Source: an uncultured Leptospiraceae bacterium (GTDB lineage: Bacteria > Spirochaetota > UBA4802 > UB4802). Taken from it: a stretch of 64,000 nucleotides of DNA. Location of the stretch: positions 18,827 to 82,826 of the forward strand of contig CAZVRB010000004.1 in the NCBI GenBank assembly GCA_964629365.1, in the 5' to 3' direction. Both the position numbers and the translations under genes were made by a program. Below, one piece after another: positions 1-64,000 of the stretch (position 1 is its first letter; the number at the start of each line of letters is the position of its first letter). A model generated the notes under the pieces. That model did not search any database and was not told the DNA's origin. It was given only the letters and a program-made list of their open reading frames with translations.

Positions 1-810
1 CTGCTAGCCGGATGTGACATAGGGTCCCTCACTGCAAAGGCGGTGCTCTTAGACCTTGATACGGGTAAAATTCTATCGCAGGGGATACTGCCTGTCAGGC
101 CCACTGCAGCTGAATCATCATACGCTATCATGAATATAGTACTCAACCGGGTTGGCCTGTCTCACGATGATATTGATTACCTCTGCAGCACCGGGTATGG
201 CAGGCTGGAAATTCCATTCGCGGACATGCACATCAGTGAAATATCCTGTCATGGAAGAGGGGCACACTGGCTTGACACGTCAATCCGTACAGTGGTAGAT
301 ATTGGCGGCCAGGACTGCAAGGTCATCTCAATTGATAACGCGGGGTTTATCAATGACTTCATTATGAATGATAAATGCGCTGCCGGTACAGGACGATCAC
401 TCGAGATGCTTGCAGCCACAATTGGGGTTCCACTTGATGATTTGGGCAGGCTTTCACTCAAATCCCGGAAACCAGTACCCATATCAAACAAGTGCAGCAT
501 TTTCATGGAGCTTGAAGTTCTTGATGCCATGTACCGCAAAAAAAAATTGAAACACATAGCCCACGGGCTTACCGACGCCGTCGCAAAACGTGTTGCATCA
601 CTGGCAAAGGCCGTCCCGGTGCGCGAAAGTATATGTATTACCGGGGGTGTAGCAAAAAACATGGGTGTTGTCCGTCAACTTGAGAAATACATGGATATAC
701 ATTTCAAAAAACTTCCAGTAGATTCACAGCTTATCGGCGCTATTGGTGCAGCCCTCTTCGCGGGTGATACATACACAAAAAAAGGGGTCCCATCGGAGGC
801 AAAATGCTGA
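1..810 (+). CDS. BadF/BadG/BcrA/BcrD-type ATPase (HgdC-like CoA-substrate-specific enzyme activase), 5' end truncated by window edge
   Basis: N-term LAGCDIGSLTAKAVLLD matches the GIDxGST actin-fold start and continues in-frame to base 1. DIGGQDCKVI, NDKCAAGTGRSLE (cluster-Cys motif) and NKCSIFMELEV motifs present. Only a few codons are missing upstream. Confidence 0.8.
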   Translation: MLAGCDIGSLTAKAVLLDLDTGKILSQGILPVRPTAAESSYAIMNIVLNRVGLSHDDIDYLCSTGYGRLEIPFADMHISEISCHGRGAHWLDTSIRTVVDIGGQDCKVISIDNAGFINDFIMNDKCAAGTGRSLEMLAATIGVPLDDLGRLSLKSRKPVPISNKCSIFMELEVLDAMYRKKKLKHIAHGLTDAVAKRVASLAKAVPVRESICITGGVAKNMGVVRQLEKYMDIHFKKLPVDSQLIGAIGAALFAGDTYTKKGVPSEAKC

Positions 811-1649
811 CGGCGGGTATCGATGTGGGAACTCGTTTCATAAAGGTGGCAATCACTGATGGGAACATTATGATGGGTTCAAGCTGTATAGAACTGGCTG
901 CCGATTTCAGGGGAATACTTAAGGCCTGTTTTCAAGAGGCACTTGCAGATGCCGCCAATTTCAGTTCTACCCGGGTACGGAAAAGACATGTAAAGAAAAT
1001 AATAGCCACGGGATACGGTGCACACCTTGTAAAACAGGCGGCATATACCATACAGGAATCATTCTGCCTTGCACGTGCCGCTCGTTTCCTGTCACGGGAT
1101 ACCAACACGGTGATAGACAGCGGTGGACTATTTATAAAGGTGGTTACTGTCAATGAACATGGCTTCCCCGAAGAAAGCCATGTCAATGAAAAATGTGCAG
1201 CCGGCAGTGGCAGGTTCCTGGAGATGATTTCCGCGGCATTGAATATTTCGATTAATGAAGTATCACATACAGCATCCAAATCAACAAATCCATATAATAT
1301 CGTGAACAGCTGTGCCGTGTTCGCCGAAAGCGATGTCATCAGCCAGGTAAACGCGGGAACATGTGGTGAAGATATCATCGCCGGTGTTCTCAATGTAATA
1401 ACATTAAAAACCATAACACTCCTGGAAGGTGTGGATTCCGGTGATACAATTGTCATGGCAGGGGGACTTGCAAAGATACCTGCATACATACACGCTCTTG
1501 AACGTTATTCAAAGAAAGATATTTCTCTCATATCTATTGACCCGCAAATGCCTGCAGCATTTGGCGCAGCCCTTATTGCACAGGGAAGGACAATGGTATC
1601 ACACGAAAGAAAAAATGGGACGGGTAGAAAACAAATCCATGATAAGTGA
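804..1649 (+). CDS. second BadF/BcrAD-type activase ATPase (HgdC/BcrA-like)
   Basis: MLTAGIDVGTRFIKV N-term, NEKCAAGSGRFLE and SCAVFAESD motifs, about 280 aa. Overlaps the upstream activase by 7 nt, so the tandem pair resembles BcrA/BcrD. Confidence 0.8.
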   Translation: MLTAGIDVGTRFIKVAITDGNIMMGSSCIELAADFRGILKACFQEALADAANFSSTRVRKRHVKKIIATGYGAHLVKQAAYTIQESFCLARAARFLSRDTNTVIDSGGLFIKVVTVNEHGFPEESHVNEKCAAGSGRFLEMISAALNISINEVSHTASKSTNPYNIVNSCAVFAESDVISQVNAGTCGEDIIAGVLNVITLKTITLLEGVDSGDTIVMAGGLAKIPAYIHALERYSKKDISLISIDPQMPAAFGAALIAQGRTMVSHERKNGTGRKQIHDK

Positions 1650-2436
1650 AAAAGTGAATAATAAAAAGACACAGGATCATGCACCTCTTATTGAGGTCAT
1701 ACACAAAATAACCGGAAACACCACAAGAAGATTCATGGAGTATCCACTTGATGATGGCATTGAAGCTGACAGGTTTAATCTGCGGTCACCCCATGGAGTG
1801 AAAAAACCCGTAATCGTCACCGCAGAAGACACCGCCCTGGAAATTGGATCACCCCATCACCGGGCAGTAAACACGCTGCTGTGGACACACCGGAAAGGAG
1901 TTATCCGCAACCGTGTACTAATCGGAGGCATTGAGATGGAAGAAGCAATGCCGGGACCAGTTACGGCCGCTGTTTGCAGTATGACCGAGATAGAAGAATC
2001 TCTCGACACAAGCGGTCCAAACTTCCAGGCCCTGCGCCATCTTTCCAATATGCTGCCGGGATACATGATTCGCAGTATGCCAGGCAAGATGTGGGTACGT
2101 CTCCACCATAATCTGGTAAAATCAGGTTTTTCATCATATTCACTTGCCCAGTGTCTTGCCCATGCGTATCGTCAATTACATCCAGCCATCAGCGCAGTAG
2201 AGGTAATGGTAGTGATGGGTATACCGGATATCGTAGAGGAAATGGAGTCCGTAGATCTCAGGGCCAGGATCATTAACGGTACAAATCGCAACATTTCACT
2301 CGAAGAAGACGGGTCCCTGGTCTGTGAAGACCTGGATTGTACACACTGCGAGAATATGGCCTCCTGTGATATCATCAGGGAAATAATAAAAAAGAAAAGA
2401 GGAAATAATGGGAAAAACCATCGCCTTCACGGGTAA
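1613..2436 (+). CDS. hypothetical protein with C-terminal Cys cluster (CEDLDCTHCENMASCD); family not recognised
   Basis: Long ORF in a third frame. The likely start is ATG 1613 (MGRVENK) or ATG 1637 (MISEKV), just overlapping the activase stop. No motif I recognise, and it overlaps the CooC-like gene start by about 29 nt. Confidence 0.45.
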
Positions 2437-3181
2437 GGGAGGGGTGGGCAAAACCGCTCTATCCGCCATATGCGGGAAAATACTCATTGAGAAAGGGGAA
2501 CGGGTTCTTTTTATTGATGCTGATCCTGCGATGGGGCTTGCTACCGCCCTGAATGTGAAAGAGTATACAACCATAGGACAGGCACGAGAAGAGATTATCC
2601 GGCAGGTACGAACCACATCCCCGGAGGATGACAAGGCCCCCCTGGCTGATATCATTGATTATCTTCTTCTTGCATCACTGCACGAGGCTGAAGGATACAG
2701 CCTCATAGTAATGGGGCAGACTGATACACTTGGATGTTTTTGCTCATTGAATTCCCTTCTAAAGGATACTATCACTTCAATAAGTGAAGAATACGACTGG
2801 ATTATTATTGATGCCGAAGCAGGATTTGAGCAGGTAAATCGACAGGTTATGAACACCGTACAATTCCCGGTCATCGTCAGCGATAATACAATGCGTGGTG
2901 TTAAAACCGCATCAATGATCATGGAGGTCATAGATCGCATCCCATCAATGAATCCCCTGCGTACCGGTCTCATTTTTAACAGGGTAGAAAAGGCAGAACC
3001 GCAACTTGTACGCAACATCAAATCAGCCGGAATCAATTATTACGGGCATGTGCCTGCTGATAGTGATATATCAAGAATTGACCTGGATGGCACCTCAATT
3101 CTTGATATATCCCGCGATTCTATATCCATGCAAAACATGAAACGTATTCTCTCCGAAAGTAAAATTCTTCAAAAAACTTGA
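2408..3181 (+). CDS. CooC/MinD-family P-loop ATPase (CooC-type metallochaperone-like)
   Basis: Deviant Walker A TGKGGVGKT, and a GCFCS (C-x-C) motif where CooC has its metal-binding CxC. About 257 aa. AGAGGA RBS upstream. Confidence 0.7.
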   Translation: MGKTIAFTGKGGVGKTALSAICGKILIEKGERVLFIDADPAMGLATALNVKEYTTIGQAREEIIRQVRTTSPEDDKAPLADIIDYLLLASLHEAEGYSLIVMGQTDTLGCFCSLNSLLKDTITSISEEYDWIIIDAEAGFEQVNRQVMNTVQFPVIVSDNTMRGVKTASMIMEVIDRIPSMNPLRTGLIFNRVEKAEPQLVRNIKSAGINYYGHVPADSDISRIDLDGTSILDISRDSISMQNMKRILSESKILQKT

Positions 3182-3286
3182 GATTACACTCCCTGAAGTT
3201 TTGTTTCAGCCACTTCACGCCGTACACGACATCACCCTGTTAACCCTGTAGAATGCACTCACATATTATGCGTGAGGAGTAATCAG

Positions 3287-4681
3287 ATGAGAGACGTATA
3301 TATAATTGGAGCTCACACGGTGAAGTTCGGAAAGCACCTCGACAGGTCAATATCCGACCTGTGCAGGATGACAGTTTTCCCCTGCCTCGAAGATGCCAGC
3401 CTTAAAAAAGATGATATACAGGCTATCTGGTTCGCTAATTCTGCATGGGGAGAATACCGGCGACAGGTTTGCATAAGAAGCCAGGTTGCTTTACGACCTC
3501 TTGGTATTGACACGATACCAATGACAAACGTGGAGAATGCATGTGCGGGTGGATCAACTGCCCTCCATCACGCCTGGCTTGGTGTAGCCAGCGGCCTGTA
3601 CGATATCACCATGGCACTTGGCGCAGAAAAAATATACGACCCCAACCGGCACCTGGTATTCTCCGGTTTCCTGACCGGAATGGATGTAGCCAACTTCAAG
3701 GAATCGGTTGCGTTGCTGCCCTCATTATCAATGTCCGATGACGATAAAGAAGCAATGTTCCAACATATCGAAAAGTATGCAAAGAACACAAAGGGAAAGT
3801 CCAAAAAAAGACAAACCGTAAAACAGAAAATCAGGGACACCCGTGATTCCCTGGTAATTGCCATACGAATCGGGGAAAGCATGGGATATGATGCGCTAAA
3901 AATTATTAAGAAACTGATGACCGGTGATCATTCCCCCTTCATGGACGTGTATGGCCATGAAGCCAGGAAGCATATGAAAAAATACGGCAGTTCAATTGAA
4001 GACCTTGCCGTAATTGCATCAAAAAACCATATGCACAGCACCATGAACCCCAATGCCCAATACCAGTTCCCTATCTCTAAAGAAGATGTTCTGGCAGACC
4101 GTCTTGTATCCTGGCCATTGACACGTTCAATGTGTGCTCCCGTCGGTGATGGTGCCGCCTCGTCAATACTCTGTGACGAAAAAACTGTAAGAAAACTTGG
4201 CCTCATGTCCCAGGCAGTAAAAATCAGGGCATCCATACTTGGCTCAGGAAAAGCAAGAGAAGAAAACGAGATGGACCTTGGCCAGCGTCTGGCAAATCGT
4301 GCCTATGAACAGGCGGAGCTTTCACCATCAGACATGGATATAGCCGAGGTTCACGATGCAACAGCTTTTGGAGAACTTCACCAGACAGAAAACCTGGGAT
4401 TCTGCAATGCCGGAGAGGGCGGCACCCTGGCCCAGAGCGGTGCCACACGTATCGGAGGAAAAATTCCCGTTAACACCAGTGGAGGACTTGAATCCCGCGG
4501 GCATCCCATCGGGGCATCCGGGCTTGGACAGGTTCATGAAATCGTCACCCAGCTGCGGGGTAACGCAGGAAAACGGCAGGTAGCATCCCCAAGAATAGGA
4601 ATAGCAGAAAACGGCGGCGGGGCTCTTGGTGTAGAAGAAGCGGCCATGTGCATACACATACTGGAAACACCACAAAAGTAA
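3287..4681 (+). CDS. thiolase-fold protein, SCP-x / nonspecific lipid-transfer-type acetyl-CoA C-acyltransferase with ~80 aa insertion
   Basis: VYIIGAHTVKFGK, NVENACAGGSTAL (active-site Cys) and C-terminal NTSGGLESRGHPIGASG / IAENGGGALG motifs. GAGGAG RBS 7 nt before ATG 3287 (the track ORF starts earlier at 3272). A lysine-rich segment around residues 150-230 is absent from canonical thiolases. Confidence 0.75.
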   Translation: MRDVYIIGAHTVKFGKHLDRSISDLCRMTVFPCLEDASLKKDDIQAIWFANSAWGEYRRQVCIRSQVALRPLGIDTIPMTNVENACAGGSTALHHAWLGVASGLYDITMALGAEKIYDPNRHLVFSGFLTGMDVANFKESVALLPSLSMSDDDKEAMFQHIEKYAKNTKGKSKKRQTVKQKIRDTRDSLVIAIRIGESMGYDALKIIKKLMTGDHSPFMDVYGHEARKHMKKYGSSIEDLAVIASKNHMHSTMNPNAQYQFPISKEDVLADRLVSWPLTRSMCAPVGDGAASSILCDEKTVRKLGLMSQAVKIRASILGSGKAREENEMDLGQRLANRAYEQAELSPSDMDIAEVHDATAFGELHQTENLGFCNAGEGGTLAQSGATRIGGKIPVNTSGGLESRGHPIGASGLGQVHEIVTQLRGNAGKRQVASPRIGIAENGGGALGVEEAAMCIHILETPQK

Positions 4682-6468
4682 TGAAGGAACAGGTGAACGA
4701 TATGATGAGTCAAAACTTGAAAATATTTATCGGAAAGATGAGAATGCTGAAAAATGTAACCAGGTCATTGTTCATCTTCATGGGAGAAGATATCAAACGG
4801 GGTACTCTTTCAAAGAACCTCAAGGGCATCGGCAAGATGGAGCTTGCCGAAGAGATGTCCTGGGCAGAACTTGTGGAAGAAAAAGCCGCAAAATATGGCA
4901 GCAGGACATACCTTACATATGAGGACAGAAACTTCTCATACAGTGATATGAATGACAATGCAAATCGTATCGCAAATTTTCTTAAGAAAGCCGGTGGTCA
5001 ACAGGGTGTGGGGGTTGCCATCTTTATGGACAACAGTCCACGTTTTCTTGATGTTTTCTTTGGCCTGCAGAAGATCGGAATGTATGCCGTCCCGGTAAAT
5101 ACATCATTAAAAGGTGAGGGCATGAAGTATATTCTCAATCATTGTGATGCCCGGTTTCTCGTGATAGACCAGCAGCACCTTCACACACTCCAAAAGATCG
5201 AAGCCAACCTTGATACCATTCATACCATTATCGTGAACCCCTCAGAGAATTCTCCCATCATAGCTGAAAGAAATTATCTTTCCCTTGATGACGCCTACAC
5301 TGAGAATCCCCATAATCCGGGTACAGGCTATAACAGGGACGACATCTGTTTTATTACCTACACCTCCGGCACTACCGGGCTTCCCAAGGGTGTGGTCTAT
5401 CGCTATCGCAACAGCGGGGTGAAGTTTTTCTCTCTTATCGCCCATATATTGTGGAGAAAACGAGATGTCATGTATACCTGCATGCCCCTTTTCCATGCCA
5501 ATGCTCTTGTTGTTACCTGTACCAGCGCACTGCACGCGGGAGCCCGTGTTGTGCTTGAGAAAAAGTTTTCGGCAAGTCGATTCTGGCACTCTATTCGTAC
5601 ACATGGCGTTACTACTTTCAATACCATCGGTGCCATGATCCCTATCCTCATGAAACAGCCCGAGAATGAACTTGATGGAAAAAACAAAGTTCGTTTTATC
5701 ATATCTGCCGCATGCCCCCCTGAACTATGGGAACAATTCGAAAAACGCTTCAATACAACAATATACGAAACATATGGAGCAGTTGACAGCGGCGGCAAAA
5801 CCATCTTAAACCTGGGCACCGCACCGGTGGGATCAATTGGCAAACCACCCATGAAGGTAACATATCGCCTGGTTGACGAACACATGAATGATGTACCTGA
5901 AGGAGAACCGGGAGAATTAATATTCCCCGCGCCAAAAGAAAAGACTGCCAGTTCGGGTGTTGAGTTTTATAAAAATGAAGAAGCAACCTCTGCCAAGCAA
6001 AGCGATGGGTGGATCAGGACCGGGGATCTTCTGAAACGGGATAAGAAAGGATACCTTTATTTTGTAGGACGTAATACCGAGTCCATGCGGATCAAGGGGG
6101 AAAATGTCTCTGCCTACGAAGTTGAACAGGTAATACAAAATCATCCTTCTGTACTGGAAGTTGCCGTATATGCGGTCCCCTCAGACCTGGCTGAAGATGA
6201 GATCATGGCAAGGGTTAAAATTGTGGACGGGAAAAGAATAACAGAAAAAGAACTATGGGAATTCATCATTGAGAACCTGGCAAAATTTGCCGTCCCCAGG
6301 TATATTAAATTTGTTTCTGACTTTGATAAAACAGAGACCCATCGCATAAAGAAGAAACAGCTGGAGCAGGACGGAATTGTAGAAGGTACATACGACGCAC
6401 AGAAAAACACCTATATAACGACAGGAAATAACAAACCGAAAGAAGCTGCAACCGGACACAGTGTATGA
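4681..6468 (+). CDS. AMP-dependent acyl-CoA synthetase/ligase
   Basis: YTSGTTGLPKGV AMP-binding motif, a TGD motif and the two-domain ANL layout. ATG 4681 overlaps the thiolase stop (TAATG), which suggests translational coupling. The track ORF start at 4648 is probably too early. Confidence 0.8.
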   Translation: MKEQVNDMMSQNLKIFIGKMRMLKNVTRSLFIFMGEDIKRGTLSKNLKGIGKMELAEEMSWAELVEEKAAKYGSRTYLTYEDRNFSYSDMNDNANRIANFLKKAGGQQGVGVAIFMDNSPRFLDVFFGLQKIGMYAVPVNTSLKGEGMKYILNHCDARFLVIDQQHLHTLQKIEANLDTIHTIIVNPSENSPIIAERNYLSLDDAYTENPHNPGTGYNRDDICFITYTSGTTGLPKGVVYRYRNSGVKFFSLIAHILWRKRDVMYTCMPLFHANALVVTCTSALHAGARVVLEKKFSASRFWHSIRTHGVTTFNTIGAMIPILMKQPENELDGKNKVRFIISAACPPELWEQFEKRFNTTIYETYGAVDSGGKTILNLGTAPVGSIGKPPMKVTYRLVDEHMNDVPEGEPGELIFPAPKEKTASSGVEFYKNEEATSAKQSDGWIRTGDLLKRDKKGYLYFVGRNTESMRIKGENVSAYEVEQVIQNHPSVLEVAVYAVPSDLAEDEIMARVKIVDGKRITEKELWEFIIENLAKFAVPRYIKFVSDFDKTETHRIKKKQLEQDGIVEGTYDAQKNTYITTGNNKPKEAATGHSV

Positions 6469-6480
6469 GTTGAACGATCA

Positions 6481-6516
6481 GGGGAGAGAACCACAATTCA
6501 ACTCTCCCCTTCTTTT
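6481..6516. terminator. bidirectional rho-independent terminator hairpin between convergent genes
   Basis: GGGGAGAG-13 nt loop-CTCTCCCC followed by TTCTTTTCC on the + strand. Confidence 0.4.
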
Positions 6517-8147
6517 CCCTGCATCATTACACGATATTCACTTGGTGTCTTACCTGTCTGTTTTTTAAATTGCCGGTGGAAATGCGTCAGGTTGTCGAAA
6601 CCCACATGATACGCGATATCTATAATCTTTGCATCTGTTTCCATCAACAAATCTTTTGCCCCTTCAATACGCTTGTTGTTTATATAATTCGATATGTTTA
6701 TTCCCGTTGTTTTTTTAAATACCTGCCCCATGTAATCTTCATTGAGACCAAATTTTTTCGACAGATCCTTACGGTCATATCGCTCCTGGTAATTCACATC
6801 AAGGTATTCAATGACATCATGTATCATATCCCTTGGATCAGGTTTCACCGACTCACCCTTAATTGAATTGAGTATTCGCTCCATTTTCTTTGTTTTTTTC
6901 AAAAGGGCACCGTACAGCGAATCCTTCTCTCTTTTCATTCGTTCAAAATCATAGATATAATACAAAGCGAATATGGTGAATACCAGCGGCACATGGAAAA
7001 ATATCAGCATCGGGAGTTCATCGAATCGAAATGTGGCCATGTAATACGTATTTCTAAGAACCGAGACCGGAACCGGGATAGCCACAAAAAGGAAGTACCA
7101 GTATCGTCGTGGGTCCCGTCGTATACATATAAAAAAAAGTACAGCAGCGGTTATAATACAGAGATTAACAAAAATGACCGTTCCCAGGCCTGCACCCTTG
7201 ATAAGAAAGGACGTATCAGGTGCTAAAACTATTGCCAGCACCAGAGGCATACCCAGTATAAATGACATCCATACTATATACTTATTTTTTATATCAAAAA
7301 ATTCCATGACCGCATGCAACGCGATAAAATTAACCAGGGTGAGGCTCATCAGGAACATCTTGTATCGCAAAAGGCCTGAAATAGCACAATTGAAATCCAG
7401 CATGGTCACATTACCGGCGAGGGTGAATAAAACGAGAAGGAAGAAATAGAGGTATTCTCTCCGGCCGGTACGGGATACCGCCAGTACCCCGAGTCCCAGC
7501 AGGAAAAGAAAATTGAGTGCCACAGAAGAAATATTGATCAGTATTGGAGTTTTGTTTTCTATTCTATGCGCAAAATACCCGCCGGGATATTCTGTAATTC
7601 CCATATATCCATTGATGCCGCTGATCACATGTGAAAAGACCCGAATAGCGATAGTATTATATTCACCATACCGAACAAGCGTATCGGGTAGTAGATAAGA
7701 ACGGCCCTGTTGCCATGAGAAATGGTACCTGTCATCTTCTTTATCCGGTATGGTTCCATTTGCACCCACCTGTATACCATTGAGGAACGTCTCATCTGCC
7801 ACACCAATTCGTCCCAGGAGAAGACATAATGATTTTCCCCTGTACTCTTCACCTATAAAAATTTTTTTCCGCAGCCATATAGTGGCCTCAAGGTTTTGCT
7901 GATCAATAATCAGGCGGGTAAAACTTCCAGGTAATTCCAGTTCAGGATAATCTCTATCATCCAGGGAAGGAAGGGCAAGTTCAGGATTATCGAAGGTTGA
8001 ATACTTCCATGTTCCACTGCAATCAATATCAGTGTCAGGGGTTCCTGCGGTAGTACATGCAGTACACAACAAGACAACACAGGCGATGCATATATATTTG
8101 ATAGTAGTCATAATCACATGAACATGAGTTTTGCAATATTTCCCCAA
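6498..8147 (-). CDS. 7TMR-DISM (DISMED2 extracytoplasmic domain + 7TM) fused to AraC-family HTH regulator
   Basis: Signal peptide and lipobox-like CTAC, an about 180 aa periplasmic beta-rich domain, then 7 hydrophobic helices. C-terminal HTH_AraC: DIAYHVGFDNLTHFHRQFKKQTGKTPSEYR. Confidence 0.7.
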   Translation of the reverse strand: MGKYCKTHVHVIMTTIKYICIACVVLLCTACTTAGTPDTDIDCSGTWKYSTFDNPELALPSLDDRDYPELELPGSFTRLIIDQQNLEATIWLRKKIFIGEEYRGKSLCLLLGRIGVADETFLNGIQVGANGTIPDKEDDRYHFSWQQGRSYLLPDTLVRYGEYNTIAIRVFSHVISGINGYMGITEYPGGYFAHRIENKTPILINISSVALNFLFLLGLGVLAVSRTGRREYLYFFLLVLFTLAGNVTMLDFNCAISGLLRYKMFLMSLTLVNFIALHAVMEFFDIKNKYIVWMSFILGMPLVLAIVLAPDTSFLIKGAGLGTVIFVNLCIITAAVLFFICIRRDPRRYWYFLFVAIPVPVSVLRNTYYMATFRFDELPMLIFFHVPLVFTIFALYYIYDFERMKREKDSLYGALLKKTKKMERILNSIKGESVKPDPRDMIHDVIEYLDVNYQERYDRKDLSKKFGLNEDYMGQVFKKTTGINISNYINNKRIEGAKDLLMETDAKIIDIAYHVGFDNLTHFHRQFKKQTGKTPSEYRVMMQGKEGES

Positions 8148-8337
8148 TCACTGCATGAAAACATAAAAAAATCAACGAATTTATTATACTCTCCTTGTAA
8201 TTGACAACACGATACGCAAAAATAAATACACTACATCAAGAATGCAGCAACTTCCTTAATATACTGCAAGAAATAGAACTTACTATATTGTAGTATTCAT
8301 CATACTTTCAAAGGGAAGAGACTACAGAACGTTTTAA

Positions 8338-8784
8338 TTGCAGAGGCACTTAATTATGAATGATAATGTATTTCTTCGTCTATACAAAGTTATATTTATC
8401 CTGGCTGCACTCTGGAATATTTGTGTCGGTGCTACAGGACTCCTGTTCCAGAATTATTCCATTCAATTGTTTTATGGAAGCAGTGCGTTGCATGAGACGT
8501 TTATCGCAATGCTGAATTATCGCATCGTTATGCTGGCAATAATTATTTTCGGGCTTGGATATTTTATCGTATCCAGGGCACCCCTCTTGAACAGGGGAAT
8601 AATATGGCTTGGGCTTTTAAGCAAGCTCATCCTGTTTTGCATATTTACGTTTCATTTTTTCACCGGAAATACCACCATATTCGCATTTCTTCTCGTCTGC
8701 GGAGACATGGCATGGTCACTTATATTCTTATATTTTCTATTCAAAAGTTCGCATCACGTAAAATATAATTTTTTAACAGGATAG
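8338..8784 (+). CDS. small integral membrane protein, hypothetical
   Basis: 148 aa, 4 predicted TM helices, AT-rich promoter region upstream. Confidence 0.4.
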   Translation: MQRHLIMNDNVFLRLYKVIFILAALWNICVGATGLLFQNYSIQLFYGSSALHETFIAMLNYRIVMLAIIIFGLGYFIVSRAPLLNRGIIWLGLLSKLILFCIFTFHFFTGNTTIFAFLLVCGDMAWSLIFLYFLFKSSHHVKYNFLTG

Positions 8785-8792
8785 AATACGGC

Positions 8793-9548
8793 ATGAAAAA
8801 AAAACCAGATACTACACTGTCCCCCCTGTATACCTATCATGAAGGGATGCAATGGAACCCCGTCGAAAAGGTGATATTTGAGCGAAGGAGCATTCGTGTC
8901 TTCAGGAAAAAAGATGTACCGGATTCCCTTATCAAAAGAATTTTAGAAGCAGGTCGGTTTGCCCCTTCAGCGGGCAACTGCCAGCCCTGGAAATTCGTGG
9001 TAATAAAAGATCCACAGGTTATAGAGCAAATGGAACGGGACACAATACGAATTACCCGACTCCTGATGTGGTTCATTGACTACGAACGGGGACCCGTAAG
9101 GCGTATTCTTCTGGGCACTCCGGTAAGGCTTTTGGCCAGGCTTGTGCCCAACATGCTGCACCCCATACCATTCAACCTGCTTCAGCGCATCGCCGCTGGT
9201 TCAGTACCCGTGTATCATAATGCCCCGGTTATAATCCTTCTTTTGGTAGACAAGCGAGGGGTTGGAACACCATCACTGGACGCGGGAATTTGCGGACAAA
9301 ACATGGTACTGGCTGCACACAGCCTGGGTCTGGGCACATGCTGGATCGGAATGATCACCTTGCTGATGAAAATGAAGAAGTGGCGTAAACGTTTTGGGGT
9401 TACATACCCATTTACCCTTGACGACTGTCTCATACTGGGCTGGCCACGGGGGGATTATGATGGTGAAATAGATCGCGAAATACAACTCGTTGAATGGATC
9501 AAAGAAGGTTCATCGTGGGACAAAACTACAGAACGACAGGGGGAATAA
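8793..9548 (+). CDS. nitroreductase family protein
   Basis: RRSIRVF...AGRFAPSAGNCQPWKFVVI signature of the NADH oxidase/nitroreductase fold. Confidence 0.75.
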   Translation: MKKKPDTTLSPLYTYHEGMQWNPVEKVIFERRSIRVFRKKDVPDSLIKRILEAGRFAPSAGNCQPWKFVVIKDPQVIEQMERDTIRITRLLMWFIDYERGPVRRILLGTPVRLLARLVPNMLHPIPFNLLQRIAAGSVPVYHNAPVIILLLVDKRGVGTPSLDAGICGQNMVLAAHSLGLGTCWIGMITLLMKMKKWRKRFGVTYPFTLDDCLILGWPRGDYDGEIDREIQLVEWIKEGSSWDKTTERQGE

Positions 9549-9549
9549 C

Positions 9550-9906
9550 ATGGCAAACCTTTCCATTCTGGATAAAGCAAAAATACCCAACTATTTCAAG
9601 TCAAAGCATATACGAACCGGCCTGGTCGTCTTTGATCCGTCACTGTGCACAGGATGTGGAATCTGCGTTTCCATCTGCCCTGCCGGTGCCATAACGATGA
9701 ACAGCCATATCCCGGGGGAGCGAACGAAAATCCCTGAGCTTGTACAGCTCTTTCATGATAAAGACATTCTCGCCTGCATGGCCTGCGGTGATTGCACGGC
9801 AGCATGTCCCAGTGATGCTATACAAATTAAGAGAGGATACAATACGAAGTATTATTTCAAAAAGATATCCCAGGTGCCCGACTTTGCTTTCCCCAAAAAA
9901 TACTGA
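9550..9906 (+). CDS. 4Fe-4S dicluster ferredoxin-domain protein
   Basis: Two CxxCxxCxxxCP motifs (CTGCGICVSICP, CMACGDCTAACP). The start MANLS at 9550 abuts the nitroreductase stop. Confidence 0.7.
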   Translation: MANLSILDKAKIPNYFKSKHIRTGLVVFDPSLCTGCGICVSICPAGAITMNSHIPGERTKIPELVQLFHDKDILACMACGDCTAACPSDAIQIKRGYNTKYYFKKISQVPDFAFPKKY

Positions 9907-9923
9907 GATTGTTACTTATGATA

Positions 9924-9950
9924 CCGGCATAAAGCCGGTTTCCGTATTTC
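9924..9950 (+). terminator. weak terminator-like hairpin after the ferredoxin gene
   Basis: CCGGC-ATAAA-GCCGG followed by TTTCCGTATTTC. Confidence 0.3.
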
Positions 9951-10069
9951 AGTAAAAAATAGCATACAATTTTTTACTTGACTAAAAGCCATTCACCCCT
10001 TCTTTACTTATCAAGCCTACCCGGTTTTATAACGGACATCTTATTAAAAACTTAAGGAAGTGAACCCGT

Positions 10070-10771
10070 ATGAAAAAAGCATTTTTTGCGGTTTTTCTAA
10101 TGTTGTTTGTCGTATCCTGTGGTCCATCAGCTAATCCGCAGCTCAAGGCAAAGATCAGCCCATACTTTACACAGGATTCTTCCACTCGTATCAGGGCATC
10201 AAAGAAATTTTATTCACCCATGCCCCTTGCCATTGGGCAGTACGCAGTTTATGGAACCATTGAAGATGATGGTACCCGCTCAATCACAAAGACCAGTATT
10301 GTTGGCAGGGAAGCCGGTGGCTGGATATATGAATCCTACACCCTGTCTGAGACCCAGGAGAGCACAGTACAAATTCTCATCAGGGGACTTGAAAAAGTTC
10401 GAAAGTCAGGAAACATTGATGACATCGAACTCTTATGGGTAAAGATTAAGGGAGAGGACGGCAAAGTGCAAAAGCTTGAAGGCCCTGTTCTCATGATGGC
10501 CAAATCACTGTACAAAAAACACCTTTCAGGACTGGATGTAACTGTTTCCCAATATGTGAACGGTGGTACAGTCAAGGTTCCCGCTGGATCATTCGCAGGC
10601 ACTAACAAGGTCAAGTCAGAGGTCACCTTCTGGGGTAAAAAGTATAAGAGCACAGGCTGGTACCATTATAAAGTCCCTATTAACGGTATGGTTAAATCGG
10701 TAACTGATGATGGTGATTCCACAATGGTGCTTCTAGAGTATGGCACCCGGGGCGCAAAATCTTCATTTTGA
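10070..10771 (+). CDS. lipoprotein, hypothetical
   Basis: MKKAFFAVFLMLFVVSC lipobox signal peptide, GGA-rich RBS. Confidence 0.5.
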   Translation: MKKAFFAVFLMLFVVSCGPSANPQLKAKISPYFTQDSSTRIRASKKFYSPMPLAIGQYAVYGTIEDDGTRSITKTSIVGREAGGWIYESYTLSETQESTVQILIRGLEKVRKSGNIDDIELLWVKIKGEDGKVQKLEGPVLMMAKSLYKKHLSGLDVTVSQYVNGGTVKVPAGSFAGTNKVKSEVTFWGKKYKSTGWYHYKVPINGMVKSVTDDGDSTMVLLEYGTRGAKSSF

Positions 10772-10786
10772 TCGTATTATACAATA

Positions 10787-10810
10787 GATCCTCCCAAAAC
10801 CGGGAGGATC
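10787..10810. terminator. bidirectional terminator hairpin
   Basis: GATCCTCCC-AAAAC-CGGGAGGATC followed by TTGTTATTTC, between convergent genes. Confidence 0.5.
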
Positions 10811-10829
10811 TTGTTATTTCAACATTTCA

Positions 10830-12389
10830 TTATTTCATTCCGAAAAATGAACTGATGCTATTTATAATCTCATCTCCGTAATCTCCCAGCAATTCACCTG
10901 TACTTTTTCTGTGCTTAAGCTGCAGTCTTGATTCAGTTTCCAGCTTGCGGCTTGCCATTACTTTTGCAAGCTCTTCAATAACCTCCGGCCTTTTTTCCAG
11001 TATAGGGGCAAGGTCTTCCCTGGAAAATTCCATGGCCTGGCAATCGGTAAGGGCAACAATTGTGGCCGATCTGCGCTCACCTGTTAAAAGTGAGTTTTCC
11101 CCGAAACAATCCCCGGTTGCCAGGCGCTCCAGTTCAACCGGCTTGCCATATGAATCAAGACGGGATATGGAGATTACACCGGCAGTTAATACCATCAGGG
11201 AATCACCTTTGTCCCCTTCCCTGACAATGGTTTCGTTTTCCCTGTAACTATTCAGGGTTACCCTTTCCAACAGTTCTTTGCGCTCTTCTTCGGTAAGAGG
11301 CGAAAAAATTTCAACGCTGGATATAAGTTCGTCAAGACCGGGTTCAATTATTTCATTGCGCTCTCCACTAAAGACATTCACTTCATGAGCGGATGGTGGC
11401 GGACTTATTCCTGCCTTCTGGCAATAATTCCATATCTCCATGAAAAGGTCATCACGGGCGGCAAAATACGTGGGATAATCTTCAAAATATACAAAAACAG
11501 AGTAGAGATAAGGCCTGCTCGTCCCATCCGAGAGGCGAACTACAGGGGGAGGATCCTTCAAAACTTTTTTACAGCTGAGAGCTGCTTCCAGTAAAACCCG
11601 ACGTACGAGTTCAGGAGAGATATCAGGTGAAATTTCCATCTTGAACCATGTACAGTAAACCCTGTCAGGCAGGTTGTAATTATGGATTGTGGAGGACATG
11701 GCTTTTCCGTTGGGTACTACGTACACGCTCTTGTTCCATGACAAAAGTCTTGTTGAGCGCCAGTTGATATCCACAACCTTCCCAATAGTACCATCACCCA
11801 TCTCAATCCAGTCATTGATACGGTAGGGTTTCTCTATGCTGAGAGCTATACCCGCGAATATATCTCCCAGGGTAGTTTGCATCGAAAGACCTATAACCCC
11901 GGCAATAATCCCTGATGAAACAAGAAGACCGGTTACAGGGCGGTCAAACACAAAGGTCATAATGCCATAAATGGCAAGGAGGTATACCCCTATCCTCACA
12001 AGGTTTTGCAGTATGTTGGGAACATCCATACCGGTTCGCCGTTTTACCATCCCTTTCCATACAAATAAATCTACAGCCTGAACAATTATACGGGCAAAAA
12101 TCAACCATAGTAAAACGGTTCGACCACGAGTTATCATGTTCGCGATTCTATCATCAAGAATAGGACCAAGCCAGTTGAATACCAGTGCTTCAAGTGACAA
12201 TACAAATAGGGGCAAAAGCACTATCTGTATCAACCAGAAAAAACGGATTATCAACAGCACCTGCAAACGATCAGCTGCTTTTTTCAATATCACGTATATA
12301 ACAAAAATCACGAGGACCGGATACGCCATCTCAACTGGCAGGCTTGATGTACTGCCCTTGAGGTATTCCAATATCATATGCACATTCAT
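10830..12389 (-). CDS. MscS-family mechanosensitive channel with C-terminal cyclic-nucleotide-binding domain
   Basis: TM region plus MscS pore/beta domain (GDIFAGIALSIEKPYRINDWIE...VVPNG). C-terminal cNMP-binding domain (GDKGDSLMVLTAGVISI...GDCFGENSLLTGERRSATI). Confidence 0.8.
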   Translation of the reverse strand: MNVHMILEYLKGSTSSLPVEMAYPVLVIFVIYVILKKAADRLQVLLIIRFFWLIQIVLLPLFVLSLEALVFNWLGPILDDRIANMITRGRTVLLWLIFARIIVQAVDLFVWKGMVKRRTGMDVPNILQNLVRIGVYLLAIYGIMTFVFDRPVTGLLVSSGIIAGVIGLSMQTTLGDIFAGIALSIEKPYRINDWIEMGDGTIGKVVDINWRSTRLLSWNKSVYVVPNGKAMSSTIHNYNLPDRVYCTWFKMEISPDISPELVRRVLLEAALSCKKVLKDPPPVVRLSDGTSRPYLYSVFVYFEDYPTYFAARDDLFMEIWNYCQKAGISPPPSAHEVNVFSGERNEIIEPGLDELISSVEIFSPLTEEERKELLERVTLNSYRENETIVREGDKGDSLMVLTAGVISISRLDSYGKPVELERLATGDCFGENSLLTGERRSATIVALTDCQAMEFSREDLAPILEKRPEVIEELAKVMASRKLETESRLQLKHRKSTGELLGDYGDEIINSISSFFGMK

Positions 12390-12636
12390 ATCCTGTTCCT
12401 GATTACATGGAATATATTAACCACTTTAACAGAATACCCATAGTATATGCAAACCAGCTAGTCAACAACATTGTACTGGGTAACAGGGGATATTATTTTT
12501 CTTGATTTTTTTCGGAAATACCGGTAATACTATATTCTAATCTACATTGTTCATGCGGGTTTTTTGCATACCTCTCACACCGATAACACCTGCCCGTAAT
12601 AATGCAACGCGCACTCATCCTGATGGAGGATACGAA

Positions 12637-14205
12637 ATGCCGGCTACAGTAAGCAGTCTTGATGAATTAACCAGGGCAGGAACACTTCTTACACAGGAGT
12701 TGGACTTCAAATCATTGATCTCCATCATCGCAGAACAGACACTGGATATATCCCTTTCAGACCTGGCCTGCCTTTACCTGGCAAAAGACCCAGAAGACAA
12801 TAATAGTGATTTACAACTAGCATATAAGAGGGGAAGATATGATGTCCCTTCCCGTATAACAGCTTCAAGTGAACTGGTTGACTTCATACGAGAATCGGAT
12901 GAGACCGTTGTTCTTACAGATCGTAAAAGAAGCCCTTTTCTTGATATACTCTGTAATGAACATATGCATTGCGGCATCGCCATGCCTCTATCTACTCCCA
13001 AAATCATGGTGGGTATACTGGTACTTAACAGCATAGAACCTGGATTTTACAACAGGGAAAAGTTTAACTTTCTGGATTCATTTTCCAGGCTGGCAGGTGG
13101 CATGCTGCATAATTCCCGCATGTTCAAACAACTCAGGGACTACCTGCGGGAGATCGAAGAGTTGCATTTATACCAGGAAAGTATATTCTCTTCCATGACC
13201 AACCTGCTTATTACCACGGATAATAGTGGAGAAATTCAGTATTACAATACCGTGGCAGAAGAACGATTTGGACTATCCGACGAACAGAAGGGCAAAAAAT
13301 TTGATACAGTGTTTAAAGACTCAATGAACAGAAAGATAATCAATGCCATAAATTCTTCCATCAGGCAGCCAAAGGAAATGCCTGGAATAGAAGGTATTTT
13401 CCGTGATGAAGAAAAAGAGATGGATTTCTCACTTAATCTTTCACCGCTTAAAGGCCGTCGTGGTAAACACCAGGGATTAACCCTTCTATTCACCGACCAG
13501 ACCCGCGAACGCGAACTGGAAGAAAAAATGGAGCGGGTGGTTGAAGAGCGACGCGTCATCAAGGACATGTTCTCCCGCTACCTTTCACAGGAGATAGTTC
13601 AAACATTGATGGAGCAGCCTCACCTTGTGAAACCCGGTGGTGACAAGAAGGAAGCCGCCATCCTTTTCGCAGATATACGGGGATATACAACCTTCTCAGA
13701 AACCAAGCCTCCCGAATATATTATTGAGATGCTAAACGACTATTTCAGCGAGGCTGTTGAGATCGTGGTGAAACATCGAGGGTATATAGACAAGTTTATT
13801 GGTGACGCCATAATGGCTGCCTGGGGGGTTCCCCTGCAAACAGAACAGCAGGATGCCATATCGGCGGTTTCTGCAGCCCTTGAAATTCAACAGTTAATCG
13901 CTTCAACCAGGCGGACATTCTTCAAGGGAGATGCGTCAGTACTGAAGGTGGGCATAGGATTACATACGGGACCCATAGTGGCCGGCAATCTTGGAAGCTC
14001 ACGGCGTATGAATTACACCGTTATCGGCGATACTGTCAATGTAGCTGCCAGGCTTGAAGGTGTAGCAAAGGGTGGTGAAGTTATCATCACACAGAAAACC
14101 CTCGACTACCTGGGTAACCTTTTCGCGGTCAAAAGCCTCGAGCCGGTAAAAGTAAAAGGAAAAGCAGATCCCATTCCCATATACAGTGTGCTCAAACAAA
14201 ATTAG
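12637..14205 (+). CDS. class III adenylate/guanylate cyclase with N-terminal GAF and PAS domains
   Basis: CHD motifs AILFADIRGYTTFSE, FIGDAIMAAWG, GLHTGPIVAGNLGS and YTVIGDTVNVAARLE. GGAGGA RBS before ATG 12637. Confidence 0.8.
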   Translation: MPATVSSLDELTRAGTLLTQELDFKSLISIIAEQTLDISLSDLACLYLAKDPEDNNSDLQLAYKRGRYDVPSRITASSELVDFIRESDETVVLTDRKRSPFLDILCNEHMHCGIAMPLSTPKIMVGILVLNSIEPGFYNREKFNFLDSFSRLAGGMLHNSRMFKQLRDYLREIEELHLYQESIFSSMTNLLITTDNSGEIQYYNTVAEERFGLSDEQKGKKFDTVFKDSMNRKIINAINSSIRQPKEMPGIEGIFRDEEKEMDFSLNLSPLKGRRGKHQGLTLLFTDQTRERELEEKMERVVEERRVIKDMFSRYLSQEIVQTLMEQPHLVKPGGDKKEAAILFADIRGYTTFSETKPPEYIIEMLNDYFSEAVEIVVKHRGYIDKFIGDAIMAAWGVPLQTEQQDAISAVSAALEIQQLIASTRRTFFKGDASVLKVGIGLHTGPIVAGNLGSSRRMNYTVIGDTVNVAARLEGVAKGGEVIITQKTLDYLGNLFAVKSLEPVKVKGKADPIPIYSVLKQN

Positions 14206-14229
14206 AAACAATATTCCAAAGGAGGTTTC

Positions 14230-16812
14230 ATGGAAACATTGATACGTATCATTGAATCACTGCCCTTATGGGTTATATTGCTGTTCTTTGCGTTTTTTGT
14301 GGCTGTGATAGCAGATATTATATGGAGCATTAAGGCCAGAAAACGTATATATAACATACTGGCAAGGGCTGCTGATAACCCGGATAAAGCAAGTGACATT
14401 GTTGCACCCATCTTTAAAAAAAGATATGCCTTCATTCGTTCTCAAGCCATCGAACGATTCGCAAAAGAAGAGGGTAATGATATTATATATATAAGCGGCA
14501 TCGATCGTTACTGGATCCAAAACCTGTTACGACTGAAGAGAAAACGTGACTTTAACAGGATCATGCATTATGCACCCGATACGGGCCTGTTTACCTGTTT
14601 CCTGGTAAGCCTCGATAAAAAACGGTTTGCCAGGCTTCTTCTTTCATTTCTTGAAGAAAGTGGTGATTTTTTATACATGCGACGTGTTGCTCTTTCAGGA
14701 CAGGGTGAAGATTTCGACGGGGCCAGGGCCAGGGAAATGTTTCTTGATCATCTTGATGAGATCCGCGAAATGACCGGAGATCCCGAATGGGCTTCACGAT
14801 ATTTCGCTATTAAAATACTGCTCCATGATAATGACAACCGGTCCATTCGCGCATTGTGGGACGCATTCGAGGACTCATATCCACTGGTACGGAAAACAGT
14901 CGCTCACGAATTTACCACCGACGAAACAGACAGGCTGCTTGACAGGTTGACTGCACTCACCATAAATGATTACACCTACGAGGTTCGGCACACCGCATGG
15001 AATCGTATCATGAATGAATTCCCGGATTATCGTTTCCCCGATTCAAAAAAAATGAGCCAGACTCAATCATTCCATATTCTTGAGCTGCTGCGACCCGAAA
15101 TAAAAGAAGATGAGAACCTTGCTTTCTACTTTCTTGACCAAAATAACCTGGAATTGCGTCTTCCTGCGGCAAGATACCTGAAAGAAAACGCGGCACTTGA
15201 CAGGCTGTGCCTGGATGTAGACCTCGGAGATAAAAAATTACTGGAACGTAACTTCTCATTACTTGAAAAAGCTGCACAGGTAAACGTAACGGATTTTCTT
15301 GCTTGCATTGAGAAAACAGATAACCCCGCAAGCCTGCTTATATGTGCCCGCATTCTGCTGCAATCGGGTCCCCGTCATTTCATCACCACCCTTGCCAGAA
15401 AATCATTCTCCCTGTATGATGGTACCTCCCGGTACAGGGAGATATATTCTGCAGCACTTGATTGCGTGGCAGCCAGGGGTAACGATGACGCCCTGAAACT
15501 CATGGACCGTGAATTGCAAAAGCGCAAAGGGGAAGTTGAAACCCTGCCTGTATTATTAGAACACGTACCTCCTCATGCTGACCATATCATTCAGGATACA
15601 CTCATTGGTTTTTTGAAGGACGAAAAGATCAAGCCCAGGGATATTCTTCGCCAGGCCCTGGTTAAAATGTCCCCACCGCATGTCCTTGAGCAGGTACTGA
15701 AAATTTTGTATGCCGGGCGGGATGCCCATCCACATATTGTAAGGAAGGACGCCCTCAAACTTCTGGGGCAGATGGATCTTCATTACTGTCTGCAGCTTTT
15801 GCTTGAAAATCTTCCATCCCTGCCAGTGGATGAGGCATCCGAGTTCACCCGGATACTTTCCTCTTACCCGAAAAAGGAATTCAACTCAAGGGTAGGAGAA
15901 CTTCTTGATTCCGGTGATGCCAGGATTCGCGCTTCTGTAATAACGGCATTACCGGTTACCGGTGACAAGTCATTTATTAAACGAATCACAAAATCATTAA
16001 AAGACGCCGATCCGGACGTGCGAATAGCATCGGTCTGGGCACTGGTGAACTTCGAGGAATACAAGTCTCTTCAGCAGACCGTTGACATGCTGCGTGACCC
16101 GGTAAAACGTGTAAGGAAGGAAGTGGCAAGTGCACTGGGTTTACATGGTTCCGTTAAAATGATCAAGGAACTCAAACAGATACTTCATGATGAGAACGAA
16201 GTTGAACCGGTAAAGAATGCAGCAATCATCGGACTGGGTGCCTCAAAATTAAAGGAATCAATTGACATTCTCATTGAAAAACTTGAAGAGCCCGACAATG
16301 ATGATGAAAATAAACAACTTAGCCTTGCGCTGTCATCTAAAACAGATACAAAAGATGCCCGTCACCTGGTTGAACATTTCAAGGATGCCGATCCCTCTAT
16401 GCGTGAGAAGATAACACGTATCTTTATAATGATGGAAGAAAAAGGTGAAAAGATGCTTACCGACCTGCTCAGAGAAGACATCAAGTCATTGAATCCCTAT
16501 ATAGCCGAGATTCTTGATGCAACGGGCTATGTTGAAAGCATCATTCGCTCCCTCTCTCACCGGGATCCTGCTATACGACGCGATTCAGCCGACACTCTCT
16601 CACGGATAGGCACCAAGTCCGCGTTTCGGGGAATTGTCCTTGCAGCACGTGACCCAGACGAAGAAGTACGGGTAAAAGTAACAAGGGCACTTGAAAAACT
16701 GGAAACCAAAGAAGGCAAAAAGATTTTGGATGAACTTGAAAAGGATCCTGACAGAAAAGTACGTAAATATACACACTGGGCACTGGAAAGACTTCGATCA
16801 AAGTCATTGTAG
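14230..16812 (+). CDS. membrane-anchored HEAT/PBS-lyase-like repeat protein
   Basis: AAGGAGG RBS, one N-terminal TM helix, then repeated DPDVRIASVWAL / DPVKRVRKEVASALG HEAT-type repeats across 860 aa. Starts 24 nt after the cyclase stop. Confidence 0.65.
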   Translation: METLIRIIESLPLWVILLFFAFFVAVIADIIWSIKARKRIYNILARAADNPDKASDIVAPIFKKRYAFIRSQAIERFAKEEGNDIIYISGIDRYWIQNLLRLKRKRDFNRIMHYAPDTGLFTCFLVSLDKKRFARLLLSFLEESGDFLYMRRVALSGQGEDFDGARAREMFLDHLDEIREMTGDPEWASRYFAIKILLHDNDNRSIRALWDAFEDSYPLVRKTVAHEFTTDETDRLLDRLTALTINDYTYEVRHTAWNRIMNEFPDYRFPDSKKMSQTQSFHILELLRPEIKEDENLAFYFLDQNNLELRLPAARYLKENAALDRLCLDVDLGDKKLLERNFSLLEKAAQVNVTDFLACIEKTDNPASLLICARILLQSGPRHFITTLARKSFSLYDGTSRYREIYSAALDCVAARGNDDALKLMDRELQKRKGEVETLPVLLEHVPPHADHIIQDTLIGFLKDEKIKPRDILRQALVKMSPPHVLEQVLKILYAGRDAHPHIVRKDALKLLGQMDLHYCLQLLLENLPSLPVDEASEFTRILSSYPKKEFNSRVGELLDSGDARIRASVITALPVTGDKSFIKRITKSLKDADPDVRIASVWALVNFEEYKSLQQTVDMLRDPVKRVRKEVASALGLHGSVKMIKELKQILHDENEVEPVKNAAIIGLGASKLKESIDILIEKLEEPDNDDENKQLSLALSSKTDTKDARHLVEHFKDADPSMREKITRIFIMMEEKGEKMLTDLLREDIKSLNPYIAEILDATGYVESIIRSLSHRDPAIRRDSADTLSRIGTKSAFRGIVLAARDPDEEVRVKVTRALEKLETKEGKKILDELEKDPDRKVRKYTHWALERLRSKSL

Positions 16813-17026
16813 TTACTACCGGGATATCCTTACTTTTGCCACAACAACTGGTAGAAGCATGGATATCCTGCCGTCATTTATTCCCCCGTGCTATCAAATA
16901 CAACTGCACGATCTAATTTACACAGATATAAGTATTTTGTAAATTTTTCTTGCCGTATGTGTATATTCCATTATTATAAAGTTCATACATAGACTAAATT
17001 GTGTATAAATTCTTCATAACGGGGTA

Positions 17027-18160
17027 GTGACTGTGGCTATTGATATTAAACGGGTAGAACATTCTAAAAGTCCATATTACAGGCATTTTATCGATCTGCC
17101 GCATAAGATTTACAGGAACAACGAGAACTGGGTACCATGGCTTCACAACGAAATGAAAACATTTATCGATAAGAAGCACCCCCTGTTCAAACATTCCAAT
17201 GGAGAATTCTATGTTGCAATGAAAGACGGCTCTCCCCTGGGAAGAATATTTGTATTTGAGAATACCAGGTACAATAAAACACACAACATGAAAAGCGCCC
17301 ATTTTTATTTTATTGATTTCTATGACGACACCAAGGTTTCCACTGCCCTGTTTATGACCGCTGCCGACTGGGCAAAAAAACGAAACTGTACCAGCCTGCT
17401 TGGACCAATGGGGTTTGGCGGTGTTACCGGGGGCGGCCTGCTCATTGATGGATATGAACACAGGGCCTCTATGAGTATGATGATGTATAATTTCCCCTAT
17501 TACCGTGATCATATCGAAGCTTTCGGATTTATGAAATACCTTGACAATTTTTCTTATTATCTTCCCACTTCGGCACAGTTGCCACCACAGTTACGTGATG
17601 CGTCAGATGCCCTGCTTGCAAAAGGAGATTTTAATGTAATGAATTTCACCTCAAAGAAAGAATTAGCTGAAGTGGCAGACGACGTAATTGATGTGTTTCT
17701 GCAAACACTCAGTGATCACGCGGGCAATTACGAACTCACCAGGGCGGAAAGTGATTACCTCGTAAACAGCCTGCTGCAGGTGGCAGATCCCGAATTAATA
17801 AAGATCATTGCATACAAGAAAAAGGTAATAGGGTTTCTCTTCGGGTTTCATGATCTTTCCGCTGCACTGCAAAAATCAAAAGGTAAAATTAACCCGCTGA
17901 GCATATACAGGATAATGCGGGAATATAAAAAAACAGACTGGATACTGATAAACGGGCTTGGTGTTCTACCTGATTTCCAGGGACTGGGTGCTAACGCTGT
18001 ACTGTATGCTGAACTGGAAAAGACCCTGAGAGAACACCCCGAATTCAAACACCTTGAGATGGTACAGATACAGGAAACAACAGCTAAAATGCTCAACAAC
18101 GTGAAAACATTAATGGGCCGCACCTATAAAACACATCGCATGTACAGGTATGATATTTAA
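17027..18160 (+). CDS. hypothetical protein, possibly GNAT-fold acyltransferase-like
   Basis: 377 aa. A GLGANAVLYAELEK segment resembles GNAT motif A. Otherwise unrecognised. GTG start. Confidence 0.35.
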   Translation: MTVAIDIKRVEHSKSPYYRHFIDLPHKIYRNNENWVPWLHNEMKTFIDKKHPLFKHSNGEFYVAMKDGSPLGRIFVFENTRYNKTHNMKSAHFYFIDFYDDTKVSTALFMTAADWAKKRNCTSLLGPMGFGGVTGGGLLIDGYEHRASMSMMMYNFPYYRDHIEAFGFMKYLDNFSYYLPTSAQLPPQLRDASDALLAKGDFNVMNFTSKKELAEVADDVIDVFLQTLSDHAGNYELTRAESDYLVNSLLQVADPELIKIIAYKKKVIGFLFGFHDLSAALQKSKGKINPLSIYRIMREYKKTDWILINGLGVLPDFQGLGANAVLYAELEKTLREHPEFKHLEMVQIQETTAKMLNNVKTLMGRTYKTHRMYRYDI

Positions 18161-18188
18161 AAAGCGATGGTGATACAAGACACATATA

Positions 18189-18593
18189 ATGGATACCATA
18201 CTGACATTAACCCTGATACTTATTTTTTCAATTATGACCATGCTCCTGTACCTGTACTTCAGCAGAAAGAACCCCGGCGAAAACCGGTCAATCACGGTTA
18301 CCGAAATACCATCTCTGGAATTCACCACCTGTTTACTTTGCGGAAGTCTTCTTCAGAAGGGTGAGAGGATGAAAACAGACGTATACCGGGGAAACAATTA
18401 TAGCGTGGTTCATATAACCGGCTGTCCATGGTGTAACGGGAGTCGGGGCAACAGGACAAGACAATGCCCGCAATGCAAAAGAGAACTACCCATGGATAAA
18501 TACCTTGTGGGAAAGATGTGGAAGAAAGGCAACGGTAAAATCCATGTCCAGGTATCAGGATGCAACTTCTGTAGCTACGGGAAACAGAGGTGA
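18189..18593 (+). CDS. membrane-anchored zinc-ribbon protein, hypothetical
   Basis: N-terminal TM helix, then CLLCGS...CPWCNG...CPQCKR...CNFC Cys pairs. Confidence 0.35.
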   Translation: MDTILTLTLILIFSIMTMLLYLYFSRKNPGENRSITVTEIPSLEFTTCLLCGSLLQKGERMKTDVYRGNNYSVVHITGCPWCNGSRGNRTRQCPQCKRELPMDKYLVGKMWKKGNGKIHVQVSGCNFCSYGKQR

Positions 18594-18609
18594 AAGATAT
18601 CCCATTATA

Positions 18610-19284
18610 CTACGAACCTGATCTTGACATTTCAATAATACTGTCCGACTCCCAGATGTGTATACCCTTGCTATTATCAAGGGCTGCGGTTTTCATGGCA
18701 CTGGCAACCACTCTGGCCTTCACGGGCCTGTATTTTCTTGCCGGTCCCACCATGAGAAAAGACAACCAGGGAAGAACCTTCATCCCCAGCTCTTCAGCAA
18801 ACCTTTGTTCATTTCTTTCACCCAGCAGCAATGATGGCCTGAATATATGCAGGGCTGAAAAACCCATGGTTTGCAGTTTTTCCTCCACTTCACCCTTAAC
18901 CCTGTTGTAGAACACAGAAGATCGCGGATTGGCCATCATTGCGGTTATCACTAAGAAACGGGAAGCACCAGCATCTTTTGCAAGCTTCGCCGCCTGAACC
19001 ACGTAGTGATAATCTACTTTTTTAAATGCTTCCCTGCTCCCGGCTTTTTTCATAGTAGTTCCCAGGCAACAGAACACATCATCAACCTTGAAAAGATGGC
19101 CTTGTTCTGCCATCCTGTCAAAATCAATAATATACTGCTGAACCTTTTCACCGGAGACATCTGAATTACGCCTGACTGGAACAGTAATCATTGTATATGC
19201 GTCATCATTGTTTAATAAACGCACAAGTTCACCTCCCACCAGTCCGGTGGCACCCAGAACAAGCGCTGTTTTTTTGTCCGTCAT
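18610..19284 (-). CDS. NAD(P)H-binding oxidoreductase (atypical SDR / NmrA-like)
   Basis: LVLGATGLVGGELVRLL Rossmann motif. Overlaps the upstream transporter gene by 4 nt. Confidence 0.65.
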   Translation of the reverse strand: MTDKKTALVLGATGLVGGELVRLLNNDDAYTMITVPVRRNSDVSGEKVQQYIIDFDRMAEQGHLFKVDDVFCCLGTTMKKAGSREAFKKVDYHYVVQAAKLAKDAGASRFLVITAMMANPRSSVFYNRVKGEVEEKLQTMGFSALHIFRPSLLLGERNEQRFAEELGMKVLPWLSFLMVGPARKYRPVKARVVASAMKTAALDNSKGIHIWESDSIIEMSRSGS

Positions 19285-20651
19285 GACAACTCCTCTTTTT
19301 TTCTTTCTTCCAGAACCGCCCTGATCTCATCAAAACGTTCACGGGTAATGGGCAGTGCCTTTACAAAGAGCGCCGATATGAGGAAGAATACTCCCGGCCC
19401 CACACCCATCAACAACCGTATGGCTACCAGGGCTGATTCAGGCTGAGACGCAGCGCTATTCTCGATATACCCGAATACTCCAAGAAGGGTGGATGCCAGG
19501 GCAATGGCAACCGCCGAAGCCACCTTGTAAAGAAAAGTGGTTACCCCGTAGAAGGCTCCTTCACGTCGCACCCCGTTGTGATATTCATCAAATTCAATCA
19601 CGTCAGGTATGATAGACCATGGTATTATCTGCGACGCGGAAATTCCAAATCCTGCCAGCACACCAATGCCTATCACAAAGTGCAGGTTTCCAACGGGAGC
19701 CACAAGACTCAAAAGCAGGGCAAGGGCAAAATAGACTGCTGCAATCATGTATGCCCGCCGCTTACCGAATTTTTCTCCAAGCATAACCCATAGTGGTGCT
19801 GCCAATACCGCAACCACCAGTGGTATTCCCATCACTACGAAGGTCATGTCTTCAGAAATATGAATTACATCCTTCAGAAAAAATATGAAAATTGCCTGTA
19901 TAAGATCAAACCCGATCATATTGAACAGGAACATTCCCAGCACTATCCTGAACTCGTACAATTTCATAATCGAAGTGAAAGTTTCAATTATACCACCGGT
20001 AACCTGTTTCAGCGGCTTAACCCTTTCTTTTGTACCTGCAAAAGTAATAAAAAAAGATACAATGGCAATAATACCAAACAGCCCCCCCATTATGGGATAG
20101 CTCTCCAGGTAACGGTCATGGCCGCCGAATATCACGTCAACGATGAGGGCAACACCTACCGCTGCCACAAGATTCCCCACGAATGACATACCCATTCTGA
20201 AACCTGATATGCTTGTTCTCTCATCGTAATTCTGGGACATTTCTGGCATCAGTGCGCCGTATGGTACCGCAACCACGGTAAATGCCGTGTTGAAGATAAT
20301 AGTGATGAGTACGTAATAGATAATCAGGTACAGGTCACTTTCAAAAGGAACCAGCCACAAAAGGAAAAAGGCAATACCAAAAGGTATACTGCCGAAAAGG
20401 ATGTATGGCCGCCTTCTCCCAAACCTTGTATCTGTTCTGTCAGAGATCATTCCCATCAGGTAATCGGTTATGGCATCCCACGCACGGGCAATGAGGAAAA
20501 TAACCCCTGCCCAGTAGGCCGGTAAACCAGCCACGTTCACCAGGAAAAATATGAAGTAAAACCCTATGGTTGTATACGCGATGTTTATTGCAAAATCGCC
20601 CAGGCCATATGCCATCTTCTCCCGTACCGGTACAACATACCCTTCTTTCAT
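19281..20651 (-). CDS. MFS transporter, glycoside-pentoside-hexuronide (GPH):cation symporter family
   Basis: YGLGDFAINIAYTTIGFYFIFFL ... DRTDTRFGRRRPYIL GPH signature, about 12 TM helices. Confidence 0.8.
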   Translation of the reverse strand: MKEGYVVPVREKMAYGLGDFAINIAYTTIGFYFIFFLVNVAGLPAYWAGVIFLIARAWDAITDYLMGMISDRTDTRFGRRRPYILFGSIPFGIAFFLLWLVPFESDLYLIIYYVLITIIFNTAFTVVAVPYGALMPEMSQNYDERTSISGFRMGMSFVGNLVAAVGVALIVDVIFGGHDRYLESYPIMGGLFGIIAIVSFFITFAGTKERVKPLKQVTGGIIETFTSIMKLYEFRIVLGMFLFNMIGFDLIQAIFIFFLKDVIHISEDMTFVVMGIPLVVAVLAAPLWVMLGEKFGKRRAYMIAAVYFALALLLSLVAPVGNLHFVIGIGVLAGFGISASQIIPWSIIPDVIEFDEYHNGVRREGAFYGVTTFLYKVASAVAIALASTLLGVFGYIENSAASQPESALVAIRLLMGVGPGVFFLISALFVKALPITRERFDEIRAVLEERKKEELS

Positions 20652-22084
20652 AATCCCCTCCCTTGCTCCTGCCTGTTTTTCTGTGACTTGATAAAATCCA
20701 TGTACCAGAGCCCACTGTCCTTGATGGTTCTTTCCAGTGTTTCATAATTTACGTACACGATGCCAAACCTCTTGGTAAATCCAACTGACCACTCAAAGTT
20801 ATCCAGCAATGACCATACGAAATAGCCCCTCACATCGGCCCCATCCTGCAGGGCTCGTGCAATCATGTGCAGGTATCCATTAATGAATTGTACCCGTTTC
20901 TCATCAGGAACCCTGCCATTAACCGGTGGAACATCGTCAAATGCAGCACCGTTCTCAGTGACCAGCACAGGCGGGTTCCCATACTCATTTTTCAGTCGCA
21001 TCAGTACATCGTACATACCCCTGGGAAACACTTCCCACCCCATGCTGGTATATTGCCTTCCATTTTCCTCGTACTCGGTTTCCGCGATGTCTCCCCCGGT
21101 CATCCATGTGTGCAGCAGGGGTATATACCAGACATGATAAGCAAATTCACGGGTGTAGTTATTCACCCCAAGAAAATCTATACCGGTTGTTATATAATTC
21201 CAATCCTGTTCTTCCACCTTCGGCTTGAACCATCGAAGTGTATGAAAGAGTTTTTCAGGGTAACTGCCCCTTAACAGGGGGTCAAGTGTTACCCGGTTCA
21301 TGAACTGATCAGCAAGGTCGGCTGCATTCATATCCTTCTCAGATTCAGTCCGGGGATGCACCGGCATGAGATTCAGGGTAATCCCCACGTTACTCTCAGG
21401 ACGAACTGCCTTTATCGACTGGACAGCCTTGCCATGTCCAAGAAGCAGATGATGCACTACCTTTAAGTATTCCCATACCCGTTTGTGTCCCGGCGCGTGT
21501 TCACCAAGAAAATGTCCATTGGAGGCATAATCCTGTGGTTCGTTAAGGGTTATCCAGTTATCTGCCCTGTCACCCAGTTCTTTTGCCACTATGGCAGCAT
21601 AGTCTGCAAAATAATCACTGCATTGCCGGTTATAAAATCCTCCGAATTTTTCCTGTAAAGACAGTGGCAGGTCCCAGTGGAAAAGGGTCACATACGGAGT
21701 TATATCATGTTCAAGCAATGAATCCAATAGTTTTTTATAAAAATCAAGCCCACTGTGGTTTATCCTTCCCTTACCCTCCGGTAACACCCGGGACCACGAA
21801 ATAGAAAACCGGTAGGCGTCAAGATTCAGCCTTTTCATTATTGCAACATCTTCAGAATACCGATGATAATGGTCACAGGCAACATCACCGGTTGAACCGT
21901 CACGAATGGTTCCCTTTTTATGGGCAAAACTGTCCCATATCGACTTCCCCCTGCCGTCCTCATTCCAGGCACCTTCAACCTGGTAGGCCGCCGTAGCAGC
22001 ACCATAGATAAAATTTCCTGGTAAATCCACTTTCATCATATCTGCCTCCATGGAAATATCACATACGAGTGACTGATCAGTCAT
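20648..22084 (-). CDS. bglA: GH1 beta-glucosidase
   Basis: NFIYGAATAAYQVEGA start plus ITLNEPQ and LVTENGAAF catalytic Glu motifs. ATGA overlap with the symporter gene. Confidence 0.9.
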   Translation of the reverse strand: MTDQSLVCDISMEADMMKVDLPGNFIYGAATAAYQVEGAWNEDGRGKSIWDSFAHKKGTIRDGSTGDVACDHYHRYSEDVAIMKRLNLDAYRFSISWSRVLPEGKGRINHSGLDFYKKLLDSLLEHDITPYVTLFHWDLPLSLQEKFGGFYNRQCSDYFADYAAIVAKELGDRADNWITLNEPQDYASNGHFLGEHAPGHKRVWEYLKVVHHLLLGHGKAVQSIKAVRPESNVGITLNLMPVHPRTESEKDMNAADLADQFMNRVTLDPLLRGSYPEKLFHTLRWFKPKVEEQDWNYITTGIDFLGVNNYTREFAYHVWYIPLLHTWMTGGDIAETEYEENGRQYTSMGWEVFPRGMYDVLMRLKNEYGNPPVLVTENGAAFDDVPPVNGRVPDEKRVQFINGYLHMIARALQDGADVRGYFVWSLLDNFEWSVGFTKRFGIVYVNYETLERTIKDSGLWYMDFIKSQKNRQEQGRGL

Positions 22085-22138
22085 TTATAGCAAGAACACC
22101 TTTATATGTCAATACATTCTCACCAGTGTATACACTAA

Positions 22139-22783
22139 TTACCCCTGAAGCATTCCCCGAATTACCGTCATTATTTTTTCAACTATCATTTCAGTTGGGA
22201 TATCACCGAAATGCATATACAGTTTTTCTTTCTCGTGATTTGAGATATATGACTTCATCAATGTCCCCACGATGCCATCCACACAAAAGGCAGCGGCAGC
22301 GGCATCGATTCGGTCACTTATACTTCCCTCATCAATCCCCTGCTTTATAATATCCTTCCAGAATGTGATACCTTCTTTTTCCAAAACCAGCGTATCCTCT
22401 GAAAACCTGGCGTTATATTCGAAACTGAGTTCAAGCCATATTGAAATACTATCCGGGTCCGTAACCGCAATCGCAAGAGAGGTGGATAGAATTCTTTCAA
22501 TGTTTTCAAACACGTCCAGGGTTTTCTCCTCACTTCCTGAAAACGCCTGTCTCTGAACCTGGTGACCTCTCTGTATGATTGTTCGTATAAGATCATCCTT
22601 TGAGGCAAAATACGTATACATGGAGCCATGTGATATCCCCGCCTTTTTGGCAATATCATCAATACGGGTATCTGAAAGTCCTCTTCGCCTGAACTCTTCA
22701 AGGGAAAGGCGCAGAATCCGTTCACTTTTCTCTCCCGGTATCTTTTCAAATGTTTCACTGTAATATTTTTTCATGTGTATCAA
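22139..22783 (-). CDS. TetR/AcrR-family transcriptional regulator
   Basis: N-terminal HTH ILRLSLEEFRRRGLSDTRIDDIAKKAGISHGSMYTYF. Confidence 0.8.
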   Translation of the reverse strand: MIHMKKYYSETFEKIPGEKSERILRLSLEEFRRRGLSDTRIDDIAKKAGISHGSMYTYFASKDDLIRTIIQRGHQVQRQAFSGSEEKTLDVFENIERILSTSLAIAVTDPDSISIWLELSFEYNARFSEDTLVLEKEGITFWKDIIKQGIDEGSISDRIDAAAAAFCVDGIVGTLMKSYISNHEKEKLYMHFGDIPTEMIVEKIMTVIRGMLQG

Positions 22784-22926
22784 TCCAGTCTTTTTTTATA
22801 TCAAAAACCATATATTGCACTGTGTATTGTTCTGCATCATTGAATTGCTGATATCAAGTAAAATATTACTTTAACTGGTTTACAAATATCTTGACAGTGT
22901 AGTGTTTCAGGGTAGATATTTTATAC

Positions 22927-24726
22927 ATGATCCGGCATATTCTTACATCAGGGCGGAGTGTGTTTTGCCTGGTAATCGTGCTTACATGTCTATCACTCAT
23001 ACAATGCGGCAGGGGAACCCATCCCCCCGACAACCTGCCACGTGGTGCCGCATGGCCGCTTGAACTGCCACGCAGGCTATCCGGAACCCTGGGTGAGATA
23101 CGGGGCACATCAATGCATTATGGCATAGATGTGAAGACAAACGGTAGAAATGGATACAGGGTGAATGCCATTGCCGACGGGGAAATTCAGTCACTGATAT
23201 CAAAACCATGGGGATACGGGAAAGGGATATACCTGCGCCATAATGATGAATACATGTCAGTATATGGCCATCTTGATGCGTTTGAGAACCAGTCTAACAA
23301 TCTCAATGACCTGGTTGCCCTGCTGCATGTATTATACCTTGATGAGTCCGTGTTCTTTTCGCCGCGAAATCACTCCCTGTATTTTGAAAAAGGTGACGCA
23401 ATAGCCTATACCGGGGAAACAGGATCAGGATATCCCCACCTGCACCTGGAATTAAGGAAGGGAGAGGAGTATCTCAATCCTTCAGTCATCTTTCCAGCCG
23501 ATGATGACAAGGCACCCGTCATCACCGCGATCTTTCTATGCAGGGAGAAGGGCAACACCACAATTGAAGAAACCATGTTAAAATTAACACCCAAAAAGCA
23601 GAAAAAAGAAAACAGGGTTATTACCACCTCACCCGTCACCCTGATCCCAGGAGAAAAGTATTTCTTCAAGCTGTCATGCTATGACAGTGTTAACGCCAGA
23701 AATCCGGTAGTACCCTATACAATATCATACTCCATTAACAACACCCGCCAGTTCTCCATACAGTTTGACCGGCTGACAAAAAAAGATCTATATTACGGAT
23801 CCATGATATACGATATTTCCCGGTCAACAATACACGGCAAGCCCTCATACACCTATTTTTTATGCAGAAGGACAGGGAACAATGCCGCCTGCGTCAACAC
23901 ATCAGACAAGAACGGTTATCTCGATGCAAATAATGGGGGTCAAACTGCCGAGTTTCGAGTTTCAGATCTCGGGGGCAATGTTACCATCGCACAAATTCCC
24001 ATTACCAGGTCAAAAAAATCAAAAGCAGCAATGCCGGGTAAAAACTGGAAATGGATTTCACGCAATACATCAAAAAAAATAGTGACCAGTGATAAATCCT
24101 GTTCCGTTGAAATGCCCGCCTATGCCCTTCCCTCCTCTTCTTTCATTTCTCTGGAAAGGGTGCAAAGCAGCAAAACTCTTGCTTCGGTTAAGAAATCGGC
24201 ACGGGGAACACGTCTTTTCAGTGTGTACAACCTGAAACCGCACGATGGACTTCTCCGCAAAAAAGCAACCATCATGATGAAAGCACCCGGTGGAATGAAT
24301 CCCAGGGTGCTGAAAAAAATTACTATCTGCCAGTTCTATCCCGGGAAAAAACCGAGGAAACTGCGTACAACCTACGATAAAAGTAATAACGTTTTCACGG
24401 CAAAGACACGTAAGACCGGTTACTTCGCCCTGCTGATGGATTATTCTCCACCATCCATCTATCTCCCCCCTGTTCACGAGATGATCAACCAGGATAACGG
24501 GATAACACATGTGAGAATCCACGCGGTGGACAATCTTACCGGTATCAACACATACAGGCTTACCTGTTTTTTAAACGGAGAAGCAGCCTCCTTCACTTAC
24601 GATCATGACCGCAAGTGGATAGACATACTTGTCCCCCCCGGAAAAAGCCGGATACATCACCTGCTCATCAAGTGTCCGGATTACGCCGGCAACTGGCGGG
24701 TATATCGAAACCTGGTGAATTTTTAA
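22927..24726 (+). CDS. M23 family metallopeptidase with long C-terminal extension of unknown function
   Basis: HYGIDV...GHLD...GETGSGYPHLHLELR M23 motifs in the first 200 aa, signal/TM at the N-terminus, and about 400 aa of unassigned sequence after it. Confidence 0.75.
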   Translation: MIRHILTSGRSVFCLVIVLTCLSLIQCGRGTHPPDNLPRGAAWPLELPRRLSGTLGEIRGTSMHYGIDVKTNGRNGYRVNAIADGEIQSLISKPWGYGKGIYLRHNDEYMSVYGHLDAFENQSNNLNDLVALLHVLYLDESVFFSPRNHSLYFEKGDAIAYTGETGSGYPHLHLELRKGEEYLNPSVIFPADDDKAPVITAIFLCREKGNTTIEETMLKLTPKKQKKENRVITTSPVTLIPGEKYFFKLSCYDSVNARNPVVPYTISYSINNTRQFSIQFDRLTKKDLYYGSMIYDISRSTIHGKPSYTYFLCRRTGNNAACVNTSDKNGYLDANNGGQTAEFRVSDLGGNVTIAQIPITRSKKSKAAMPGKNWKWISRNTSKKIVTSDKSCSVEMPAYALPSSSFISLERVQSSKTLASVKKSARGTRLFSVYNLKPHDGLLRKKATIMMKAPGGMNPRVLKKITICQFYPGKKPRKLRTTYDKSNNVFTAKTRKTGYFALLMDYSPPSIYLPPVHEMINQDNGITHVRIHAVDNLTGINTYRLTCFLNGEAASFTYDHDRKWIDILVPPGKSRIHHLLIKCPDYAGNWRVYRNLVNF

Positions 24727-24737
24727 TAACCTGTAAT

Positions 24738-25259
24738 CTATTTCCTGTTACGCTTAAAAATATATGGCAGGATGAAAGGGGTTTCCTGCTTGTACCGGGT
24801 ATACTCTTCACCGAAACGTTTCTCAAGCTCCCTCTCTTCAACAATTTTATCATACAACAAATGTAACGATGAAATCACCACAGCGATGACCAGTGCCGAT
24901 ATCGACCACAGGGCAATTGCCGCACCCAAAAGCATGAGAATCACACCCAGGGCCATTGGATTCCGACAATACCTGTATGGTCCCCTGACCACAAGCTTTA
25001 CGGCAGGCAAGAGGGGGACGGGGGTGCCCTCTCCTATAGCATATTGGGCATAGATTGACCATAACGCTATCCAGATACCGGCAAGCAGGACAAACACTCC
25101 AGGAACCAGCCGGTAAAGATCATCTATTTCCGTGTATATGCTGTATTCAGGATGGAAAAAAATAGTAGCTCCAAGCATAACCAGCGGCAGCACCACTGCC
25201 CAGGCAATTATTCCCGTGGCAATTACACCCAGTTTTATAAATTTTTTTTCCATATTCAA
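24738..25259 (-). CDS. isoprenylcysteine carboxyl methyltransferase (ICMT/PEMT)-family membrane methyltransferase
   Basis: Multi-TM protein with the YRYCRNPMALGVILMLLG and EERELEKRFGEEY C-terminal signature. Confidence 0.65.
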   Translation of the reverse strand: MNMEKKFIKLGVIATGIIAWAVVLPLVMLGATIFFHPEYSIYTEIDDLYRLVPGVFVLLAGIWIALWSIYAQYAIGEGTPVPLLPAVKLVVRGPYRYCRNPMALGVILMLLGAAIALWSISALVIAVVISSLHLLYDKIVEERELEKRFGEEYTRYKQETPFILPYIFKRNRK

Positions 25260-25958
25260 TTATTTCTGTAAAAAGGAGTCCGGATCAAGAGTTTTTTCTC
25301 CTTTCCGGATTTCAAAATGCAGATGGGGACCGGTTGCCCGCCCGGTGGCACCAACTGTACCAATTACTTCCCCACGTGTAACCTTATTACCTTTTTTCGC
25401 GTATCGTTTATCCAGATGCCCATAATAGCTGACCAGGTTATCAGCATGTTGAATAACTACCAGGTTTCCATAACCATTATTATAGTAGGCAGATTTCCGC
25501 ACTACACCTGATGCAGTTGCCTTTACCGGCGTTCCCCGTGGTGCCGCGATATCAATACCCTTATGAAATGAAGATTTTTTTTTGGTTATGGGATCTACCC
25601 GGTAACCATAATCGCTGGTACGTGTTCCACTTGCAGGTGAAATAAAATTTTTAGACTCCAGCTTATCCACATCATCCACCTTTTCTGGTGATACGGGTGA
25701 AATCATCTTACCTGGTATCGATTCACCTAGGCCGTCATTTATTTCTTTCATAAATGCGTCAAGTTCTTTCAGTATTTTCTGTTTTCTCTCAAGATCTGAA
25801 GAATGCTGCTTGTCCACACGATCCCTGTCCGCTGTTTTCTGATCAGTATACCTGTTATCCCCATTAGCCGCGTATGCAGTCAGCAGGAAGATTAGACTTA
25901 CGGTCCACAATTTTTTCATTCTCCACTCCACCTGGCCCTTAATTAAATCATTACCCAA
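25260..25958 (-). CDS. M23 family peptidase (secreted)
   Basis: Signal peptide. HKGIDIAAPRGTPV...GHLD...GATGRATGPHLHFEIR motifs. Abuts the ICMT gene and overlaps the kinase gene by 8 nt. Confidence 0.8.
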   Translation of the reverse strand: MGNDLIKGQVEWRMKKLWTVSLIFLLTAYAANGDNRYTDQKTADRDRVDKQHSSDLERKQKILKELDAFMKEINDGLGESIPGKMISPVSPEKVDDVDKLESKNFISPASGTRTSDYGYRVDPITKKKSSFHKGIDIAAPRGTPVKATASGVVRKSAYYNNGYGNLVVIQHADNLVSYYGHLDKRYAKKGNKVTRGEVIGTVGATGRATGPHLHFEIRKGEKTLDPDSFLQK

Positions 25959-28900
25959 GAACCCTGTTCAGCACCTTGGTAATATCACTCAGCCTGAAAG
26001 GTTTGGTTATCACATCTTTAAAACCATACGCACGGTGATTTGCCATAATCGGGTCATTAGAATACCCGCTGGAAACGATGGCATTTATATCCGGATCAAT
26101 TTTCAAAAGTTCCCCTACTGCCTCTTTGCCCCCCATCCCTCCGGGAATGGTGAGATCCATTATCACTGCCCCGAAAGGATTATTTTCCTGCCGTGCTTTC
26201 TTATATTCATCGATGGCTTCTTCGCCAGTCTTAACACATTTTACTTCATATCCCAGGTACTCGAGCATATGGCTTGATACGTCACATATATATTCCTCGT
26301 CATCCATGATCAGAACTCTTCCGCTTTGCTGCGTGTTTACCTGGTATACATCGTCACTCTTTTTAACATCCTGCGAGGATGCCCTCAGATATATTCTGAA
26401 TGTTGTACCTCCATCCTCCTGTGATTCAACCTTTATGTGGCCACCATGTCTTTTAATTATTGAATAACTGCTGGCAAGTCCCAGTCCTGTTCCGTAATCT
26501 TTTGTAGTAAAATAAGGATCAAAAATTTTATTCAGTATCTTCTTTGGAATACCCGGACCTTCATCTTCAATTGAGAATGTGACGTATTTACCTTCAGGCA
26601 AAGGAACATCGAGTTTACCCTCATAATTCCTGGCCACAATGTAGATCGTACCACCCTCAGGCATGGCCTGCATCGCGTTAATTATTATATTATTCAACAC
26701 CTGGCTAATCTGTCCTGTATCAATATCAACAGACCATAAACCGTCTTGTATGTCAAATTCGCAATTGACACCCGATCCGGCAAGAATGAAGCTTACTGTT
26801 TCCCTGATCAGGTCAACAATTGAAGTTATTTCCTTGATTGGCTCTCCTCCTTTCGCGAAGGCCAGCAACTGGCGTGTCAGGTCTACCGCCCGCTGGGCCG
26901 CCTGTTCAATTTTTTGGAGAATGGGGAATGGCTCTGAATCATCCGTCATCTTTATCTTGGCAAGGGAAAGATTACCCAGGATGGCTGTTAAGAGGTTATT
27001 AAAATCATGGGCAATCCCCCCCGCAAGCACGGATAACGACTCAAGTTTGCTCATTTTCAAGATTTCCTGCTCAAACTGATGCTTGTCCGTAACATCACGA
27101 ATTGCCAGCACAACACCGCTCATCTCCTCTTTCTCCATCCTGATAGGGGCACCGTTAAGCTCAACGATCCGTTGATTGCCTGACATGGTAACAAGGGTCA
27201 GCGGTATTCCAATCATGTCAAGTTCTCCATACGCCATCACCTGTGTTACAGGATCCGGGTAATCTTCACTTGTGTTCAGATAACGCAGAAACAGCACTTC
27301 ACTCATTTTTTTACCTTCTGCGTCTTTTTGCGAAATACCGATCAATTCTTCTGCCACCCTGTTGATCAATAGAATTGTTCCCCGTATATCAGTGGTTATA
27401 ACTGCATCACCTATAGATCGTAACATTGCACCAAGCTGTTCTTTTTCTCTTTCCGCTGTTTCGTTTGCTTCAATCAGTTCATTATGGGTACTTAACAATT
27501 CTTCATTAATAGCCTCAAGTTCTTCATACTGGGACTGGATCTCTGAATACTGCTGTTGTATTGTGGAATGGGCCTTCGTCAACTGGCTGATGTCTGTGAT
27601 AATTGCCAGTGTACCCATACGTTCCCCAAGTGTAATTGGAACGGCTGAGATGTGCACCTGTTTTACATCTCCTTCAGATGTACACATCTGGGCCTCGTAA
27701 TGAGTGGGAACATCCTTTTCCCCTTTCATACGGGACCTGTAATTTTCTAATACTATTTTACCACGCTCCGTATCAGGTACCAGGTCGCTAAGCGATTTCG
27801 CATAAAAATCATCCTCTGAATAATTCAGCATGGACAGCATGGCAGAATTTACAAATGCAGGTTTTTCATCAATAACCACGATAATTCCGTCATGCGCGTT
27901 TTCTACCAGTGACCTGTATTTGGATTCAGATTCTTTCAAAGCTGCGATTGCAAATTCTCTCTCTCTTCTAATAGTATTGATCTTGTCAGCGATTCCAAGT
28001 GAAAACAGGAGCACCATTATTGACGACCCGATCTGGTAACCCCATTCAGTGAGAAATATGTCAGGAAGCACAGCATACACCCTCAGTGACAACAAGAGTG
28101 CCCCCAGTATAAAACTTACCGACGCGATCATATAAAAAACAGCAGGGCGGTGTTTCTTGAACAGCTGATGAAAACCGATAACCAGTAAAAGAACAGCTGC
28201 TGCCATGGCATGCAACACGGATGCCTGTGTACCATAATAATACCCGATTACCAGCACGGCTCCCATTCCAATTATGCCTATGTATAACAACAGCTTCAAC
28301 AGCCTGTCCAGAAAGGGCTGCAAAGTGGATGTATTTAAAAATGACCTTGTAAACAATGTAATACTTACCATAACCAGGAATACCGAGAAAGGGTGGGCCT
28401 TGTTTGCCCACCAGGTATTTCCCGGCCAGAGATACTTAAAGGCCAGGCCGTTGTTCACCATTGAAAAAATAAAAATACCGATTATAAAGAACACAAGATA
28501 AAGATAACTACGTTCACGTATGGAAAAGAAAATGAACAGGTTATAAAATAACAAGGCCGCCATAATGCCATAATACAACCAGAGAATGGGCAACTCCCTG
28601 AATTTACTTCGGAACAGTGCATCCCGGGACCATGCGGTTAGTGGTACCACCAGGGATCCCTGTGAACGTACGCGAAGATAGTATGTCCTTTTTCCGGCAG
28701 GCTCAACGAGAGGAAATACATAATTTCTGTACAGGGGCTCCGGCCTTGAATAAAAATCAAAGGTATCACCGGTGCGAATCGTTCTATAACCGGTTTTTTC
28801 GGGTATGAACAGGGTTATATCATCAATAATTGGGTATCCAAACTCCAGGTGCCATTTAAGCGGTTTTCCAGTAACATTATCTACCGTAAAACGAATCCAG

Positions 28901-29187
28901 AGAGCTTCCTCAGAGTAGCCGAATGAAGGATGTGCTGCAGCAATATGGGCAAATTGATACTGGTCACCACCAGAAGATATTTCATTTATTTTTACAGAGG
29001 AATCAACACCTTCCACATATTCAATATACTGATCCAATTCAATTTTTGAAAGATCAGCATCCAGAATAACCGTGTGTTCATTTCCAGCATGAAGATATTG
29101 ATACGATGAAAGTATCAGTATTGTGGTGATCAATGATATTTTATATAAATATTTCAATGCCATTATGTAATTACTCATCACCATCAA
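25951..29187 (-). CDS. 7TMR-DISM hybrid sensor histidine kinase/response regulator with PAS domains
   Basis: N-terminal DISMED2 plus 7TM, PAS, HisKA (HDFNNLLTAILG), HATPase_c (GTGLGL) and a C-terminal REC (LIMDDEEYI...DLTIPGGMGG). Confidence 0.85.
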   Translation of the reverse strand: MMVMSNYIMALKYLYKISLITTILILSSYQYLHAGNEHTVILDADLSKIELDQYIEYVEGVDSSVKINEISSGGDQYQFAHIAAAHPSFGYSEEALWIRFTVDNVTGKPLKWHLEFGYPIIDDITLFIPEKTGYRTIRTGDTFDFYSRPEPLYRNYVFPLVEPAGKRTYYLRVRSQGSLVVPLTAWSRDALFRSKFRELPILWLYYGIMAALLFYNLFIFFSIRERSYLYLVFFIIGIFIFSMVNNGLAFKYLWPGNTWWANKAHPFSVFLVMVSITLFTRSFLNTSTLQPFLDRLLKLLLYIGIIGMGAVLVIGYYYGTQASVLHAMAAAVLLLVIGFHQLFKKHRPAVFYMIASVSFILGALLLSLRVYAVLPDIFLTEWGYQIGSSIMVLLFSLGIADKINTIRREREFAIAALKESESKYRSLVENAHDGIIVVIDEKPAFVNSAMLSMLNYSEDDFYAKSLSDLVPDTERGKIVLENYRSRMKGEKDVPTHYEAQMCTSEGDVKQVHISAVPITLGERMGTLAIITDISQLTKAHSTIQQQYSEIQSQYEELEAINEELLSTHNELIEANETAEREKEQLGAMLRSIGDAVITTDIRGTILLINRVAEELIGISQKDAEGKKMSEVLFLRYLNTSEDYPDPVTQVMAYGELDMIGIPLTLVTMSGNQRIVELNGAPIRMEKEEMSGVVLAIRDVTDKHQFEQEILKMSKLESLSVLAGGIAHDFNNLLTAILGNLSLAKIKMTDDSEPFPILQKIEQAAQRAVDLTRQLLAFAKGGEPIKEITSIVDLIRETVSFILAGSGVNCEFDIQDGLWSVDIDTGQISQVLNNIIINAMQAMPEGGTIYIVARNYEGKLDVPLPEGKYVTFSIEDEGPGIPKKILNKIFDPYFTTKDYGTGLGLASSYSIIKRHGGHIKVESQEDGGTTFRIYLRASSQDVKKSDDVYQVNTQQSGRVLIMDDEEYICDVSSHMLEYLGYEVKCVKTGEEAIDEYKKARQENNPFGAVIMDLTIPGGMGGKEAVGELLKIDPDINAIVSSGYSNDPIMANHRAYGFKDVITKPFRLSDITKVLNRVLG

Positions 29188-29361
29188 ATAGTATACTAAT
29201 TCTAATTACCAGAAAATCAGCTTACTATATACCATAGATCACAATTTTACAACAAAAAATATACACTGACCTTTCGCACATATTTAGATATCATTAATCG
29301 GCCAATTAATGATTGACTATGTCAATATTATATTCTCTCATACAATATAATCAACCTGAAA

Positions 29362-29434
<73 letters not shown>

Positions 29435-29461
29435 TGTTGAGTAATTGAACTTCTTATAATT

Positions 29462-31792
29462 CTATTGATGCGGGTTCAGTGTAAGCTCATTTTCAAAAAC
29501 ATCATTCTTCCCTGTATCATGCCACTGTCGAAACTCAGGTGCTTCTTTCAGTAGTCCATAGTATGATGAAAAGGGATTTAAAGACATTCCCGTTCTTAGT
29601 GCATGATGGGTAATATTATTCCAGATATAGGAAGACACCACGGTAGCGTCCGAAACAGCCATGGCTGCTGTATACTTCGTCCCTCCCTTCATTATTGTAT
29701 TATCAGAACCCTGTATTTCAACCGGATCACCATGAAAAAGATATTGATATAATGAGGAATCCTCCCCCAGCATCGGAATTTCCATCATGGCATAATGTAG
29801 TCTTCCCCAATTCCACTTATCCATGTAAGGGCCCAGTGATTCATTCATAATCCGTAAAGAATGCAGGAATGCCCGGTCAAAGATCATATCACGCGTTTCA
29901 ATTTTTCTCAGTGTGCGGATATCATCAAAAAAGACTGTTCTTTCATCTTCAAGCATCCTGAAAAAACCATCCTCCACCAGGTAAAAACATGATTGCAAAT
30001 CAACTGCAAATTCCGGCATTTCATCACTGAATATTTCCTTTACCAGTTGAGAAGTGATACTGTGATAGATTGTAGCGGCCACAGAACCCTTCTTCATACG
30101 GTAATCCCAGTCATTGAAATACAACCGGGACAGCCTGGCCGAAGTAACAGGCATATTTTCAAGACGGGAAAGGTAAAAAGGTACATACTTTTGGGCCACA
30201 TCGGACCCATTATCCAGTAGAATTGCTTCTATCTCTTCGGGGACACCATGCTGCATTGTATCCAGCAGTGTTTCCATCCTGTTGAATTGTCTGCCTGCGT
30301 GCATTACTGCTGACTGCCTGAGTTGATATGGAAATGATTGTACATAATCCGAGCCGGTAACTACAATACCCATCGACGTGAAACCGCTGAGATAGAAATC
30401 ACGGTATCGTCCAGCCAGGTAAGAATGGGTACTATCCAGTATAACATCCTTACTGCCGCCTGACAGGGGAACCTTGCCTGTATGAACGGTATAATTGCCA
30501 TCAACATCCTGAAACAGAAACACCGACGGCATCATTCCTGACCCGCGAATTTTTTTCATTGCTTCAATAGTAGAACCGGCAAATGGAATTTCGAATAATG
30601 CTGCAATACTTGCCGCATCCGGGTACAGGGCATTAAGAACGACCGCCTCACTGAGCATACCTTTATCGGTATACCCGCATATCACAGGCCCCTGGTCAGT
30701 GGAGAACTGCTGGAACAGGGTGGTATTTGCTTCATCAGCATCTTTTCCCTTCTTGATTATATCCATCCTGGATAAAAAATCATGCCACCTGCTGTTTTTC
30801 AAATACTGGTACTTATCATCGATTTTTCGAATAGGTTCCCTGGAAAAAAACTGCGTATCAACCGTCAGCGAAAAGCTTACATAAGAAAATTCACTATTTA
30901 CACCTGCGTAAAAAAATGGCATGCCTGCATATGTATATCCCTGTATACGCTGATCTGCAACCTCCATTAACACCGGGTACCATGCAGGATAAAGCTTCAT
31001 GGAATGTTCATAATTAAAGGCAAGCACCGGAACTTTATCCTGTGTAAGTGATGGGGGTATGGCAAATGCAAGACCCCTCCTGCCAACCCCGAATGGACCC
31101 AGTATTTCTCTCAAAGAGTCTCTCACTTTTCTGAGATATGTCACGGCATCAACATCTTCTTTGTCATACACGAACAGCTGGGCATTGGGGAGGAAAGACC
31201 TGGACATCTCGGATCTGAACTCATCGCGTACCGGGAAATGTATCTCCCTGTTGGAAAGAAATGAATTGCTCCATTCAAGAAACAGCATAAGTGATACTAC
31301 ATCTGAGGATGTCCATGTATCATCAGGAACAGTACTTGAGATCACCAGTTCATTGAGCTTTTTATCCTTAAATTGGTTTATACCCCCTGCATACCCCTCC
31401 AGGAATCCACGGCTTTGTTCATCCAGTTCCTCAATAATGGCAGCTGCTTTATCGGGAAGGTTCAACGAACGAAGAACCCTGTCCATGTATATCTTATCTT
31501 CAGCGGTATATTCACAGTAACGTCCCCGGGCAAGCAGACGGAGCATTTCCATTGACATTATCCGGTCTTGCGCGTGAACAAAGCCAAGCGCGCAATATGC
31601 ATCACGCAAGTTGTTTGCCCGTATATGCGGGATACCCGAGCCATCACGCTGAATTTTTACCGGGGAATCAACATCAGCAGATATTGTACCTTCATAGGAG
31701 GCAGAGTCCCAAATAAAAATTACTCCTATTATGGCCGGTATTATAATAACAAGCAATACTGCACCCGGAATAACAAGATATCTTCGTTTCAC
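29462..31792 (-). CDS. penicillin acylase family (S45 Ntn-hydrolase) protein
   Basis: N-terminal TM, GIPHIRANNLRDAYCALGFVHAQDRIMSME signature, 776 aa. Confidence 0.8.
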   Translation of the reverse strand: MKRRYLVIPGAVLLVIIIPAIIGVIFIWDSASYEGTISADVDSPVKIQRDGSGIPHIRANNLRDAYCALGFVHAQDRIMSMEMLRLLARGRYCEYTAEDKIYMDRVLRSLNLPDKAAAIIEELDEQSRGFLEGYAGGINQFKDKKLNELVISSTVPDDTWTSSDVVSLMLFLEWSNSFLSNREIHFPVRDEFRSEMSRSFLPNAQLFVYDKEDVDAVTYLRKVRDSLREILGPFGVGRRGLAFAIPPSLTQDKVPVLAFNYEHSMKLYPAWYPVLMEVADQRIQGYTYAGMPFFYAGVNSEFSYVSFSLTVDTQFFSREPIRKIDDKYQYLKNSRWHDFLSRMDIIKKGKDADEANTTLFQQFSTDQGPVICGYTDKGMLSEAVVLNALYPDAASIAALFEIPFAGSTIEAMKKIRGSGMMPSVFLFQDVDGNYTVHTGKVPLSGGSKDVILDSTHSYLAGRYRDFYLSGFTSMGIVVTGSDYVQSFPYQLRQSAVMHAGRQFNRMETLLDTMQHGVPEEIEAILLDNGSDVAQKYVPFYLSRLENMPVTSARLSRLYFNDWDYRMKKGSVAATIYHSITSQLVKEIFSDEMPEFAVDLQSCFYLVEDGFFRMLEDERTVFFDDIRTLRKIETRDMIFDRAFLHSLRIMNESLGPYMDKWNWGRLHYAMMEIPMLGEDSSLYQYLFHGDPVEIQGSDNTIMKGGTKYTAAMAVSDATVVSSYIWNNITHHALRTGMSLNPFSSYYGLLKEAPEFRQWHDTGKNDVFENELTLNPHQ

Positions 31793-31829
31793 CCTGTCCC
31801 CCTCCCCTGTCTGTTACATTTTTTCAGTA

Positions 31830-33062
31830 TTAAAACGTAAACTTGAGTTTTCCCAGTCTTTCCTCAATTTCTTCAAGCACCCTTTTTTCATCATCCTCAT
31901 CATCTGCTTCGAAAGTAGCTGAGAACCGGGCGAAATGACCCGCGTCGTCCCATGGAACCGAAGAGATCAGGCATTCCTTTATCAGGAACTGGGAAAAATC
32001 TTCTGCAGTATTAAACGTTATGCCACTACTTGTTCCAGCGGGCACCTCTACATACAGGTAAAATGTACCACCGGGTAGTTCAGCTGAAAACCCCAAACGC
32101 TGGAATATTTCAACAAGTGCCTGCAGCCTGCGCCTGTATTTTTTCTTGATTTCCTCTGTAATTGCCGGGTTATCAAGGGCCACTATCCCGGCTTTCTGAA
32201 TTGCCTTGAACTGCCCTGAATCGTTGTTGTCCTTTACATTGGCAAATGCACTTACTACCAGCGGATTACCCGCAACAAATGCCATTCTCCATCCTGTCAT
32301 ATTAAACGCCTTGGATAAAGAATGTATTTCTATTCCTACTTCTTTCGCTCCTGGCACAGACAGGAATGAAAGCGGTTTTGTTTCATAGGTAAGTGCCGCG
32401 TAGGCTGCATCCTGTATGACAATAACCCTGTTCTTCCTGGCAAAATCCACAACATCCCTGTAAAATGATTCTGTTGCGGTAGCACCAGTGGGATTGTTTG
32501 GATAATTGATTACCAGTACCTTTGCACGTTTGAGTATATCATCGGGTATGGCCCCCAGGTCTGGAAGAAAGTTGTTTTCCTTGAGAAGGGGTATATTATA
32601 TATTTCCCCTCCATACCATGCAGTATGGGTGCCAAATACAGGATAGCCGGGTACAGTCATCAAGGCGACATCCCCTGGATTAATGAACGCTGAGGGCAAC
32701 ATGGCAAGTGCCGGCTTTGAACCGATGGAATGCACCACTTCATTCATGGGATCAATACCTTCAACCCCGAATACATCTCTTAAATATTTTGCCGCCGCAA
32801 CCTTGAACTCGTCGATACCGTTATCGGAGTAGCCCCGATTTTCAGGTTTCTCAGCTTCCTTCTGAAGGGCTTGAATCACAATATCATAGGCTTTATCATC
32901 GGGTTCACCAACACCCAGGTCAATAATAGACATTCCCGGGTTTTTTTCTATTGCCTCCCGTTTTGCCCTCTTGATCTTTTCAAACTTGTAGATCTTATTC
33001 TCTTTACCAAATTTTTCTCCGCCGATTCTGTCAGCAAACAGGTTCTGAATATACGACTCCAT
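31830..33062 (-). CDS. dapL: class I/II aminotransferase, likely LL-diaminopimelate aminotransferase (DapL-type)
   Basis: 410 aa. N-terminal LFADRIGGEKFGKE...YKFEKIKRAKREA is typical of proteins annotated as LL-DAP aminotransferase. PLP fold. Confidence 0.55.
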   Translation of the reverse strand: MESYIQNLFADRIGGEKFGKENKIYKFEKIKRAKREAIEKNPGMSIIDLGVGEPDDKAYDIVIQALQKEAEKPENRGYSDNGIDEFKVAAAKYLRDVFGVEGIDPMNEVVHSIGSKPALAMLPSAFINPGDVALMTVPGYPVFGTHTAWYGGEIYNIPLLKENNFLPDLGAIPDDILKRAKVLVINYPNNPTGATATESFYRDVVDFARKNRVIVIQDAAYAALTYETKPLSFLSVPGAKEVGIEIHSLSKAFNMTGWRMAFVAGNPLVVSAFANVKDNNDSGQFKAIQKAGIVALDNPAITEEIKKKYRRRLQALVEIFQRLGFSAELPGGTFYLYVEVPAGTSSGITFNTAEDFSQFLIKECLISSVPWDDAGHFARFSATFEADDEDDEKRVLEEIEERLGKLKFTF

Positions 33063-33067
33063 ATTCC

Positions 33068-33526
33068 TTATTTTTCCTCCCTTATTGAGATGTTCGCATT
33101 TAATATTTCAATCTTAGTATAGCTGTCATCCAGAAGTGTAAAAAACCTCCCGAAATCACCAACTACGTCAATTTTTGATTTACCAGGTATCAGTTTAGCA
33201 ACTGTCTTTACGTCTTCCCGATTATACCAGTCTTTTGCATACACGTAACATTCAACAGATTTCCCATTATACGGTACGGTAACCACAACGCTAAAATTAT
33301 AATCAATATTTGTTGACCCCACAACATCTTTAACCAGTACGTTCTCAAGCTTCACACGCTTCTTCTTCAATTCCTTCCTTATCAACTCAGCCCGTGCAGG
33401 ATTTTTTGCCTGGTCAATATTCTGCTTATATTCGATGGCTTTATTGACTTTCATGGTTTCTCTGAATAATCCACAACCAGTCACAAAGAGAACTGTCACA
33501 AGAACTGCTATTATACCTTTTTTCAT
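33068..33526 (-). CDS. lipoprotein, hypothetical
   Basis: GGAGGA RBS, then MKKGIIAVLVTVLFVTGC lipobox. Confidence 0.5.
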   Translation of the reverse strand: MKKGIIAVLVTVLFVTGCGLFRETMKVNKAIEYKQNIDQAKNPARAELIRKELKKKRVKLENVLVKDVVGSTNIDYNFSVVVTVPYNGKSVECYVYAKDWYNREDVKTVAKLIPGKSKIDVVGDFGRFFTLLDDSYTKIEILNANISIREEK

Positions 33527-33741
33527 CATATCCTCCAATGTTGTTTCAATTGCCGTACTTATACATGGTACCTGCACATTTATTTGTCAAATAATCTTTT
33601 CAGAATCTTCACTTTTCAGTCTAAATGTCTTTTTTTTCTTGACAGTTATAATACAATGTTTTTCTAGTAGAATTGTTGCTTCTCCATTCTCTACCATATA
33701 TATTATCTCATAACATCATCTATTCCGTGTCGGGAGGAAAA

Positions 33742-34698
33742 ATGTATCATGATCCAGTTCATATTATCGGATCTTTACTAGTGGTAGATGATGACCCAAC
33801 CATCTGTAAAATACTTACAAAGATCCTGACTGAAGACGGGCATTCTGTTGATTTCGCTTACAATGGAAAAGACGCGATAGAACTGATCAGCAAAAAAGAA
33901 TACGATATTATCGTATCCGACGTCAAGATGCCCGGTGATCTCGGCGGCATGGAACTTTTAAACGAAATAAACAACATTAAGCCGGACACTGACGTCATAG
34001 TTATAACAGGATACGGCTCCATAAACGATGCTGTTGAATTCATGAAATCAGGCGCCCTGGATTATATCGTCAAGCCGATAAATCATGACCACCTGCTTAT
34101 AGTTATTCAAAAGGCGCTTGAACGAAAACGTCTTATCAAGGCCGCACGTGAACGTGATTATTACATGAAAATTTCCCTTACAGATGCATTAACCGGCCTG
34201 TTTAACCGTAAATATTTTATGGATGCCCTTGAAAAGGAGATCCAATTATCCAGCAGAAAAGAACGTATTTGCAGTGTAATGATGCTTGATATTGATGACT
34301 TCAAGAAGGTGAATGATACACATGGACATCAACTTGGTGACAAGGTATTGCATGAATTCGCCAAGAGGGTACTGAAGGCATGCAGACGTTATGACACGGT
34401 TGCCAGATATGGAGGTGAAGAATTTTCAATAATACTTCCCGGAACCCCCATTCCCGATGCTGAAAAAGTCGCCTGCCGTATCGTATACAGCCTGGGGAAG
34501 GTCCCATTTGACGGCATAGAAAAAGGAGTTACCGCATCGATCGGCATTTCAAGTTATCCATCTCATGCTGTTGGTGTTGACGAAATGATTCGTGCGGCGG
34601 ACAAAGCCCTGTACTGGAGCAAACAGCAGGGTAAAAACAGGTATTCGGTCTACTCTGGTCAGATTGAATCCTTGTTCCAGAATGTTTCAATCAACTGA
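33742..34698 (+). CDS. response regulator receiver fused to GGDEF diguanylate cyclase (PleD-like)
   Basis: GGGAGGA RBS. REC LVVDDDPTICKIL...DVKMPG. GGDEF domain with an RYGGEEF active site. Confidence 0.8.
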   Translation: MYHDPVHIIGSLLVVDDDPTICKILTKILTEDGHSVDFAYNGKDAIELISKKEYDIIVSDVKMPGDLGGMELLNEINNIKPDTDVIVITGYGSINDAVEFMKSGALDYIVKPINHDHLLIVIQKALERKRLIKAARERDYYMKISLTDALTGLFNRKYFMDALEKEIQLSSRKERICSVMMLDIDDFKKVNDTHGHQLGDKVLHEFAKRVLKACRRYDTVARYGGEEFSIILPGTPIPDAEKVACRIVYSLGKVPFDGIEKGVTASIGISSYPSHAVGVDEMIRAADKALYWSKQQGKNRYSVYSGQIESLFQNVSIN

Positions 34699-35811
34699 CA
34701 TATCAATATCTTCTTCAACAGACTCAATACCTGCCTCCCTTTTTTTATTGGTATATGCGTCAATCAACCAGTACATTTCCCAGAAAGTGAAAAACAGTGT
34801 AAGCAGGATAGGTCCGATAATAACGCCGGGAAGCCCAAAAGCCTGGATGCTTCCAATGAGAAGAAAAAAGAAAATAAGAGGGTGAAACTTCAATTGTTCA
34901 CCAAACACAACAGGTTTCACCAGGTTTTCAAGTAACAGGTACCAGGCAAGACACCAGATAGCCACAACTGCCGCATCACCGAATTGACCCAGCGCAACCA
35001 GGTACAACACCGCGGGCACCCATACAAAAGTAGTACCTATAACCGGGATCAATGAGAATATTGCTGCGATACTCCCCCACAAAAGCGGCATACCTACTCC
35101 ACCAATAATAAACCCCACACCTACCATTGATCCCTGAAGCACCATAATTAAAAGATTACCGGCAAGAAGTATCTTGATTACCTGGCGAAGCCGGTCAATT
35201 ACATCCATCTCAATATCATCAGGGAATGGAAGAATCCTGTAAAAAGGCTCTTCAAGTCGATACCCGTCCTTGAATAGAAAGAACAGTATCAATAACATAA
35301 AAAAGAAATCCAGGGCGAATTTTATAGAAAAGGAAAGCAGACCGGTAAGATTTGAAAAGAAATTAAGTGACATTCTTTGCAGGTATGCCACTATCTTTTG
35401 CATTATTTCTGTTTCTGATATATTCAAAATCCCAATCAGCTCTTGTGCCATGTCACTTTTATGCAGCAATTGCTGAAAAACAAGAGGATCAAATGATTGC
35501 TGCAGAAAAAGATAAAACGCGTATGTCTGGTTTGCAAGTGCAACCAGTAGAATAAAGAGCGGTATAAGAATAACAGCGATGAGGAAAATTATCAACACTG
35601 TTGAGCAAAGAAGCCTGATTTTAAGATATTTTAAAATATAATCCAGAAGTGGCTTTAAACCCATATAGAATATAATGGCAAAAAGGAAAGGCCAGAAATA
35701 ATAGCGGAAAATATACCCGAGACTGGCAATTACGATTAAAAATAATACCAGGAATAGTATTTTTAGTCTTCTATTTTCAGAAACGGTAAAATATGATTCT
35801 CTTTGTTCCAT
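34687..35811 (-). CDS. AI-2E family transporter (UPF0118/PerM)
   Basis: 8-TM protein with the conserved C-terminal LIGSIQAFGLPGVIIGPIL motif. Confidence 0.8.
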   Translation of the reverse strand: MEQRESYFTVSENRRLKILFLVLFLIVIASLGYIFRYYFWPFLFAIIFYMGLKPLLDYILKYLKIRLLCSTVLIIFLIAVILIPLFILLVALANQTYAFYLFLQQSFDPLVFQQLLHKSDMAQELIGILNISETEIMQKIVAYLQRMSLNFFSNLTGLLSFSIKFALDFFFMLLILFFLFKDGYRLEEPFYRILPFPDDIEMDVIDRLRQVIKILLAGNLLIMVLQGSMVGVGFIIGGVGMPLLWGSIAAIFSLIPVIGTTFVWVPAVLYLVALGQFGDAAVVAIWCLAWYLLLENLVKPVVFGEQLKFHPLIFFFLLIGSIQAFGLPGVIIGPILLTLFFTFWEMYWLIDAYTNKKREAGIESVEEDIDMSVD

Positions 35812-35887
35812 AGTGTTTAGTTGTAATCGGCCTGAGCAAAGCTCAGGCCGATTCGCAATGGGTCTTATCAGCTAACCTCTACTGCGA

Positions 35888-36076
35888 TTACTTGGTGAGA
35901 TAGTGAGATAAATCAGTTGCAATTCTGTTAATGGCATGATCCAGGTATGCTTCATCAGATATCTTTTCCCGATATTCCCTGACCTTTCCAGATATGCCTT
36001 CACCTGGTCTGTTTTTTATCTCACGATCATCCTTGTTCATGAGACGTTTCATATAGTTACCCCTTATTTCGGTCAC
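35888..36076 (-). CDS. small charged hypothetical protein
   Basis: 62 aa ORF only. No family recognised. Confidence 0.2.
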   Translation of the reverse strand: MTEIRGNYMKRLMNKDDREIKNRPGEGISGKVREYREKISDEAYLDHAINRIATDLSHYLTK

Positions 36077-36195
36077 CTGTCCCTCCTTGAACAGGTTAGC
36101 TGACCTGATTAATGGATCGGTAAAAGGGGGCTTGTTATTTAACGATTCTTATAAATTCGTGGAAAAATATGCAAAGGATGGGGATAAAAACCAGG

Positions 36196-36567
36196 TTATC
36201 TCACAATATCCTGTATCCATTGCACAGTTCCTTCATTTATGGTGATAAGGTCAAATCTGCATGTGATTTCAGCTTTATCATACCGTGGATATTGTATAAG
36301 AAAATGCCTTGCCACAGTCCGCAGTGTCTTCTTTTTTCGTGCAGATATGGCGTATTCTCCGCCACCATAGGCATTGCCGCTTCTGGCCTTTACTTCCACG
36401 AATGCTACCAGCAAATCCCGTACTGCGACAATGTCAAGCTCACCATACCTGCCATACCTGAAATTCCTGGCAATAATTGTAAATCCCTTCTCAACCAGGA
36501 AATGGCATGCGGTTTCTTCACCCGCATTCCCATGAAGTATATTAGACTGGTTTTTTTTCGAGGACAT
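36196..36567 (-). CDS. YraN-family (UPF0102) endonuclease-fold protein
   Basis: GNAGEETACHFLVEKGFTIIARNFR...GELDIV...FVEVKAR. Confidence 0.7.
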   Translation of the reverse strand: MSSKKNQSNILHGNAGEETACHFLVEKGFTIIARNFRYGRYGELDIVAVRDLLVAFVEVKARSGNAYGGGEYAISARKKKTLRTVARHFLIQYPRYDKAEITCRFDLITINEGTVQWIQDIVR

Positions 36568-36570
36568 TGA

Positions 36571-37761
36571 TTACAACACGTCAAACAGGTTAACGCCCAC
36601 TTCTGATTCATCCATGGCGCGGGTGATATACAAAGAAGACTCTTCAAGCAGATTAATTATGAGGGTCTCTTCAATAGGGTTTTTTTCGCTGTCAAAGATT
36701 AATTTTACCAGGGGCCTGAGCGGCTTCTGCGGCACCGAACCAACAACAATACCTACACTATTATCATTAAGCTCCACTATGGATCCAATTGGGTATACAG
36801 ACATCCTTGAAAGGAAAACGCGCAGAATAACAGGATCAAACCTGTTAATGCCGCTTGAAAGAAGATTTTTCATGGCATGATAAAAGAACAGCCGTTTTCT
36901 ATAGCTTCTGCTGGCAATCTGTGCCTCATACGAATCAGAGATAGAGGCAATTCTTGCGTATTCATCGATTTGTGTACCTTTAAGCCCCCTTGGATATCCC
37001 TTTCCATCGAATTGTTCGTGATGCTGCAGGCAAATATTGGCACTTTTTTCGGGGACTTTCCCAAGCTGTCGAAGGGCCCTGTAACCCAGTAGCGGATGAG
37101 TTTTTATCTGGTTAAACTCATGATCAGTAAGGTTTGACTGCTTATGTATTATGTATGCCGGCATTTTTACCATCCCGGCATCGATCAGCATTGTTCCCAG
37201 GCCCAATTCACGCAGCTTTACCGGTGTGTACTTTAATGCCATCCCTATAAGAAGTGAATAAAAAGTAACATTCACGGAATGAACTACAAGATAATTTTTT
37301 CCTTCGTCAAGACCATACAGAAAAAGGAATATATTTTTATTCTCTTTCATGAGATCAATAATCTTTGAAAGTGAAACTTCTATCTGGTCGGTTGTGAATA
37401 TTTCTTCAGCCTTAATTGAATTGTACACATTGGTTATTGCATCACATGCTTCCTTATGTACTTCAATAAGCGCTCTTCTCTTGGTAAGCAGAACATTGTA
37501 TTCTTCTAAAATCTTTCGTGCATCTTCACTTGACTGCCCTGATGATTTTACCGCAGCCGCCTGCAGCTCATTGTCAGTTGAAAGCAGGTTTCCCGAAGTT
37601 TCAACTTCACTTATTCCCCACCGCATAAGCTTCTTGATATCATCTGTTTTGATGCTGATATTGGCTGATACCAGCATATTGTTTTTATCAATATATACTG
37701 GCTTATCAAACCGCATACCCGGTTTCAACTCTTCAACTGGTATCTTCCTCATTTCCGCCAT
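36571..37761 (-). CDS. HD-GYP domain phosphodiesterase
   Basis: HD motif plus HHEQFDGKGYPRGL. Confidence 0.8.
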   Translation of the reverse strand: MAEMRKIPVEELKPGMRFDKPVYIDKNNMLVSANISIKTDDIKKLMRWGISEVETSGNLLSTDNELQAAAVKSSGQSSEDARKILEEYNVLLTKRRALIEVHKEACDAITNVYNSIKAEEIFTTDQIEVSLSKIIDLMKENKNIFLFLYGLDEGKNYLVVHSVNVTFYSLLIGMALKYTPVKLRELGLGTMLIDAGMVKMPAYIIHKQSNLTDHEFNQIKTHPLLGYRALRQLGKVPEKSANICLQHHEQFDGKGYPRGLKGTQIDEYARIASISDSYEAQIASRSYRKRLFFYHAMKNLLSSGINRFDPVILRVFLSRMSVYPIGSIVELNDNSVGIVVGSVPQKPLRPLVKLIFDSEKNPIEETLIINLLEESSLYITRAMDESEVGVNLFDVL

Positions 37762-37783
37762 ATTCTCCGGTTACCTGTTTACA

Positions 37784-38056
37784 CTATTCAATCTTTTGCC
37801 TGAAACTTTCATTAACCCTGTAACAATAGGCAAGAACCTCGGCCATCGCAGTAAATAGATGTTCCGGGATATCCGTGCCCGGTTCTAATTCAGCAAGGAC
37901 CTCGGCAAGATCTTTATCATTATAAATTGTTATATTATGTTCACTGGCAACTTCTAATAGTTTTTCTGCCAGGATTCCTTTTCCAGCAGCAATTATACTG
38001 GGAATGGTGCCTTTCCCATCATATTCTATTGCTGCTGCTTTTTTTTCTTCTTTCAT
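37784..38056 (-). CDS. FlhB/EscU C-terminal-domain-like small protein (YlqH-type)
   Basis: 90 aa, AAAIEYD...IPSIIAAGKG...AEKLLEVASEHNITIYNDKDLAEVL resembles the FlhB cytoplasmic domain. Confidence 0.7.
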   Translation of the reverse strand: MKEEKKAAAIEYDGKGTIPSIIAAGKGILAEKLLEVASEHNITIYNDKDLAEVLAELEPGTDIPEHLFTAMAEVLAYCYRVNESFRQKIE

Positions 38057-38058
38057 AA

Positions 38059-39144
38059 TTACACTGTTATGTCAATACCAATAGTAAAAAGCAGGTTTTG
38101 ATTAATTGCAATAATTTTTTGTTTTATTTCGTCCGGGCCAAAAAACCAGATTTCTATCTTTTTTTGCAACCTGTCAGCCAGGGTTTGGGCAAGCTCCTCC
38201 TGGCTGCTTCGCAGCATATTCATGCCCTCATGTTCATGACAATAAAAATTGACCTTAATCCTTTCACTAACAGAATTGATCAATACTTCCACGCGTCCTG
38301 TTGCCGACATGTCGACACTCACCAGAATAGTATCTTCATTAAGTACAATCCTGGCAGGTGTAAAGTTTTCATCATCAAATACCGGCAACTCCTTTAAAGC
38401 AGCACCGTTTATTTCCTCTCCATCTCCTGCCAGCAGTTCATATATCATTGAGACAAGAACCTTCGCATCAGGGTCATTTTTCAGCACATCAAACACCTTT
38501 CCCACAGCCTGTTCCATGCGGTGGGAATCCAGCTTCCAACGACCCTTTTCTTCCAAATACTGCTTTTGAAAGAACTGCCTGAATAGTACATTCAATATCT
38601 CTGTAAGTATACTCATATTTCTCGAAAAAAGGAAAGAAAAAACAGCACAATCCTGGGGACTCACCCCCTTTTTAAGTAATATATTGAGCAGGCTTGAAAG
38701 TGAGCTCTTTGAAACAGCTTTAGCTGAAATCAATTCATGCAGCAACCTGTTTAAAATATACAGCGATTCAACCTTCCCTGTTGAAGAGTTAATCTTGTCT
38801 CCTAGAGAATGAAGAAGTGAATCCGAGATCAGATCCCTGTGAAACACGGATACATCCGCGATATATTCCCGCAGGGCTGATTTACCTTGCCCATGTTCAA
38901 TCCTGAACACGTACCTGTCTCCCTGAGCCTTTTCAAGAAGTAATTTCATCCTGTTCACATCGGGCACACCGTCTTTGAAGGTGGCATCAATTTTACTCCC
39001 CCTGATATCCAGGAGTGCCCTGTGTGGCCCCTGTCTTCTTACCACTGAAGCCATAACCGTCTGCCCAACCTTCAACCGTGAAAGTGCCTGGCCGCCGGTT
39101 TCGGATTTTTGTACATGCGATCCGGTTACTTTATTAATTTTCAT
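38059..39144 (-). CDS. hypothetical protein (YlqG-like, rnhB-linked)
   Basis: ORF overlaps rnhB's 3' end by 11 nt (start MKINKV). No motif recognised. Confidence 0.45.
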   Translation of the reverse strand: MKINKVTGSHVQKSETGGQALSRLKVGQTVMASVVRRQGPHRALLDIRGSKIDATFKDGVPDVNRMKLLLEKAQGDRYVFRIEHGQGKSALREYIADVSVFHRDLISDSLLHSLGDKINSSTGKVESLYILNRLLHELISAKAVSKSSLSSLLNILLKKGVSPQDCAVFSFLFSRNMSILTEILNVLFRQFFQKQYLEEKGRWKLDSHRMEQAVGKVFDVLKNDPDAKVLVSMIYELLAGDGEEINGAALKELPVFDDENFTPARIVLNEDTILVSVDMSATGRVEVLINSVSERIKVNFYCHEHEGMNMLRSSQEELAQTLADRLQKKIEIWFFGPDEIKQKIIAINQNLLFTIGIDITV

Positions 39145-39808
39145 TTTCGAAAAGGGTAAAGGGATAATGGAGCATGCTGGCAAGGGGCTCATACGATCTG
39201 CGATGTACCGGTGTTGGCCCCCTGTCCATCAATATCTGGCGATGTGCCAGGGTTCCATATCCCATGTGTTCTCCAAATTTATATCCAGGATATATATGTT
39301 CGTATCCGGCTACATGTGTATCCCGGGTCACTTTTGCAAGAATTGATGCTGAAGCTACACTCAATGATTTTGAATCACCCTTCTTTACTGAAAGATACGG
39401 CAGGGGAAGTGAAAAACGAAATGAACCATCCAGAATTATAAAATCCAGTGCCACGGTGGCCCTCCGTATCAGTTCCTGTATACCGTATTCGGTAGCCCCG
39501 TTAATATTATACCTGTCTATAATGTCAGGTGACACGAATACACAATCATACCACAGGGCATTATTTTTTACCAGTTCAAGAACACCGGCACGTTTTTGTT
39601 TAGCTACTTTTTTCGAATCGTTTATTCCGGCAAGATTTACGGCTGGGGAAGTGAACAGACTTTTATCATACACTACCAGGGCCACAGCCAGCGGCCCTGC
39701 CAGGGCGCCGCGTCCTGCTTCATCAATTCCTCCAATAAAACTACGGCCATTATCACGGCATTGCAGTTCGATAGAAAAATCCGGCAGGCTTTGCGGCGAA
39801 ATATTCAC
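39134..39808 (-). CDS. rnhB: ribonuclease HII
   Basis: IGGIDEAGRGALAGPLAVALVV active site. Confidence 0.9.
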   Translation of the reverse strand: MNISPQSLPDFSIELQCRDNGRSFIGGIDEAGRGALAGPLAVALVVYDKSLFTSPAVNLAGINDSKKVAKQKRAGVLELVKNNALWYDCVFVSPDIIDRYNINGATEYGIQELIRRATVALDFIILDGSFRFSLPLPYLSVKKGDSKSLSVASASILAKVTRDTHVAGYEHIYPGYKFGEHMGYGTLAHRQILMDRGPTPVHRRSYEPLASMLHYPFTLFENEN

Positions 39809-39822
39809 TGCATTGACTACTG

Positions 39823-40335
39823 TTATTCCGTTGAGGTATCTTCCACGTTTGCAGTCTGGGTAGTAGTATCTTCACCCGTCGACGTGGCAGCTTCACCTGG
39901 AACCTCAATGGGACCTGCGTCAGGTACTGGTGACGCTTTCTTCTTTACGCTTTCCTTTATGAAACGGCGTTCCTTCAATTTTGCCGACTTTCCTCTTCTT
40001 TCCCTGAGGAAATACAGCTTGGCACGACGTTTCTTGCCTTTTCGCACCACTTCAATTTTATCAATCCTTGGTGAAAACAGTGGGAATATCCTCTCAACAC
40101 CTATATCATAGGAAATCCTTCTCACCGTAAAGGTGGTACTGATACCTTTATTATCTATAGCAATAACGATACCTTCATAAACCTGTATTCGTTCCCTGTT
40201 CCCCTCAACTATCTTGTAATGTACCTTTATGGTATCACCAACTTCGAAATTTTTCTCTCTCTGTACAGGGGACATCTCATTTTTAAGCGAATCGATTACA
40301 TTCATTTCTTTTCTCCTCTTCCTGTTCTCTTGCAA
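39823..40335 (-). CDS. rplS: 50S ribosomal protein L19 with Lys/Glu-rich C-terminal extension
   Basis: [29 protein letters not shown]...[15 protein letters not shown]. Confidence 0.85.
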
Positions 40336-41006
40336 TACGTACTGTATATATCAGGTCTAACCTGTCCTGTCTTCTCAATACTTTTCTCAAGCCGCCATTG
40401 CCTGATCTTTTCATGATTACCACTCAGCAGCACATCCGGCACTTCCATGCCATCGAATTCCCTTGGCCGTGTATACTGCGGATACTCTAACAGGTGATCC
40501 TCAAAACTCTCTTCAACAATAGATTGAGGATTGGACATAAAGCCGGGCACCTGCCTCCCGATTGCATCTATAATAACCAGTGCGGCGTATTCTCCACCGG
40601 AAACAACATAGTCGCCGATTGACAGCTCAATATCCACATACCGGTCAATAACGCGCTGATCAACACCCTCGTAATGGCCACAGATAATACAAATATCTTC
40701 AATTGCAGCCAGTTCTTTTACAATGTCCTGCGTAAGCAGTTTCCCACCTGGTGATGGATATATAACAGTGGCACCCTTTGCGTGATCTTCAATAGCCCTG
40801 CTCAGGGGACCCGGCATAAGCACCATTCCAGAACCGCCCCCATAAGGATAATCATCGCAATGACCATAGGCATCCTCGGCATAATCCCGCAACTGTATGA
40901 GATCAATGGAGAAAAGCCCTTTTTCAAGAGCTTTACCCATAAGCCCGGTCCGTATGGGACTTTCGAAGAACTCCGGGAACAGTGTTATGACTCGATATTT
41001 TCTCAA
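40302..41006 (-). CDS. trmD: tRNA (guanine37-N1)-methyltransferase
   Basis: VITLFPEFF...[10 protein letters not shown]...[11 protein letters not shown]. Confidence 0.9.
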
Positions 41007-41543
41007 TTACTCCTGTATTTCAAGCAGCCCTTCAACGGGCGAAATATCTATACGCGATTGCTTAATATTGGCAGTGTCAACCATATTTTCTACAAAGGGG
41101 ATCATGTATTCCCTGCCATCTTCAGTCATGATAACAAGTACATCATTTGAGGCTGCCTCAACAATCTCATGAACCACTCCAAAAACTTTCCCCTTATGAT
41201 ATACCCTGCAGCCAATAATATCATAATAAAAAAATGTATCATTATCCAGATTTTTTCTGGAGTTTTCAGCATCCTGAACATCTATAAAGATTTCGCATCC
41301 AGTCAGCGACTGGGCCATCTCTTTTCCCGGCATTTCCCTGAAACGAAGTATACCAATCCTGTGCTTTGTGGAAATAAATTCATCTACATGGAATTTTTTA
41401 TGGTTTCCACGGATATTCACGTATACGGGTATCGTACCATTGAAACGATCCAGGTCATCAGTAATAATATATACTTTCAGTCGACCTTCAAGTCCGTGTG
41501 TACCCGTGATCTTCCCTATTCGTAAATATTCAACAGTGCTCAA
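41007..41543 (-). CDS. rimM: 16S rRNA processing protein RimM
   Basis: IGKITGTHGLEGRLKV plus a PRC barrel. Confidence 0.85.
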   Translation of the reverse strand: MSTVEYLRIGKITGTHGLEGRLKVYIITDDLDRFNGTIPVYVNIRGNHKKFHVDEFISTKHRIGILRFREMPGKEMAQSLTGCEIFIDVQDAENSRKNLDNDTFFYYDIIGCRVYHKGKVFGVVHEIVEAASNDVLVIMTEDGREYMIPFVENMVDTANIKQSRIDISPVEGLLEIQE

Positions 41544-41776
41544 TCAAGAATTTCCAGTACTACCCTTTTTCCTGATTTAGTTGCAGAGGCATTAATTATG
41601 GTTCTTATAGCACGGGCTATTCTCCCATGCTTACCAATTACCTTACCAATATCGTCCTTGGTTACCTTAAGTTCGAGTATTGTTGACTTTTCACCTTCAA
41701 TCTCACGTATTTCAACTTCATCAGGATAATCCACAAGCGACTTCACCATATATTCCACGAGATCTTTATAATTCAT
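41540..41776 (-). CDS. KH-domain RNA-binding protein (UPF0109/YlqC-like)
   Basis: IGKVIGKHGRIARAIRTI. Confidence 0.8.
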   Translation of the reverse strand: MNYKDLVEYMVKSLVDYPDEVEIREIEGEKSTILELKVTKDDIGKVIGKHGRIARAIRTIINASATKSGKRVVLEILD

Positions 41777-41797
41777 CTCTACCTCCGGGGCTGTGTA

Positions 41798-42058
41798 TTA
41801 TGCCTTCTTGAAATTTTTCCAGATACCCGATTTTTTAAGTAACTGAAGTATCGTGTCCGATGGTTGCGCGCCTTTATTCAGCCAGTCAAGAACCTTCTCT
41901 TCATTGACATTAAACTGATTGTCCGCAGCGATCGGCTGATACTGCCCCAGTGTGTCAATAACTACTCCGTCCCGTCTTTCACGTCCATCAACAGCTACCA
42001 CTCTATAAAAGGGCTTCTTTTTTGTCCCTACTCGCTGTAATCGAATCTTAACCGCCAC
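41798..42058 (-). CDS. rpsP: 30S ribosomal protein S16
   Basis: MAVKIRLQRVGTKKKPFYRVVAVD. Confidence 0.9.
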   Translation of the reverse strand: MAVKIRLQRVGTKKKPFYRVVAVDGRERRDGVVIDTLGQYQPIAADNQFNVNEEKVLDWLNKGAQPSDTILQLLKKSGIWKNFKKA

Positions 42059-42130
42059 TGATACTACCTCCTGTCATAATTAGAGGATGATTATTAAATA
42101 CCTGCTTTTTTTGTCAATATTAATAACTAC

Positions 42131-42153
42131 AGCCTTTCGAAATTTGAAAGGCT
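42131..42153 (-). terminator. hairpin downstream of rpe / upstream of rpsP operon
   Basis: AGCCTTTC-loop-GAAAGGCT, with a T-rich tract on the minus strand after it. Confidence 0.35.
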
Positions 42154-42183
42154 CCCGGTTATTAGAATAGCACATGATTTACA

Positions 42184-42855
42184 TTATAACACAGGAAAAC
42201 CATGCAGGGCCGCGTCCTTTATGGCCTGTACATTATTGTTTACCGTGCCCCCCCTGAAGGCGGCGCTGCCGGCAACAATAATCCTGGCACCTGCTTTTAC
42301 TATTTCTGATATATTATCAACAGTTATTCCACCATCAACCTGTATTGCTGTATGTTCATTAAGACCGTTTTGTGTAATATATTCTTTTAATCGCAAAATT
42401 TTCTTCAATGACATCGGCATGAATTTCTGACCATAGAACCCGGGGTCAACCGACATGATCAATACCATGTCAGCATATTCGAGTAGATCAAACAATACAT
42501 CAACCGGTGTGGACGGGTTGAGGCTGATCCCCGCCAGGATACCCGCAGAACGGATTTTCTGCAATAGACGTACCGGAAAACGGGTGCTCTCGTAATGTAT
42601 AGTTATACATTCAGGATTAATGTCAATATATGAATCTATTGAATCTTCCGGCCGTTCAATCATAAGGTGCACATCAAGGGGAACAGGTGAATGATCACGA
42701 ACATTCTTAATATAAGCCGGACCGAAAGTAAGATTGGGGACAAAATGACCGTCCATAACATCCATGTGCAACCAGTCTACTATGTCCGGATCCACCTGTC
42801 CGATTTCACTGCCCAGTGTACACAGGTCAGTAGCGATAACAGATGGTGACACCAT
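42184..42855 (-). CDS. rpe: ribulose-phosphate 3-epimerase
   Basis: VSPSVIATD...HMDVMDGHFVPN...HLMI...VDGGI. Start taken at the internal MVSPS. Confidence 0.85.
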   Translation of the reverse strand: MVSPSVIATDLCTLGSEIGQVDPDIVDWLHMDVMDGHFVPNLTFGPAYIKNVRDHSPVPLDVHLMIERPEDSIDSYIDINPECITIHYESTRFPVRLLQKIRSAGILAGISLNPSTPVDVLFDLLEYADMVLIMSVDPGFYGQKFMPMSLKKILRLKEYITQNGLNEHTAIQVDGGITVDNISEIVKAGARIIVAGSAAFRGGTVNNNVQAIKDAALHGFPVL

Positions 42856-42862
42856 TATACTG

Positions 42863-43897
42863 TTATTCAAATTCTTCCACATTAACCGTGAACACCTTTA
42901 CCTGTTTCTTGTCCCTGAGAAGGGTTACCCGTGAATTACCGGTTCGATGAAATACAAATGATATAACGCTACCGGGTTTCATGGTTCGTGAAAAACGCAG
43001 CCGCTTTGACTGGTTGTCCTCAACGTATGCCTCAAACAGCCCCTCTTCTTCGTCTGAAGGAATTGTATAATCAATTTTCTCAAATGCCCGGTACGGATGA
43101 TTTTTAAGAGGGTAATATAGCACCTTCACCACTACTGTCTGCCCCTTGCTTATTGCTGTACCGGGACGGGGCGACTGGGATACGATAATACCGCTTTTAT
43201 CCTGCAAACCGGTTTTGACTATCTCCTCAGAGATTTCCACGTTGTGGGCCATCAACAGGTCGTAGGCAAGATTTATGGACTGTCCCTGGCAATCAGGCAT
43301 CTTTGCGTCCACCCCTGTTTTTCCCGTTGAAACCAGCAGGTTAATTTTTCTTTCAGGAGTGATCCTCTCACCCGGTTTAGGATCCTGCGCAATAATGATA
43401 TTTCCCGCAGTTTTATCTGAAGGCAGGTAGGAGATAACCCCCGGGTTGATAGTTATCGTCTTGTCATGTATATGCATATTTTTAAGTTTATTCAGGGCAA
43501 AAGGAAGTTCAATTCCAACCAGGTTAGGGGCTTCCATCTTCAGGCTGCTTCTACTGACAAGCAGGCGAACTGTGCTTCCGTCAGATACAATATTACCACT
43601 TTCAGGGTATTGCTCCAGCACAAGACCATTGTCAATATCATATACATCATAAAATCGTATCTCCGGCCTGAGACCCTTTCGGCTTATGCTGTTATACACG
43701 TCAATAAACTGTCTGCCCACCACGTTGGGCACACGTACCTGCTTCTCAGGCCTGGTCAGCACAACTACTACTATGGCAGAGACGAGCATATATAATGAAA
43801 ATCCCACGAAAAGCGCCAGAAGCACTTTGAAAGGAACACCCTCTACCCAGCTTTTTTGGGTATCATCTGTACTATTATCAGTTTTCTTTTTGGTCAT
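42863..43897 (-). CDS. PASTA-domain membrane protein (three PASTA repeats)
   Basis: Single TM, then repeated VPNVVGRQ / APNLVGIELPFA / MPDCQGQS PASTA-type modules. The start is uncertain (MTKKK). Confidence 0.6.
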   Translation of the reverse strand: MTKKKTDNSTDDTQKSWVEGVPFKVLLALFVGFSLYMLVSAIVVVVLTRPEKQVRVPNVVGRQFIDVYNSISRKGLRPEIRFYDVYDIDNGLVLEQYPESGNIVSDGSTVRLLVSRSSLKMEAPNLVGIELPFALNKLKNMHIHDKTITINPGVISYLPSDKTAGNIIIAQDPKPGERITPERKINLLVSTGKTGVDAKMPDCQGQSINLAYDLLMAHNVEISEEIVKTGLQDKSGIIVSQSPRPGTAISKGQTVVVKVLYYPLKNHPYRAFEKIDYTIPSDEEEGLFEAYVEDNQSKRLRFSRTMKPGSVISFVFHRTGNSRVTLLRDKKQVKVFTVNVEEFE

Positions 43898-44046
43898 TTG
43901 CATTCTCACCTGAATATAACACTGTATGCCGGTTACTGAACATCCCACCCCGATCAACGTCAAGTACTAATTATAGTTATATATAGTTTTCCCTTATGGT
44001 ATACAATATATAAAATGTCAATTTTAATGTCCTCCCACAATAAAAA

Positions 44047-44075
44047 ATTGACAGTGGGGATTTTCTTTCTTAGAA
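44047..44075 (+). promoter_or_regulatory. sigma-70-like promoter (TTGACA-N17-TAGAAT)
   Basis: Read directly upstream of the kinase gene. Confidence 0.35.
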
Positions 44076-44126
44076 TATTTTTTTGATGATTAAAAAGAAT
44101 TTAAAAATAAAAAGAAGTTACTGGTA

Positions 44127-46004
44127 ATGGGAAAAAACATACCCGGCCTCACCCCTGCAGAACTTGCCGAACTCATTGAAAATATACCAGACCTGATACT
44201 ATCCATTGAATACCCATCAGGAGACATTAACTACATTAATACCGCTGCCCTGACCGCCCTCGGTGTTCCTTCCGGCAGCATTACCAATATCAAGCAACTT
44301 GCAAAAAACATTCCCCTGGACTATAGGAAAAAAATCCTCTCAAAGTGGAGAGATGTTACCGACGGCATTCTCTATCCCTCCATCACATTTAAAATGGAAA
44401 CTGCAGATGGAATAACACGCTGGATCGAAGATAAAAATATATACATAAAAGACAGGGATGGCAAAACTATTCGCATTCATGCCATTTTGCGTGATATTTC
44501 CGAAAGAAAACGGCTCGAAGAAGAGATGATGCAGTCATTTTATTTTTCTGAGAACCTCTTTTTGTATGCCCCTTATGCCATTATACATTTTACTATCGAT
44601 GGTTCTATCAAGCGCTTCAACAAATCCTTCAGGGGCATACTGGATTTCTCTGATGATACTTTTAATGAATACAATCTCTGGGAAGATCCCCAGTTAAAAT
44701 CAGAGGGTATTGAAATTCTTCTCCGGGAGGTTCTCAAGGGCAGGATAATGGAGATACCACCGTATCCTTATACCGCCACAAGAGACAACGAGACAGTTAC
44801 CTATACGCTATCCGGCAAGGCCTTTCCATACCTGGGTGATTCCGTGTCCCCCTCAGGTCTTGTGCTCATGCTTGAAGACGTAACAGATAAACGAAAGAAA
44901 GAACATGAATACATGGAAGCAAAAAAACTTGAAAGTATCGGAAGACTGGCCCGCGGGGTTGCCCACGAATTCAACAACATCCTGGCCGGCATCTCGGGTT
45001 TTTCAGAGATATTACTTCGAAAGATAAGCCAGGATGATTCAAACTATCGATTTGTCGAAAAAATTCACGATGCGTCGATGAAAGCCGCCACCCTCACCAA
45101 CCAGCTTCTTGGATTTGCCCGGGGACAGATTTACAATCCATCATATATCGACATTCACAGTCCAATAATGTTTGCCCTTGGCGCCACTCCGGGAATACAC
45201 AGGAATATCACCATTGAAAAAAACATAGAATCGGCACGTTACCGGGTATTTGCCGATGTAAACCAGATCAGGCAGGTGTTTATTGAGCTTTTCCGTAATG
45301 CTTCAGAAGCTATTTTTGACAGTGGTACCATCAAGATTGACGTATGTCATGTATATTCATCAGAAATCCAGGATCAGCTTGTTGACTCAAGCGAAAATAG
45401 ATTTATACAGGTAAGTATCACCGATACAGGCGAGGGTATGGACCATGAAACTATCTCACATGCCTTCGAGCCTTATTTCACCACCAGGGAGTCCAGCAAA
45501 CATGCCGGTATGGGACTTGCAATTGCCTATGGTCATTTAAAACGTCATGGCGGTAACCTTTCAATTCACAGTTCTCCCGGCACGGGAACTACCGCCCTTG
45601 TTGTACTGCCCGAGGCAACTCCCCCGGGTGGATACTCTGAGAGCACAATACCTTACAATCGGGTACTGATCATTGATGACAGTGAAGAAACAACCTCCAT
45701 GCTGAAAACATACCTGGAAGACTGCGGGTGTTATGTGCAGAACACATCAAGTGGCAAGGCAGGTATCGAGTTGATCAAGAATAGCTACCTTACTTTTGAT
45801 CTGATATTTCTCGACCTGGTTATACCGGATGTGAGTGGCAAAGAAGTTCTTCATACCATCAGGCGCCACAAGATGGATATACCGGTCATACTTATTTCCG
45901 GAACCGATGCACATTCAATACTGGAAGATTTTACTTCTGACAAGAATCTTCATGTACTTTTAAAGCCATTCAGCCTTGAAGACCTCGAGGCGATGCTTGG
46001 ATGA
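44127..46004 (+). CDS. PAS-domain hybrid sensor histidine kinase with C-terminal receiver
   Basis: HisKA HEFNNILAGISGF, HATPase GEGMD...GMGLAIA, REC VLIIDDSEE...DLVIPDVSG. Confidence 0.8.
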   Translation: MGKNIPGLTPAELAELIENIPDLILSIEYPSGDINYINTAALTALGVPSGSITNIKQLAKNIPLDYRKKILSKWRDVTDGILYPSITFKMETADGITRWIEDKNIYIKDRDGKTIRIHAILRDISERKRLEEEMMQSFYFSENLFLYAPYAIIHFTIDGSIKRFNKSFRGILDFSDDTFNEYNLWEDPQLKSEGIEILLREVLKGRIMEIPPYPYTATRDNETVTYTLSGKAFPYLGDSVSPSGLVLMLEDVTDKRKKEHEYMEAKKLESIGRLARGVAHEFNNILAGISGFSEILLRKISQDDSNYRFVEKIHDASMKAATLTNQLLGFARGQIYNPSYIDIHSPIMFALGATPGIHRNITIEKNIESARYRVFADVNQIRQVFIELFRNASEAIFDSGTIKIDVCHVYSSEIQDQLVDSSENRFIQVSITDTGEGMDHETISHAFEPYFTTRESSKHAGMGLAIAYGHLKRHGGNLSIHSSPGTGTTALVVLPEATPPGGYSESTIPYNRVLIIDDSEETTSMLKTYLEDCGCYVQNTSSGKAGIELIKNSYLTFDLIFLDLVIPDVSGKEVLHTIRRHKMDIPVILISGTDAHSILEDFTSDKNLHVLLKPFSLEDLEAMLG

Positions 46005-46005
46005 T

Positions 46006-47355
46006 CTAGATCTGGTATTTATTCAGCTTATCATATAATACGCTGCGGCTGATTCCCAGCAATCGGGACGCTTCTGCCCTGTTATTTCCGGCGATCTTGA
46101 GAACCTTGAGGATGTGCTTTTTCTCAAACCCTGACATGGCAATGGAAAGCTGCAACGGGGAAGAGTTGTCGGTTGTCTCCTCCCTCCTCTCAGGCAAAAC
46201 ATGCATTATCGTATCTACACCAATTACTGGTTTTGATTCAAGTATAAGAGCATGTTCGGTCATATGCGCAAGTTCACGCACGTTTCCCTTCCATTCCCGT
46301 TGCTGAAGGATCTCAAGGGCTTCTTTGTCCATGCAGCTTACAGTCTTGTTGAGATCCCGTGAGAAGATTTCGATAAAATGTTCTACCAGGAGGGGTATAT
46401 CCTCAACTTTTTCACGAAGGGGGGAAACATTCATTTCTATCCCGGACAGGCGATAATAAAGGTCTTCACGAAAACTTCCATTTTCGATCTGTCCCCGAAT
46501 ATCCGCATTAGTGGCACTTATAACCCGCACGTCAACTTTCAGGGGTTTGCTGGACCCAACAGGTTTAATCTCACGTTCCTGAAGAAATCTAAGCAGCTTA
46601 CTTTGAACCTGCAACGAGAGGTTACCTATCTCATCAAGGAAAATGGTGCCCATGTGGGCCTCTTCAAACATCCCCTTGCGTGTCCTGTCAGCACCGGTAA
46701 AGGCACCCTTGAGATGACCAAAAAGCTCTGATTCAATAATTGATTCGGTCAGGGTGCTGCAGTCGATAGGGATAAAAGCCCTGTCAGAGCGGTCACTTTC
46801 ATTATGAATAGCCCTTGCGATAAGTTCTTTACCTGTTCCGCTTTCACCCAGCACCATTATTGATGCATTAGTCGGGGCCACCTGTAAAATCTGGCGCTTC
46901 AACTGTTCCATGGGAGGGCTGTCACCTATAAGAAGATTAACTCCCCTGTTGCTCTTTTTTGACGACTTCAGGTAGGCAAGCTCACGTTTCAGACGTACAG
47001 TCTCAAGGTTTTTCTCAACCTTGATAATAAACTCATCCGCGTTCAAAGGCTTGGTGATAAAATCACTGGCTCCATGCCTTATAGCCTGCACGGCCTCAGG
47101 CACACCCCCAACCCCGGTAATCATTATTATGGGGATCTCCAGGTCTGTAGAACGGACTTTTTGTATCAATTCCAGGCCATCCATAACTGGCATTGCCATA
47201 TCTGAAATAATCAGATCAAAGGGTTCTTTCTGCAATTCTGCCAGTCCTTCAGCCCCATTTGATCCTTTTTTCACGGTATGGCCGGAAACAGTTAATACGT
47301 CCTCAATATATTCAAGAATTGCTGGACTATCATCGACAATAAGAATATGGCTCAT
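46006..47355 (-). CDS. sigma-54-dependent Fis-family response regulator (NtrC-like)
   Basis: [16 protein letters not shown]+ [14 protein letters not shown] motif, C-terminal Fis HTH. Confidence 0.9.
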
Positions 47356-47496
47356 AGTATCTTTATCTTGATGGCAAAAGCCATTACACCCTGATTATTC
47401 AAGTATTAATTGACGGATAAGACAATCTATACAATCATGTAGGCGAATGCAACAATATTATTATGGATAATAAAAGCCGCAATCGGTACAACTGAT

Positions 47497-48618
47497 ATGA
47501 TGAAAATACTATTAATGGCAGATTTACACCTGGGAGCTGTTTCCCCGGATACAGGAATTGATGACTCTGTGCGGCTGGATACCTTCAAAAAGATCGTATC
47601 CCTTGCGCATGAACATGATATTCTCATCATAGCCGGTGACCTTTTTGAAGGCCCTTTTGCAGACACCTATACCTTCATGCAAATGAATTCAGAACTGCAG
47701 TCACTTATTGATGCCGGTATTGATGTGATATTTACCGCGGGTGAAAGTGAGTTCCGTGATATTCCTAATCTCAGCAACCTGCTTTATATTCCGGCAAGCC
47801 ACACATTTCTTAACGATCACCCGGTATCCCCGGTTCATATAGAAAAGAACGGCACAAACCTGTACATATACAGCAAGCCGGCACTTGATACACAGGATGT
47901 TGCCACCATTCAAAAATGTGACAGCGAAGGATTCCACCTGGGAGTTTTCCATATTGACTTTGACCCGGGAAATCCCACCGGTGAAAGTCTCGTATACAAG
48001 CTTCCACGAGAAGCGGTAAAATCCCTGGATCTTGACTTTTACGCCCTGGGGCATAATCACAATTTCAAGCTATATAAGTTTCAGAACAGGATCATTGGTG
48101 CCTACCCGGGAAGTCCCGAAGCCACATCACCCGATGAGACCGGTGATCGATATGTATTGTCCATACATGTGGCTGGATCGGACATTATGCAGATTAAAAG
48201 GCTGGCTGTAAATACATTGAGCCTTGAAGAATTGCATATAGACTGCGAAACAATCAACTCCCAGGTTGAACTGGTGAATACTATTAACGCATCGGCTTCT
48301 CCCCGAACTGTACTCAGGGTTACCCTTTCAGGGAACAGGTCCTTTCCAATCGAAGGTATTTTTAATGCTCTTCAGGACAGGTGTGCAGATTTCAGACTTA
48401 TGGATAATTCAATACCCGACCTGCATCTTTTGATAATGCAGCATGCGTCTGAGCATTCACTCAGGGGAACACTTATGACAAGGTTACAGGAACTGGTAAA
48501 AGAAGACATGATTCCCGGAGATATCGACAAGACTATCCTTGCTGAAATACTGCACAGGATTAATACATCAAAACAATTCACACCGGAGGAATTGCTGTGC
48601 GAATCAAGAAATGCATAG
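47497..48618 (+). CDS. SbcD/Mre11-like calcineurin-type metallophosphoesterase
   Basis: MKILLMADLHLG, IIAGDLFEG and ALGHNH phosphoesterase motifs. Confidence 0.75.
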   Translation: MMKILLMADLHLGAVSPDTGIDDSVRLDTFKKIVSLAHEHDILIIAGDLFEGPFADTYTFMQMNSELQSLIDAGIDVIFTAGESEFRDIPNLSNLLYIPASHTFLNDHPVSPVHIEKNGTNLYIYSKPALDTQDVATIQKCDSEGFHLGVFHIDFDPGNPTGESLVYKLPREAVKSLDLDFYALGHNHNFKLYKFQNRIIGAYPGSPEATSPDETGDRYVLSIHVAGSDIMQIKRLAVNTLSLEELHIDCETINSQVELVNTINASASPRTVLRVTLSGNRSFPIEGIFNALQDRCADFRLMDNSIPDLHLLIMQHASEHSLRGTLMTRLQELVKEDMIPGDIDKTILAEILHRINTSKQFTPEELLCESRNA

Positions 48619-50756
48619 CAACATGTCCCGGTGTATTCCAGGACAAAACCATTGTACTTAATGACGGCATTACCGTTGTGCATGGAAAAAACAATGCCGG
48701 GAAAACGCTTCTTTCCCGGGCCATGATTGATGCCATCTTTCCATTCACGTCTTCTCCACTGCTTGAAGGGGAATCATGGAAAAACATCTCCATTGAAATC
48801 GATACCAGGTTTGATAACGCCACCTACAGGTTCATGCGAAAGGACATGAATCATTGCTCCATAAACACGGTGAACGACAGGGGAAGCATTTTACATTCTC
48901 ATAAAATTAACAATACCGGTAACTCAATTTCTGACATCGTACATGAATTGCAGTCAAAAAACGGTTTCGTCCGGCTGTCTGACTTTTACCGCAACATTGG
49001 CTTCCATGGCTTCATTGCAGCCGGTTACCTGCCATCTGCCGTTGATCTTGACAACCTTCCCCCTGTTTCACGGGACTCCATAGACTTCCTGTTGCTACAG
49101 GACCGCAGCAATTATTACGCAGCATATAGTGCAATCCAGGAATCTTACAGCAACAGGGACATTTCATCGAAAGTACACAATGAGCTAATGAACCAGACTT
49201 TCAAATTCGAACGTCTTCACAAGGACACGGTAAAAAAACTTGAACTAATGAAAATCAATGCATCCAAGAGAGAAAAACAACAAGGTGAACTTGCCCGGTA
49301 CAACGAGGAGATTAAATCCATATCCAGCAAGATTGATGCCTTCAGTATTCGCAAAAATCACATATCCAGGATACTGGAGGCCTGTTCCAGGAAAAACACC
49401 CTTGTTCAAGATATACAGAATATACAGAAAAAAATTAAGACCGGGATAGAACAGGAGAAGGAGATCGCCGCCAGGGAAAAAGAACTGGAGAAGTCATACC
49501 CTCAATTTAGAAATTTCGACCAGGCAAAGAAGAACAACATTAAGCATATGCAGGACAGGTACAGGGAGATACGGACTATTAATGAAAAAATTGAAAATGA
49601 ACTTTTTAAACGTGAATCGAGGGTCAGGCGTGTAGGCAGTATACTTGCAGGAATAAACCTGCTGGTATTGGCAGCTGTAGTATGGTTATTCCTGCAAACT
49701 TCACTCATACTAAGCCGTGACGAAAAAGTGATTATTATCGGCAGCATGATCATTATGCAGCTTCTCAGCTATATTTCACATATAATATACAGGTATCGTC
49801 TTTTCCACTCATCGGTAATATATAACCTGGAACAACAAAAACAGGATCTTGAGCAGAAGCTGGAGAATATATTACGGGCAAATGACATCGACATGCAGAA
49901 TATTGACCTTGAAGAGATTTATGAATTTCTTTTACAGTATTTTGAAGAATACGGAGAATTTAACGAGAAACAACTGGATCTTTACATGCTGAAGAAGGCG
50001 CATAATGAACAATATATCAATTCCAGCCTGGAAGAAAAAAAAGAAGCGCTGGAAGCAGACCTGCAAAGCTTATCGGGAACCATACAGGAAATGGCCAACA
50101 TGGCAGGAATTGATGCGGAGATACTGAACGATGAAGAGTCACTGCTTACCATGATGGATGAAACCATTGAAAAAATAGACACACTGACAAGCGAGCTCAC
50201 CGCAAAACAGAAAATTGCCGACAGCATATCATTTAATCTCCAGGAAAGTCCGGACGCAACGAATGAACAGAAACAACTTGAACAGCAGCTTGACGAATAC
50301 AATGAAATGTTAGATACTCTTACCAGAAGGCAGAAGCACGTGAAATACCTGCTTGATCTTTTCGACGAATCGATACAGAATAGAATGCAAATACAAATGG
50401 AACAGCTTGTGCATACAACAGCATCGATATTCAGGGAATTAACCGGGTCCAGTTATTCTCAACCAATTGACATGAATACCATTGTCAATGTAATGGAAAA
50501 AAATCATACTGACAGTACCCGCAATGTTTCGTTTTCTCACCTCCTTCAATTGGCAATAAAATGTGCCCTCCATGATTTTTTGGTTGATTCTGGTGTCTCA
50601 ATTCCTTTAATTCTTGATGATCCCCTTGTTTTTATAGATGAGGATAAAATTGATGCATTCGGGAAGATTATTGAAAAAACAGCACAATCGCGTCAGGTTA
50701 TAGTATTCACTCACAGCAATGCGCTGAACAGCTGGTATACCCCGGTAGAATTGTAA
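48597..50756 (+). CDS. SMC/Rad50/SbcC-like ABC ATPase with central transmembrane hairpin
   Basis: Walker A GKNNAGKT at the N-terminus, long coiled-coil-like Glu/Lys/Gln-rich arms, and C-terminal signature/Walker B/D-loop (IPLILDDPLVFIDEDK). Two hydrophobic helices sit mid-protein at the coiled-coil apex. Overlaps the SbcD-like gene by 22 nt. Confidence 0.65.
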   Translation: MRIKKCIATCPGVFQDKTIVLNDGITVVHGKNNAGKTLLSRAMIDAIFPFTSSPLLEGESWKNISIEIDTRFDNATYRFMRKDMNHCSINTVNDRGSILHSHKINNTGNSISDIVHELQSKNGFVRLSDFYRNIGFHGFIAAGYLPSAVDLDNLPPVSRDSIDFLLLQDRSNYYAAYSAIQESYSNRDISSKVHNELMNQTFKFERLHKDTVKKLELMKINASKREKQQGELARYNEEIKSISSKIDAFSIRKNHISRILEACSRKNTLVQDIQNIQKKIKTGIEQEKEIAAREKELEKSYPQFRNFDQAKKNNIKHMQDRYREIRTINEKIENELFKRESRVRRVGSILAGINLLVLAAVVWLFLQTSLILSRDEKVIIIGSMIIMQLLSYISHIIYRYRLFHSSVIYNLEQQKQDLEQKLENILRANDIDMQNIDLEEIYEFLLQYFEEYGEFNEKQLDLYMLKKAHNEQYINSSLEEKKEALEADLQSLSGTIQEMANMAGIDAEILNDEESLLTMMDETIEKIDTLTSELTAKQKIADSISFNLQESPDATNEQKQLEQQLDEYNEMLDTLTRRQKHVKYLLDLFDESIQNRMQIQMEQLVHTTASIFRELTGSSYSQPIDMNTIVNVMEKNHTDSTRNVSFSHLLQLAIKCALHDFLVDSGVSIPLILDDPLVFIDEDKIDAFGKIIEKTAQSRQVIVFTHSNALNSWYTPVEL

Positions 50757-50762
50757 TAACAT

Positions 50763-51752
50763 ATGGACCAGGACGGACAGTTAACATTCAATGACGATCC
50801 TCTTCTGACGGGAAGTAACGAGGCATTCCGTCTTATTGAGGAAGGAAGCTTTTTCGCTGCCGTGGAAAAGCTGGATACACTTATGTCCACTAACCCTGAT
50901 TATCCCGGACTGGCTGAAGGATACAGGGCCGCCAAGTTCTGGCAAAACCGAAAAAAAACTATCGAAGAGTTGAACCCGGGAAGGGATACCGCTGATTTTC
51001 TTATGAAACAATGGGAACAATTCACCAGCTACGCGGAAGAAAAGAATCTTTCCGGTTCAACTGCCTACAACTCGGTTATGAGATACATTTTTTTTACCGC
51101 CTCTGAGCATTATAAAATAGCCTTCAATGACAGGGAAAATCCAACCGATAATTTCACACTACTCTTGCAGCTGGGCACCTGTTTCCTGCGTCTTGGCGAA
51201 TATGCTCATACCATAGAGGCCCTTGAATATGCCAGGAGTTCGTATCGAAGCAATGCTTTTCTGCTAGCCCTGCTGGGAGAGGCCTATTTTCATAAGAATG
51301 ATATCCCCAAATCCCTTCTCTATTTCAGAGAAGCATTTCTTATAGATCCCTCAGAAATTGATCTCACCCTCATCAAGGCCCGGCCCATACATGATATTAT
51401 TGCCATAATTAAACAGGAGAATCCTGAAATTGAGGAAGTACGCGAATGGATACCAGTATACGGATTTCTCCATGACATTTTTTACGTAAAACGTCATCTC
51501 AATTCCCAACAGGTTGAACAGTTAAAACGTGAGATTTACACACTTGAACAGAATTACCAGACCATGAGCAAAGATCGCATACGGACATCAAATATTGTCC
51601 CCAGGCTGATAAATAAATATCTCTGGATGCTTGACTATTTTGAATTTCAAAACTATGATTTTGAAAGTATTACTGATATCCGTTCCAGGCTGCTTGCTAT
51701 TGACAGGGAAAAGTTTGAACCATATTTCAAGAATAAACCTGGATTATCGTAA
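50763..51752 (+). CDS. TPR-like repeat protein, hypothetical
   Basis: LGTCFLRLGEYAHTIEALEYA...LLGEAYFHKNDIPKSLLYFREAFLIDP TPR-like helices. Starts 7 nt after the ATPase gene. Confidence 0.45.
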   Translation: MDQDGQLTFNDDPLLTGSNEAFRLIEEGSFFAAVEKLDTLMSTNPDYPGLAEGYRAAKFWQNRKKTIEELNPGRDTADFLMKQWEQFTSYAEEKNLSGSTAYNSVMRYIFFTASEHYKIAFNDRENPTDNFTLLLQLGTCFLRLGEYAHTIEALEYARSSYRSNAFLLALLGEAYFHKNDIPKSLLYFREAFLIDPSEIDLTLIKARPIHDIIAIIKQENPEIEEVREWIPVYGFLHDIFYVKRHLNSQQVEQLKREIYTLEQNYQTMSKDRIRTSNIVPRLINKYLWMLDYFEFQNYDFESITDIRSRLLAIDREKFEPYFKNKPGLS

Positions 51753-51879
51753 TACCAGGTTTATAAATTTCCCACCTTTATCAGCGCCATCGTCCTTCTC
51801 AAAAATGAATTGACATCCCCTTTCGCGGCGGGTTATTGACTTTCACATACAATATAATGCGAGTACAGGAAACAGCCTT

Positions 51880-54522
51880 ATGGAAATGCCTTCGTCATAC
51901 GACCCCACATCAGTTGAAGAAAAATGGTACCACATCTGGCAGAAAGAAAATCTCTTTCATGCTGATGATAATGATCCAGGAGAGCCGTATTCCATAGTGA
52001 TACCTCCCCCCAATGTGACCGGCAACCTGCATATGGGGCATGCCCTCAATAATACACTGCAGGACATACTTATCAGGTGGCAGCGAATGATGGGAAAAGC
52101 AGCCATGTGGATGCCGGGAATGGATCACGCGGGAATTGCCACCCAGAACGTAGTTGAGCGTCTTCTGCAGAAGGATGGCAAAACAAAACATGACCTGGGA
52201 CGTGAAAACTTTGTTACCCGTGTATGGGAATGGAAAGAACATTCAGGGGGACAAATTCAGGGTCAGCTTCGTCGTCTTGGCTGCTCACTGGACTGGCAAC
52301 GGGAACGTTTCACCCTCGATGAGGGCCTGTCCAGGGCTGTACGAAAGGTATTCGTCACCCTGTACGAAGAAGGTCTTATCTACCAGGGATACCGTATCAT
52401 AAACTGGTGCCCCCGATGTGAAACAGCCTTATCTGATATCGAAACAGAATACCAGGATCTGCCCGGTAAACTGTACCATATACGATACCCCATCGCTGGT
52501 AGTGACAATTATATTACAGTTGCCACCACAAGACCTGAAACAATGCTTGGAGATACCGGCGTAGCCGTCAATCCGGACGACGAACGGTACACCCATCTTG
52601 TGGGTAAAAATGTAATTCTACCATTGATGGAACGGGAAATTCCGGTTTTTGCCGACGAGTATGTATCCAGCGAATTTGGTACTGGGCTGGTAAAAGTTAC
52701 CCCCGCCCACGATCCCAACGACTTTGAGATGGGGAAACGACACAATCTTGAAGAGATAAACATACTGGATAAAAACGGTTACATAAATGAAAACGGTGGC
52801 AAATACCAGGGCCTGGGCAGGGACGAGGCAAGGCAAAAAGTTCTGGAAGATCTCGAAGAAAAGGGACTGCTGGTAAAAACAGAAGATCATGATCATTCAG
52901 TTGGTCACTGTTATCGTTGTCATACGGTCATCGAACCCTATCTCTCAAAACAGTGGTTTGTGAAAATCAAACCACTGGCAGATGAAGCTATCGCAGCCGT
53001 CAAGGACGGGCGTATCACCTTTGTGCCGAAGAACTGGGAGAAAACCTACTTCGAGTGGATGTACAATATCCGTGACTGGTGCATATCCCGCCAGCTATGG
53101 TGGGGTCATCGAATCCCCGCCTTTCGCTGCAGTGATTGTGATCATGTTACCGTGTCAATGGAAGACCCCAGCACATGTGCGAAATGTGGTTCTGGTAATA
53201 TCATCCAGGATCCCGATGTCCTTGATACCTGGTTCTCATCTGCATTATGGCCCTTCTCTACCCTGGGCTGGCCGGACAACACAAAAGCCCTTGAAAAGTT
53301 CTATCCCACCAGCGTGCTCGTAACCGGGTTTGATATCATATTCTTCTGGGTTGCCCGCATGATAATGATGGGCTTGAAGTTTATGGATGATATCCCCTTC
53401 AAGGACGTGTATATTCACGCATTGGTTCGGGATGAACAGGGACACAAAATGAGCAAGTCAAGGGGCAACGTAATCGACCCCCTCATCATGATGGACCAGT
53501 ATGGAACAGACGCATTCAGGTTTACCCTGGCCGCCTTTGCCGCACAGGGGCGGGATATCATCATGTCAGAAAAACGAATTGAAGGATACCGGGCTTTCTG
53601 CAACAAGATATGGAACGCCACCCGTTTTATCATGATGAACCTTGGCGATAATTTTACCCCGTCCCCCCTGGATACTGACAATCTTGAGCTTTTTGACAGG
53701 TGGATACTTCACCGGCTGAACAAGACTATTGATACGGTCACAGGTGCCCTTGAAGAATACAAGTTTAACGACGCCGCACATGAACTCTACGACTTCTGGT
53801 GGCATGAATTCTGCGACTGGTACCTTGAACTCACAAAAACAAGGATGTACGGGGGGGACGAAGAAAATCCCATCTCCTCGCAAACGGCAAAACAGGTTTT
53901 ATATCATGTGCTCACCTCCACGTTAAAGCTTCTCCATCCATTCATGCCTTTTATATCCGAAGAGATATGGGAGAAGGTGGCAGGCAACAGCGGCAGGCTT
54001 ATCGTTGCTTCATGGCCAGAACACGATCCCCGTTTTGACTTCACGGAAGAAAGTGATAAAACCGAAACATTCAAAGAAATCGTATACAGGATACGCAATA
54101 TACGTGGTGAGATGAATATACCGCCGGATAAAAAGGCAAGTGTTGTATTAAAAACTGACAGCCAGCTGGTTGCGCAACTTGTAGAATCAGAGAAGGCCAA
54201 TTTTCACTCACTGGCTAAACTGGATCATTCTGATGTTGATCCTTCGTATTCTCCCGATAAAACAGATGCCGCGGCAGTGATGCCGGATATCGAGATATAT
54301 ATGCCCCTCAAAGGGCTTATCGATATGGAAAAAGAAGCGGCCCGTCTTTCAAAGGAGATCGACAAGATCAACGGTGAATTGAAAAAGGTGAAAGGAAAAC
54401 TGTCAAATGAGAAGTTCCTTTCAAAGGCACCAGCCGACGTCGTGGCAAAAGAAAAAGCGAAACAGGAAGAGTTACAGGAGATAATGGAAAAGATCCAAAC
54501 CAGTTTGAACAACTTATCATAA
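51880..54522 (+). CDS. valS: valine--tRNA ligase
   Basis: PPPNVTGNLHMGHAL (HIGH), KMSKSRGN (KMSKS), and a C-terminal coiled coil. Confidence 0.95.
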   Translation: MEMPSSYDPTSVEEKWYHIWQKENLFHADDNDPGEPYSIVIPPPNVTGNLHMGHALNNTLQDILIRWQRMMGKAAMWMPGMDHAGIATQNVVERLLQKDGKTKHDLGRENFVTRVWEWKEHSGGQIQGQLRRLGCSLDWQRERFTLDEGLSRAVRKVFVTLYEEGLIYQGYRIINWCPRCETALSDIETEYQDLPGKLYHIRYPIAGSDNYITVATTRPETMLGDTGVAVNPDDERYTHLVGKNVILPLMEREIPVFADEYVSSEFGTGLVKVTPAHDPNDFEMGKRHNLEEINILDKNGYINENGGKYQGLGRDEARQKVLEDLEEKGLLVKTEDHDHSVGHCYRCHTVIEPYLSKQWFVKIKPLADEAIAAVKDGRITFVPKNWEKTYFEWMYNIRDWCISRQLWWGHRIPAFRCSDCDHVTVSMEDPSTCAKCGSGNIIQDPDVLDTWFSSALWPFSTLGWPDNTKALEKFYPTSVLVTGFDIIFFWVARMIMMGLKFMDDIPFKDVYIHALVRDEQGHKMSKSRGNVIDPLIMMDQYGTDAFRFTLAAFAAQGRDIIMSEKRIEGYRAFCNKIWNATRFIMMNLGDNFTPSPLDTDNLELFDRWILHRLNKTIDTVTGALEEYKFNDAAHELYDFWWHEFCDWYLELTKTRMYGGDEENPISSQTAKQVLYHVLTSTLKLLHPFMPFISEEIWEKVAGNSGRLIVASWPEHDPRFDFTEESDKTETFKEIVYRIRNIRGEMNIPPDKKASVVLKTDSQLVAQLVESEKANFHSLAKLDHSDVDPSYSPDKTDAAAVMPDIEIYMPLKGLIDMEKEAARLSKEIDKINGELKKVKGKLSNEKFLSKAPADVVAKEKAKQEELQEIMEKIQTSLNNLS

Positions 54523-54543
54523 TAGTACGGTATACCATTATTC

Positions 54544-54576
54544 AAAAAATCACTTCATGAGAAGTGATTTTTTTTG
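54544..54576 (+). terminator. rho-independent terminator after valS
   Basis: AAAAAATCACTTC-ATGA-GAAGTGATTTTTTTT. Confidence 0.6.
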
Positions 54577-54674
54577 CACAAATATCAGAAAATTTTGTCC
54601 AATATGGTTAACAAACTGCACTTATTGTAAACGAATATGCCGCTAATATCCGTTAATATTTTTTAAATACAATA

Positions 54675-55874
54675 ATGGTAAGTGCAATCATGAAAATAAT
54701 TATTCGCCTCATGTACAATTTTATCGTCTTTTTTATCATGTGTTCGCTACTATCTTCCCCTCTTCATGCCGGCAACATATCAGTAGATATGATATCTTTT
54801 GACAATTATTCAGGCTACCTGCTTCTTCTGCTGTTAATGTTTCTACTGTGTATAAATATTGTTATTTGCCTGATATGGTATTCACTTTTTCAGAAAAAGA
54901 TGCACCTGTACATGGCATTGCTTAGCGGGGTATGGATTATCCATACATTGTTACTGTGTCCCCAGTGTAATCCTTTTTCTACAGAAACCATGAAAACCTG
55001 TATACTGGTCTGCATGACAATTACGCCACCTCTCATCTACGTCATTCTACAGCATGTATACAGGATTTTTCTTCGGGGATTAAACAAGATAATGTGCACC
55101 TTCTACCTTTCACTTTTTTCAATCATGCTGATATTACAAATAACCGGATTAATATATACACTACGGCTTGTCAGCTGTCTCAGTATAATGATTTCCGCAA
55201 TCCTGGTGGCCGGATATTGTATATATGCCCTGCACCTTATCAAACCTGACAAAAAAATATTCATCATAATAATATATATCCTGATCCCATTTCTTTTTAT
55301 AACCAGGGACATGATCTATTATCTTTTCTTAACCCGTGATTTCACAGTAACGGTATTCTTTATGTTTCTGCCATTAATGCTGGGATTACATTTTTTAGCA
55401 TGGCATTCTATTTTTGAGAAAAAAGTAATTAAAAAGGTTCTGTACGTTAGAGACATCACTATTTACCCAAATGGTACCGGCAGGGTGGCATCTCAGCATT
55501 GTCATCTCATGGAAACCGTAATCGAGTATATACGGAACAATTATTCATGTCCGCTTACCCGTGAAGACCTTGCCGACATTGTAGAGATCAGCCCGGATTA
55601 TCTCGGCCGCATGTTTCAGAAATATACCGGGAAGAAGCTCAAAGAATATATCAATGAATATCGTATCACTGAATCTGCCAGGCTGATTAGCGAAACCAGC
55701 CACAGTTTTATTCACATCGCCTATGAAGTGGGCTTTGAATGTGTTGCAACTTTTAACAGGTATTTTCAGAAAGTATATGGAATGGCACCCAGGCTTTATC
55801 GACATAAAATGTCGTCAATGGTTAGTTCCGCAATGACAGCAGTGGAGCAGGGATCCTGCCACCCCGGCGTATAA
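54675..55874 (+). CDS. membrane-embedded (7-8 TM) AraC-family HTH regulator
   Basis: N-terminal polytopic membrane domain, then a C-terminal HTH_AraC (IAYEVGFECVATFNRYFQKVYGMAPRLYR). Confidence 0.7.
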   Translation: MVSAIMKIIIRLMYNFIVFFIMCSLLSSPLHAGNISVDMISFDNYSGYLLLLLLMFLLCINIVICLIWYSLFQKKMHLYMALLSGVWIIHTLLLCPQCNPFSTETMKTCILVCMTITPPLIYVILQHVYRIFLRGLNKIMCTFYLSLFSIMLILQITGLIYTLRLVSCLSIMISAILVAGYCIYALHLIKPDKKIFIIIIYILIPFLFITRDMIYYLFLTRDFTVTVFFMFLPLMLGLHFLAWHSIFEKKVIKKVLYVRDITIYPNGTGRVASQHCHLMETVIEYIRNNYSCPLTREDLADIVEISPDYLGRMFQKYTGKKLKEYINEYRITESARLISETSHSFIHIAYEVGFECVATFNRYFQKVYGMAPRLYRHKMSSMVSSAMTAVEQGSCHPGV

Positions 55875-57189
55875 AAATCGAAGGGGATGACACATGCGCC
55901 TCCATTACCGTTGCACTGCCCAGCAACCCTCCGAAGGCAACATTGTCTCCCTTCACCGCACCGGGAACCGGGATAACCCTGACCGCTGTTGTTTTGTTAT
56001 TGCAGACCCCAATGCTAACCTCATCAGCGATTATGGCAGAAATAACATCAGCCGGGGTGTCTCCCGGAATTGCGATCATGTCAAGGCCCACTGAACACAC
56101 CGATGTCATCGCTTCAAGTTTATCAATAGTGATATCTCCCGATTGTGCCCGTCTTGCCATGGTTGAATCTTCACTTACGGGAATAAAAGCTCCTGAAAGT
56201 CCACCCACGTAAGAAGAAGCAAAGACTCCACCCTTCTTTACGGCATCATTCAGCATTGCCAGGGCCGCGGTTGTGCCATGTCCCCCGCAACGTTCAATTC
56301 CCATGGCTTCTATGATGTCAGCAACACTGTCCCCAATAGCTGGCGTGGGTGCAAGGGAGAGGTCAAGAATTCCAAATGGCACACCCAGCGCACCGGCCAC
56401 TTCGCGTCCCATCAGCTCTCCCATCCTGGTAATCTTAAAAACAGTTTTCTTAATCTCTTCTGCCAGGGTGCCCATATCCGCATCACTTGCCAGGTTTTGA
56501 ACAACATGGTGAACTACACCCGGACCAGATATACCCACATTCAGCGCCGCTTCGCCCTCACCAGTACCATGAATTGCCCCTGCCATGAATGGATTGTCAT
56601 CCGGGATGTTACAGAAAACCACCAGGCGGGCACACCCTGCACCAGCCCTGTCAGCTGTCTTCTGTGCTGTATCACACACAGTTTTTCCCATTAATTGCAC
56701 CGCATCCATGTTAATACCCGCCCGTGTTGATGCTACATTTACTGATGAACACAATCGGGACGTGGCCGCCAGTGCTGCAGGTATTGACTTGATAAATTTC
56801 CTTTCCCGGCCTGTCATTGCCTTGTGAACAAGGGCAGAGTATCCACCGATAAAATCAACCCCGATGTCACCTGCTGCTTTATCCACCTCCTTTGCCAGGA
56901 GTACAAAATCATCTTCGTTTTGAAGAGGTGATGCCACAAGTGAAAGGGGGGTTAATGAAACCCGCTTATTGACAATTGACACTCCATACTTCCCGGAAAC
57001 CTGTGTGCTTACTTTAACAAGATCATTAGCCCTGTACCTGATCCTGTCAGTAACCGCATTTATAAATGATTGTTTACCAGATGCTGAAATATCCAAAAGG
57101 CTGATACCCAGCGTAACGGTTCGTACATCCAGGTTCTGCAGCGATGTCATCTGAATTGCTTCAAGTATTTCCTCGACTTCGTAATGCAT
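55822..57189 (-). CDS. UPF0210 (DUF711, PFL-like) family protein
   Basis: About 455 aa. N-terminal MHYEVEEILEAIQMTSLQNLDVRTVTLGISLLD is typical of UPF0210. Confidence 0.7.
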   Translation of the reverse strand: MHYEVEEILEAIQMTSLQNLDVRTVTLGISLLDISASGKQSFINAVTDRIRYRANDLVKVSTQVSGKYGVSIVNKRVSLTPLSLVASPLQNEDDFVLLAKEVDKAAGDIGVDFIGGYSALVHKAMTGRERKFIKSIPAALAATSRLCSSVNVASTRAGINMDAVQLMGKTVCDTAQKTADRAGAGCARLVVFCNIPDDNPFMAGAIHGTGEGEAALNVGISGPGVVHHVVQNLASDADMGTLAEEIKKTVFKITRMGELMGREVAGALGVPFGILDLSLAPTPAIGDSVADIIEAMGIERCGGHGTTAALAMLNDAVKKGGVFASSYVGGLSGAFIPVSEDSTMARRAQSGDITIDKLEAMTSVCSVGLDMIAIPGDTPADVISAIIADEVSIGVCNNKTTAVRVIPVPGAVKGDNVAFGGLLGSATVMEAHVSSPSIFIRRGGRIPAPLLSLRN

Positions 57190-57203
57190 GTGTTGTGTTC
57201 CTT

Positions 57204-57647
57204 TTATATTCTGTTCATACTCTTAAAAATATTCTCATGTTGTATGTAAATCTTAAGTGCTTTTTTCCCAGCTACTTCGTCCATCCTGGTCTGCAATGCG
57301 TCAATATCAATATTCATCACTGATATATCTATGGTCAGGATCAGGGCGAAGAAGCCATGTAATACAGTCTGGTTCATACCCTCGATATTGGCATTTGATT
57401 CTGCCAGCACTCTTGTCACCTCTGCCACTATACCAACGGTATCTTTACCAATAACCGATACGACCGCAACCTCCCTTTCCTGGTCTCTTTGTTCCATCAA
57501 CGATCGAAGGGCTGCATCTATTGAATCCTGGTCGGTTGTGTCCTTACGACCCAGGTCGTTTAACATCTTTTCAATCAGGTGATCATCAATGTTTTCACCC
57601 TTATGTTCTTTCAATAAATCATTCAGCATTTTCATATGTTTTTTCAT
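57204..57647 (-). CDS. ACT-domain protein (UPF0237-like) with ~55 aa N-terminal extension
   Basis: REVAVVSVIGKDTVGIVAEVTRVLAESNANIEGMNQTVLHGFFALILTIDIS ACT fold. Sits 14 nt downstream of UPF0210. Confidence 0.6.
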   Translation of the reverse strand: MKKHMKMLNDLLKEHKGENIDDHLIEKMLNDLGRKDTTDQDSIDAALRSLMEQRDQEREVAVVSVIGKDTVGIVAEVTRVLAESNANIEGMNQTVLHGFFALILTIDISVMNIDIDALQTRMDEVAGKKALKIYIQHENIFKSMNRI

Positions 57648-57762
57648 ACACCAAGTACCCGGTTCATATATTTTATATTTCAGTTGACATTACCTTTTGA
57701 TTTTTCCAAAAATTGCAATAACTATTAATATGAAGGCATTAATTTAGCGGGGGTCACCATTC

Positions 57763-58179
57763 ATGATTTCGTACGACCTGGAATGTAATAACGGACATCG
57801 TTTCGAAGGAATATTTTCTGACTATTCTTCTTTCTGCGTACAGAGAGATAAAAAGATGATCCAATGTCCAATATGTGATGACTCCCATATCAGGCAACTT
57901 TTCACCGGATGTTCCATTCAGGGAAAATCTTCTGTCAAAAAAATAGCGGGGGAAGAACACCCAACATTACTTGAATCATTAAAGATGATGGAACAATTTG
58001 TTAAAGATAACTTTGAAAACGTGGGCAAAGACTTTCCAGACACCGCCAGGGCCATATATTACGGTATGGAAAAAGAACGAAACATTTATGGTGAGACTAC
58101 CCGTGAAGAGATTAAAGACCTTGTAGAAGAAGGAATACCCGTGCTGCCTTTTCCTAAGAATGACAAGATTGAGAACTGA
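57763..58179 (+). CDS. zinc-ribbon protein, DUF1178-like
   Basis: MISYDLECNNGHRFEG...CPICDD pattern. Confidence 0.45.
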   Translation: MISYDLECNNGHRFEGIFSDYSSFCVQRDKKMIQCPICDDSHIRQLFTGCSIQGKSSVKKIAGEEHPTLLESLKMMEQFVKDNFENVGKDFPDTARAIYYGMEKERNIYGETTREEIKDLVEEGIPVLPFPKNDKIEN

Positions 58180-58182
58180 TAC

Positions 58183-58707
58183 TTATTCCCTGTATATGAC
58201 AAAAGAAACAGCTGCCACCAGGATATACACTGCGGGAACCGCAATATTCACATAATACCCGGGGGTAATCTCATAAGGATCCGCTTTTGTTAATTCACCC
58301 GCCATTGGAAGATAGATAACCCAGAACAGGTAATACATATTCACCAGCACCCTGAGCACAAGTACCCAAAAATACCTGAAAAGTGTACCCGCCACCATGA
58401 AGAACACAATAGCGATCATGTATACTGACAGGGGATTGTTTATGTAATACCATTCTTCAAATATATAATACCGTGCAACCGGCAATACTACGGCAAAAAA
58501 TGCGGGAATGGTATTAATTACGATGATCTTTTCTGTTACAGGTATTTCCAGAAACTTTTCATATAGAAACAGGATAAAATCATACACATATCCCAGGATG
58601 GTCATGAGTAAGTCCCTGGCAAGTATGAAAAGTTCGTGAAATATATTTATTACTGAATCAACAATGCTCATGTTATTTTTTCCTTCAATGATGAAGCTGA
58701 TAGTCAA
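58183..58707 (-). CDS. integral membrane protein, hypothetical
   Basis: 174 aa, 4-5 TM helices. Confidence 0.4.
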   Translation of the reverse strand: MTISFIIEGKNNMSIVDSVINIFHELFILARDLLMTILGYVYDFILFLYEKFLEIPVTEKIIVINTIPAFFAVVLPVARYYIFEEWYYINNPLSVYMIAIVFFMVAGTLFRYFWVLVLRVLVNMYYLFWVIYLPMAGELTKADPYEITPGYYVNIAVPAVYILVAAVSFVIYRE

Positions 58708-59062
58708 TAATAGAATACACTACGTCAAGAAAATAATGAGATCAATTTCTCATTTTGTCCCTCCCGATGGTTCTACAAACTCCCGTATTTTTTAATAGAC
58801 ACAATTTGATAAAGGCCTATACTTGTATACAAAGGGTAGGATTACATGTAAACTTCCCTTATAATTTGAGGAAAATGACTTTTTAATAATATAATGTTTC
58901 GAAATGAGGTTTATTGTAATGGCACATTATAAGCTGGACGGAGCCAAATTCCCAACAATTGAAGAACTGAAAGATAGCCTCTGGCCATTATACCAGGATA
59001 AAATGTCCAGGGATGAATTTGAAAAACATGTTGAAGAAAATGTCGAAAAATCAGAATAAATA

Positions 59063-59869
59063 CTAGTCGGTATTGCACAATTTTCGAACAGCTTCGCTGA
59101 AACCTGCAGGCCCGCTGTCCCTGGTTCGTGTTACCGGGAAACCAGCTTGCACATCATAGCCATGCTGATTTCTAACCAGGTAGGGGATATCAACAACCCT
59201 GAGCATTGGAAGATCGTTCATGCTGTCTCCTATGGCAGCCGTTTTTATTTTGCTATCCTTCAATACGACAACCATTCTCGCAGCCACTTCTTTTACCGCA
59301 TCCCCCTTGTTGGCATTTCTTGATGAAAAATGATAAAATCTTCCACCCCTTGTGAGCATAAGATTTTCTTTCGCCAGTATACTATTCGCATTCTCCACGT
59401 CTTCCTGGGACAATTGCAGCTCTTTTCCGGTAATAAAAGGGAGTGACGTCCGGCGTTTTAAGGCGAGTGCCGCCTTATCTTCTGGCAAACCGGTTATTCT
59501 GACAACAGCCTCTACGGGCATATCCTTCAGCAATACGATATCCCCGCCAATAATTGAGCGCAACAGTGGAACATATTCTTCAAGTGTACTTGTATCCATC
59601 CCGCGTAGTTGTACTGTATAGTCATTTTTATCGCCGGTTTCTGAAATCCACGCGATTCCCCCCCCGTTTTCAAAAACAAAGGGATCAGCAAGGGCAAGTT
59701 CGCGATGCAGTATACGCATCTCCGGAAATGTTTTACTTGATACCAGTACAAGGGGATACCCTTTCTCTTTCAAAAGGGCTATCCCCGGTTTTGACAGTTG
59801 ATAGCTGTACGTGTAATGATCCAGCAGGGTACCATCCATATCACTGAACACAATCACACGGTTTATCAT
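59063..59869 (-). CDS. HAD-IIB family hydrolase (mannosyl-/glucosyl-3-phosphoglycerate phosphatase-like)
   Basis: VIVFSDMDGTLLD motif I, SSKT motif II, GDSMNDLPM motif IV. Confidence 0.7.
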   Translation of the reverse strand: MINRVIVFSDMDGTLLDHYTYSYQLSKPGIALLKEKGYPLVLVSSKTFPEMRILHRELALADPFVFENGGGIAWISETGDKNDYTVQLRGMDTSTLEEYVPLLRSIIGGDIVLLKDMPVEAVVRITGLPEDKAALALKRRTSLPFITGKELQLSQEDVENANSILAKENLMLTRGGRFYHFSSRNANKGDAVKEVAARMVVVLKDSKIKTAAIGDSMNDLPMLRVVDIPYLVRNQHGYDVQAGFPVTRTRDSGPAGFSEAVRKLCNTD

Positions 59870-59877
59870 GCGTCTTA

Positions 59878-62550
59878 TTATTGCCCCTGCTTGATCAACA
59901 GGAATTCAACCCGACGGTTTCTTCTCCTGTTTTCAGAACTGGTATTAGGTAGAAATGGAGTTGTTTCTCCCATCCCCCTGAATGACAGCCTGTCCTTGTC
60001 AATGCCGTTATCAACCAGGTATTCCATTACAGCCTTTGCCCTGCGTTCAGAGAGTTTAAGGTTATACTTTTCTTCCCCGATGTCATCCGTGTGACCTTCG
60101 ATGAGTACGTTGTAGCTTGAATATTTTTCAAGTATCTCGGTTACCCTGTCCAGGATGGGGAAAGCCCTGCCGGTCAACTTTGAACTGTCAAACTTGAACT
60201 CGATATTACTGATGCGTATTTTCAAACCACGCTCAGTAACGATCACAAGCACATCTATGGGTAATTTCACTTTATCAGTGGATATCCTGTTTCCGGCGTT
60301 ATCACCTGTTTCAAGCTGAATATGGTAATCAGCCGCCGATTCAACCAGCTCACCATTCTCACCGATACCGTCCCATTTGATCTGTGCGGGTGGGGTATCC
60401 TTTCCACTGAATGTCTTGAATACGTCTCCTGACGGAGCATAAATCGTAACCTTCCAGTCCTTCACACCGAATTCATCTTTTGCCACGGGATAAATGGTGA
60501 GTATATCATTCTCTCCATCCCCGTCGGGAGAAAATCGCGATGGTTCATATTCTAAGTCAACATCAGGGGGAGTGCTGTCCACGATGATTTTTTTATCAAA
60601 GGAAGATGGTTTATTACCGCTTTCAAACTCCGCCATCAAGCTGTAATAGAACACACCATCATCCAGTTTATCACCATCATCATCCCGAACATCCCAGCTG
60701 ACCGTATCCGGAAGCTGGTCTTTTCCCTGTATCTTTCGTACAGGTTTTTTCTTTTTATCAGATATTGTGATTTCCCATCCCACAAGTCCTTTCTTATCCG
60801 AAAGATCAGTGTTAAACACAATGGGCCTGTTGGATGAGTACGAATAGTATTCCGCGGCTGTAGTAATATCTGCAACCTGGTATTTCCTGGTAAGTGATAT
60901 TTCCTTTACCGTGGCTTTTGTACTGTTTCCAGCCATATCGGTGCAGGCAATGAAATAGGTATACAGCCCTTCAGGTACATCCTGGCCGTTATCATTCTTA
61001 CCATTCCATGTAACAGAACGGGGCACATCCTTACCCTTCCAGTTGTATGATTTTACAATATTTCCCTCCCCATCCTCATAACCTGCTTTCCATTCATCTT
61101 CAGGCTCGGTTGTAATATCCTGTCGTATGGTGAGGGTGTCTTTACGATTATCATCGTTGGGTGAGAAAAGTGTATATTCTGAAGACAGTGTGGCTTCCGG
61201 AGCAGTCTTATCTATATGTATGACACCGGTTTTCTCAGCAGAGATATTGTCCCGTTCATCCCATACTATGAATGAATAAAGATAAGAACCGTCAGGTACT
61301 GTCCTGCTTTCCTGGTTAGTGCCGTCCCAGAAGAGGGTACCCGGAACCATCATTGATTCCTTCTTCGTCCATATCTTTTTGATAAAGCCAATGGGTGAAA
61401 GAGTTTCATCGATATCCCTTTCGGACACACGATATTCCTTTACCACCTGGTTCTGTTCATTCTTGATCTGCATCTTCCAGCCATTAATCCGGCTCTGATC
61501 GTTCACGTCCAACTTGAAATAGACGAAATCCTTGTTCCCGTCATAGTTTGGCGATATGTATTTCTGGCTGGCCTCAATGGACGTAACTGGAGGCTCCCTG
61601 TCCAGTTTCCCGTATTCCCCGCTGATTCCTGCGTAGTGCACGAAATCTGTATCCTTGTAGTGAACCAGTGAATAGCTGATCTCACCATCAAAGTCGCCAT
61701 AGCGCATCTTGTAGCCTATTCCCATGGTCATATCCCCGTATTCGTACGACTGGGGATACATGCCTCCAATTCGAAGCACGTACTTCTGCTTAAAAACAGA
61801 TTCAAATCCAACCCTGACCGGCACTTCGCTGAATTCATCCGTTACGTTTACATCGTTAAAAAGGCTTATCATCATTTTATCAGAACGATAAAATGGAAGA
61901 GTATAGCCAAGTGTCACCTGGTTAAGTTGAGACATGTCACTTTCGCTACCCAGGGGGATACCGGTTAAAAGAGCAAACGCAAGAGATGGATTAAATATAC
62001 CAAAGCCACTGCCAAGTTCATGGCTATAACCTGTTGAATAGATACTTCCAATATTCAAACCACCGAAATGGGCGCTTTCACCCTGCCCTTTTCCGTACAA
62101 TCCGTTAAGCGATACCCCGACTACCAGATTCTCGGTAAACTCCTTGGCCCCACCCAGGCCAAACATGTACCCACGTTCAATATCATAGCTGTCAGGTATA
62201 TCCAGCATACGGAAATATCCCCCCAGCACACCGTAGGATGTAGGAAAGGCCAGTGAAAACCCTGGATTATGATACCTGAAAGGCAGGCTGCCATAATCCA
62301 GCCCCATGCCCAGCCTTTCAAGCCTGCCAATTGCTGCCGGATTATAGGGAAAGATGTCAGCACCGGTGTCTGCCACCCCAGCCCCACCTCGTCCCAGCAT
62401 ACGTGTTGATTCACCCAATAGCAGCAGGCTTGAACCACTGTCTGGTTCTGCCTTTGCCAGGGAATGTATGGAAAAACATGATATCATTACCATAATTGAT
62501 ATTGAAATTAATCGTTTCATAATACACATACCGTACCCGTGACTAAACAT
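59878..62550 (-). CDS. OmpA-family outer-membrane protein with FlgD-Ig-like repeat region
   Basis: Signal peptide. Gly/Tyr-rich N-terminal domain that looks like a beta-barrel. Several FSPNxDGxxD repeats. C-terminal OmpA domain (FDSSKL...LIEGHTDDIGEEKYNLKLSERRA). Confidence 0.8.
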   Translation of the reverse strand: MFSHGYGMCIMKRLISISIMVMISCFSIHSLAKAEPDSGSSLLLLGESTRMLGRGGAGVADTGADIFPYNPAAIGRLERLGMGLDYGSLPFRYHNPGFSLAFPTSYGVLGGYFRMLDIPDSYDIERGYMFGLGGAKEFTENLVVGVSLNGLYGKGQGESAHFGGLNIGSIYSTGYSHELGSGFGIFNPSLAFALLTGIPLGSESDMSQLNQVTLGYTLPFYRSDKMMISLFNDVNVTDEFSEVPVRVGFESVFKQKYVLRIGGMYPQSYEYGDMTMGIGYKMRYGDFDGEISYSLVHYKDTDFVHYAGISGEYGKLDREPPVTSIEASQKYISPNYDGNKDFVYFKLDVNDQSRINGWKMQIKNEQNQVVKEYRVSERDIDETLSPIGFIKKIWTKKESMMVPGTLFWDGTNQESRTVPDGSYLYSFIVWDERDNISAEKTGVIHIDKTAPEATLSSEYTLFSPNDDNRKDTLTIRQDITTEPEDEWKAGYEDGEGNIVKSYNWKGKDVPRSVTWNGKNDNGQDVPEGLYTYFIACTDMAGNSTKATVKEISLTRKYQVADITTAAEYYSYSSNRPIVFNTDLSDKKGLVGWEITISDKKKKPVRKIQGKDQLPDTVSWDVRDDDGDKLDDGVFYYSLMAEFESGNKPSSFDKKIIVDSTPPDVDLEYEPSRFSPDGDGENDILTIYPVAKDEFGVKDWKVTIYAPSGDVFKTFSGKDTPPAQIKWDGIGENGELVESAADYHIQLETGDNAGNRISTDKVKLPIDVLVIVTERGLKIRISNIEFKFDSSKLTGRAFPILDRVTEILEKYSSYNVLIEGHTDDIGEEKYNLKLSERRAKAVMEYLVDNGIDKDRLSFRGMGETTPFLPNTSSENRRRNRRVEFLLIKQGQ

Positions 62551-62723
62551 TCTTTATTTGAATTCAGAAAAATTATGCAAATTGTTATTTTCATTATACA
62601 TGGACAATAGAACCCTAATGCAAGTTATTTTTTTTATAGTTCCCACAACTTATAGATGTATCGGTTTTTTTAAAAGAATCTGAAAAGGTACATGCTTCAA
62701 CTGAGAAGAATCTCAATCAGCAG

Positions 62724-62752
62724 TTGACTTTCATCTTACCGTTACTTATTAT
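62724..62752 (+). promoter_or_regulatory. sigma-70-like promoter TTGACT-N17-TATTAT upstream of bcp
   Basis: Read directly. AAGAGGAGG RBS follows before ATG 62790. Confidence 0.4.
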
Positions 62753-62789
62753 ACTTTATTATAAACAGCAACATAAGAGGAGGAAATAT

Positions 62790-63278
62790 ATGGCAACAAA
62801 AGTAAGCCTGCTTGAAAAAGGAAATATAGCACCGGAGTTCTGTCTTCCGGACAAAGATAGAAACACCGTATGTCTCAAGGATCTTCGATCTAAATGGGTT
62901 GTTCTTTATTTTTACCCGAAGGACAACACCAGCGGCTGTACACTTGAGGCTATAGACTTTACCAGGGAGCTTGATGATTTCAAATCACTGAATACGGTAA
63001 TACTCGGTGTAAGCCCGGATTCACCGGAAAGCCACTGCCGGTTTTATGACAAGCACAACCTGAAGGTTACCCTGCTTAGTGATACAGAAAAGGAAGTGCT
63101 GCAGCAATACGGCGCATGGGGTACAAAAAAGATGTACGGAAAGGAATACCAGGGTGTAATCAGAACCACCTGCCTGGTTGATCCCGACGGGAAAATCGCA
63201 AAGGTGTGGAATAACGTAAAGGTAAATGGCCACGTTAACGAGGTGATGGACACGGTAAAATCACTACAGGGTGAATGA
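62790..63278 (+). CDS. bcp: peroxiredoxin Bcp (thiol peroxidase)
   Basis: VVLYFYPKDNTSGCTLEA peroxidatic Cys motif. Confidence 0.85.
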   Translation: MATKVSLLEKGNIAPEFCLPDKDRNTVCLKDLRSKWVVLYFYPKDNTSGCTLEAIDFTRELDDFKSLNTVILGVSPDSPESHCRFYDKHNLKVTLLSDTEKEVLQQYGAWGTKKMYGKEYQGVIRTTCLVDPDGKIAKVWNNVKVNGHVNEVMDTVKSLQGE

Positions 63279-63296
63279 ACTGGTAACAGGATACCT

Positions 63297-63896
63297 CTAT
63301 CCCAGCTTGAATTTCTTGTCGATATCATCAGGGTTTCCAGCCTGTGGTGACTCATGGCTGTGTGTATGAATACGCATCTCATGATCAAGTAGATATTTCT
63401 TCATCTCAGCCCCGGATGTATACATACCCATTGAACCATCACCCTTTATCACCCGGTGACAGGGTATAATGATTGGAAACCGGTTTTTCGCCATGGTATT
63501 ACCGGCGAACCGGGCTCCGCCAGGGATTCCTGATCGTTCTGCCAGTTCACCGTATGAAACCGTTGTACCCGTTTCAATTGACAATAATGACTGGTAAACT
63601 TTTTTTTCCATGGTGGTGTATCCATTGAGATCAAGAGGGGGAGCACCCACAGGGGCCAAGGGATCAGCAAAGTATGTCGAAAAAAAGTTCAGCGACTCAT
63701 CAAGGGGTGCAGTTATGGATGGGACACAATTAGAACGAATCATATCAACCAGGGTCGTCCTGTGTCCATATACCACGCATTTCAAACTTTCTTCATCAGC
63801 TGCCAGGAATAGTTCTCCACCATGAAAAGGAAATACCGCACTGAAAAGACTGGTATTTGCTCGAAGAATTAATTGTGCCTGCTTTTCATTCATCAT
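63297..63896 (-). CDS. ogt: methylated-DNA--protein-cysteine S-methyltransferase
   Basis: IIPCHRVI active site, N-terminal Ada-like domain. Confidence 0.85.
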   Translation of the reverse strand: MMNEKQAQLILRANTSLFSAVFPFHGGELFLAADEESLKCVVYGHRTTLVDMIRSNCVPSITAPLDESLNFFSTYFADPLAPVGAPPLDLNGYTTMEKKVYQSLLSIETGTTVSYGELAERSGIPGGARFAGNTMAKNRFPIIIPCHRVIKGDGSMGMYTSGAEMKKYLLDHEMRIHTHSHESPQAGNPDDIDKKFKLG

Positions 63897-64000
63897 GCAT
63901 ACCCAATAAGTATTACTGAGATCGAAGTATTTTCAAAGAGTTTTCCCTGTCCTTTTTCAACTGTGTCATTAGATCGTCAACAGAAGAAAATTTTATCTCG

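Follow-up and report, generated by a model that had tools for sequence, protein, structure and literature searches.

The analysis of a 64-kb stretch of DNA from a Spirochaetota metagenome-assembled genome (the window, in what follows) reveals that its positions 1-6468 make up one half of a gene cluster that is conserved and encodes an ATP-driven iron-sulfur enzyme akin to benzoyl-CoA reductase (BCR). This segment corresponds to the leading transcription unit of a longer conserved locus. Six co-directional genes, separated by overlaps or short gaps, were confirmed on the plus strand where the initial annotation had described them, and profile searches with PF01869, thiolase, AMP-binding and CbiA/AAA_31 families gave matches far beyond chance. 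Among the products of the unit is a 273-aa Cys-rich protein that is a truncated acetyl-CoA synthase (ACS), consisting of the ACS middle domain and a C-terminal Cys motif (mini-ACS).

Gene content of the locus

The unit begins with two tandem HgdC/BcrAD-type ATPases, as proposed initially. ACT1 (1..810, plus strand; 270 aa) matches PF01869 at 3.5e-51 and reaches 229 bits with TIGR00241, whose cutoff is 125. It starts with an ATG 3 nt ahead of the window, at position 189 of contig L001, which matches the window genes at 99-100% and carries a 188-nt non-coding leader ahead of this start. The second, more divergent ATPase, ACT2 (804..1649, plus strand; 281 aa; PF01869 4.9e-36; TIGR00241 170 bits), overlaps ACT1 by 7 nt and directly follows it throughout the close clade. 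The closest solved relatives of ACT1 are HadI and MbdQ. The two cluster-ligating Cys that both window ATPases had been said to retain (NDKC-AAGTGR / NKC-S and NEKC-AAGSGR / NSC-A) indeed fall in the same alignment columns as those of HadI and MbdQ.

The unit closes with a thiolase and a CoA ligase, both of the predicted families. The SCP-x/archaeal-type thiolase (3287..4681, plus strand; 464 aa; Thiolase_C_1 8e-37, Thiolase_N 6e-16) starts 105 nt after the CooC-like gene with an AGGAG ribosome-binding site and shares 64-76% identity among the close-clade loci. It carries a Lys-rich insertion of ~70 aa and matches NCBIfam PRK06064 (312 bits) in two segments that are interrupted at ~residues 147-217. 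The AMP-forming acyl-CoA ligase (4681..6468, plus strand; 595 aa from 4681, or 588 aa if it starts at 4702 as the gene caller has it; PF00501 7.8e-75, PF13193 3.6e-13) shows the motif YTSGTTGLPKG, and none of the closest NCBIfam models is matched above its cutoff. The TAATG coupling suggested for the two genes is uncertain, given the gene caller's start and a gap of ~20 nt in relatives. Ligase and thiolase together suggest a carboxylic acid that is processed in CoA-ester form. Both genes are absent from the Firmicute loci and several others, the core module of Desulfitobacterium and Sporomusa has no CoA-ester genes beside it, and loci L010 and L049 keep the mini-ACS/CooC pair with no CoA-ester genes nearby.

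Reading the sequence directly, we found a GC-rich hairpin, GGGGAGAG-N13-CTCTCCCC followed by TTCTTTT (6481..6509, no strand assigned), between the convergent genes for the CoA ligase and an AraC-family regulator. It probably marks the end of the first transcription unit and was missed by a consensus scan because its loop exceeds 8 nt. The AraC-family gene (6498..8147, minus strand; 549 aa; HTH_18/HTH_AraC on the called gene) encodes a protein whose N-terminal part is long and hydrophobic. The gene has no counterpart at this position in any of the relatives, where GntR or TetR regulators lie upstream, and by gene order reads as a lineage-specific insertion into the cluster.

Three further plus-strand genes are co-conserved with the cluster. 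A small hydrophobic protein (8356..8784; 142-148 aa) has no family match in NCBIfam, and tblastn places homologues sharing 30-46% identity at the corresponding position in L002, L009, L013-L017 and L032. A nitroreductase-family flavoprotein (8793..9548; 251 aa; PF00881 on the called gene) is found at the same position in close-clade relatives with 57-69% identity, and with 45% in L032/L033. A 2x[4Fe-4S] ferredoxin (9550..9906; 118 aa; Fer4 families on the called gene, ferredoxin-type NCBIfam matches) shares 34-56% identity with the relatives' copies. By analogy with the ferredoxins of BCR systems, it is likely the electron donor to the ATPase pair.

The mini-ACS and its CooC-type neighbor

The mini-ACS gene (1615..2436, alternative start 1639, plus strand) overlaps ACT2. 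Its product, initially considered unclassifiable, can be assigned as a homologue of the ACS middle (A2) domain on the basis of sequence, structure and conservation. While the single protein scores below cutoff against Pfam CdhC (1.5e-3; 18.9 vs 24), it matches NCBIfam cdhC at ~6e-6, and a 35-sequence family profile matches ACS residues 334-480 with an E-value of 2.3e-8. This assignment was further strengthened by an AF2 model (pLDDT 80; 56-66 at the Cys motif), for which all 23 Foldseek matches in the PDB at E<=1e-3 are ACS.

In ACS, the A2 domain contributes to CoA binding. In mini-ACS it is followed by the motif C237-x4-C242-x2-C245-x5-C251, which aligns weakly (E 0.035) to the C-x2-C...C region of ACS with identical x8 spacing and apparently occupies the place where the A-cluster has its first three cubane ligands. 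By this weak alignment and the ACS numbering, mini-ACS presumably also retains the Cys that bridges the cubane to the proximal Ni. A true A-cluster is nevertheless impossible, because mini-ACS lacks both the Cys-Gly-Cys that binds Ni in ACS and a Cys at the fourth cubane position. Residues E76, G78, P80, G149, W160, R162, C242, C245 and C251 are invariant in the family, C237 is kept in at least 90%, and the invariant W-x-R motif aligns to 'WVRIS' of ACS. The family comprises 345 representatives at 50% identity, and among the 150 of these that were listed most are ~240-280 aa long and none exceeds 319 aa. One member (P0184) is fused to a 2x[4Fe-4S] ferredoxin domain, which favors a redox or FeS role for mini-ACS.

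The adjoining gene (2408..3181, plus strand), which overlaps the mini-ACS gene by 29 nt, encodes a CooC-type SIMIBI ATPase of 257 aa. It matches CbiA/AAA_31 at ~1e-16 and carries the motifs GKGGVGKT, DADP, G-C-F-C-S-x-N and EAGFEQ, all four of which are kept in 26 distinct orthologues from the loci. Its best full-length PDB match is CooC1 (3KJE; E 1.5e-8, 38 bits) with the C-x-C motif aligned, in agreement with the initial designation. The view that such an ATPase is unusual beside BcrAD/HgdC genes also held, and targeted full-text literature searches found no published link between the two.

Linkage across lineages and the catalytic subunits

The conservation of this arrangement was investigated in 25 non-redundant mini-ACS lineages (clusters at 90% identity), which include Spirochaetota, Thermodesulfobacteriota and the cultured Desulfitobacterium hafniense and Sporomusa silvacetica. 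The CooC-like gene is present in all 23 lineages with enough flank and directly adjacent to mini-ACS in 22 of the 23 testable ones. HGD-D (HgdAB/BcrBC-type) genes are present in 20/25, the other five being truncated contigs, and activase genes wherever flanks allow. ACT1-ACT2-miniACS-CooC is contiguous and unchanged in order in all close-clade loci, with the HGD-D pair lying divergently upstream, directly upstream or downstream. More distant members (25-34% identity) show HGDb-HGDa-ACT-miniACS-CooC or permuted orders. A ZIP-family transporter was observed near one of the loci examined. The reverse test, starting from CooC-like homologues, recovered two HGD-D genes, an activase, a CdhC-like and a CooC-like gene together in Desulfitobacterium hafniense DCB-2, Sporomusa silvacetica and a 4.9-Mb genome. 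Since the Cys-rich protein and the CooC-like ATPase are linked in every testable lineage, the combination that the initial annotation had named as contrary evidence, HGD-D genes upstream with these two genes unlinked elsewhere, is not what we observed. The linkage of this pair with HGD-D and activase genes therefore indicates that the locus encodes an enzyme of the BCR class I/2-hydroxyacyl-CoA dehydratase/double-cubane type.

A tblastn search (E<=1e-3) found no HGD-D homologue anywhere in the 64-kb window, consistent with the earlier statement that none lies downstream. The initial annotation had offered two solutions, a catalytic partner just upstream of the window or the Cys-rich protein itself as a CooC-matured partner, and both are partly borne out. 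Contig L023, 99.86% identical to L001 over a 2871-nt overlap, extends 1004 nt beyond the start of ACT1. On this upstream stretch lies a divergent HGD-D gene that shares 57% identity with HGDa of L009 and whose open reading frame reaches L023 position ~683. This places the start of an alpha-type HGD-D gene ~324 nt upstream of window base 1 on the opposite strand, in agreement with the synteny of L016-L018. From synteny with relatives, a beta-type HGD-D subunit and a GMC oxidoreductase would also be expected in the window's genome. The second solution holds insofar as the Cys-rich protein and the CooC-like ATPase form a strictly linked pair in every testable lineage, but mini-ACS as a catalytic replacement for HgdAB/BcrBC is ruled out because HGD-D pairs are always present where flanks allow.

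The Cys ligands of the HGD-D subunits were compared using the relative L002 (42% mini-ACS identity). Its HGDb is closest to BzdN (1.4e-37), the [8Fe-9S] subunit according to the published BzdN/BzdO cluster assignments (PMC11971306), and six Cys align to Cys of BzdN. Its HGDa aligns to BzdO and keeps the three Cys of the open-site [4Fe-4S] cluster, while the catalytic His131 of BzdO is replaced. Against the NCBIfam equivalog models for BCR, the scores of the HGD-D proteins stay far under the cutoffs. The anaerobic aromatic or alicyclic acid catabolism proposed initially thus finds no support in the HGD-D scores, in the missing His131 or in the Desulfitobacterium and Sporomusa modules, which have no CoA-ester genes beside them.

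Relation to known enzymes and proposed role of the accessory pair

The Bzd/Mbd class I BCRs (BzdNOPQ, MbdONQP) resemble this system in their two different HgdC-type ATPase subunits encoded in tandem, their BzdN-like and BzdO-like HGD-D subunits (six and three Cys aligned in L002) and a ferredoxin gene within the cluster. They differ in that all four subunits here fall far below the equivalog cutoffs, His131 is replaced, and genes for the dienoyl-CoA hydratase, dehydrogenase and ring hydrolase are missing here. The HadBC/HadI and HgdAB/HgdC dehydratases belong to the two protein families found here, ACT1 being equally close to HadI and MbdQ, and the distant clade has a single activase gene, as the 2-hydroxyacyl-CoA dehydratases do. 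The window's clade differs by its two distinct ATPases and by the low scores of its HGD-D proteins with HadB and HadC. Among NCBIfam models, both HGD-D subunits match the 'double-cubane-cluster-containing anaerobic reductase' best, and DCCP/DCCP-R of Carboxydothermus hydrogenoformans shares the ATP-driven ASKHA reductase partner and, with several of the loci, the lack of a CoA-ester context. However, scores stay below cutoff (206 vs 350 at best), and DCCP is homodimeric whereas two different HGD-D subunits occur here. The literature searched contained no mini-ACS or CooC gene associated with BCR or with 2-hydroxyacyl-CoA dehydratases, and neither the double-cubane/CooC searches nor a term search of the 2020 DCCP review yielded an ACS-like or CooC partner of DCCP.

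Mini-ACS shares the A2 domain with ACS (AcsB/CdhC) in sequence and fold, and its Cys motif lies where the cubane ligands of the A-cluster begin. With the neighboring ATPase, which has the CooC fold and C-x-C site, it gives the impression of a client encoded beside its chaperone, as for ACS and its CooC-type maturase AcsF. Unlike ACS, mini-ACS measures 240-280 aa rather than 460-730 aa. It lacks the A1 domain and the Cys-Gly-Cys and retains hardly any of the A3 domain, and none of its loci holds CODH, corrinoid protein or methyltransferase genes. CooC, which inserts Ni into the CODH C-cluster, shares the deviant Walker A, the switch motifs and the G-C-x-C-x-x-N metal site, but the similarity to CooC1 is only distant, and the linked client here is mini-ACS with the HGD-D enzyme, no CODH gene being seen in any locus.

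With moderate confidence, we favor an ATP-driven Fe-S enzyme in which mini-ACS, loaded by the CooC-type ATPase, is an extra FeS subunit or adaptor. ACT1 and ACT2 would form a heterodimeric HgdC/BcrAD-type ATPase that accepts an electron, probably from the downstream ferredoxin, and spends ATP to inject it at low potential, with the HGD-D pair outside the window as the catalytic component. The accessory pair would descend from ACS and the CooC-type maturase AcsF. Its likeliest role would be to load a metal or cluster site at the expense of ATP, or to serve as an extra FeS subunit. A CooC-type ATPase dimer would thus load or repair the site on mini-ACS, and the loaded protein would serve the HGD-D/ATPase core as an FeS subunit or as an adaptor for cluster or electron delivery. 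Homologies, motifs and gene linkage are observed, whereas the identity of the metal, the physical association with the core and this direction of action are inferred.

A tentative alternative is that both proteins are pure assembly factors, a transient scaffold and an ATP-driven inserter outside the working enzyme, which build or repair an unusual HGD-D cluster, namely the double cubane or a heterometal form of the cluster at the active site. To our knowledge, CooC and AcsF are maturation factors in every characterized case; the six BzdN-aligned Cys of HGDb point the same way, and strict co-inheritance with HGD-D genes suits a dedicated maturase equally well. Yet BzdNO made in E. coli acquired its [8Fe-9S] and [4Fe-4S] clusters with no dedicated maturation factor listed in the methods (PMC11971306), so a maturase is not generically needed for this enzyme type. 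Furthermore, the overlaps of the mini-ACS gene with both ACT2 and the CooC-like gene, and the ferredoxin fusion, fit a stoichiometric redox subunit better than a scaffold acting only transiently.

It is unlikely that the system is a nickel enzyme, in which the CooC-like ATPase inserts Ni beside the mini-ACS cubane or at the mini-ACS/HGD-D interface, giving an A-cluster-derived Ni-FeS site for catalysis or low-potential electron transfer. The characterized CooC-family proteins with this C-x-C motif are all known to handle Ni, the motif is invariant here, and the presumed Cys bridging to the proximal Ni would fit, but the Cys-Gly-Cys ligands are gone and the loci examined yielded neither a Ni transporter nor any other gene for Ni handling. 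Highly improbable is a substrate-handling subunit whose A2 domain recruits or positions the acyl-CoA substrate, with a structural Cys motif (Zn or FeS) that the CooC-like ATPase only matures. The A2 homology is the best-supported part of mini-ACS, the W-x-R motif is invariant, and the window locus has the ligase and thiolase, but the loci of Desulfitobacterium, Sporomusa, L010 and L049 keep the pair with no such genes nearby.

No paper describing an HGD-D/ATPase enzyme with an ACS-like and CooC-type accessory pair was found in the literature searched. The new feature is a fixed accessory pair, formed by mini-ACS and a CooC-type ATPase whose C-x-C metal site is intact.

Organization of the six-gene unit and its flanks

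The six co-directional genes that the initial annotation had placed at positions 1-6468 were all recovered as open reading frames on the plus strand, and the families of the encoded proteins are backed by Pfam and NCBIfam matches with E-values of about 1e-16 to 1e-75. ACT1 (1..810), the first of two tandem HgdC/BcrAD-type ATPases, is entered by the window at its second codon, its ATG lying 3 nt earlier on L001, a contig that carries the same genes, after a 188-nt non-coding leader. It overlaps the gene for the second ATPase, ACT2 (804..1649), which is followed by the gene for a 273-aa Cys-rich protein, here termed mini-ACS (1615..2436, alternative start 1639), and by that for a CooC-like ATPase (2408..3181), the latter two overlapping by 29 nt. 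A thiolase gene (3287..4681), with AGGAG 7 nt before its ATG, and a CoA ligase gene (4681 or 4702..6468) complete the unit. The one uncertain detail is the proposed TAATG coupling between the thiolase and ligase genes, as the ligase start itself is uncertain: the gene caller places it at 4702, and a gap of about 20 nt is found in relatives.

Both proteins, which belong to the electron-activating ATPases, score above the curated cutoff of PF01869 (ACT1 174.7 bits, ACT2 125.1 bits; cutoff 31.5) and above that of TIGR00241 (229.6 and 170.4; cutoff 125.4). The two Cys motifs claimed for each subunit are borne out by the alignment, in which NDKC and NKC of ACT1 and NEKC and NSC of ACT2 fall on the corresponding cysteines of the solved activator HadI and of MbdQ from 3-methylbenzoyl-CoA reductase; the two aligned cysteines per subunit are the ligands of the inter-subunit [4Fe-4S] cluster. 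By sequence alignment, ACT1 and ACT2 are equally near to HadI and MbdQ. The two-ATPase architecture of the window's clade resembles that of class I benzoyl-CoA reductase (BCR); the scores against BzdQ (193 for ACT1 and 92 for ACT2) do not reach the equivalog cutoff of 380.

The thiolase, of the SCP-x/archaeal type, exceeds the Pfam cutoffs for Thiolase_C_1 (126.5 bits), Thiolase_N (59) and Thiolase_C (39.2), reaches no NCBIfam subfamily cutoff, and shows a nucleophile-like N-A-C-A-G-G and a G-H-P motif in its translation; where SCP2-type thiolases have H-D-C-F, H-D-A-T is found. Relative to the NCBIfam models, which match in two stretches, it carries a Lys-rich insertion of about 70 aa (KNTKGKSKKRQTVKQKIRD) at about residues 147-217, and the insertion length is retained in relatives (464-474 aa). 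The ligase belongs to the ANL superfamily, with AMP-binding (252.5 bits) and AMP-binding_C (50.7 bits) matches and the P-loop-like motif YTSGTTGLPKG.

Downstream, where the ligase and AraC genes converge, a GC-rich, terminator-like hairpin (GGGGAGAG-N13-CTCTCCCC, then TTCTTTT) occupies 6481-6509 and overlaps the stop codon of AraC. Consensus scans for promoters and terminators returned sites no more frequently than in shuffled sequence, and this hairpin was missed because its loop is long. The AraC-family regulator (549 aa; 6498-8147, minus strand), which has a long hydrophobic multi-span N-terminal part, is lineage-specific and is inserted between the ligase and the genes for a small membrane protein, a nitroreductase-type flavoprotein and a ferredoxin, which are co-conserved at 8356-9906; in relatives this position is empty, and GntR or TetR regulators are encoded upstream. 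The AraC protein may act as a lineage-specific sensor for the pathway's substrate. The intergenic stretch 8147-8356 differs by 1 nt in length from L001, and downstream coordinates are offset by one relative to that contig. Past the ferredoxin, where Smithella-type relatives have a pair of catalytic HgdAB/BcrBC-type subunits (HGD-D), different genes occur at 10070-10771 and 10830-12389. The first encodes a protein of 233 aa that matches no family and whose hydrophobic N-terminus resembles a signal peptide; the second, convergent, encodes an MscS-type channel that includes a cNMP-binding domain. Elsewhere the window appears to carry the usual housekeeping and sensory genes of Spirochaetota, among them a GH1 beta-glucosidase accompanied by an MFS_2 transporter, a hybrid histidine kinase of the 7TMR-DISM type, a protein of the penicillin amidase family and an aminotransferase at 18610-33062, and ValRS at 51880-54522. 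Proteins sharing at least 90% identity with five of the window's proteins bear Spirochaetota MAG labels. Genes for CO dehydrogenase (CODH), acetyl-CoA synthase (ACS) or Ni transport were not noticed among the window ORFs scanned.

The Cys-rich protein and its CooC-like neighbour

The Cys-rich protein had been considered unclassifiable; sequence profile and fold instead identify it as a truncated ACS. Searched alone, it remains below the gathering cutoff of Pfam CdhC (PF03598; E 1.5e-3, 18.9 bits against 24) and matches NCBIfam cdhC at about 6e-6, and a precomputed PF03598 match is present in many of its relatives. Three relatives were retrieved by a single-sequence, word-indexed search and 39 by a profile search, and a HMMER search of 1.84 billion cluster representatives returned 345 family matches at E<=1e-3, with lengths of 84-319 aa, mostly about 240-280 aa, among the 150 matches listed. 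A 35-sequence profile aligns to residues 334-480 of Carboxydothermus ACS (E 2.3e-8), and all 15 of its PDB matches at E<=1e-5 are ACS or CdhC. The AlphaFold2 model (mean pLDDT 80.4) gave the same answer in Foldseek, where 23/23 PDB matches at E<=1e-3 are ACS (TM about 0.5, query-normalised) and the next match has an E-value of 0.86.

Across a diverse alignment of 36 sequences, E76, G78 and P80 (the 'ELGxP' motif), G149, W160, R162, C242, C245 and C251 are invariant, and C237 is conserved in at least 90%. The W-x-R element aligns to the ACS sequence 'WVRIS'. With a profile of the C-terminal 100 residues, ACS is again the top match, a weak one (E 0.035), in which C237 and C242 fall on the C-x2-C of ACS once an insertion of two residues is allowed for; from C242 to C251 the spacing is x8, as it is from the second to the third cubane cysteine in ACS. 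The chain stops about 20 residues past this Cys motif, and thus the position of the fourth cubane cysteine and the Cys-Gly-Cys Ni ligands are absent; the full A-cluster ligand set of an A3 domain (four cubane cysteines plus Cys-Gly-Cys for Ni-Ni) is not found, there being no C-G-C in mini-ACS. The additional cysteine C245 could supply the fourth cubane ligand. Mini-ACS thus comprises the ACS A2 domain and a probable [4Fe-4S] site where A3 would begin. Two family members lack the first motif cysteine: P0184 (308 aa, from the representative search), in which mini-ACS is extended by a C-terminal 2x[4Fe-4S] ferredoxin domain, and P0224, which has no such extension.

The adjacent CooC-like ATPase shows the SIMIBI fold with a deviant Walker A and switch motifs (GKGGVGKT, DADP, EAGFEQ), together with CbiA/AAA_31 matches, and its best full-length solved relative is CooC1 (3KJE), whose alignment pairs G-C-F-C-S-L-N with Q-C-Y-C-R-E-N. 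In the CooC/AcsF family of metal-insertion ATPases, to which the maturase of ACS belongs, the C-x-C metal-binding motif is located at the dimer interface. Both of its cysteines are invariant across the CooC-like orthologues, all 26 distinct members of which keep GKGGxGK[ST], DADP, G-C-[FY]-C-[PS]-x-N and EAG[ILF]EQ. Unlike the CooC/AcsF family, the CooC-like gene has no genomic tie to CODH or full-length ACS: neither is among the genes listed for the annotated loci, where the CdhC-like genes measure only 242-263 aa.

Catalytic subunits and the conserved gene neighbourhood

A tblastn search of the 64-kb window with six HGD-D, GMC and other queries, including the HGD-D proteins of a relative, found no HGD-D gene, which rules out catalytic genes downstream as in Smithella-type loci. 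The exact mini-ACS sequence of the window was located on a JGI contig (L023), which is 99.86% identical to L001 over a 2871-nt overlap, L001 in turn being 99-100% identical to the window genes. L023 provides 1004 nt before ACT1, and the contig carrying the CooC-like protein (13.8 kb) ends 191 nt upstream. On the minus strand of L023, an HGD-D open reading frame starts at position ~683, 324 nt before window base 1 by read-through, and its first ~227 residues are visible, with 57% identity to the alpha-type subunit (HGDa) of locus L009. Of the two alternatives in the initial annotation, the first, a catalytic partner just upstream of the window, was therefore right; mini-ACS as a new catalytic partner replacing HgdAB/BcrBC is ruled out, as HGD-D pairs accompany the module throughout (20/25 clusters, the other five all lying on contigs cut short on one side). 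The intergenic region (L001 1-188; L023 684-1004) contains two related palindrome-like motifs, GTGCACCATTAGTGCAC and GTGTACCATTTGCACA, both just upstream of a promoter-like site (TTGACA-N17-TAGATA) between the divergent HGD-D gene and ACT1; these motifs are a possible operator.

The class of the catalytic subunits was examined in L002, a relative with 42% mini-ACS identity. The class I BCR pattern of two HGD-D subunits, one with six cysteines for an [8Fe-9S] cluster and the other with three for an open-site [4Fe-4S], is matched there by alignment; in the window's own genome the comparison covers the first ~227 residues of the alpha-type subunit, on L023. Its beta-type subunit (HGDb) is closest to BzdN (8S02_B, E 1.4e-37), which holds an [8Fe-9S] double cubane through six Cys ligands (PMC11971306), and six HGDb cysteines align to cysteines of BzdN, while HGDa aligns to BzdO with the three cysteines of the open-site cluster. 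Glu65 and His131 of BzdO have catalytic roles (PMC11971306), and His131 lies beside the aqua-[4Fe-4S]. The aligned stretch excludes Glu65, and the comparison of catalytic residues thus covers His131 only: C128-C-S-H131 of BzdO corresponds to C-D-T-N in L002 (His131 to Asn) and to C-D-S-S in the L023 fragment, with Ser at the His131 position. The HGD-D proteins of relatives match the NCBIfam models 'double-cubane reductase', HadB/HadC, BzdN/BzdO and BcrB/BcrC, all far below the equivalog cutoffs (58-146 against 421-487 for BzdN, BzdO, BcrB and BcrC).

The suggested co-occurrence of the Cys-rich protein with activase and CooC genes was examined in 50 loci gathered by exact look-ups, by scans of GTDB genomes and of metagenomes, and by reverse look-ups that started from homologues of the CooC-like protein, mapped by tblastn and grouped into 25 mini-ACS clusters at 90% identity. 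The linkage proved complete wherever there was enough flank: a CooC-like gene lies within 10 kb of mini-ACS in 23 clusters and directly next to it in 22, the exception being Desulfitobacterium hafniense, where one MCP-type gene intervenes; in the two clusters with no CooC-like gene, the downstream sequence extends for 844 nt at most. The reverse test started from the CooC-like protein, with 2363 homologues at E<=1e-10, and recovered the module in D. hafniense, Sporomusa silvacetica and a genome of 4.9 Mb. Chance neighbourhood is ruled out by the 23/23 linkage over three or more phyla and by these reverse look-ups. Verified contexts come from Spirochaetota, Thermodesulfobacteriota (Smithella, Desulfosudaceae and others), Bacillota and one MAG labelled Bacteriovoracaceae, and the subfamily is widespread in anaerobes, cultured Desulfitobacterium and Sporomusa included.

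The window's clade has the fixed order ACT1-ACT2-miniACS-CooC, around which the placement of the HGD-D pair varies: divergently upstream with a GMC oxidoreductase (L009, L016-L018, L032/L033), immediately before it (L010, L049), immediately after it (L021, probably also L011/L012, whose contigs end after a partial HGD-D match), or after the thiolase, ligase, membrane protein, nitroreductase and ferredoxin genes (L002, L013-L015, L026-L028). L049, which comes from the 4.9-Mb genome, is arranged like L010 and in addition has a divergent gene for a ZIP-family metal transporter upstream. In this sub-clade, thiolase and ligase are replaced (L010 11561-15853; L049 10889-14965) by genes for a CCG-domain protein, a FAD_binding_4 (GlcD-like) oxidase, a Fer4_8/CCG (HdrD/GlcF-like) protein and DUF6125. 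Distant members (25-34% identity; L034-L036, L041-L046) have a single activase, in the order HGDb-HGDa-ACT-miniACS-CooC or permutations of it. D. hafniense DCB-2 (L048; CP001336.1 1178993-1195790) encodes two HGD-D proteins, BcrAD, a CdhC-like protein of 251 aa, the MCP-type gene and the CooC-like ATPase, adjoining a Tat-type flavoprotein and an FMN-binding protein; Sporomusa silvacetica DSM 10669 (L050; CP155573.1 3705446-3722207) encodes a cytochrome c, two HGD-D proteins, BcrAD, a CdhC-like protein of 242 aa and the CooC-like ATPase. No CoA-ester genes stand beside the module in either genome, and its neighbours encode FAD_binding_2 flavoprotein reductases and an FMN-binding protein or multihaem cytochrome c with cytochrome c maturation genes. 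Such a setting gives a hint that the substrate may not be a CoA ester, or that there may be a link to respiration.

Enzyme class, proposed mechanism and significance

By its sequence affinities, the core is a divergent member of the superfamily of class I BCR, 2-hydroxyacyl-CoA dehydratase (HAD) and double-cubane cluster protein (DCCP), because the HGD-D proteins score far below the equivalog cutoffs, their cysteines align to BzdN/BzdO, and both ATPases are equally near to HadI and MbdQ. A bona fide benzoyl-CoA reductase is ruled out by the equivalog cutoffs that are not reached and by the substitution of His131. Ligase and thiolase share an operon with the ATPase pair. In the proposed mechanism, ferredoxin would reduce the ACT1/ACT2 cluster and ATP hydrolysis would drive an electron from it into the HGD-D clusters, which would carry out radical reduction or dehydration of the CoA ester made by the ligase, with the thiolase acting later in the pathway. 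On the most economical reading, the mini-ACS/CooC pair would have descended from ACS and its CooC-type maturase; the dimeric CooC-like ATPase would fill or mend a metal or cluster site of mini-ACS, and mini-ACS may then function as a further FeS subunit or as an adaptor for delivery.

The clusters of BzdNO were assembled in E. coli, with no dedicated factor listed in the methods of that study (PMC11971306). This speaks against a generic need for a maturase, so that the role of the mini-ACS/CooC pair would be specific to this subfamily. That the two proteins are purely transient assembly factors is rather unlikely: the overlapping reading frames and the ferredoxin-fused member speak against it, and on these grounds we favour a lasting redox subunit. 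Several other roles were considered for the pair. A metallocentre inherited from ACS, on which this subfamily of ATP-driven BCR/HAD/DCCP-type radical enzymes would depend, consisting of a cubane, on the 250-aa ACS remnant, to which a dedicated CooC-type ATPase would add Ni (or another metal), seems quite doubtful; if true, these would be the first Ni-dependent members of the superfamily and a third client class for CooC chaperones. A CooC-dependent Ni-FeS site is given still less credence and appears very doubtful, and a part for mini-ACS in CoA handling is highly improbable.

The chemistry of ATP-driven FeS 'archerase' enzymes ranks among the most reducing in biology, and the forms known so far require, to our knowledge, no more than two protein families, HGD-D and the HgdC-type ATPase. 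Targeted full-text searches, with few subscription journals covered, turned up no BCR, HAD or DCCP system for which a CooC-type or ACS-like component is described, and nothing relevant on CooC or a CO dehydrogenase maturation factor in connection with an activase or Desulfitobacterium; in public databases these proteins go under the names 'hypothetical protein', 'AAA family ATPase', 'CO dehydrogenase maturation factor' or 'CO dehydrogenase/acetyl-CoA synthase beta subunit'. The enzyme class is already known; new, as far as found, are the constant accessory pair of an ACS-derived and a CooC-type protein and the family in which the ACS A2 domain stands alone. The middle domain of ACS is thereby shown to be able to exist and be selected by itself. 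As the module is present in the cultured D. hafniense DCB-2 and S. silvacetica DSM 10669, the role of the pair is directly testable. Overall, a distinct and phylogenetically broad subfamily always comes with two further components borrowed from the CODH/ACS world, whose presence implies one of the following: the need for a cofactor, possibly a heterometal, that has gone unrecognised; a new route for electron entry or repair; or a new job for a CooC chaperone outside CO metabolism.

Follow-up and report, generated by a model that had tools for sequence, protein, structure and literature searches.

A short homologue of the acetyl-CoA synthase middle domain encoded beside a CooC-type ATPase in benzoyl-CoA-reductase-like gene clusters

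Acetyl-CoA synthase (ACS, or CdhC) is considered to be among the oldest metalloenzymes and, to our knowledge, is known only from the acetyl-CoA pathway. The cubane of its A-cluster is held by a C-x2-C-x8-C-x9-C motif at the start of domain A3; the four ligands, at the A2/A3 boundary, are C506, C509, C518, and C528. The proximal nickel takes three of its four ligands, and the distal nickel all of its ligands, from a Cys-Gly-Cys motif. SIMIBI ATPases such as CooC, NifH, and Mrp/Nbp35 typically serve to deliver clusters or metals. Among them, AcsF acts on the metal site of ACS and CooC on that of CO dehydrogenase (CODH), and the only clients of CooC-type ATPases that we know of are the Ni-Fe-S clusters of these two enzymes. 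For the benzoyl-CoA reductase (BCR), 2-hydroxyacyl-CoA dehydratase (HAD), and double-cubane enzymes, it is still poorly understood how electrons are supplied and how substrates are handled. We know of no ACS-like subunit or CooC-type ATPase in any characterised class I BCR, HAD, or double-cubane system.

In CaACS, acetyl-CoA binds mainly to the middle domain (A2), with the adenine stacking on Trp405, and Arg383 and His386 are thought to catalyse acetyl transfer (preprint 10.1101/2024.08.05.606187). PMC12289521 likewise cites a role for the middle domain in ACS. According to Triant and Pearson (2015, PMC4443539; UniProt B8FZT4), a single structural sub-domain of PF03598 (CATH 3.30.1650.10) stands alone in some proteins. 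That remark is the same kind of observation as ours, and B8FZT4 is likened to the protein described below on that ground only. It is a remark on domain annotation and, in contrast to the present analysis, involves no cysteine motif, genomic context, partner ATPase, or functional proposal.

Here we describe a widespread cut-down relative of ACS that has its own CooC-type ATPase and has been recruited to ATP-driven radical acyl-CoA reductase systems. The combination of an ACS-like protein with a CooC-type ATPase in radical acyl-CoA reductase clusters has not been described before: no published description of the family, or of its combination with CooC and BCR, was found in the literature on truncated ACS, CooC, and BCR/double-cubane enzymes. 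With a biochemical function that is predicted only, the gene keeps its interest for another reason than the one first given.

The gene, its family, and its relation to ACS

The window, that is, the whole 64,000-nt stretch of Leptospiraceae DNA that was analysed, contains on its forward strand a frame that is open from 1429 to 2436 (mechanical ORF call) and ends with TAA at 2434-2436. We refer to its product as mini-ACS. Two in-frame ATG codons are available, at 1615 (273 aa) and 1639 (265 aa). The initial annotation had placed the alternative starts at 1613 and 1637, each 2 nt off a real in-frame ATG, and the frame read from 1613 holds 21 stops. In locus L008, which is 94% identical, the equivalent of position 1615 reads ATG-TAA; relative P0002 (81% identical) begins at the equivalent of ATG 1639; and conservation within the gene is lowest over the 8 codons that separate the ATGs. 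These observations point to ATG 1639 as the conserved and likely start (gene at 1639..2436, + strand, 265 aa), and the first ATG, with a stop right behind its equivalent in L008, is probably unused. Residue numbers below are nevertheless counted from ATG 1615.

As reported at the outset, the gene overlaps both of its neighbours. The upstream BcrAD-type ATPase gene has its stop (TGA 1647-1649) inside the mini-ACS gene, giving an overlap of 35 nt from ATG 1615 or 11 nt from ATG 1639, and the 3' end overlaps the start of the CooC-like gene by 29 nt (2408..2436, + strand). The latter layout is the same in L007 and L008. Small overlaps or gaps between the CdhC-like and CooC-like genes recur in other lineages (L012, L014, L024, L025, and L027), which bears out the tight coupling that had been proposed.

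A word-indexed homology search returned only 3-4 relatives, and an exhaustive HMMER search was needed to recover the family. It yielded 228 cluster representatives at E<=1e-3 and 97 at E<=1e-10, with lengths of 95-319 aa among the 150 of the 228 matches listed. Members occur in Thermodesulfobacteriota, Spirochaetota (Leptospirales), Chloroflexota, Myxococcota, and other groups, and in one of them, P0104, the mini-ACS part is naturally fused with a ferredoxin domain of the 2x[4Fe-4S] type. Mini-ACS is a member of this unnamed, uncharacterised protein family. Its frame is conserved from 95% to about 20% identity in several bacterial phyla, the opposite of the loss of frame at homologous loci that had been named as grounds for dropping the gene, and the earlier view that it is a real conserved protein-coding gene holds. 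Overlaps with both neighbours, and a score of the window protein alone below the Pfam threshold, might otherwise suggest a spurious or overprinted ORF without a protein product. The probability of this is vanishingly small: the reading is refuted by a protein sequence that is conserved in several phyla, with invariant residues, at identities as low as about 20%, by a confident AF2 model (pLDDT 89, pTM 0.82) with a specific fold match, and by conserved gene order.

The family is homologous to the middle (A2) domain of ACS/CdhC. A profile of 99 family sequences matched ACS in the PDB at E 1.3e-21, aligning with residues 319-510 of ChACS and 318-506 of MtACS, and 91 of the 99 relatives match Pfam CdhC (E<=0.01). 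Only this profile was decisive; phmmer with the window protein alone against the PDB gave noise (SAMHD1, E>1), and the ACS matches of a 4-sequence profile stayed below threshold. The AF2 model likewise gives a specific match to the A2 fold, and the protein can no longer be called unclassifiable, as it had been. The motifs E-x-G, G-P-D, and W-x-R-[IV]-S are common to mini-ACS and ACS. From the N-terminus, the protein consists of A2, a compressed four-cysteine loop directly after it, and a short basic helix, followed by the stop. Mini-ACS differs from ACS in having no A1 domain, as is also the case in CdhC, and no A3 beyond the cysteine loop. Both the A3 domain and the Cys-Gly-Cys nickel motif are absent from the window protein and the 99 aligned members.

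These differences weigh on the possibility that mini-ACS is a genuine ACS/CdhC, the beta subunit of a CODH/ACS that makes or cleaves acetyl-CoA. Relatives carry the name 'CO dehydrogenase/acetyl-CoA synthase beta subunit' in IMG, and the window protein gives weak matches to Pfam CdhC and NCBIfam cdhC (E 7e-6 for the latter). NCBI, however, names relatives 'hypothetical protein', and the scores lie far below the curated cut-offs, with 18.9 bits against 24 for Pfam CdhC (PF03598), 25.0 against 355.95 for TIGR00316, and 25.1 against 372 for NF003379. The protein has 265 aa compared with 460-730 aa and lacks A3 and the Cys-Gly-Cys nickel site. Neither the window ORFs examined nor the flanks of 27 loci (L001-L027) contain a CODH, corrinoid Fe-S protein, or methyltransferase gene; the neighbours of mini-ACS are BcrAD/HGD-D radical-enzyme genes instead. 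Without the nickel site, A3, and a Wood-Ljungdahl context, a genuine ACS beta subunit is refuted as far as sequence analysis allows, and we regard it as very improbable. The database names should be corrected, as the IMG label would wrongly suggest Wood-Ljungdahl capacity in metagenome surveys.

The cysteine motif and the putative CoA-site residues

The most conserved feature of the family is the cysteine motif C237-x4-C242-x2-C245-x5-C251 (2323..2367, + strand), which reads C-EDLD-C-TH-C-ENMAS-C in the window protein (residues 237-251) and is a predicted [4Fe-4S] site, judging from its conservation and its alignment to ACS. In the 99 aligned members, C242, C245, and C251 are present in 99/99 and C237 in 96/99, so the check on homologues that had been called for came out in favour of the motif. 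G78 and R162 are likewise invariant, and C237, W160, E76, P80, and G149 are at least 96% conserved. The family consensus is C-x(3-5)-C-x2-C-x5-C, with a spacing of 4-2-5 in 71 members, 5-2-5 in 23, and 3-2-5 in 2; one subgroup of relatives has only three motif cysteines. Acidic residues beside the cysteines are also conserved (D/E at 246 and 247; D252 in 81/99). The motif is followed by D-x-[IL]-[RK] and by a basic helix at the C-terminus. Mini-ACS ends 22 residues past the last motif cysteine, and this tail is no longer than 44 residues, and usually basic, in all 99 aligned members. The confidence of the AF2 model is lowest in the cysteine-motif region (pLDDT about 70).

The four conserved cysteines sit at the A2/A3 boundary, in a position equivalent to that of the ACS cubane cysteines. 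Given this position, the natural reading is a site that binds a metal or an Fe-S cluster, as was first suggested from the cysteines themselves. In the alignment of the family profile with ACS, which runs up to ChACS 510, the first two motif cysteines fall on the C-x2-C of ACS with a different spacing. Overall, the spacing is 4-2-5 in mini-ACS and 2-8-9 in ACS, and one-to-one homology of the ligands is not implied.

Two further conserved stretches lie upstream of the motif. The E76-L-G78-x-P80 loop (1840..1854, + strand) is near-invariant (E 97/99, G 99/99, P 96/99) and aligns with VEFGG of ACS. The second, G149-Y-M151-x-R153 ... W160-x-R162 (2059..2100, + strand), is conserved at W160 (97/99), R162 (99/99), R153 (91/99), and G149 (96/99). 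W160 and R162 align with the 'W-V-R-I-S' of ACS, and profile alignments give W426/R428 in ChACS and W427/R429 in MtACS as their counterparts. Mapped by a constant numbering offset, W160 would be the counterpart of the adenine-stacking Trp405 of CaACS, so that mini-ACS appears to keep the tryptophan that stacks on CoA adenine in ACS. The catalytic arginine and histidine of ACS are not kept; the equivalents of CaACS Arg383 and His386 are not conserved in the 99 aligned members.

The CooC-type partner and the surrounding gene cluster

The gene downstream of mini-ACS encodes a CooC-type P-loop ATPase of 257 aa (2408..3181, + strand; Pfam CbiA, AAA_31, and ArsA_ATPase). Its ATG at 2408 is preceded by a strong GAGGA Shine-Dalgarno sequence. 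The Walker A motif GKGGVGKT occupies residues 9-16 (nt 2432-2455), and a CxC metal motif (CFC) is encoded at nt 2735-2743. The protein aligns over 190 residues with CooC1 (3kje), with GCFC falling on QCYC. The CxC of CooC1 (Cys112/Cys114) binds metal and is located at the dimer interface. NifH and BchL match the P-loop region only, compared with the 190 residues including the CxC for CooC1, and a NifH-type Fe protein was rejected as the identity of the neighbour. A CooC-type ATPase gene lies beside mini-ACS in 20/23 independent loci, and each of the 22 loci with the gene retains its P-loop and GC[YF]C. The pairing of mini-ACS with a CooC-type P-loop ATPase that has an intact CxC metal site is a conserved one. 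Like CooC and AcsF, the neighbour has the deviant Walker A and the CxC of the CooC1 nickel site, and its position next to an ACS-derived protein mirrors the AcsF-ACS pairing. Unlike them, it has a presumed client without known nickel ligands, and its subfamily sits in BCR/HAD-type clusters and not with Wood-Ljungdahl genes.

This partnership raises the question of nickel. Mini-ACS could be a catalyst resembling the A-cluster, in which the CooC-like ATPase adds nickel or another metal via a bridging cysteine, as for the proximal nickel of ACS, for organometallic or thioester chemistry on a bound acyl-CoA and not for electron transfer alone. All known CooC clients are Ni-Fe-S clusters, the partner keeps the nickel-binding CxC in every locus that carries it, and translational coupling of the pair is seen in many lineages. 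Moreover, mini-ACS is derived from the only enzyme in which a cysteine links a cubane with nickel, it keeps the Trp and Arg of the CoA site, conserved acidic residues (246, 247, and D252) flank its cysteines, and the three-cysteine subgroup would leave a coordination site open. On the other hand, the Cys-Gly-Cys and the entire A3 domain are missing, four conserved cysteines suffice for a cubane alone, and the equivalents of the catalytic Arg and His are not conserved. No nickel transporter or other nickel-handling gene was found in the gene lists of the loci examined. On balance, we consider such a nickel catalyst unlikely.

Two BcrAD/HgdC-type electron-transfer ATPase genes precede mini-ACS. 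Subunit 1 (43..810, + strand), whose 5' end is cut by the window edge, matches Pfam BcrAD_BadFG at E 2e-47 and TIGR00241 with 211 bits, and subunit 2 (804..1649, + strand) matches BcrAD_BadFG (PF01869) at E 5e-36. Both have the two cysteines per subunit for a bridging [4Fe-4S] cluster (KCAAG[TS]GR and xxC[SA][IV]F), found as KCAAGTGR and NKCSIF in subunit 1 and as EKCAAGSGR and NSCAVF in subunit 2. Downstream of the CooC-like gene lie a thiolase of the SCP-x or 'lipid-transfer protein' type (3272..4681, + strand), which is in the same operon in most loci, and an AMP-forming acyl-CoA ligase of the same operon (4648..6468, + strand; the true start is probably downstream of 4648). The cluster also includes a conserved 148-aa membrane protein (8338..8784, + strand), a nitroreductase-family flavoprotein (8793..9548, + strand), and a 2x[4Fe-4S] ferredoxin (9550..9906, + strand; likely start ATG 9550, mechanical ORF from 9490), which is the probable electron donor.

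The window has the order BcrAD-BcrAD-miniACS-CooC, as does every distinct locus among L001-L019; L016, where the contig ends, shows a single BcrAD gene. The window begins within the first ATPase gene, and the HGD-D pair lies outside it. In the 94-95% relatives L007 and L008, an HGD-D pair and a GMC oxidoreductase are located upstream, HGD-D being divergent and lying just before the point at which the window begins, and the pair is present in 17 further loci. Loci from other phyla with 20-30% identity (L022, L024, L025, and L026) keep mini-ACS, CooC, and HGD-D(+BcrAD). In L021 and L027, mini-ACS adjoins acyl-CoA dehydrogenase genes, and the sequence in view shows no HGD-D gene. HGD-D has 6 conserved cysteines in subunit b and 3-4 in subunit a, and the best NCBIfam match of subunit b is 'double-cubane-cluster-containing anaerobic reductase'. 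The mini-ACS/CooC pair sits in clusters for enzymes of the ATP-dependent BCR, HAD, or double-cubane family. These clusters share with characterised class I BCR, HAD, and double-cubane systems the two BcrAD-type ATPase genes with cluster cysteines, and the HGD-D pair, ferredoxin, acyl-CoA ligase, and thiolase represent the usual layout of a pathway for ATP-driven acyl-CoA reduction or dehydration. They differ in that all their subunits score below the NCBIfam equivalog cut-offs of characterised members (bzdQ 186 against 380, double_cubane 200 against 350, HadC 147 against 700).

The same context admits a role outside the working enzyme. Mini-ACS and the CooC-like ATPase could be a scaffold and its ATPase, dedicated to building, inserting, or repairing an unusual cluster in HGD-D, such as one of the double-cubane type. 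The gene pair behaves as a unit accompanying HGD-D pairs in every arrangement, the ATPase is of the delivery-factor type, and subunit b, with its six invariant cysteines, has the double-cubane reductase as its best match. A ferredoxin fusion and a kept CoA-adenine site would, however, be odd in a scaffold, and some members adjoin acyl-CoA dehydrogenases with no HGD-D in view. The characterised double-cubane protein and HAD/BCR enzymes are not known to have needed such helpers to be obtained with their clusters, a precedent that also speaks against a maturation pair. We hold this role to be quite improbable.

Possible roles of the pair

The reading that we prefer, and to which we give about an even chance, is that mini-ACS serves a BCR-like enzyme as a redox accessory subunit that binds a [4Fe-4S] cluster and a CoA ester, and that the CooC-like ATPase matures it or works with it. 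The four motif cysteines would hold a [4Fe-4S] cluster, and through the Trp and Arg that it shares with the CoA-adenine site of ACS, the protein could bind a CoA thioester. In its redox-active role, mini-ACS may take up electrons from the co-encoded ferredoxin and/or offer the acyl-CoA substrate to the ATP-driven reductase. The CooC-like ATPase would load or remodel its metal site, in the manner of AcsF with ACS and CooC with CODH. The substrate is probably a hydrophobic carboxylic acid, activated as its CoA ester; START, SCP2-like, and lipid-transfer-type thiolase genes are recurrent neighbours. In this predicted role, mini-ACS would define a new accessory subunit for BCR/HAD/double-cubane enzymes, and if it holds a cubane only, it would be a new kind of client for CooC-type ATPases.

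Several observations count against the accessory-subunit reading. The HGD-D subunits have full conserved cysteine sets of their own, and HAD/BCR enzymes bind acyl-CoA themselves, so that an extra CoA-binding Fe-S subunit is not obviously needed. A plain [4Fe-4S] site normally needs no CooC-type ATPase. The cysteine spacing of mini-ACS is unlike that of ACS, the motif region is the least confident part of the model, and the equivalents of the ACS catalytic Arg and His are not conserved. In addition, at three loci (L020, L021, and L023) no CooC-like gene was seen in the sequence available.

A broader proposal covers more than nickel. The pair may carry a new ACS-derived metallocluster, either a cubane with nickel or another metal inserted by the CooC-like ATPase or an open iron site facing the CoA thioester, that works with archerase-type (BcrAD/HGD-D) radical enzymes. 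We put this forward tentatively and hold it to be rather unlikely. If true, it would be the first A-cluster relative outside the Wood-Ljungdahl pathway and a living intermediate or derived remnant in the evolution of ACS; should mini-ACS bind nickel, the very short list of Ni-Fe-S cofactors would grow.

With regard to a redox role of mini-ACS, two observations are in its favour, namely the natural fusion to a ferredoxin domain in P0104 and the ferredoxin gene in the same operon.

Family identity and gene boundaries

The mini-ACS gene (window 1639-2436, + strand) was initially annotated as encoding an unclassifiable protein. The family profile refutes this, matching ACS/CdhC structures and classifying the product as a truncated relative of acetyl-CoA synthase (ACS). 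Taken alone, the window protein gave a match below threshold to Pfam CdhC (E 0.0015), a weak one to NCBIfam cdhC (E 7e-6), and no significant match to PDB sequences. An exhaustive HMMER search recovered 228 cluster representatives at E<=1e-3, of which 97 reached E<=1e-10; lengths were 95-319 aa among the 150 representatives listed. The profile was built from 99 representatives, and conservation counts refer to the same 99 aligned members. Against the PDB it matched all ACS/CdhC structures with E values of 1e-20 to 1e-21. The aligned region (ChACS 319-510 and MtACS 318-506, two reference ACS proteins) covers the middle domain (A2) as far as the first A-cluster cysteines. Individually, 91/99 members matched Pfam CdhC.

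Both the conserved family and the conserved gene context confirm a real gene, and a spurious ORF is ruled out to the extent that sequence comparison permits. On the + strand the frame stays open across 1429-2436, with in-frame ATGs at 1615 and 1639. The starts proposed at 1613 and 1637 in the initial annotation are both 2 bases off, and the frame read from 1613 contains 21 stops. The reported overlaps with both neighbours were borne out. The upstream BcrAD-type ATPase gene (804-1649) stops (TGA 1647-1649) inside the mini-ACS ORF, and the mini-ACS TAA (2434-2436) falls 29 nt past the ATG of the CooC-like gene (2408), which is preceded by a GAGGA ribosome-binding site. At positions 10001-10006 of L008, a 94% identical public locus, which correspond to window 1615-1620, the first ATG is followed at once by TAA, so that the second ATG (window 1639) is the sole possible start there. 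The relative P0002 (81% identical) also starts at the second ATG, and the eight codons separating the two ATGs vary more than any other stretch of the gene. These three observations point to ATG 1639 as the start, giving a predicted product of 265 aa and an 11-nt overlap with the ATPase gene. Calls from the first ATG (P0001; window 1615) are probably 8 codons too long.

Cysteine loop and putative CoA site

Numbered from ATG 1615, residues G78, R162, C242, C245, and C251 are kept in 99/99 members, E76 and W160 in 97/99, P80, G149, and C237 in 96/99, G105 in 93/99, M151 in 92/99, and L77 and R153 in 91/99. The previously noted cysteine motif is indeed present as C-EDLD-C-TH-C-ENMAS-C (residues 237-251, nt 2323-2367). 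It follows the pattern C-x(3-5)-C-x2-C-x5-C in 96/99 members, and then come D-x-[IL]-[RK] and a basic tail. Its position is presumably that of C506, C509, C518, and C528 in ACS (MtACS numbering); the cysteine spacing differs, and the likeness is one of position, not a ligand-by-ligand alignment. The stop codon of the window gene lies 22 residues past the last motif cysteine, and none of the 99 aligned members has the remainder of A3, which in ACS includes the Cys-Gly-Cys nickel site. By homology, these comparisons show mini-ACS to be a real and conserved relative of the ACS A2 domain with a conserved four-cysteine loop.

The first motif cysteine is missing in 3/99 members and in P0104, a natural fusion of 308 aa with a C-terminal 2x[4Fe-4S] ferredoxin domain. 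The motif of P0104 reads DCTSCDYQEVCD; P0082, P0094, and P0110 likewise lack the first cysteine, which suggests a subgroup with a three-Cys cluster.

W160-x-R162 aligns to the W-[VL]-R-[IV]-S strand of ACS (ChACS W426/R428, MtACS W427/R429). In the complex of C. autoethanogenum ACS with acetyl-CoA, the ligand is bound mainly by A2, the adenine is stacked on Trp405, and an Arg/Lys patch lies opposite the diphosphate; Arg383 and His386 are the proposed catalysts of acetyl transfer (preprint 10.1101/2024.08.05.606187). The pattern R383-x2-H386-x18-W405 matches ChACS R404/H407/W426 with a constant offset, from which we infer that W160 of the family is the adenine-stacking tryptophan equivalent to Trp405. 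The equivalents of Arg383 and His386 are not conserved among the 99 members (R in 29/99 and Q in 36/99 at the respective positions), and the window protein has A139 and R141.

Gene neighbourhood and the CooC-type partner

The window opens within the first of two BcrAD/HgdC-type ATPase genes (43-810 and 804-1649, +), both with the bridging-cluster cysteine pair, followed by mini-ACS, the CooC-like gene (2408-3181, +), a thiolase, and an AMP-forming acyl-CoA ligase. Further downstream lie an AraC-type regulator on the opposite strand and then a 148-aa membrane protein, a nitroreductase-family protein, and a 2x[4Fe-4S] ferredoxin. The closest public relatives, L007 and L008, come from MAGs with the labels Spirochaetes and Leptospiraceae and show 94-95% identity. 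Just upstream of the equivalent of the window start, they carry a divergent HGD-D pair (catalytic subunits 'a' and 'b' of BCR/HAD/double-cubane-type enzymes), a GMC oxidoreductase, a START-domain protein, and a FadD-like ligase. Smithella and other Thermodesulfobacteriota have the same genes arranged in a single operon, all in one direction.

The window and every distinct locus within L001-L019 contain the quartet BcrAD-BcrAD-miniACS-CooC, with only one BcrAD gene visible in L016, which is cut by the contig end. Loci L021-L027 contain distant members with 20-30% identity. The orders are miniACS-CooC-HGD-D-HGD-D in L024, the same followed by BcrAD and then an OYE-type flavoprotein in L025, BcrAD-HGD-D-HGD-D-miniACS-CooC in L026 (Dehalococcoidia), miniACS-CooC-acyl-CoA dehydrogenase in L027, and acyl-CoA dehydrogenase-miniACS in L021. 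In L023 mini-ACS adjoins an HGD-D pair, and L022 has three HGD-D pairs, two BcrAD genes, a CooC-like gene, GMC, and thiolases.

In the HGD-D pairs (L008 5427-8054 (-) and homologues in 16 loci), the 'b' subunits have six invariant cysteines and the 'a' subunits three or four conserved ones, so that the catalytic subunits are equipped with clusters of their own. The best NCBIfam match of 'b' is the double-cubane reductase model (200 bits versus a cut-off of 350), and a reductase of the double-cubane type, in place of a dehydratase, may be the partner enzyme. The surrounding enzyme genes have the architecture of the BCR/HAD/double-cubane family, with no equivalog-level match to any characterised member. 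Mini-ACS is embedded in ATP-dependent acyl-CoA enzyme clusters of this type.

Within the sequence available, a CooC-like gene is present in 20/23 independent loci and was not found in L020, L021, and L023. The CooC-like protein of the window aligns with CooC1 (3kje) over 190 residues, placing GCFC over QCYC, the metal site of CooC1. Both the P-loop and GC[YF]C are retained in 22/22 loci having the gene, and the neighbour has the sequence features of a CooC-type ATPase, of which mini-ACS is a fixed partner. The CooC position in L020 is filled by an unannotated 269-aa ORF, SCP2-like by eye only.

Genes for CODH, corrinoid protein, and methyltransferase were absent from the window ORFs examined and from every locus flank. 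The likeness to ACS/CdhC suggests descent from it, with the fold, the putative CoA site, and a cysteine loop at the place of the cubane loop in common, whereas mini-ACS scores below the curated cut-offs and is without the A3 domain, nickel site, and Wood-Ljungdahl context; within the reach of such comparisons, a true ACS subunit is excluded. Relatives are named 'CO dehydrogenase/acetyl-CoA synthase beta subunit' in IMG and 'hypothetical protein' in NCBI. Judged by these features, mini-ACS should not carry the name of a CODH/ACS beta subunit, and the IMG name could make metagenome surveys report Wood-Ljungdahl capacity falsely. In the literature we found no description of the family, nor of BCR/HAD clusters with a CooC-type ATPase; the only related statement found was that genuine 'partial domains' of PF03598 exist as stand-alone units (PMC4443539).

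Proposed role and accompanying genes

The cysteine loop would bind a [4Fe-4S] cluster, and the Trp/Arg site would hold the ADP part of a CoA thioester. Mini-ACS would act as a redox-active accessory subunit connecting the ATP-driven reductase with the operon ferredoxin, the acyl-CoA substrate, or both, with the mini-ACS metal site loaded or remodelled by the CooC-like ATPase. We hold this reading as a whole with roughly even confidence; it is specific and testable. A Ni-bearing, A-cluster-like catalyst would fit the conserved CxC of CooC but appears unlikely, as the Cys-Gly-Cys ligands are missing and Ni-handling genes were not found in the gene neighbourhoods. That mini-ACS and the CooC-like protein are a pair dedicated to maturing the HGD-D clusters seems slightly less likely still; the ferredoxin fusion P0104 favours a position within an electron-transfer chain over a pure assembly role. 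A new cofactor working outside the acetyl-CoA pathway, either Ni-Fe-S or open-site Fe-S, is possible.

Lipid/sterol-carrier-type genes recur beside the clusters (L008 3386-4018 (-), L022 12181-12933, L020 10675-11484, window 3272-4681), comprising a START domain, a weak SCP2 match, a 'lipid-transfer protein'-type thiolase, and FadD-like ligases, which hints at a hydrophobic substrate. The AraC-type HTH regulator (window 6498-8147 (-)), with a long N-terminal membrane region, separates the acyl-CoA ligase from the remaining operon. It occupies this site only in the window lineage (also L008); the L019 homologue lies elsewhere, and Smithella loci have a divergent GntR in its place. The 148-aa multi-pass membrane protein (8338-8784 (+)) has no Pfam match and is cluster-conserved across loci at 30-45% identity. 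The mechanical ferredoxin ORF (9490-9906 (+)) from TTG 9490 overlaps the gene for the nitroreductase; translation probably starts at ATG 9550 (MANLS...), two nt past the nitroreductase stop at 9548, giving 118 aa compared with 116 aa for the L001 homologue. Just 3' of the ferredoxin, a 233-aa ORF (10070-10771 (+)) has no Pfam match and no homologue detected in other loci. A signalling block (10830-16812) adjoins the catabolic cluster and encodes a cNMP-binding MscS-type channel (-), a PAS-adenylate/guanylate cyclase (+), and an 860-aa HEAT-repeat protein (+). At 48597-50756 (+), the sole domain assignment of a 719-aa ORF is a weak N-terminal AAA_27 (E 2e-5).

Follow-up and report, generated by a model that had tools for sequence, protein, structure and literature searches.

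A CooC-type ATPase and an ACS-derived small protein as a predicted accessory pair of benzoyl-CoA-reductase-type gene cassettes

The window (the whole stretch of DNA that was analysed, 64,000 nucleotides from a Spirochaetota MAG) carries a gene for a CooC-type ATPase that overlaps with a gene for a truncated AcsB/CdhC homologue, and these two genes, judged from their sequences and neighbourhoods, appear to represent a conserved accessory pair of a class-I benzoyl-CoA-reductase-type (BCR-type) enzyme. This finding is larger than that of the first-pass annotation, which had described a CooC-like ATPase outside a CODH/ACS context, since it concerns a widespread and so far unannotated pair of an ACS fragment and a CooC-type ATPase on BCR-type enzymes. 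We are highly confident of the family and of the module membership of the CooC-like protein. The best explanation of the pair, which we hold with moderate confidence, is that a distinct CooC/AcsF-type clade and its ACS-like partner form a maturation module of the BCR-type enzyme.

The operon and the placement of the CooC-like ATPase

The genes and motifs discussed here are listed in Table 1. BcrAD subunit 1 has its ATG 3 nt ahead of the first nucleotide of the window: translation in frame 1 from that nucleotide gives LLAGCDIGS..., in agreement with MLLAGCDIGS of the JGI contig L092, and the L172 gene call makes the subunit 270 aa long. A tblastn search with HGD-D proteins detected no HGD-D gene in the window, because the window begins 3 nt past the ATG of the first BcrAD gene. 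Indeed, L092, which is 92.3% identical over window positions 1..10794, carries two divergently transcribed HGD-D genes just upstream of the position of the window edge. The thiolase-like and acyl-CoA ligase genes downstream represent operon context outside the conserved core, and they fit the processing of a carboxylic acid as a CoA thioester. The earlier description of the locus as a CoA-thioester cluster is right for these two genes, whereas the conserved context is a BCR/HAD-type cassette of two HGD-D genes with one or two BcrAD genes, and the two BcrAD genes on the upstream side are the more informative neighbours. A scan for promoters and terminators performed no better than on shuffled sequences.

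Table 1. Features of the operon at the beginning of the window
Feature	Position	Strand	Remarks
BcrAD/BadFG-type ATPase subunit 1 (ASKHA; BzdQ/BcrA-like)	1..810	+	PF01869 2e-47, TIGR00241 2e-62
BcrAD/BadFG-type ATPase subunit 2	804..1649	+	PF01869 5e-36, TIGR00241 5e-50; 7-nt overlap with subunit 1
ACS-beta (AcsB/CdhC) middle-domain-like small protein with C-terminal 4-Cys motif	1615..2436	+	ATG 1615 (L172 gene call) or 1639
ACS-like C229-x4-C234-x2-C237-x5-C243 motif	2323..2367	+	numbered from ATG 1639
CooC-type SIMIBI ATPase	2408..3181	+	257 aa; 29-nt overlap with ACS-like gene
Deviant Walker A G9-K10-G-G-V-G-K15-T16 (GKGGVGKT; signature Lys10)	2432..2455	+	direct reading; aligned with CooC1 GKGGVGKT
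CooC-type CxC site C110-F-C112 (preceded by G109)	2735..2743	+	aligned on CooC1 C112-Y-C114
Thiolase-domain (SCP-x-like) protein	3272..4681	+	PF22691/PF00108, NF004720; likely start ATG 3287; 464 aa in L172
AMP-forming acyl-CoA ligase	4648..6468	+	PF00501 8e-75, NF004808 7e-126; likely start near 4702; 588 aa in L172

The CooC-like ORF starts with ATG, preceded by GAGGA 5 nt upstream, and its product has 2402 database homologues at E<=1e-5 (best non-identical match 1e-90), so that a chance ORF can be dismissed. Both motifs reported in the first-pass annotation, the GKGGVGKT and a GCFC at the position of the CxC of CooC, were borne out by direct reading and by alignment with CooC1, whose own deviant Walker A is GKGGVGKTT (PMC6006190). 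In pairwise and profile alignments C110 and C112 (codons 2735..2737 and 2741..2743) fall on Cys112 and Cys114 of CooC1 (PDB 3kje), which are strictly conserved and bind Zn or Ni at the dimer interface (PMC6006190). A lack of conservation of the CxC had been named as evidence that would speak against the CooC assignment; C110 and C112, together with N115, were found to be invariant in an alignment of 55 homologues reaching down to 35% identity.

A phmmer search of the PDB sequences with the single protein gave only one full-length match, CooC1 of Carboxydothermus hydrogenoformans (3kje; residues 5-194, E 1.5e-8), and ArsA, MinD and McdA matched in the P-loop region only. With the family profile CooC1 again came first (9.4e-24, residues 7-253 against 3-250), followed by archaeal MinD (5.6e-16), ArsA (2e-13) and NifH (about 1e-7). 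A neighbour-joining (NJ) tree, a distance tree with E. coli MinD and E. coli Mrp as its two outgroups and without CooC2, CooC3 and AcsF, was built from 21 members of the CooC-like family and 20 canonical CooCs; the latter had been gathered with CooC1 as query, and two of them were confirmed inside CODH/ACS clusters. The CooC-like family was monophyletic in 97 of 100 bootstraps and the canonical CooCs in all 100, and both together were separated from MinD and Mrp in 99 of 100. In this tree the CooC-like clade lies outside the CODH/ACS-linked CooC clade, as its sister with about 24% identity between the two. The window protein itself is 21% identical to CooC1, 17% to E. coli MinD and 14% to E. 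coli Mrp. Both the full-length profile match and the tree thus support the earlier label "CooC-like", and the clustering with ParA/MinD that would have contradicted it was not seen.

A MinD- or ParA-type positioning or partition ATPase might still be suspected from the generic Pfam and NCBIfam matches of the protein (CbiA, AAA_31, MinD), all of which stay under the family cut-offs. The MinD and ParA matches in the PDB searches are at least 8 orders of magnitude weaker than that to CooC1 and mostly cover the P-loop or the C-terminal half only, and the NCBIfam MinD/ParA models score far under their cut-off (61 bits vs 202). Moreover, no minC, minE or parB neighbours were seen in the operon or at the homologue loci inspected, and MinD has no Cys at the aligned CxC position. 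We regard this identity as effectively refuted by the profile scores, the NJ tree, the missing partner genes and the CxC, and assign it hardly any probability. Membership in the Mrp/ApbC/Nbp35 family of Fe-S carriers was likewise rejected: the motif is CxC and not CxxC, identity to Mrp is low, the PF10609 score of 21.7 is under the cut-off of 27.1, and E. coli Mrp has no Cys in the stretch surrounding the aligned position.

On the basis of these comparisons the CooC-like protein is placed in a distinct clade of CooC/AcsF-type ATPases (COG3640) which appears to have no existing name, and we file it as a paralogous clade with a new client. Many of its homologues are named "CO dehydrogenase maturation factor" in IMG and "AAA family ATPase" or "cobyrinic acid a,c-diamide synthase" at NCBI; in the window organism the CooC-like/ACS-like pair is annotated as "AAA family ATPase" and "hypothetical protein".

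The ACS-like partner

The ACS-like gene gave only weak matches to CdhC/AcsB models of Pfam and NCBIfam (PF03598 1.5e-3, TIGR00316 7e-6). A word-indexed homologue search returned 5 matches and was replaced by an exhaustive profile search, which revealed a family of 354 clusters at 50% identity. Full-length members have about 250 aa, and none of the 150 best-scoring matches listed exceeds 319 aa. In an alignment of 122 members R154, C234, C237 and C243 are invariant. The AlphaFold2 model calculated with this 122-sequence alignment reached a pLDDT of 89.5 (a model from a 6-sequence alignment, pLDDT 34, was discarded), and a Foldseek search with it against the PDB gave 23 matches at E<1e-3, every one of them an ACS/CdhC chain.

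The family profile aligned to residues 322-513 of C. hydrogenoformans AcsB with 86 bits, i.e., to the middle domain and the beginning of the C-terminal domain. The W-x-R motif of the family aligns on W430-V-R432 of AcsB, and C234-x2-C237 on C509-x2-C512, the first two ligands of the A-cluster [4Fe-4S] (C509LLC512...C521...C531), one of which forms the bridge to Ni in ACS. Of the A-cluster ligand set this CxxC alone aligns, together with the matching middle-domain fold; in the profile alignment the Ni-binding C598-G-C of AcsB has no counterpart, and the A3 body is absent as well. From this alignment we consider the 4-Cys tail to be derived from the A-cluster motif. The protein is thus predicted to have an ACS fold and cannot be a functional ACS. 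In one family member (P0214) a 2x[4Fe-4S] ferredoxin domain is joined to the ACS-like protein, which agrees with a plain electron-transfer Fe-S role of the latter.

This partner changes how the earlier statements about CODH/ACS have to be read. CooS, the ACS domains A1 and A3, and CdhD were not detected by tblastn in the window or at 167 loci, and no CODH linkage of the CooC-like gene was found in about 170 loci examined. To this extent the claims that the window holds no cooS or acsB and that the gene stands outside a CODH/ACS context are correct; they fail for the overlapping upstream gene, which is a truncated AcsB/CdhC homologue corresponding to the ACS-beta middle domain. In the CODH/ACS clusters inspected, canonical CooC genes adjoin acsB/cdhC, and the overlap of the truncated homologue with the CooC-like gene suggests that the pairing of AcsB with AcsF/CooC has been kept in miniature. 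Linkage to cooS, acsA or acsB therefore exists in vestigial form only, through the adjacent truncated acsB homologue: the window contains neither cooS nor a functional acsB, and what stands beside its CooC-like gene is a shortened acsB homologue.

The benzoyl-CoA-reductase-type cassette across genomes

A survey of the neighbourhoods of the closest homologues had been proposed in the first-pass annotation, and it was carried out here; the pairing recurs with the BCR-type cassette and not with CODH. The homologues with 50-58% identity whose surroundings were inspected (Spirochaetota, a deltaproteobacterial MAG and a 4.9-Mb genome) all have two HGD-D genes, two BcrAD genes and an ACS-like gene next to the CooC-like gene. 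The homologues of Desulfitobacterium and Sporomusa (40% identity) lie in the same gene set with one BcrAD. A scan of GTDB species genomes yielded at least 600 pattern matches, and at least 558 of these stretches in species-representative genomes were confirmed by tblastn. They belong to Spirochaetota, Thermodesulfobacteriota, Chloroflexota, Myxococcota, Bacillota, Gemmatimonadota, Planctomycetota and one archaeon, and include Sutterella and the gut Bacillota Lachnospiraceae, Oscillospiraceae and Acutalibacteraceae.

Local HMMs were run on the best 80 of the at least 558 confirmed loci (species level, anaerobes). HGD-D, BcrAD, ACS-like and CooC-like genes were all present in 60 of these 80, and at least part of the cassette in 74, the 14 partial cases being mostly on contigs that end nearby. 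No cassette gene was found in the remaining 6, three of which have short flanks; next to the CooC-like genes of the three well-flanked orphan loci no CODH was detected. Where both genes of the pair occur, they are mostly no more than 150 nt apart (54 of 69 loci). One pair is often situated between two enzyme sets (e.g., at L044, L053, L094 and L132), and a maximally sensitive search found no pair within 10 kb of the close enzyme sets L093, L096 and L113. The flanking genes vary and comprise FAD oxidoreductases, enoyl-CoA hydratases, acyl-CoA dehydrogenases and thiolases. A Pfam survey of 143 flanking ORFs showed no genes for Ni transport, Hyp, CooJ/T or CODH among the 25 commonest families.

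The HGD-D subunits are distant matches to BzdN/BzdO, HadB/HadC and the double-cubane protein and score far under every curated BCR, HAD or DCCP cut-off (e.g., 180 bits vs 350 for double_cubane). The alpha subunit has three conserved Cys (77 sequences from cassette loci), and the beta subunit has six, at 34/72/99/261/292/326 of the L001 protein (67 sequences). In BzdNO the [4Fe-4S]-OH2 ligands are Cys95/128/380 of BzdO, and the [8Fe-9S] ligands are Cys36/73/100/263/293/327 of BzdN (PMC11971306). As the two Cys sets match these ligands, the cassette encodes a class-I-BCR-type enzyme with ordinary ligands: an alpha subunit with three Cys, a beta subunit with six of the [8Fe-9S] type, and BcrAD, the HGD-D genes being known from relatives including L092. 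Beyond the canonical three and six, no extra conserved Cys or His was found in the 77 alpha and 67 beta sequences, an observation that counts against the maturation reading. The unusual addition to this enzyme is the ACS-like/CooC-like pair.

The cassette survey also bears on the possibility that the protein is an ordinary CooC serving the maturation of a CODH or ACS whose genes lie at another place in the genome. It shares superfamily and motifs with such proteins, but its clade is separate from the CODH/ACS-linked CooCs in the NJ tree, CooS, A1/A3 and CdhD are missing at all loci searched, the orphan copies stand without CODH, and the linkage to the BCR-type cassette is consistent over many phyla. 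We have rejected this explanation on the separate clade, the lack of CODH linkage and the steady cassette linkage, and consider it very improbable.

Likely role and comparison with known systems

By analogy with AcsF, the CooC-like protein is most likely an ATPase that uses ATP to deliver a metal or a cluster to the ACS-derived subunit. AcsF has been described as the ATPase which inserts Ni into the A-cluster of ACS (Gregg et al. 2016, JBC; as cited in PMC10134865). The role in maturation is suggested by the fact that the ACS-like gene adjoins the CooC-like gene as acsB/cdhC adjoins CooC-type genes in acs clusters. Moreover, the occurrence of one pair per two enzyme sets and of sets that have no pair in cis points to an accessory function, a pattern often met with in maturation factors that act in trans. 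Metal insertion into a non-CODH enzyme, the reading of the first-pass annotation, is plausible and is adopted here; fold, family, motifs and conserved synteny are shown by the data, while the chaperone role, the client and the metal are inferred. In analogy to CooC1 and AcsF, the homodimer would close upon ATP binding through the signature lysine of GKGGVGKT, and its two CxC motifs would create a four-thiolate site at the dimer interface that might hold a thiophilic metal. Hydrolysis of ATP would then free the metal, or drive the completion of a cluster, and the recipient might be the cysteine-rich tail of the ACS-like protein, or a site which this protein forms together with the reductase.

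The metal bound at the CxC site of CooC1 is mononuclear Ni(II), with Zn competing (PMC6006190). For the CooC-like protein we consider nickel possible but doubtful, since the CGC is gone, the survey of flanking genes showed none for Ni handling among the commonest families, the enzymes of this family contain Fe-S clusters only, and a ferredoxin fusion occurs. Alternatively, the CooC-like dimer might be a carrier or scaffold for Fe-S clusters, comparable to Mrp, Nbp35 or NifH. A [4Fe-4S] would then bridge the two CxC motifs without any nickel, and the dimer would transfer, or help to build, the Fe-S cluster of the ACS-like protein or the double-cubane cluster in the reductase. As far as is known, every BCR, HAD or double-cubane enzyme characterised so far relies on Fe-S clusters alone, and the beta subunit keeps its six [8Fe-9S] ligands; the ACS-like protein retains only [4Fe-4S]-type cysteines and no Ni-binding CGC; the commonest flanking families lack Ni-handling genes; and the related SIMIBI ATPases NifH and Mrp bind interface clusters (PMC6006190). 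However, the motif is the CxC of CooC and not the CxxC of Mrp/Nbp35 (E. coli Mrp having no Cys there), CooC1 holds a mononuclear Ni or Zn at this site (PMC6006190), and a canonical BCR builds its clusters without such a factor, as BzdNO was produced in E. coli with its clusters assembled and without CooC-like or ACS-like helpers (PMC11971306), a result that also counts against the maturation role. We therefore judge the Fe-S carrier, including the proposed transfer or building of a cluster, to be rather unlikely.

Another explanation is that the ATPase is not a chaperone and serves as an integral, ATP-driven working subunit, for instance as a NifH-like gate, a reductase or a conformational switch that acts on the ACS-like subunit in the course of turnover. 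The tight operon linkage and the translational overlap with structural genes would agree with this, as would the middle domain of ACS, a docking domain which interacts with CoA and CoFeSP (PMC12289521). On the other hand, dedicated electron-activating ATPases are already present in the form of BcrAD, two enzyme sets can be served by a single pair, close sets occur that have none in cis, and the characterised CooC-type ATPases are chaperones with slow turnover (PMC6006190). A working subunit is accordingly an unlikely explanation in our view, and maturation by the ACS-like/CooC-like pair is preferred.

The most far-reaching form of the maturation reading, to which we likewise give a small probability, is that the cassette represents the first member of the BCR/HAD radical-enzyme superfamily to depend on nickel or another heterometal, with this metal installed by a CooC-type ATPase on an A-cluster relic. 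Such a relic would be a [4Fe-4S] on the ACS-derived subunit, in which a cysteine of the CxxC bridges to a further metal. If this were true, the enzyme might perform CoA-thioester chemistry that is beyond the reach of its Fe-S-only relatives, and the ACS middle domain together with its chaperone would have been exapted as a portable module outside C1 metabolism.

To our knowledge, CooC-type ATPases have been known solely as maturases of CODH/ACS, and the ACS fold solely from ACS. Here a miniaturised pair of both is attached to an ATP-dependent BCR-type enzyme. The recurrence of the pairing hints at an unusual metal centre or subunit in this enzyme class: either BCR-type enzymes can host a metal centre that nobody has sought, or the ACS middle domain has been reused, along with a dedicated chaperone, as a subunit that binds CoA or transfers electrons. 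We found no published description of an ACS-like/CooC-like plus BCR module in the full-text literature (subscription journals were outside the scope of the search), nor do the recent reviews and structural studies consulted on CooC, BCR and double-cubane proteins mention the module.

Among the known systems, CooC1 of C. hydrogenoformans (PDB 3KJE-3KJI), the Ni-binding ATPase of CODH maturation, is of the same fold family and of similar length (254 aa vs 257 aa of the CooC-like protein); both share the GKGGVGKT, a CxC in matching position with a conserved Asn after it, and a DxxAGxE-like switch II. In contrast to CooC1, the CooC-like protein (about 21% identity) belongs to a separate clade, is never encoded beside cooS at the loci examined, and has the family motif GC[FY]C[PS]xN instead of QCYCREN. 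AcsF resembles it as a CooC-type ATPase that is encoded beside an AcsB/CdhC-type gene, although the partner found here retains no more than the ACS middle domain and the beginning of the A-cluster motif and lacks the CGC. AcsB/CdhC proteins have 400-730 aa, whereas the ACS-like protein has about 250-265 aa and lacks A1, the A3 body and the Cys-Gly-Cys; its cysteines are spaced C-x4-C-x2-C-x5-C as opposed to C-x2-C-x8-C-x9-C.

We know of no BCR, HAD or DCCP operon with ACS-like and CooC-like genes. In its enzyme genes the cassette resembles the class I BCRs BzdNOPQ and MbdONQP (PDB 8S02, 9G87; PMC11971306), with which it shares the heterodimeric HGD-D core, two BcrAD and a gene context of CoA thioesters. 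It differs from BCR, 2-hydroxyacyl-CoA dehydratases and the double-cubane cluster protein in that its subunits stay under all curated cut-offs; the six cysteines of its beta subunit nevertheless correspond to the six ligand positions of BzdN.

Copy number of the ACS-like/CooC-like pair

One ACS-like/CooC-like gene pair, flanked on either side by a complete HGD-D + BcrAD set, was found in twelve loci (L044, L053, L058, L059, L065, L076, L078, L094, L097, L103, L132 and L133). By contrast, closely related enzyme sets are present at L093, L096, L110, L113, L130 and L131, where no such pair was found within 10 kb.

Within the ACS-like family, a protein of 308 aa (P0214) carries a 2x[4Fe-4S] ferredoxin domain fused at its C-terminus, while only the last three of the usual four cysteines in the ACS-like tail are retained. 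Such an arrangement is a hint that the tail cluster may serve in electron transfer.

Genes around the cassette

Features of the window and of related loci
Feature	Locus	Position	Strand	Remark
Thiolase-domain protein	window	3272..4681	+	thiolase HMM stretches 1-151 and 223-465
AraC-type regulator	window	6498..8147	-	HTH_18 match in last ~90 aa only
Nitroreductase-family gene	window	8793..9548	+	
Small [4Fe-4S] ferredoxin gene	window	9490..9906	+	Fer4-family matches; follows nitroreductase-family gene
719-aa ORF	window	48597..50756	+	no Pfam match
MCP-signal-domain gene / CobW-family GTPase gene	L006	9116..9931 and 121..813		
ZIP-family metal permease	L003	4016..4831		divergent from cassette

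The nitroreductase-family and ferredoxin genes may represent an electron-donor system for the class-I benzoyl-CoA-reductase-type enzyme; the two genes also accompany the cassette in other Spirochaetota loci (L001/L002 and L172). An AraC/HTH_18 regulator, similar in size to that of the window, lies close to the cassette in L001 and L172. The N-terminal ~450 aa of the window regulator, which contain several hydrophobic segments, gave no match in the Pfam search.

Downstream of the pair, the N- and C-terminal thiolase domains are separated by a Lys-rich insertion of ~70 aa. L001 and L016 each have a thiolase-like neighbour of comparable length, 473 and 465 aa respectively. The other window genes are ordinary, encoding a 7TMR-DISM hybrid histidine kinase, a PAS adenylate cyclase, a HEAT-repeat protein, penicillin amidase, ValRS and an OmpA-family protein.

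In the Desulfitobacterium locus L006, the MCP-signal-domain gene sits between the ACS-like and CooC-like genes, with the CobW-family GTPase gene 9 kb upstream. These genes and the permease of L003 are isolated hints of metal handling, with no overall enrichment.

Comparison with the acs cluster of C. hydrogenoformans

The C. hydrogenoformans acs cluster (L091) ends in a second CooC-type gene (16430..16765), which is cut by the locus edge and is absent from the neighbour-joining tree. This gene is presumably AcsF/CooC2.

Follow-up and report, generated by a model that had tools for sequence, protein, structure and literature searches.

The window analyzed here is a 64,000-nucleotide stretch from an uncultured Leptospiraceae bacterium (assembly GCA_964629365.1, contig CAZVRB010000004.1, positions 18,827 to 82,826). 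The ORF listing of the window contains an uninterrupted frame of 549 codons on the minus strand at 6498..8147, which at its maximal extent reaches a TTG at 8147. The two closest orthologous loci (L007 and L008) both keep an ATG at 8111, whereas the TTG at 8147 reads TTA in one of them, the closest orthologue, and Met13 in ORF numbering is the first residue of the homologues in the family alignment. Because the ATG is kept in both loci and the TTG is not, the ATG at 8111 is probably the true start, giving a gene at 6498..8111 for a protein of 537 amino acids, a 7TM-AraC one-component regulator hereafter called the regulator. When the N-terminal 431 residues were used as a database query, 36 relatives of about 540 amino acids were returned, all from uncultured Spirochaetota/Leptospirales; every one carries an AraC domain and aligns with the regulator end to end. 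Since every one of them aligns over the full length, the fusion is no frameshift artifact; the ORF is real and intact, and the fusion is kept across the family. An earlier note on this DNA had described a membrane-tethered AraC factor made as a single polypeptide, and the intact frame, a PF12833 match at 2.9e-22 and seven hydrophobic helices bear this out, with the helix-turn-helix (HTH) part encoded in the same gene.

Also as described in that note, the regulator gene is convergent to a plus-strand acyl-CoA cluster (43..6468; Pfam and NCBIfam assignments), the last gene of which stops at 6468. The cluster encodes two BcrAD/BadFG-type activase ATPases, the first truncated by the window edge (43-810) and the second at 804-1649, a 335-amino-acid protein without an assigned function (1429-2436), and a ParA/CooC-like ATPase (2408-3181). 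Its last two genes are for an SCP-x-type thiolase (3272-4681) and, at 4648-6468, an acyl-CoA ligase of the AMP-forming type. On the other side of the regulator, an intergenic region at 8112..8337, conserved in close orthologues, is a candidate promoter/operator for both the regulator and an opposing plus-strand operon at 8338..9906. This operon encodes a 148-amino-acid multi-TM protein without a Pfam match (8338-8784), a nitroreductase-family protein (8793-9548; Pfam), and a 2x[4Fe-4S] ferredoxin (~9550-9906; Pfam).

From the N to the C terminus, the regulator consists of a lipoprotein-type signal peptide, a jelly-roll ecto-domain of about 155 residues, seven TM helices, a helical linker, and an AraC DNA-binding domain, with all of the following coordinates on the minus strand. 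The signal peptide with its lipobox (residues 13-31, 8055..8111) overlaps a hydrophobic segment at 11-29 and ends on a near-invariant Cys31, conserved in at least 90% of the 33 sequences of the family alignment and preceded by L-x-[AGS]; this lipobox-like arrangement suggests that the protein is lipidated at Cys31. The hydrophilic stretch that follows, some 175 residues long, corresponds to the ecto-domain (residues ~38-192, 7572..8036), and seven hydrophobic segments then lie within residues 206-398, in the putative seven-helix bundle (residues ~193-405, 6933..7571). A predicted cytoplasmic helical linker prolonging TM7 (residues ~406-435, 6843..6932) bears the motif LYxALLKK, with E407, L415, L416, and K418 at least 90% conserved in the family alignment, and leads into an AraC/XylS-type domain with two HTH motifs (residues ~436-545, 6513..6842). 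Basic residues cluster after TM7 and in three loops (SRTGRRE, FDIKNKY, and RRDPRRY), and by this positive-inside pattern the N-terminal domain is predicted to be extracytoplasmic and the HTH cytoplasmic. The TM5-TM6 loop, cytoplasmic in this topology, contains the conserved motif DPRRYWYF (residues 345-352, 7092..7115), in which P346 is invariant and D345, Y349, W350, and Y351 are conserved in at least 90% of the alignment. With an exported N-terminal domain, seven TM helices, and a C-terminal cytoplasmic module, the predicted topology has the layout of the 7TMR-DISM receptors.

The family alignment of 33 sequences was used to build an AlphaFold2 model, which is confident (mean pLDDT, 85.2) and resolves the protein into three modules: a beta-sandwich at residues 45-186, seven helices, and a helical DNA-binding domain. 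In the model TM7 extends as one helix to residue 431, the continuous helix spanning residues 385-431, and a short low-confidence hinge at residues 430-435 separates the linker from the DNA-binding domain.

Among the three Pfam families through which the earlier note had expected the protein to be recognized, only PF12833 was matched; PF07695 (the 7TMR-DISM seven-helix domain) and PF07696 (DISMED2) were absent from the regulator even at E<=1. The AraC output named in that note is well supported: PF12833 (2.9e-22) and PF00165 (1.9e-15) fall at residues 462-539, and apart from the AraC domain the Pfam scan of the regulator gave nothing significant. NCBIfam matches were likewise confined to the AraC domain and always below the equivalog cut-offs. 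The domain is 33-36% identical to the YesN-type DNA-binding domain structures 3lsg and 3oou. The C-terminal two-HTH domain that defines AraC/XylS membership is present, and the soluble N-terminal effector/dimerization domain of that family is missing, the 435 N-terminal residues being taken up by the signal peptide, exported jelly roll, 7TM bundle, and linker.

The ecto-domain proved to be of a different kind from that proposed. Searched against PDB sequences, it matched the "sugar-binding domain" of GH2 proteins (6ed1 at 7e-5) and the equivalent module in carbohydrate esterases and sialate O-acetylesterases. Proteins that matched the family profile at E<1e-34 through the ecto-domain alone carried Pfam calls of Glyco_hydro_2_N, BetaGal_ABD2, or Glyco_hydro_2_N2, and certain of these ecto-domain-only relatives are joined to glucoamylase-type catalytic domains. 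The earlier note had assigned DISMED2 and had named a periplasmic domain that does not match DISMED2 as evidence against its reading. PF07696 was found in 0 of 40 relatives containing the full module, HHalign comparison of the regulator ecto-domain with DISMED2 (in an alignment of relatives of a kinase encoded at 25951-29187 in the window) gave a probability of 1.4% (P 0.037), and the family ecto-domain HMM matched 0 of 41 DISMED2 proteins. On the strength of the PDB and Pfam kinship together with these negative results, the ecto-domain is identified by fold and sequence as a GH2-N/BetaGal-type galactose-binding-like jelly roll (PF02837, PF13364, PF22666), for which carbohydrate binding is only putative. 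The N-terminal domain of a GH2 enzyme is not always an autonomous lectin. A second type of ecto-domain, DISMED1, was reportedly described in the 2003 paper that founded the 7TMR-DISM class and is said to have carbohydrate-binding affinities; the GH2-like ecto-domain of the regulator may be the same as DISMED1.

A canonical 7TMR-DISM receptor, with DISMED2 and a PF07695-type 7TM, fused to AraC and belonging to a locally expanded set, would account for some of what is seen. The regulator shares its layout of signal sequence, ecto-domain of about 170 residues, and 7TM with the kinase at 25951-29187, and the two 7TM regions are homologous at the profile level. That kinase is, as had been stated, a 7TMR-DISM hybrid kinase, with canonical DISMED2 and 7TM domains (PF07695 at 8e-46 and PF07696 at 2e-34). 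The missing DISMED2 and the GH2-N modules that are nearest to the ecto-domain in both fold and sequence speak against the canonical interpretation, and so does the remainder of the window. The second membrane-embedded AraC reported in the earlier note (54675-55874) does have about seven TM segments and an HTH, but it has no ecto-domain and resembles the regulator only in the HTH (35% identity). Its TM block is an orphan, for which a homologue search found four near-identical relatives, and neither a single-sequence HMM, HHalign, nor the homologue search linked that block to either of the two 7TM alignments. HMM scans of all ORFs in the window returned one protein per module type. Because each module HMM has a single match and the second AraC shows no relationship to the regulator beyond the HTH, the statement that the receptor class is expanded here is not supported: in the window, a single canonical member is accompanied by a single divergent one, and the other multi-TM AraC is unrelated. 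We consider a canonical fusion within an expanded local set very unlikely.

The identity of the seven-helix block required a longer argument. BLASTP found no match between the regulator and the canonical kinase of the window. A 7TM HMM built from the family alone (library size, 1.8e9) failed to reach PF07695-positive proteins, whose scores against the family profile derive mainly from the ecto-domain, and a canonical 7TM HMM seeded from the kinase matched no AraC-type member. Together with the lack of a direct Pfam match, these results are what would be expected if the block were an independent polytopic anchor, nonhomologous to 7TMR-DISM, whose likeness to that class reflected hydrophobic composition and the sharing of a mobile ecto-domain of the GH2-N type. 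A profile of the sensor and 7TM regions collected 5,789 relatives among 1.84 billion representatives; among the top matches, most were through the ecto-domain alone. The best 149 cluster representatives of this search included 30 with ecto-domain, 7TM, and AraC, 31 with ecto-domain and 7TM joined to other outputs, and 86 matched by the ecto-domain HMM only, and at least two long representatives of the last group (P0163 and P0185) bear a PF07695 7TM that the local 7TM HMMs missed.

Several observations argue against an independent anchor. After one iteration, the 7TM-only HMM matched PF07695-positive proteins from one end to the other (hmm 8-219), with E=1e-7 for P0136 and 2.6e-4 to 8e-4 for P0168, P0128, and P0177 (library size, 1.8e9). 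When the full module was compared by HHalign with the canonical DISMED2+7TM alignment, the match was co-linear (probability, 87.7%; E 3.4e-6), and a split alignment of the 7TM block was weak, at 34-58% probability, with P 1e-4 for the 7TM-only comparison at 58%. In that 7TM-only comparison the motifs are in register, R-EYLYF with DRSYLYY and RRDPRRYWYF with the canonical basic loop, the DPRRYWYF motif pairing with the basic G-R-P-A-R-F loop of canonical 7TMR-DISM. Unrelated multi-TM proteins scored negative. PF07695 was found in 23 of the 40 long relatives that match across both ecto-domain and 7TM, and there it coincides exactly with the region aligned to the family 7TM block. In P0170, the same ecto-domain and an AraC output flank a 7TM that scores above the PF07695 gathering threshold (41 bits versus a cut-off of 29), which is the three-part architecture of the regulator. 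The iterated profile, co-linear HHalign, in-register motifs, placement of PF07695 in relatives, and P0170 lead us to judge the bundle a divergent branch of 7TMR-DISM_7TM, by profile iteration and HHalign rather than by direct Pfam match; an unrelated anchor is unlikely. The part of the earlier note that called the protein a 7TMR-DISM receptor therefore stands at the level of profile homology and fails as an expected PF07695 match. Its remark that such modules normally signal through kinase, GGDEF, or cyclase outputs agrees with the 40 full-module relatives, which carry HisKA_3/HATPase (7-8), GGDEF (4), and cyclase (2) outputs and also SpoIIE/PP2C (8) and MCP (8) outputs. The PF07695 and PF07696 models underdetect a large branch that combines a GH2-N-type ecto-domain with a divergent 7TM.

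Across 185,579 species-representative genomes, full-length relatives were restricted to metagenome-assembled genomes (MAGs) of uncultured Spirochaetota, Leptospirales, and Leptospiraceae, with 29 loci; the scan used alignment A1, which includes the HTH, and half of the loci that it returned were HTH-only matches to Bacillaceae YesN-type response regulators. The closest loci are 95% identical ("Spirochaetes bacterium M55B154") and 90% identical ("uncultured Leptospiraceae"), and several MAGs encode two or three paralogues of the regulator. Such 7TM-AraC fusion proteins are already present in sequence databases, annotated merely as AraC-family or HTH proteins.

The genes around the regulator are also conserved. 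At six loci of relatives that are 32-51% identical to the regulator, this gene set recurs in altered order and orientation, accompanied by two HGD-D genes, a GMC oxidoreductase gene, and, in many cases, a gene for a START-domain protein. The HGD-D genes resemble double-cubane reductases, HadBC, and BzdNO, and the window probably starts just past the HGD-D genes of its own cluster. In tblastn searches of 6-8 kb on each side of the regulator, the ligase was present at 20 of 35 loci, the thiolase at 17, and the activases at 7, and the small-TM/nitroreductase/ferredoxin trio adjoined the regulator at 11-12 of the 35; the 148-amino-acid TM protein shares 57% identity with its counterpart at locus L001. 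The neighborhood is thus conserved down to about 32% regulator identity despite rearrangements, which upholds, as an association, the tie to the CoA cluster suggested earlier. Because the linkage persists through rearrangement, we assign the CoA cluster and the divergent operon as the candidate regulon, and by this gene context the regulator probably switches on the neighboring anaerobic acyl-CoA enzyme cluster.

Candidate operator sites were sought in several ways. Between 8100 and 8345, the only repeats were short two-copy matches, none above chance, and promoter-like sites near the regulator were no more common than in shuffled sequences. Sharing of k-mers across five divergent intergenic regions did not exceed that in shuffles, a comparison of five sequences only and hence of low power. 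The intergenic regions of close orthologues are too similar for footprinting. The ligase and thiolase genes, the best-conserved neighbors, are convergent and so have no promoter region in common with the regulator. A sugar-type sensor has no obvious fit to an acyl-CoA regulon.

We propose, with a probability of about 0.7, that the regulator is a membrane-integral one-component transcription factor in which a divergent 7TMR-DISM bundle with a GH2-N ecto-domain regulates the neighboring genes. In this model, the lipoprotein-type signal peptide would export the galactose-binding-like domain to the periplasm, where it would sit atop the seven-helix bundle, and TM7 would continue as the conserved cytoplasmic helix into the AraC domain. 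Binding of an extracytoplasmic ligand to the jelly roll might shift the bundle and linker, and this shift could alter operator binding and RNA polymerase recruitment at the membrane by the tethered AraC domains, which are probably dimeric. The likely regulon would include the acyl-CoA ligase and SCP-x-type thiolase pair, the BcrAD/HGD-D-type ATP-driven dehydratase/reductase with the GMC oxidoreductase, and the divergent small-membrane-protein/nitroreductase/ferredoxin operon. From the architecture and gene context we infer that the regulator senses a ligand, that it dimerizes, which promoters it targets, and that it activates them instead of repressing them; that the ligand is a glycan or glycoside is a guess.

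The lipid- or acyl-CoA-like character of this regulon, with its SCP-x "lipid-transfer" type thiolase and the START-domain and acyltransferase genes near relatives, could also fit an AraC factor that is sequestered at the membrane and released by regulated proteolysis, or one that senses the membrane or lipid state in the bundle, the ecto-domain serving for localization or cell envelope binding. The low-confidence segment at 430-435 in the AlphaFold model could be a cleavage site. However, no conserved site-1 or site-2 protease gene was found near the inspected loci, the ecto-domain has many invariant surface-type residues, and the same ecto-domain and 7TM drive kinases, cyclases, and MCPs, in which proteolytic release would make no sense. 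We regard this explanation as highly improbable.

The preferred reading, a ligand-responsive one-component factor, can be extended further, although only tentatively. A GPCR-like seven-helix receptor might itself be a direct ligand-gated transcription factor, its sugar module sensing an external glycosylated or complex substrate and turning on an ATP-driven radical acyl-CoA dehydratase/reductase, with neither second messenger nor phosphorelay, in a family confined to uncultured Leptospirales. This is possible but rather doubtful. If true, it would be the first 7TMR-DISM receptor to combine a defined DNA output with an assignable regulon. 7TMR-DISM receptors are widespread, but the signal is known, or the output can be traced, for only a few of them. 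A DNA-binding output beside a conserved candidate regulon means that a reporter gene could read signaling by the seven-helix bundle directly. The gene context would also tie an anaerobic acyl-CoA dehydratase/reductase-like cluster of uncultured Leptospirales to a dedicated extracytoplasmic sensor.

The literature that we searched describes no 7TMR-DISM receptor whose output is an AraC domain or another DNA-binding domain, nor does it describe the enzyme cluster beside the regulator. Examples of the PF07695 class include RetS and LadS of Pseudomonas and RgsP of Sinorhizobium (PMC6107284). Like them, the regulator has a signal sequence, a beta-sandwich ecto-domain, a seven-helix bundle, and a cytoplasmic output in that order; its bundle is homologous at the profile level, and sister proteins with the same ecto-domain bear the classic diverse outputs. 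It differs in that its output is a DNA-binding domain rather than an enzyme or phosphorelay, its ecto-domain is of the GH2-N type rather than DISMED2, and its 7TM has diverged beyond what the Pfam model recognizes. With AraC/XylS regulators (AraC, AdpA, MarA, and the YesN type) it shares the C-terminal two-HTH domain of about 100 residues, but in place of a soluble cupin-type ligand/dimerization domain or a receiver it has an exported sensor and a 7TM.

Similarities to other membrane-bound regulators are of a different order. ToxR, CadC, SusR, and BguR, the last a recently described membrane-integrated one-component regulator (bioRxiv 10.64898/2026.01.10.698779), likewise join a periplasmic sensor to a cytoplasmic DNA-binding domain in one polypeptide without a phosphorelay and act on adjacent catabolic genes, as is proposed here. 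These proteins have a single TM helix, an OmpR-type or GerE-type DNA-binding domain, and other sensor folds, and the regulator is not homologous to them. ToxR and CadC run from an N-terminal OmpR-type winged-helix domain through a single TM to a C-terminal periplasmic sensor, whereas the regulator has the reverse domain order, seven TM helices, and an AraC domain, so that the resemblance is functional only. The hybrid two-component systems of Bacteroides with an AraC output also combine a carbohydrate-type periplasmic sensor and an AraC HTH in one membrane protein, but they signal via HisKA, HATPase, and REC domains, none of which Pfam detects in the regulator. Both membrane-bound one-component regulation and 7TMR-DISM receptors were known before; the regulator adds an undescribed variant to a known class of receptor and is not a new kind of system.

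The genes at window positions 43-6468 on the (+) strand form a conserved acyl-CoA cluster, which recurs at L002-L006, genomic loci of the relatives of the 7TM-AraC membrane regulator, and is present in many uncultured Leptospirales MAGs. It comprises two BcrAD-type activase genes, two HGD-D/double-cubane-like subunits (at the window's locus, these lie outside the window), a CdhC-like protein, a ParA/CooC-like ATPase, an SCP-x thiolase, an acyl-CoA ligase and a GMC oxidoreductase gene, and a START-domain protein gene is a frequent companion.

A gene for a 148-aa multi-TM protein (8338-8784, +) is always followed by nitroreductase and ferredoxin genes. The protein is conserved, having 57% identity to its counterpart at the relatives' locus L001, and has no match in Pfam or NCBIfam; it may serve the activases as a membrane partner in electron transfer. 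As listed, the ferredoxin ORF (9490-9906, +) shares 59 nt with the nitroreductase gene. Its Fer4 domain begins at residue 46, and translation more probably starts at an internal Met (MANLSILDK, about 9550). At 10830-12389 (-) is an MscS-type mechanosensitive channel with a cyclic-nucleotide-binding domain fused at its C-terminal end.

Many secreted proteins about 350 aa long (profile hits P0078-P0145) also carry the GH2-N-type ecto-domain of the regulator, in two tandem copies and with no further domain. An orphan multi-TM AraC regulator (54675-55874, +) has about seven TM segments and no ecto-domain; its membrane block matched no known family, and a search of 5.8 billion clusters returned only four close relatives.

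In the genomes of relatives, additional kinases with the 7TMR-DISM domain PF07695 lie near the AraC gene (L001, 17454-17632). The window itself encodes a canonical DISMED2/7TMR-DISM hybrid kinase (25951-29187, -), and immediately downstream, overlapping it by 8 nt, is an M23 (LytM) peptidase gene (25260-25958, -; PF01551, 1.4e-36). By analogy, the kinase may have a role related to the cell wall: its pairing with a peptidase gene resembles that of RgsP, a 7TMR-DISMED2 protein, and the M23 peptidase RgsM, which form a functional pair in Rhizobiales (PMC6107284).
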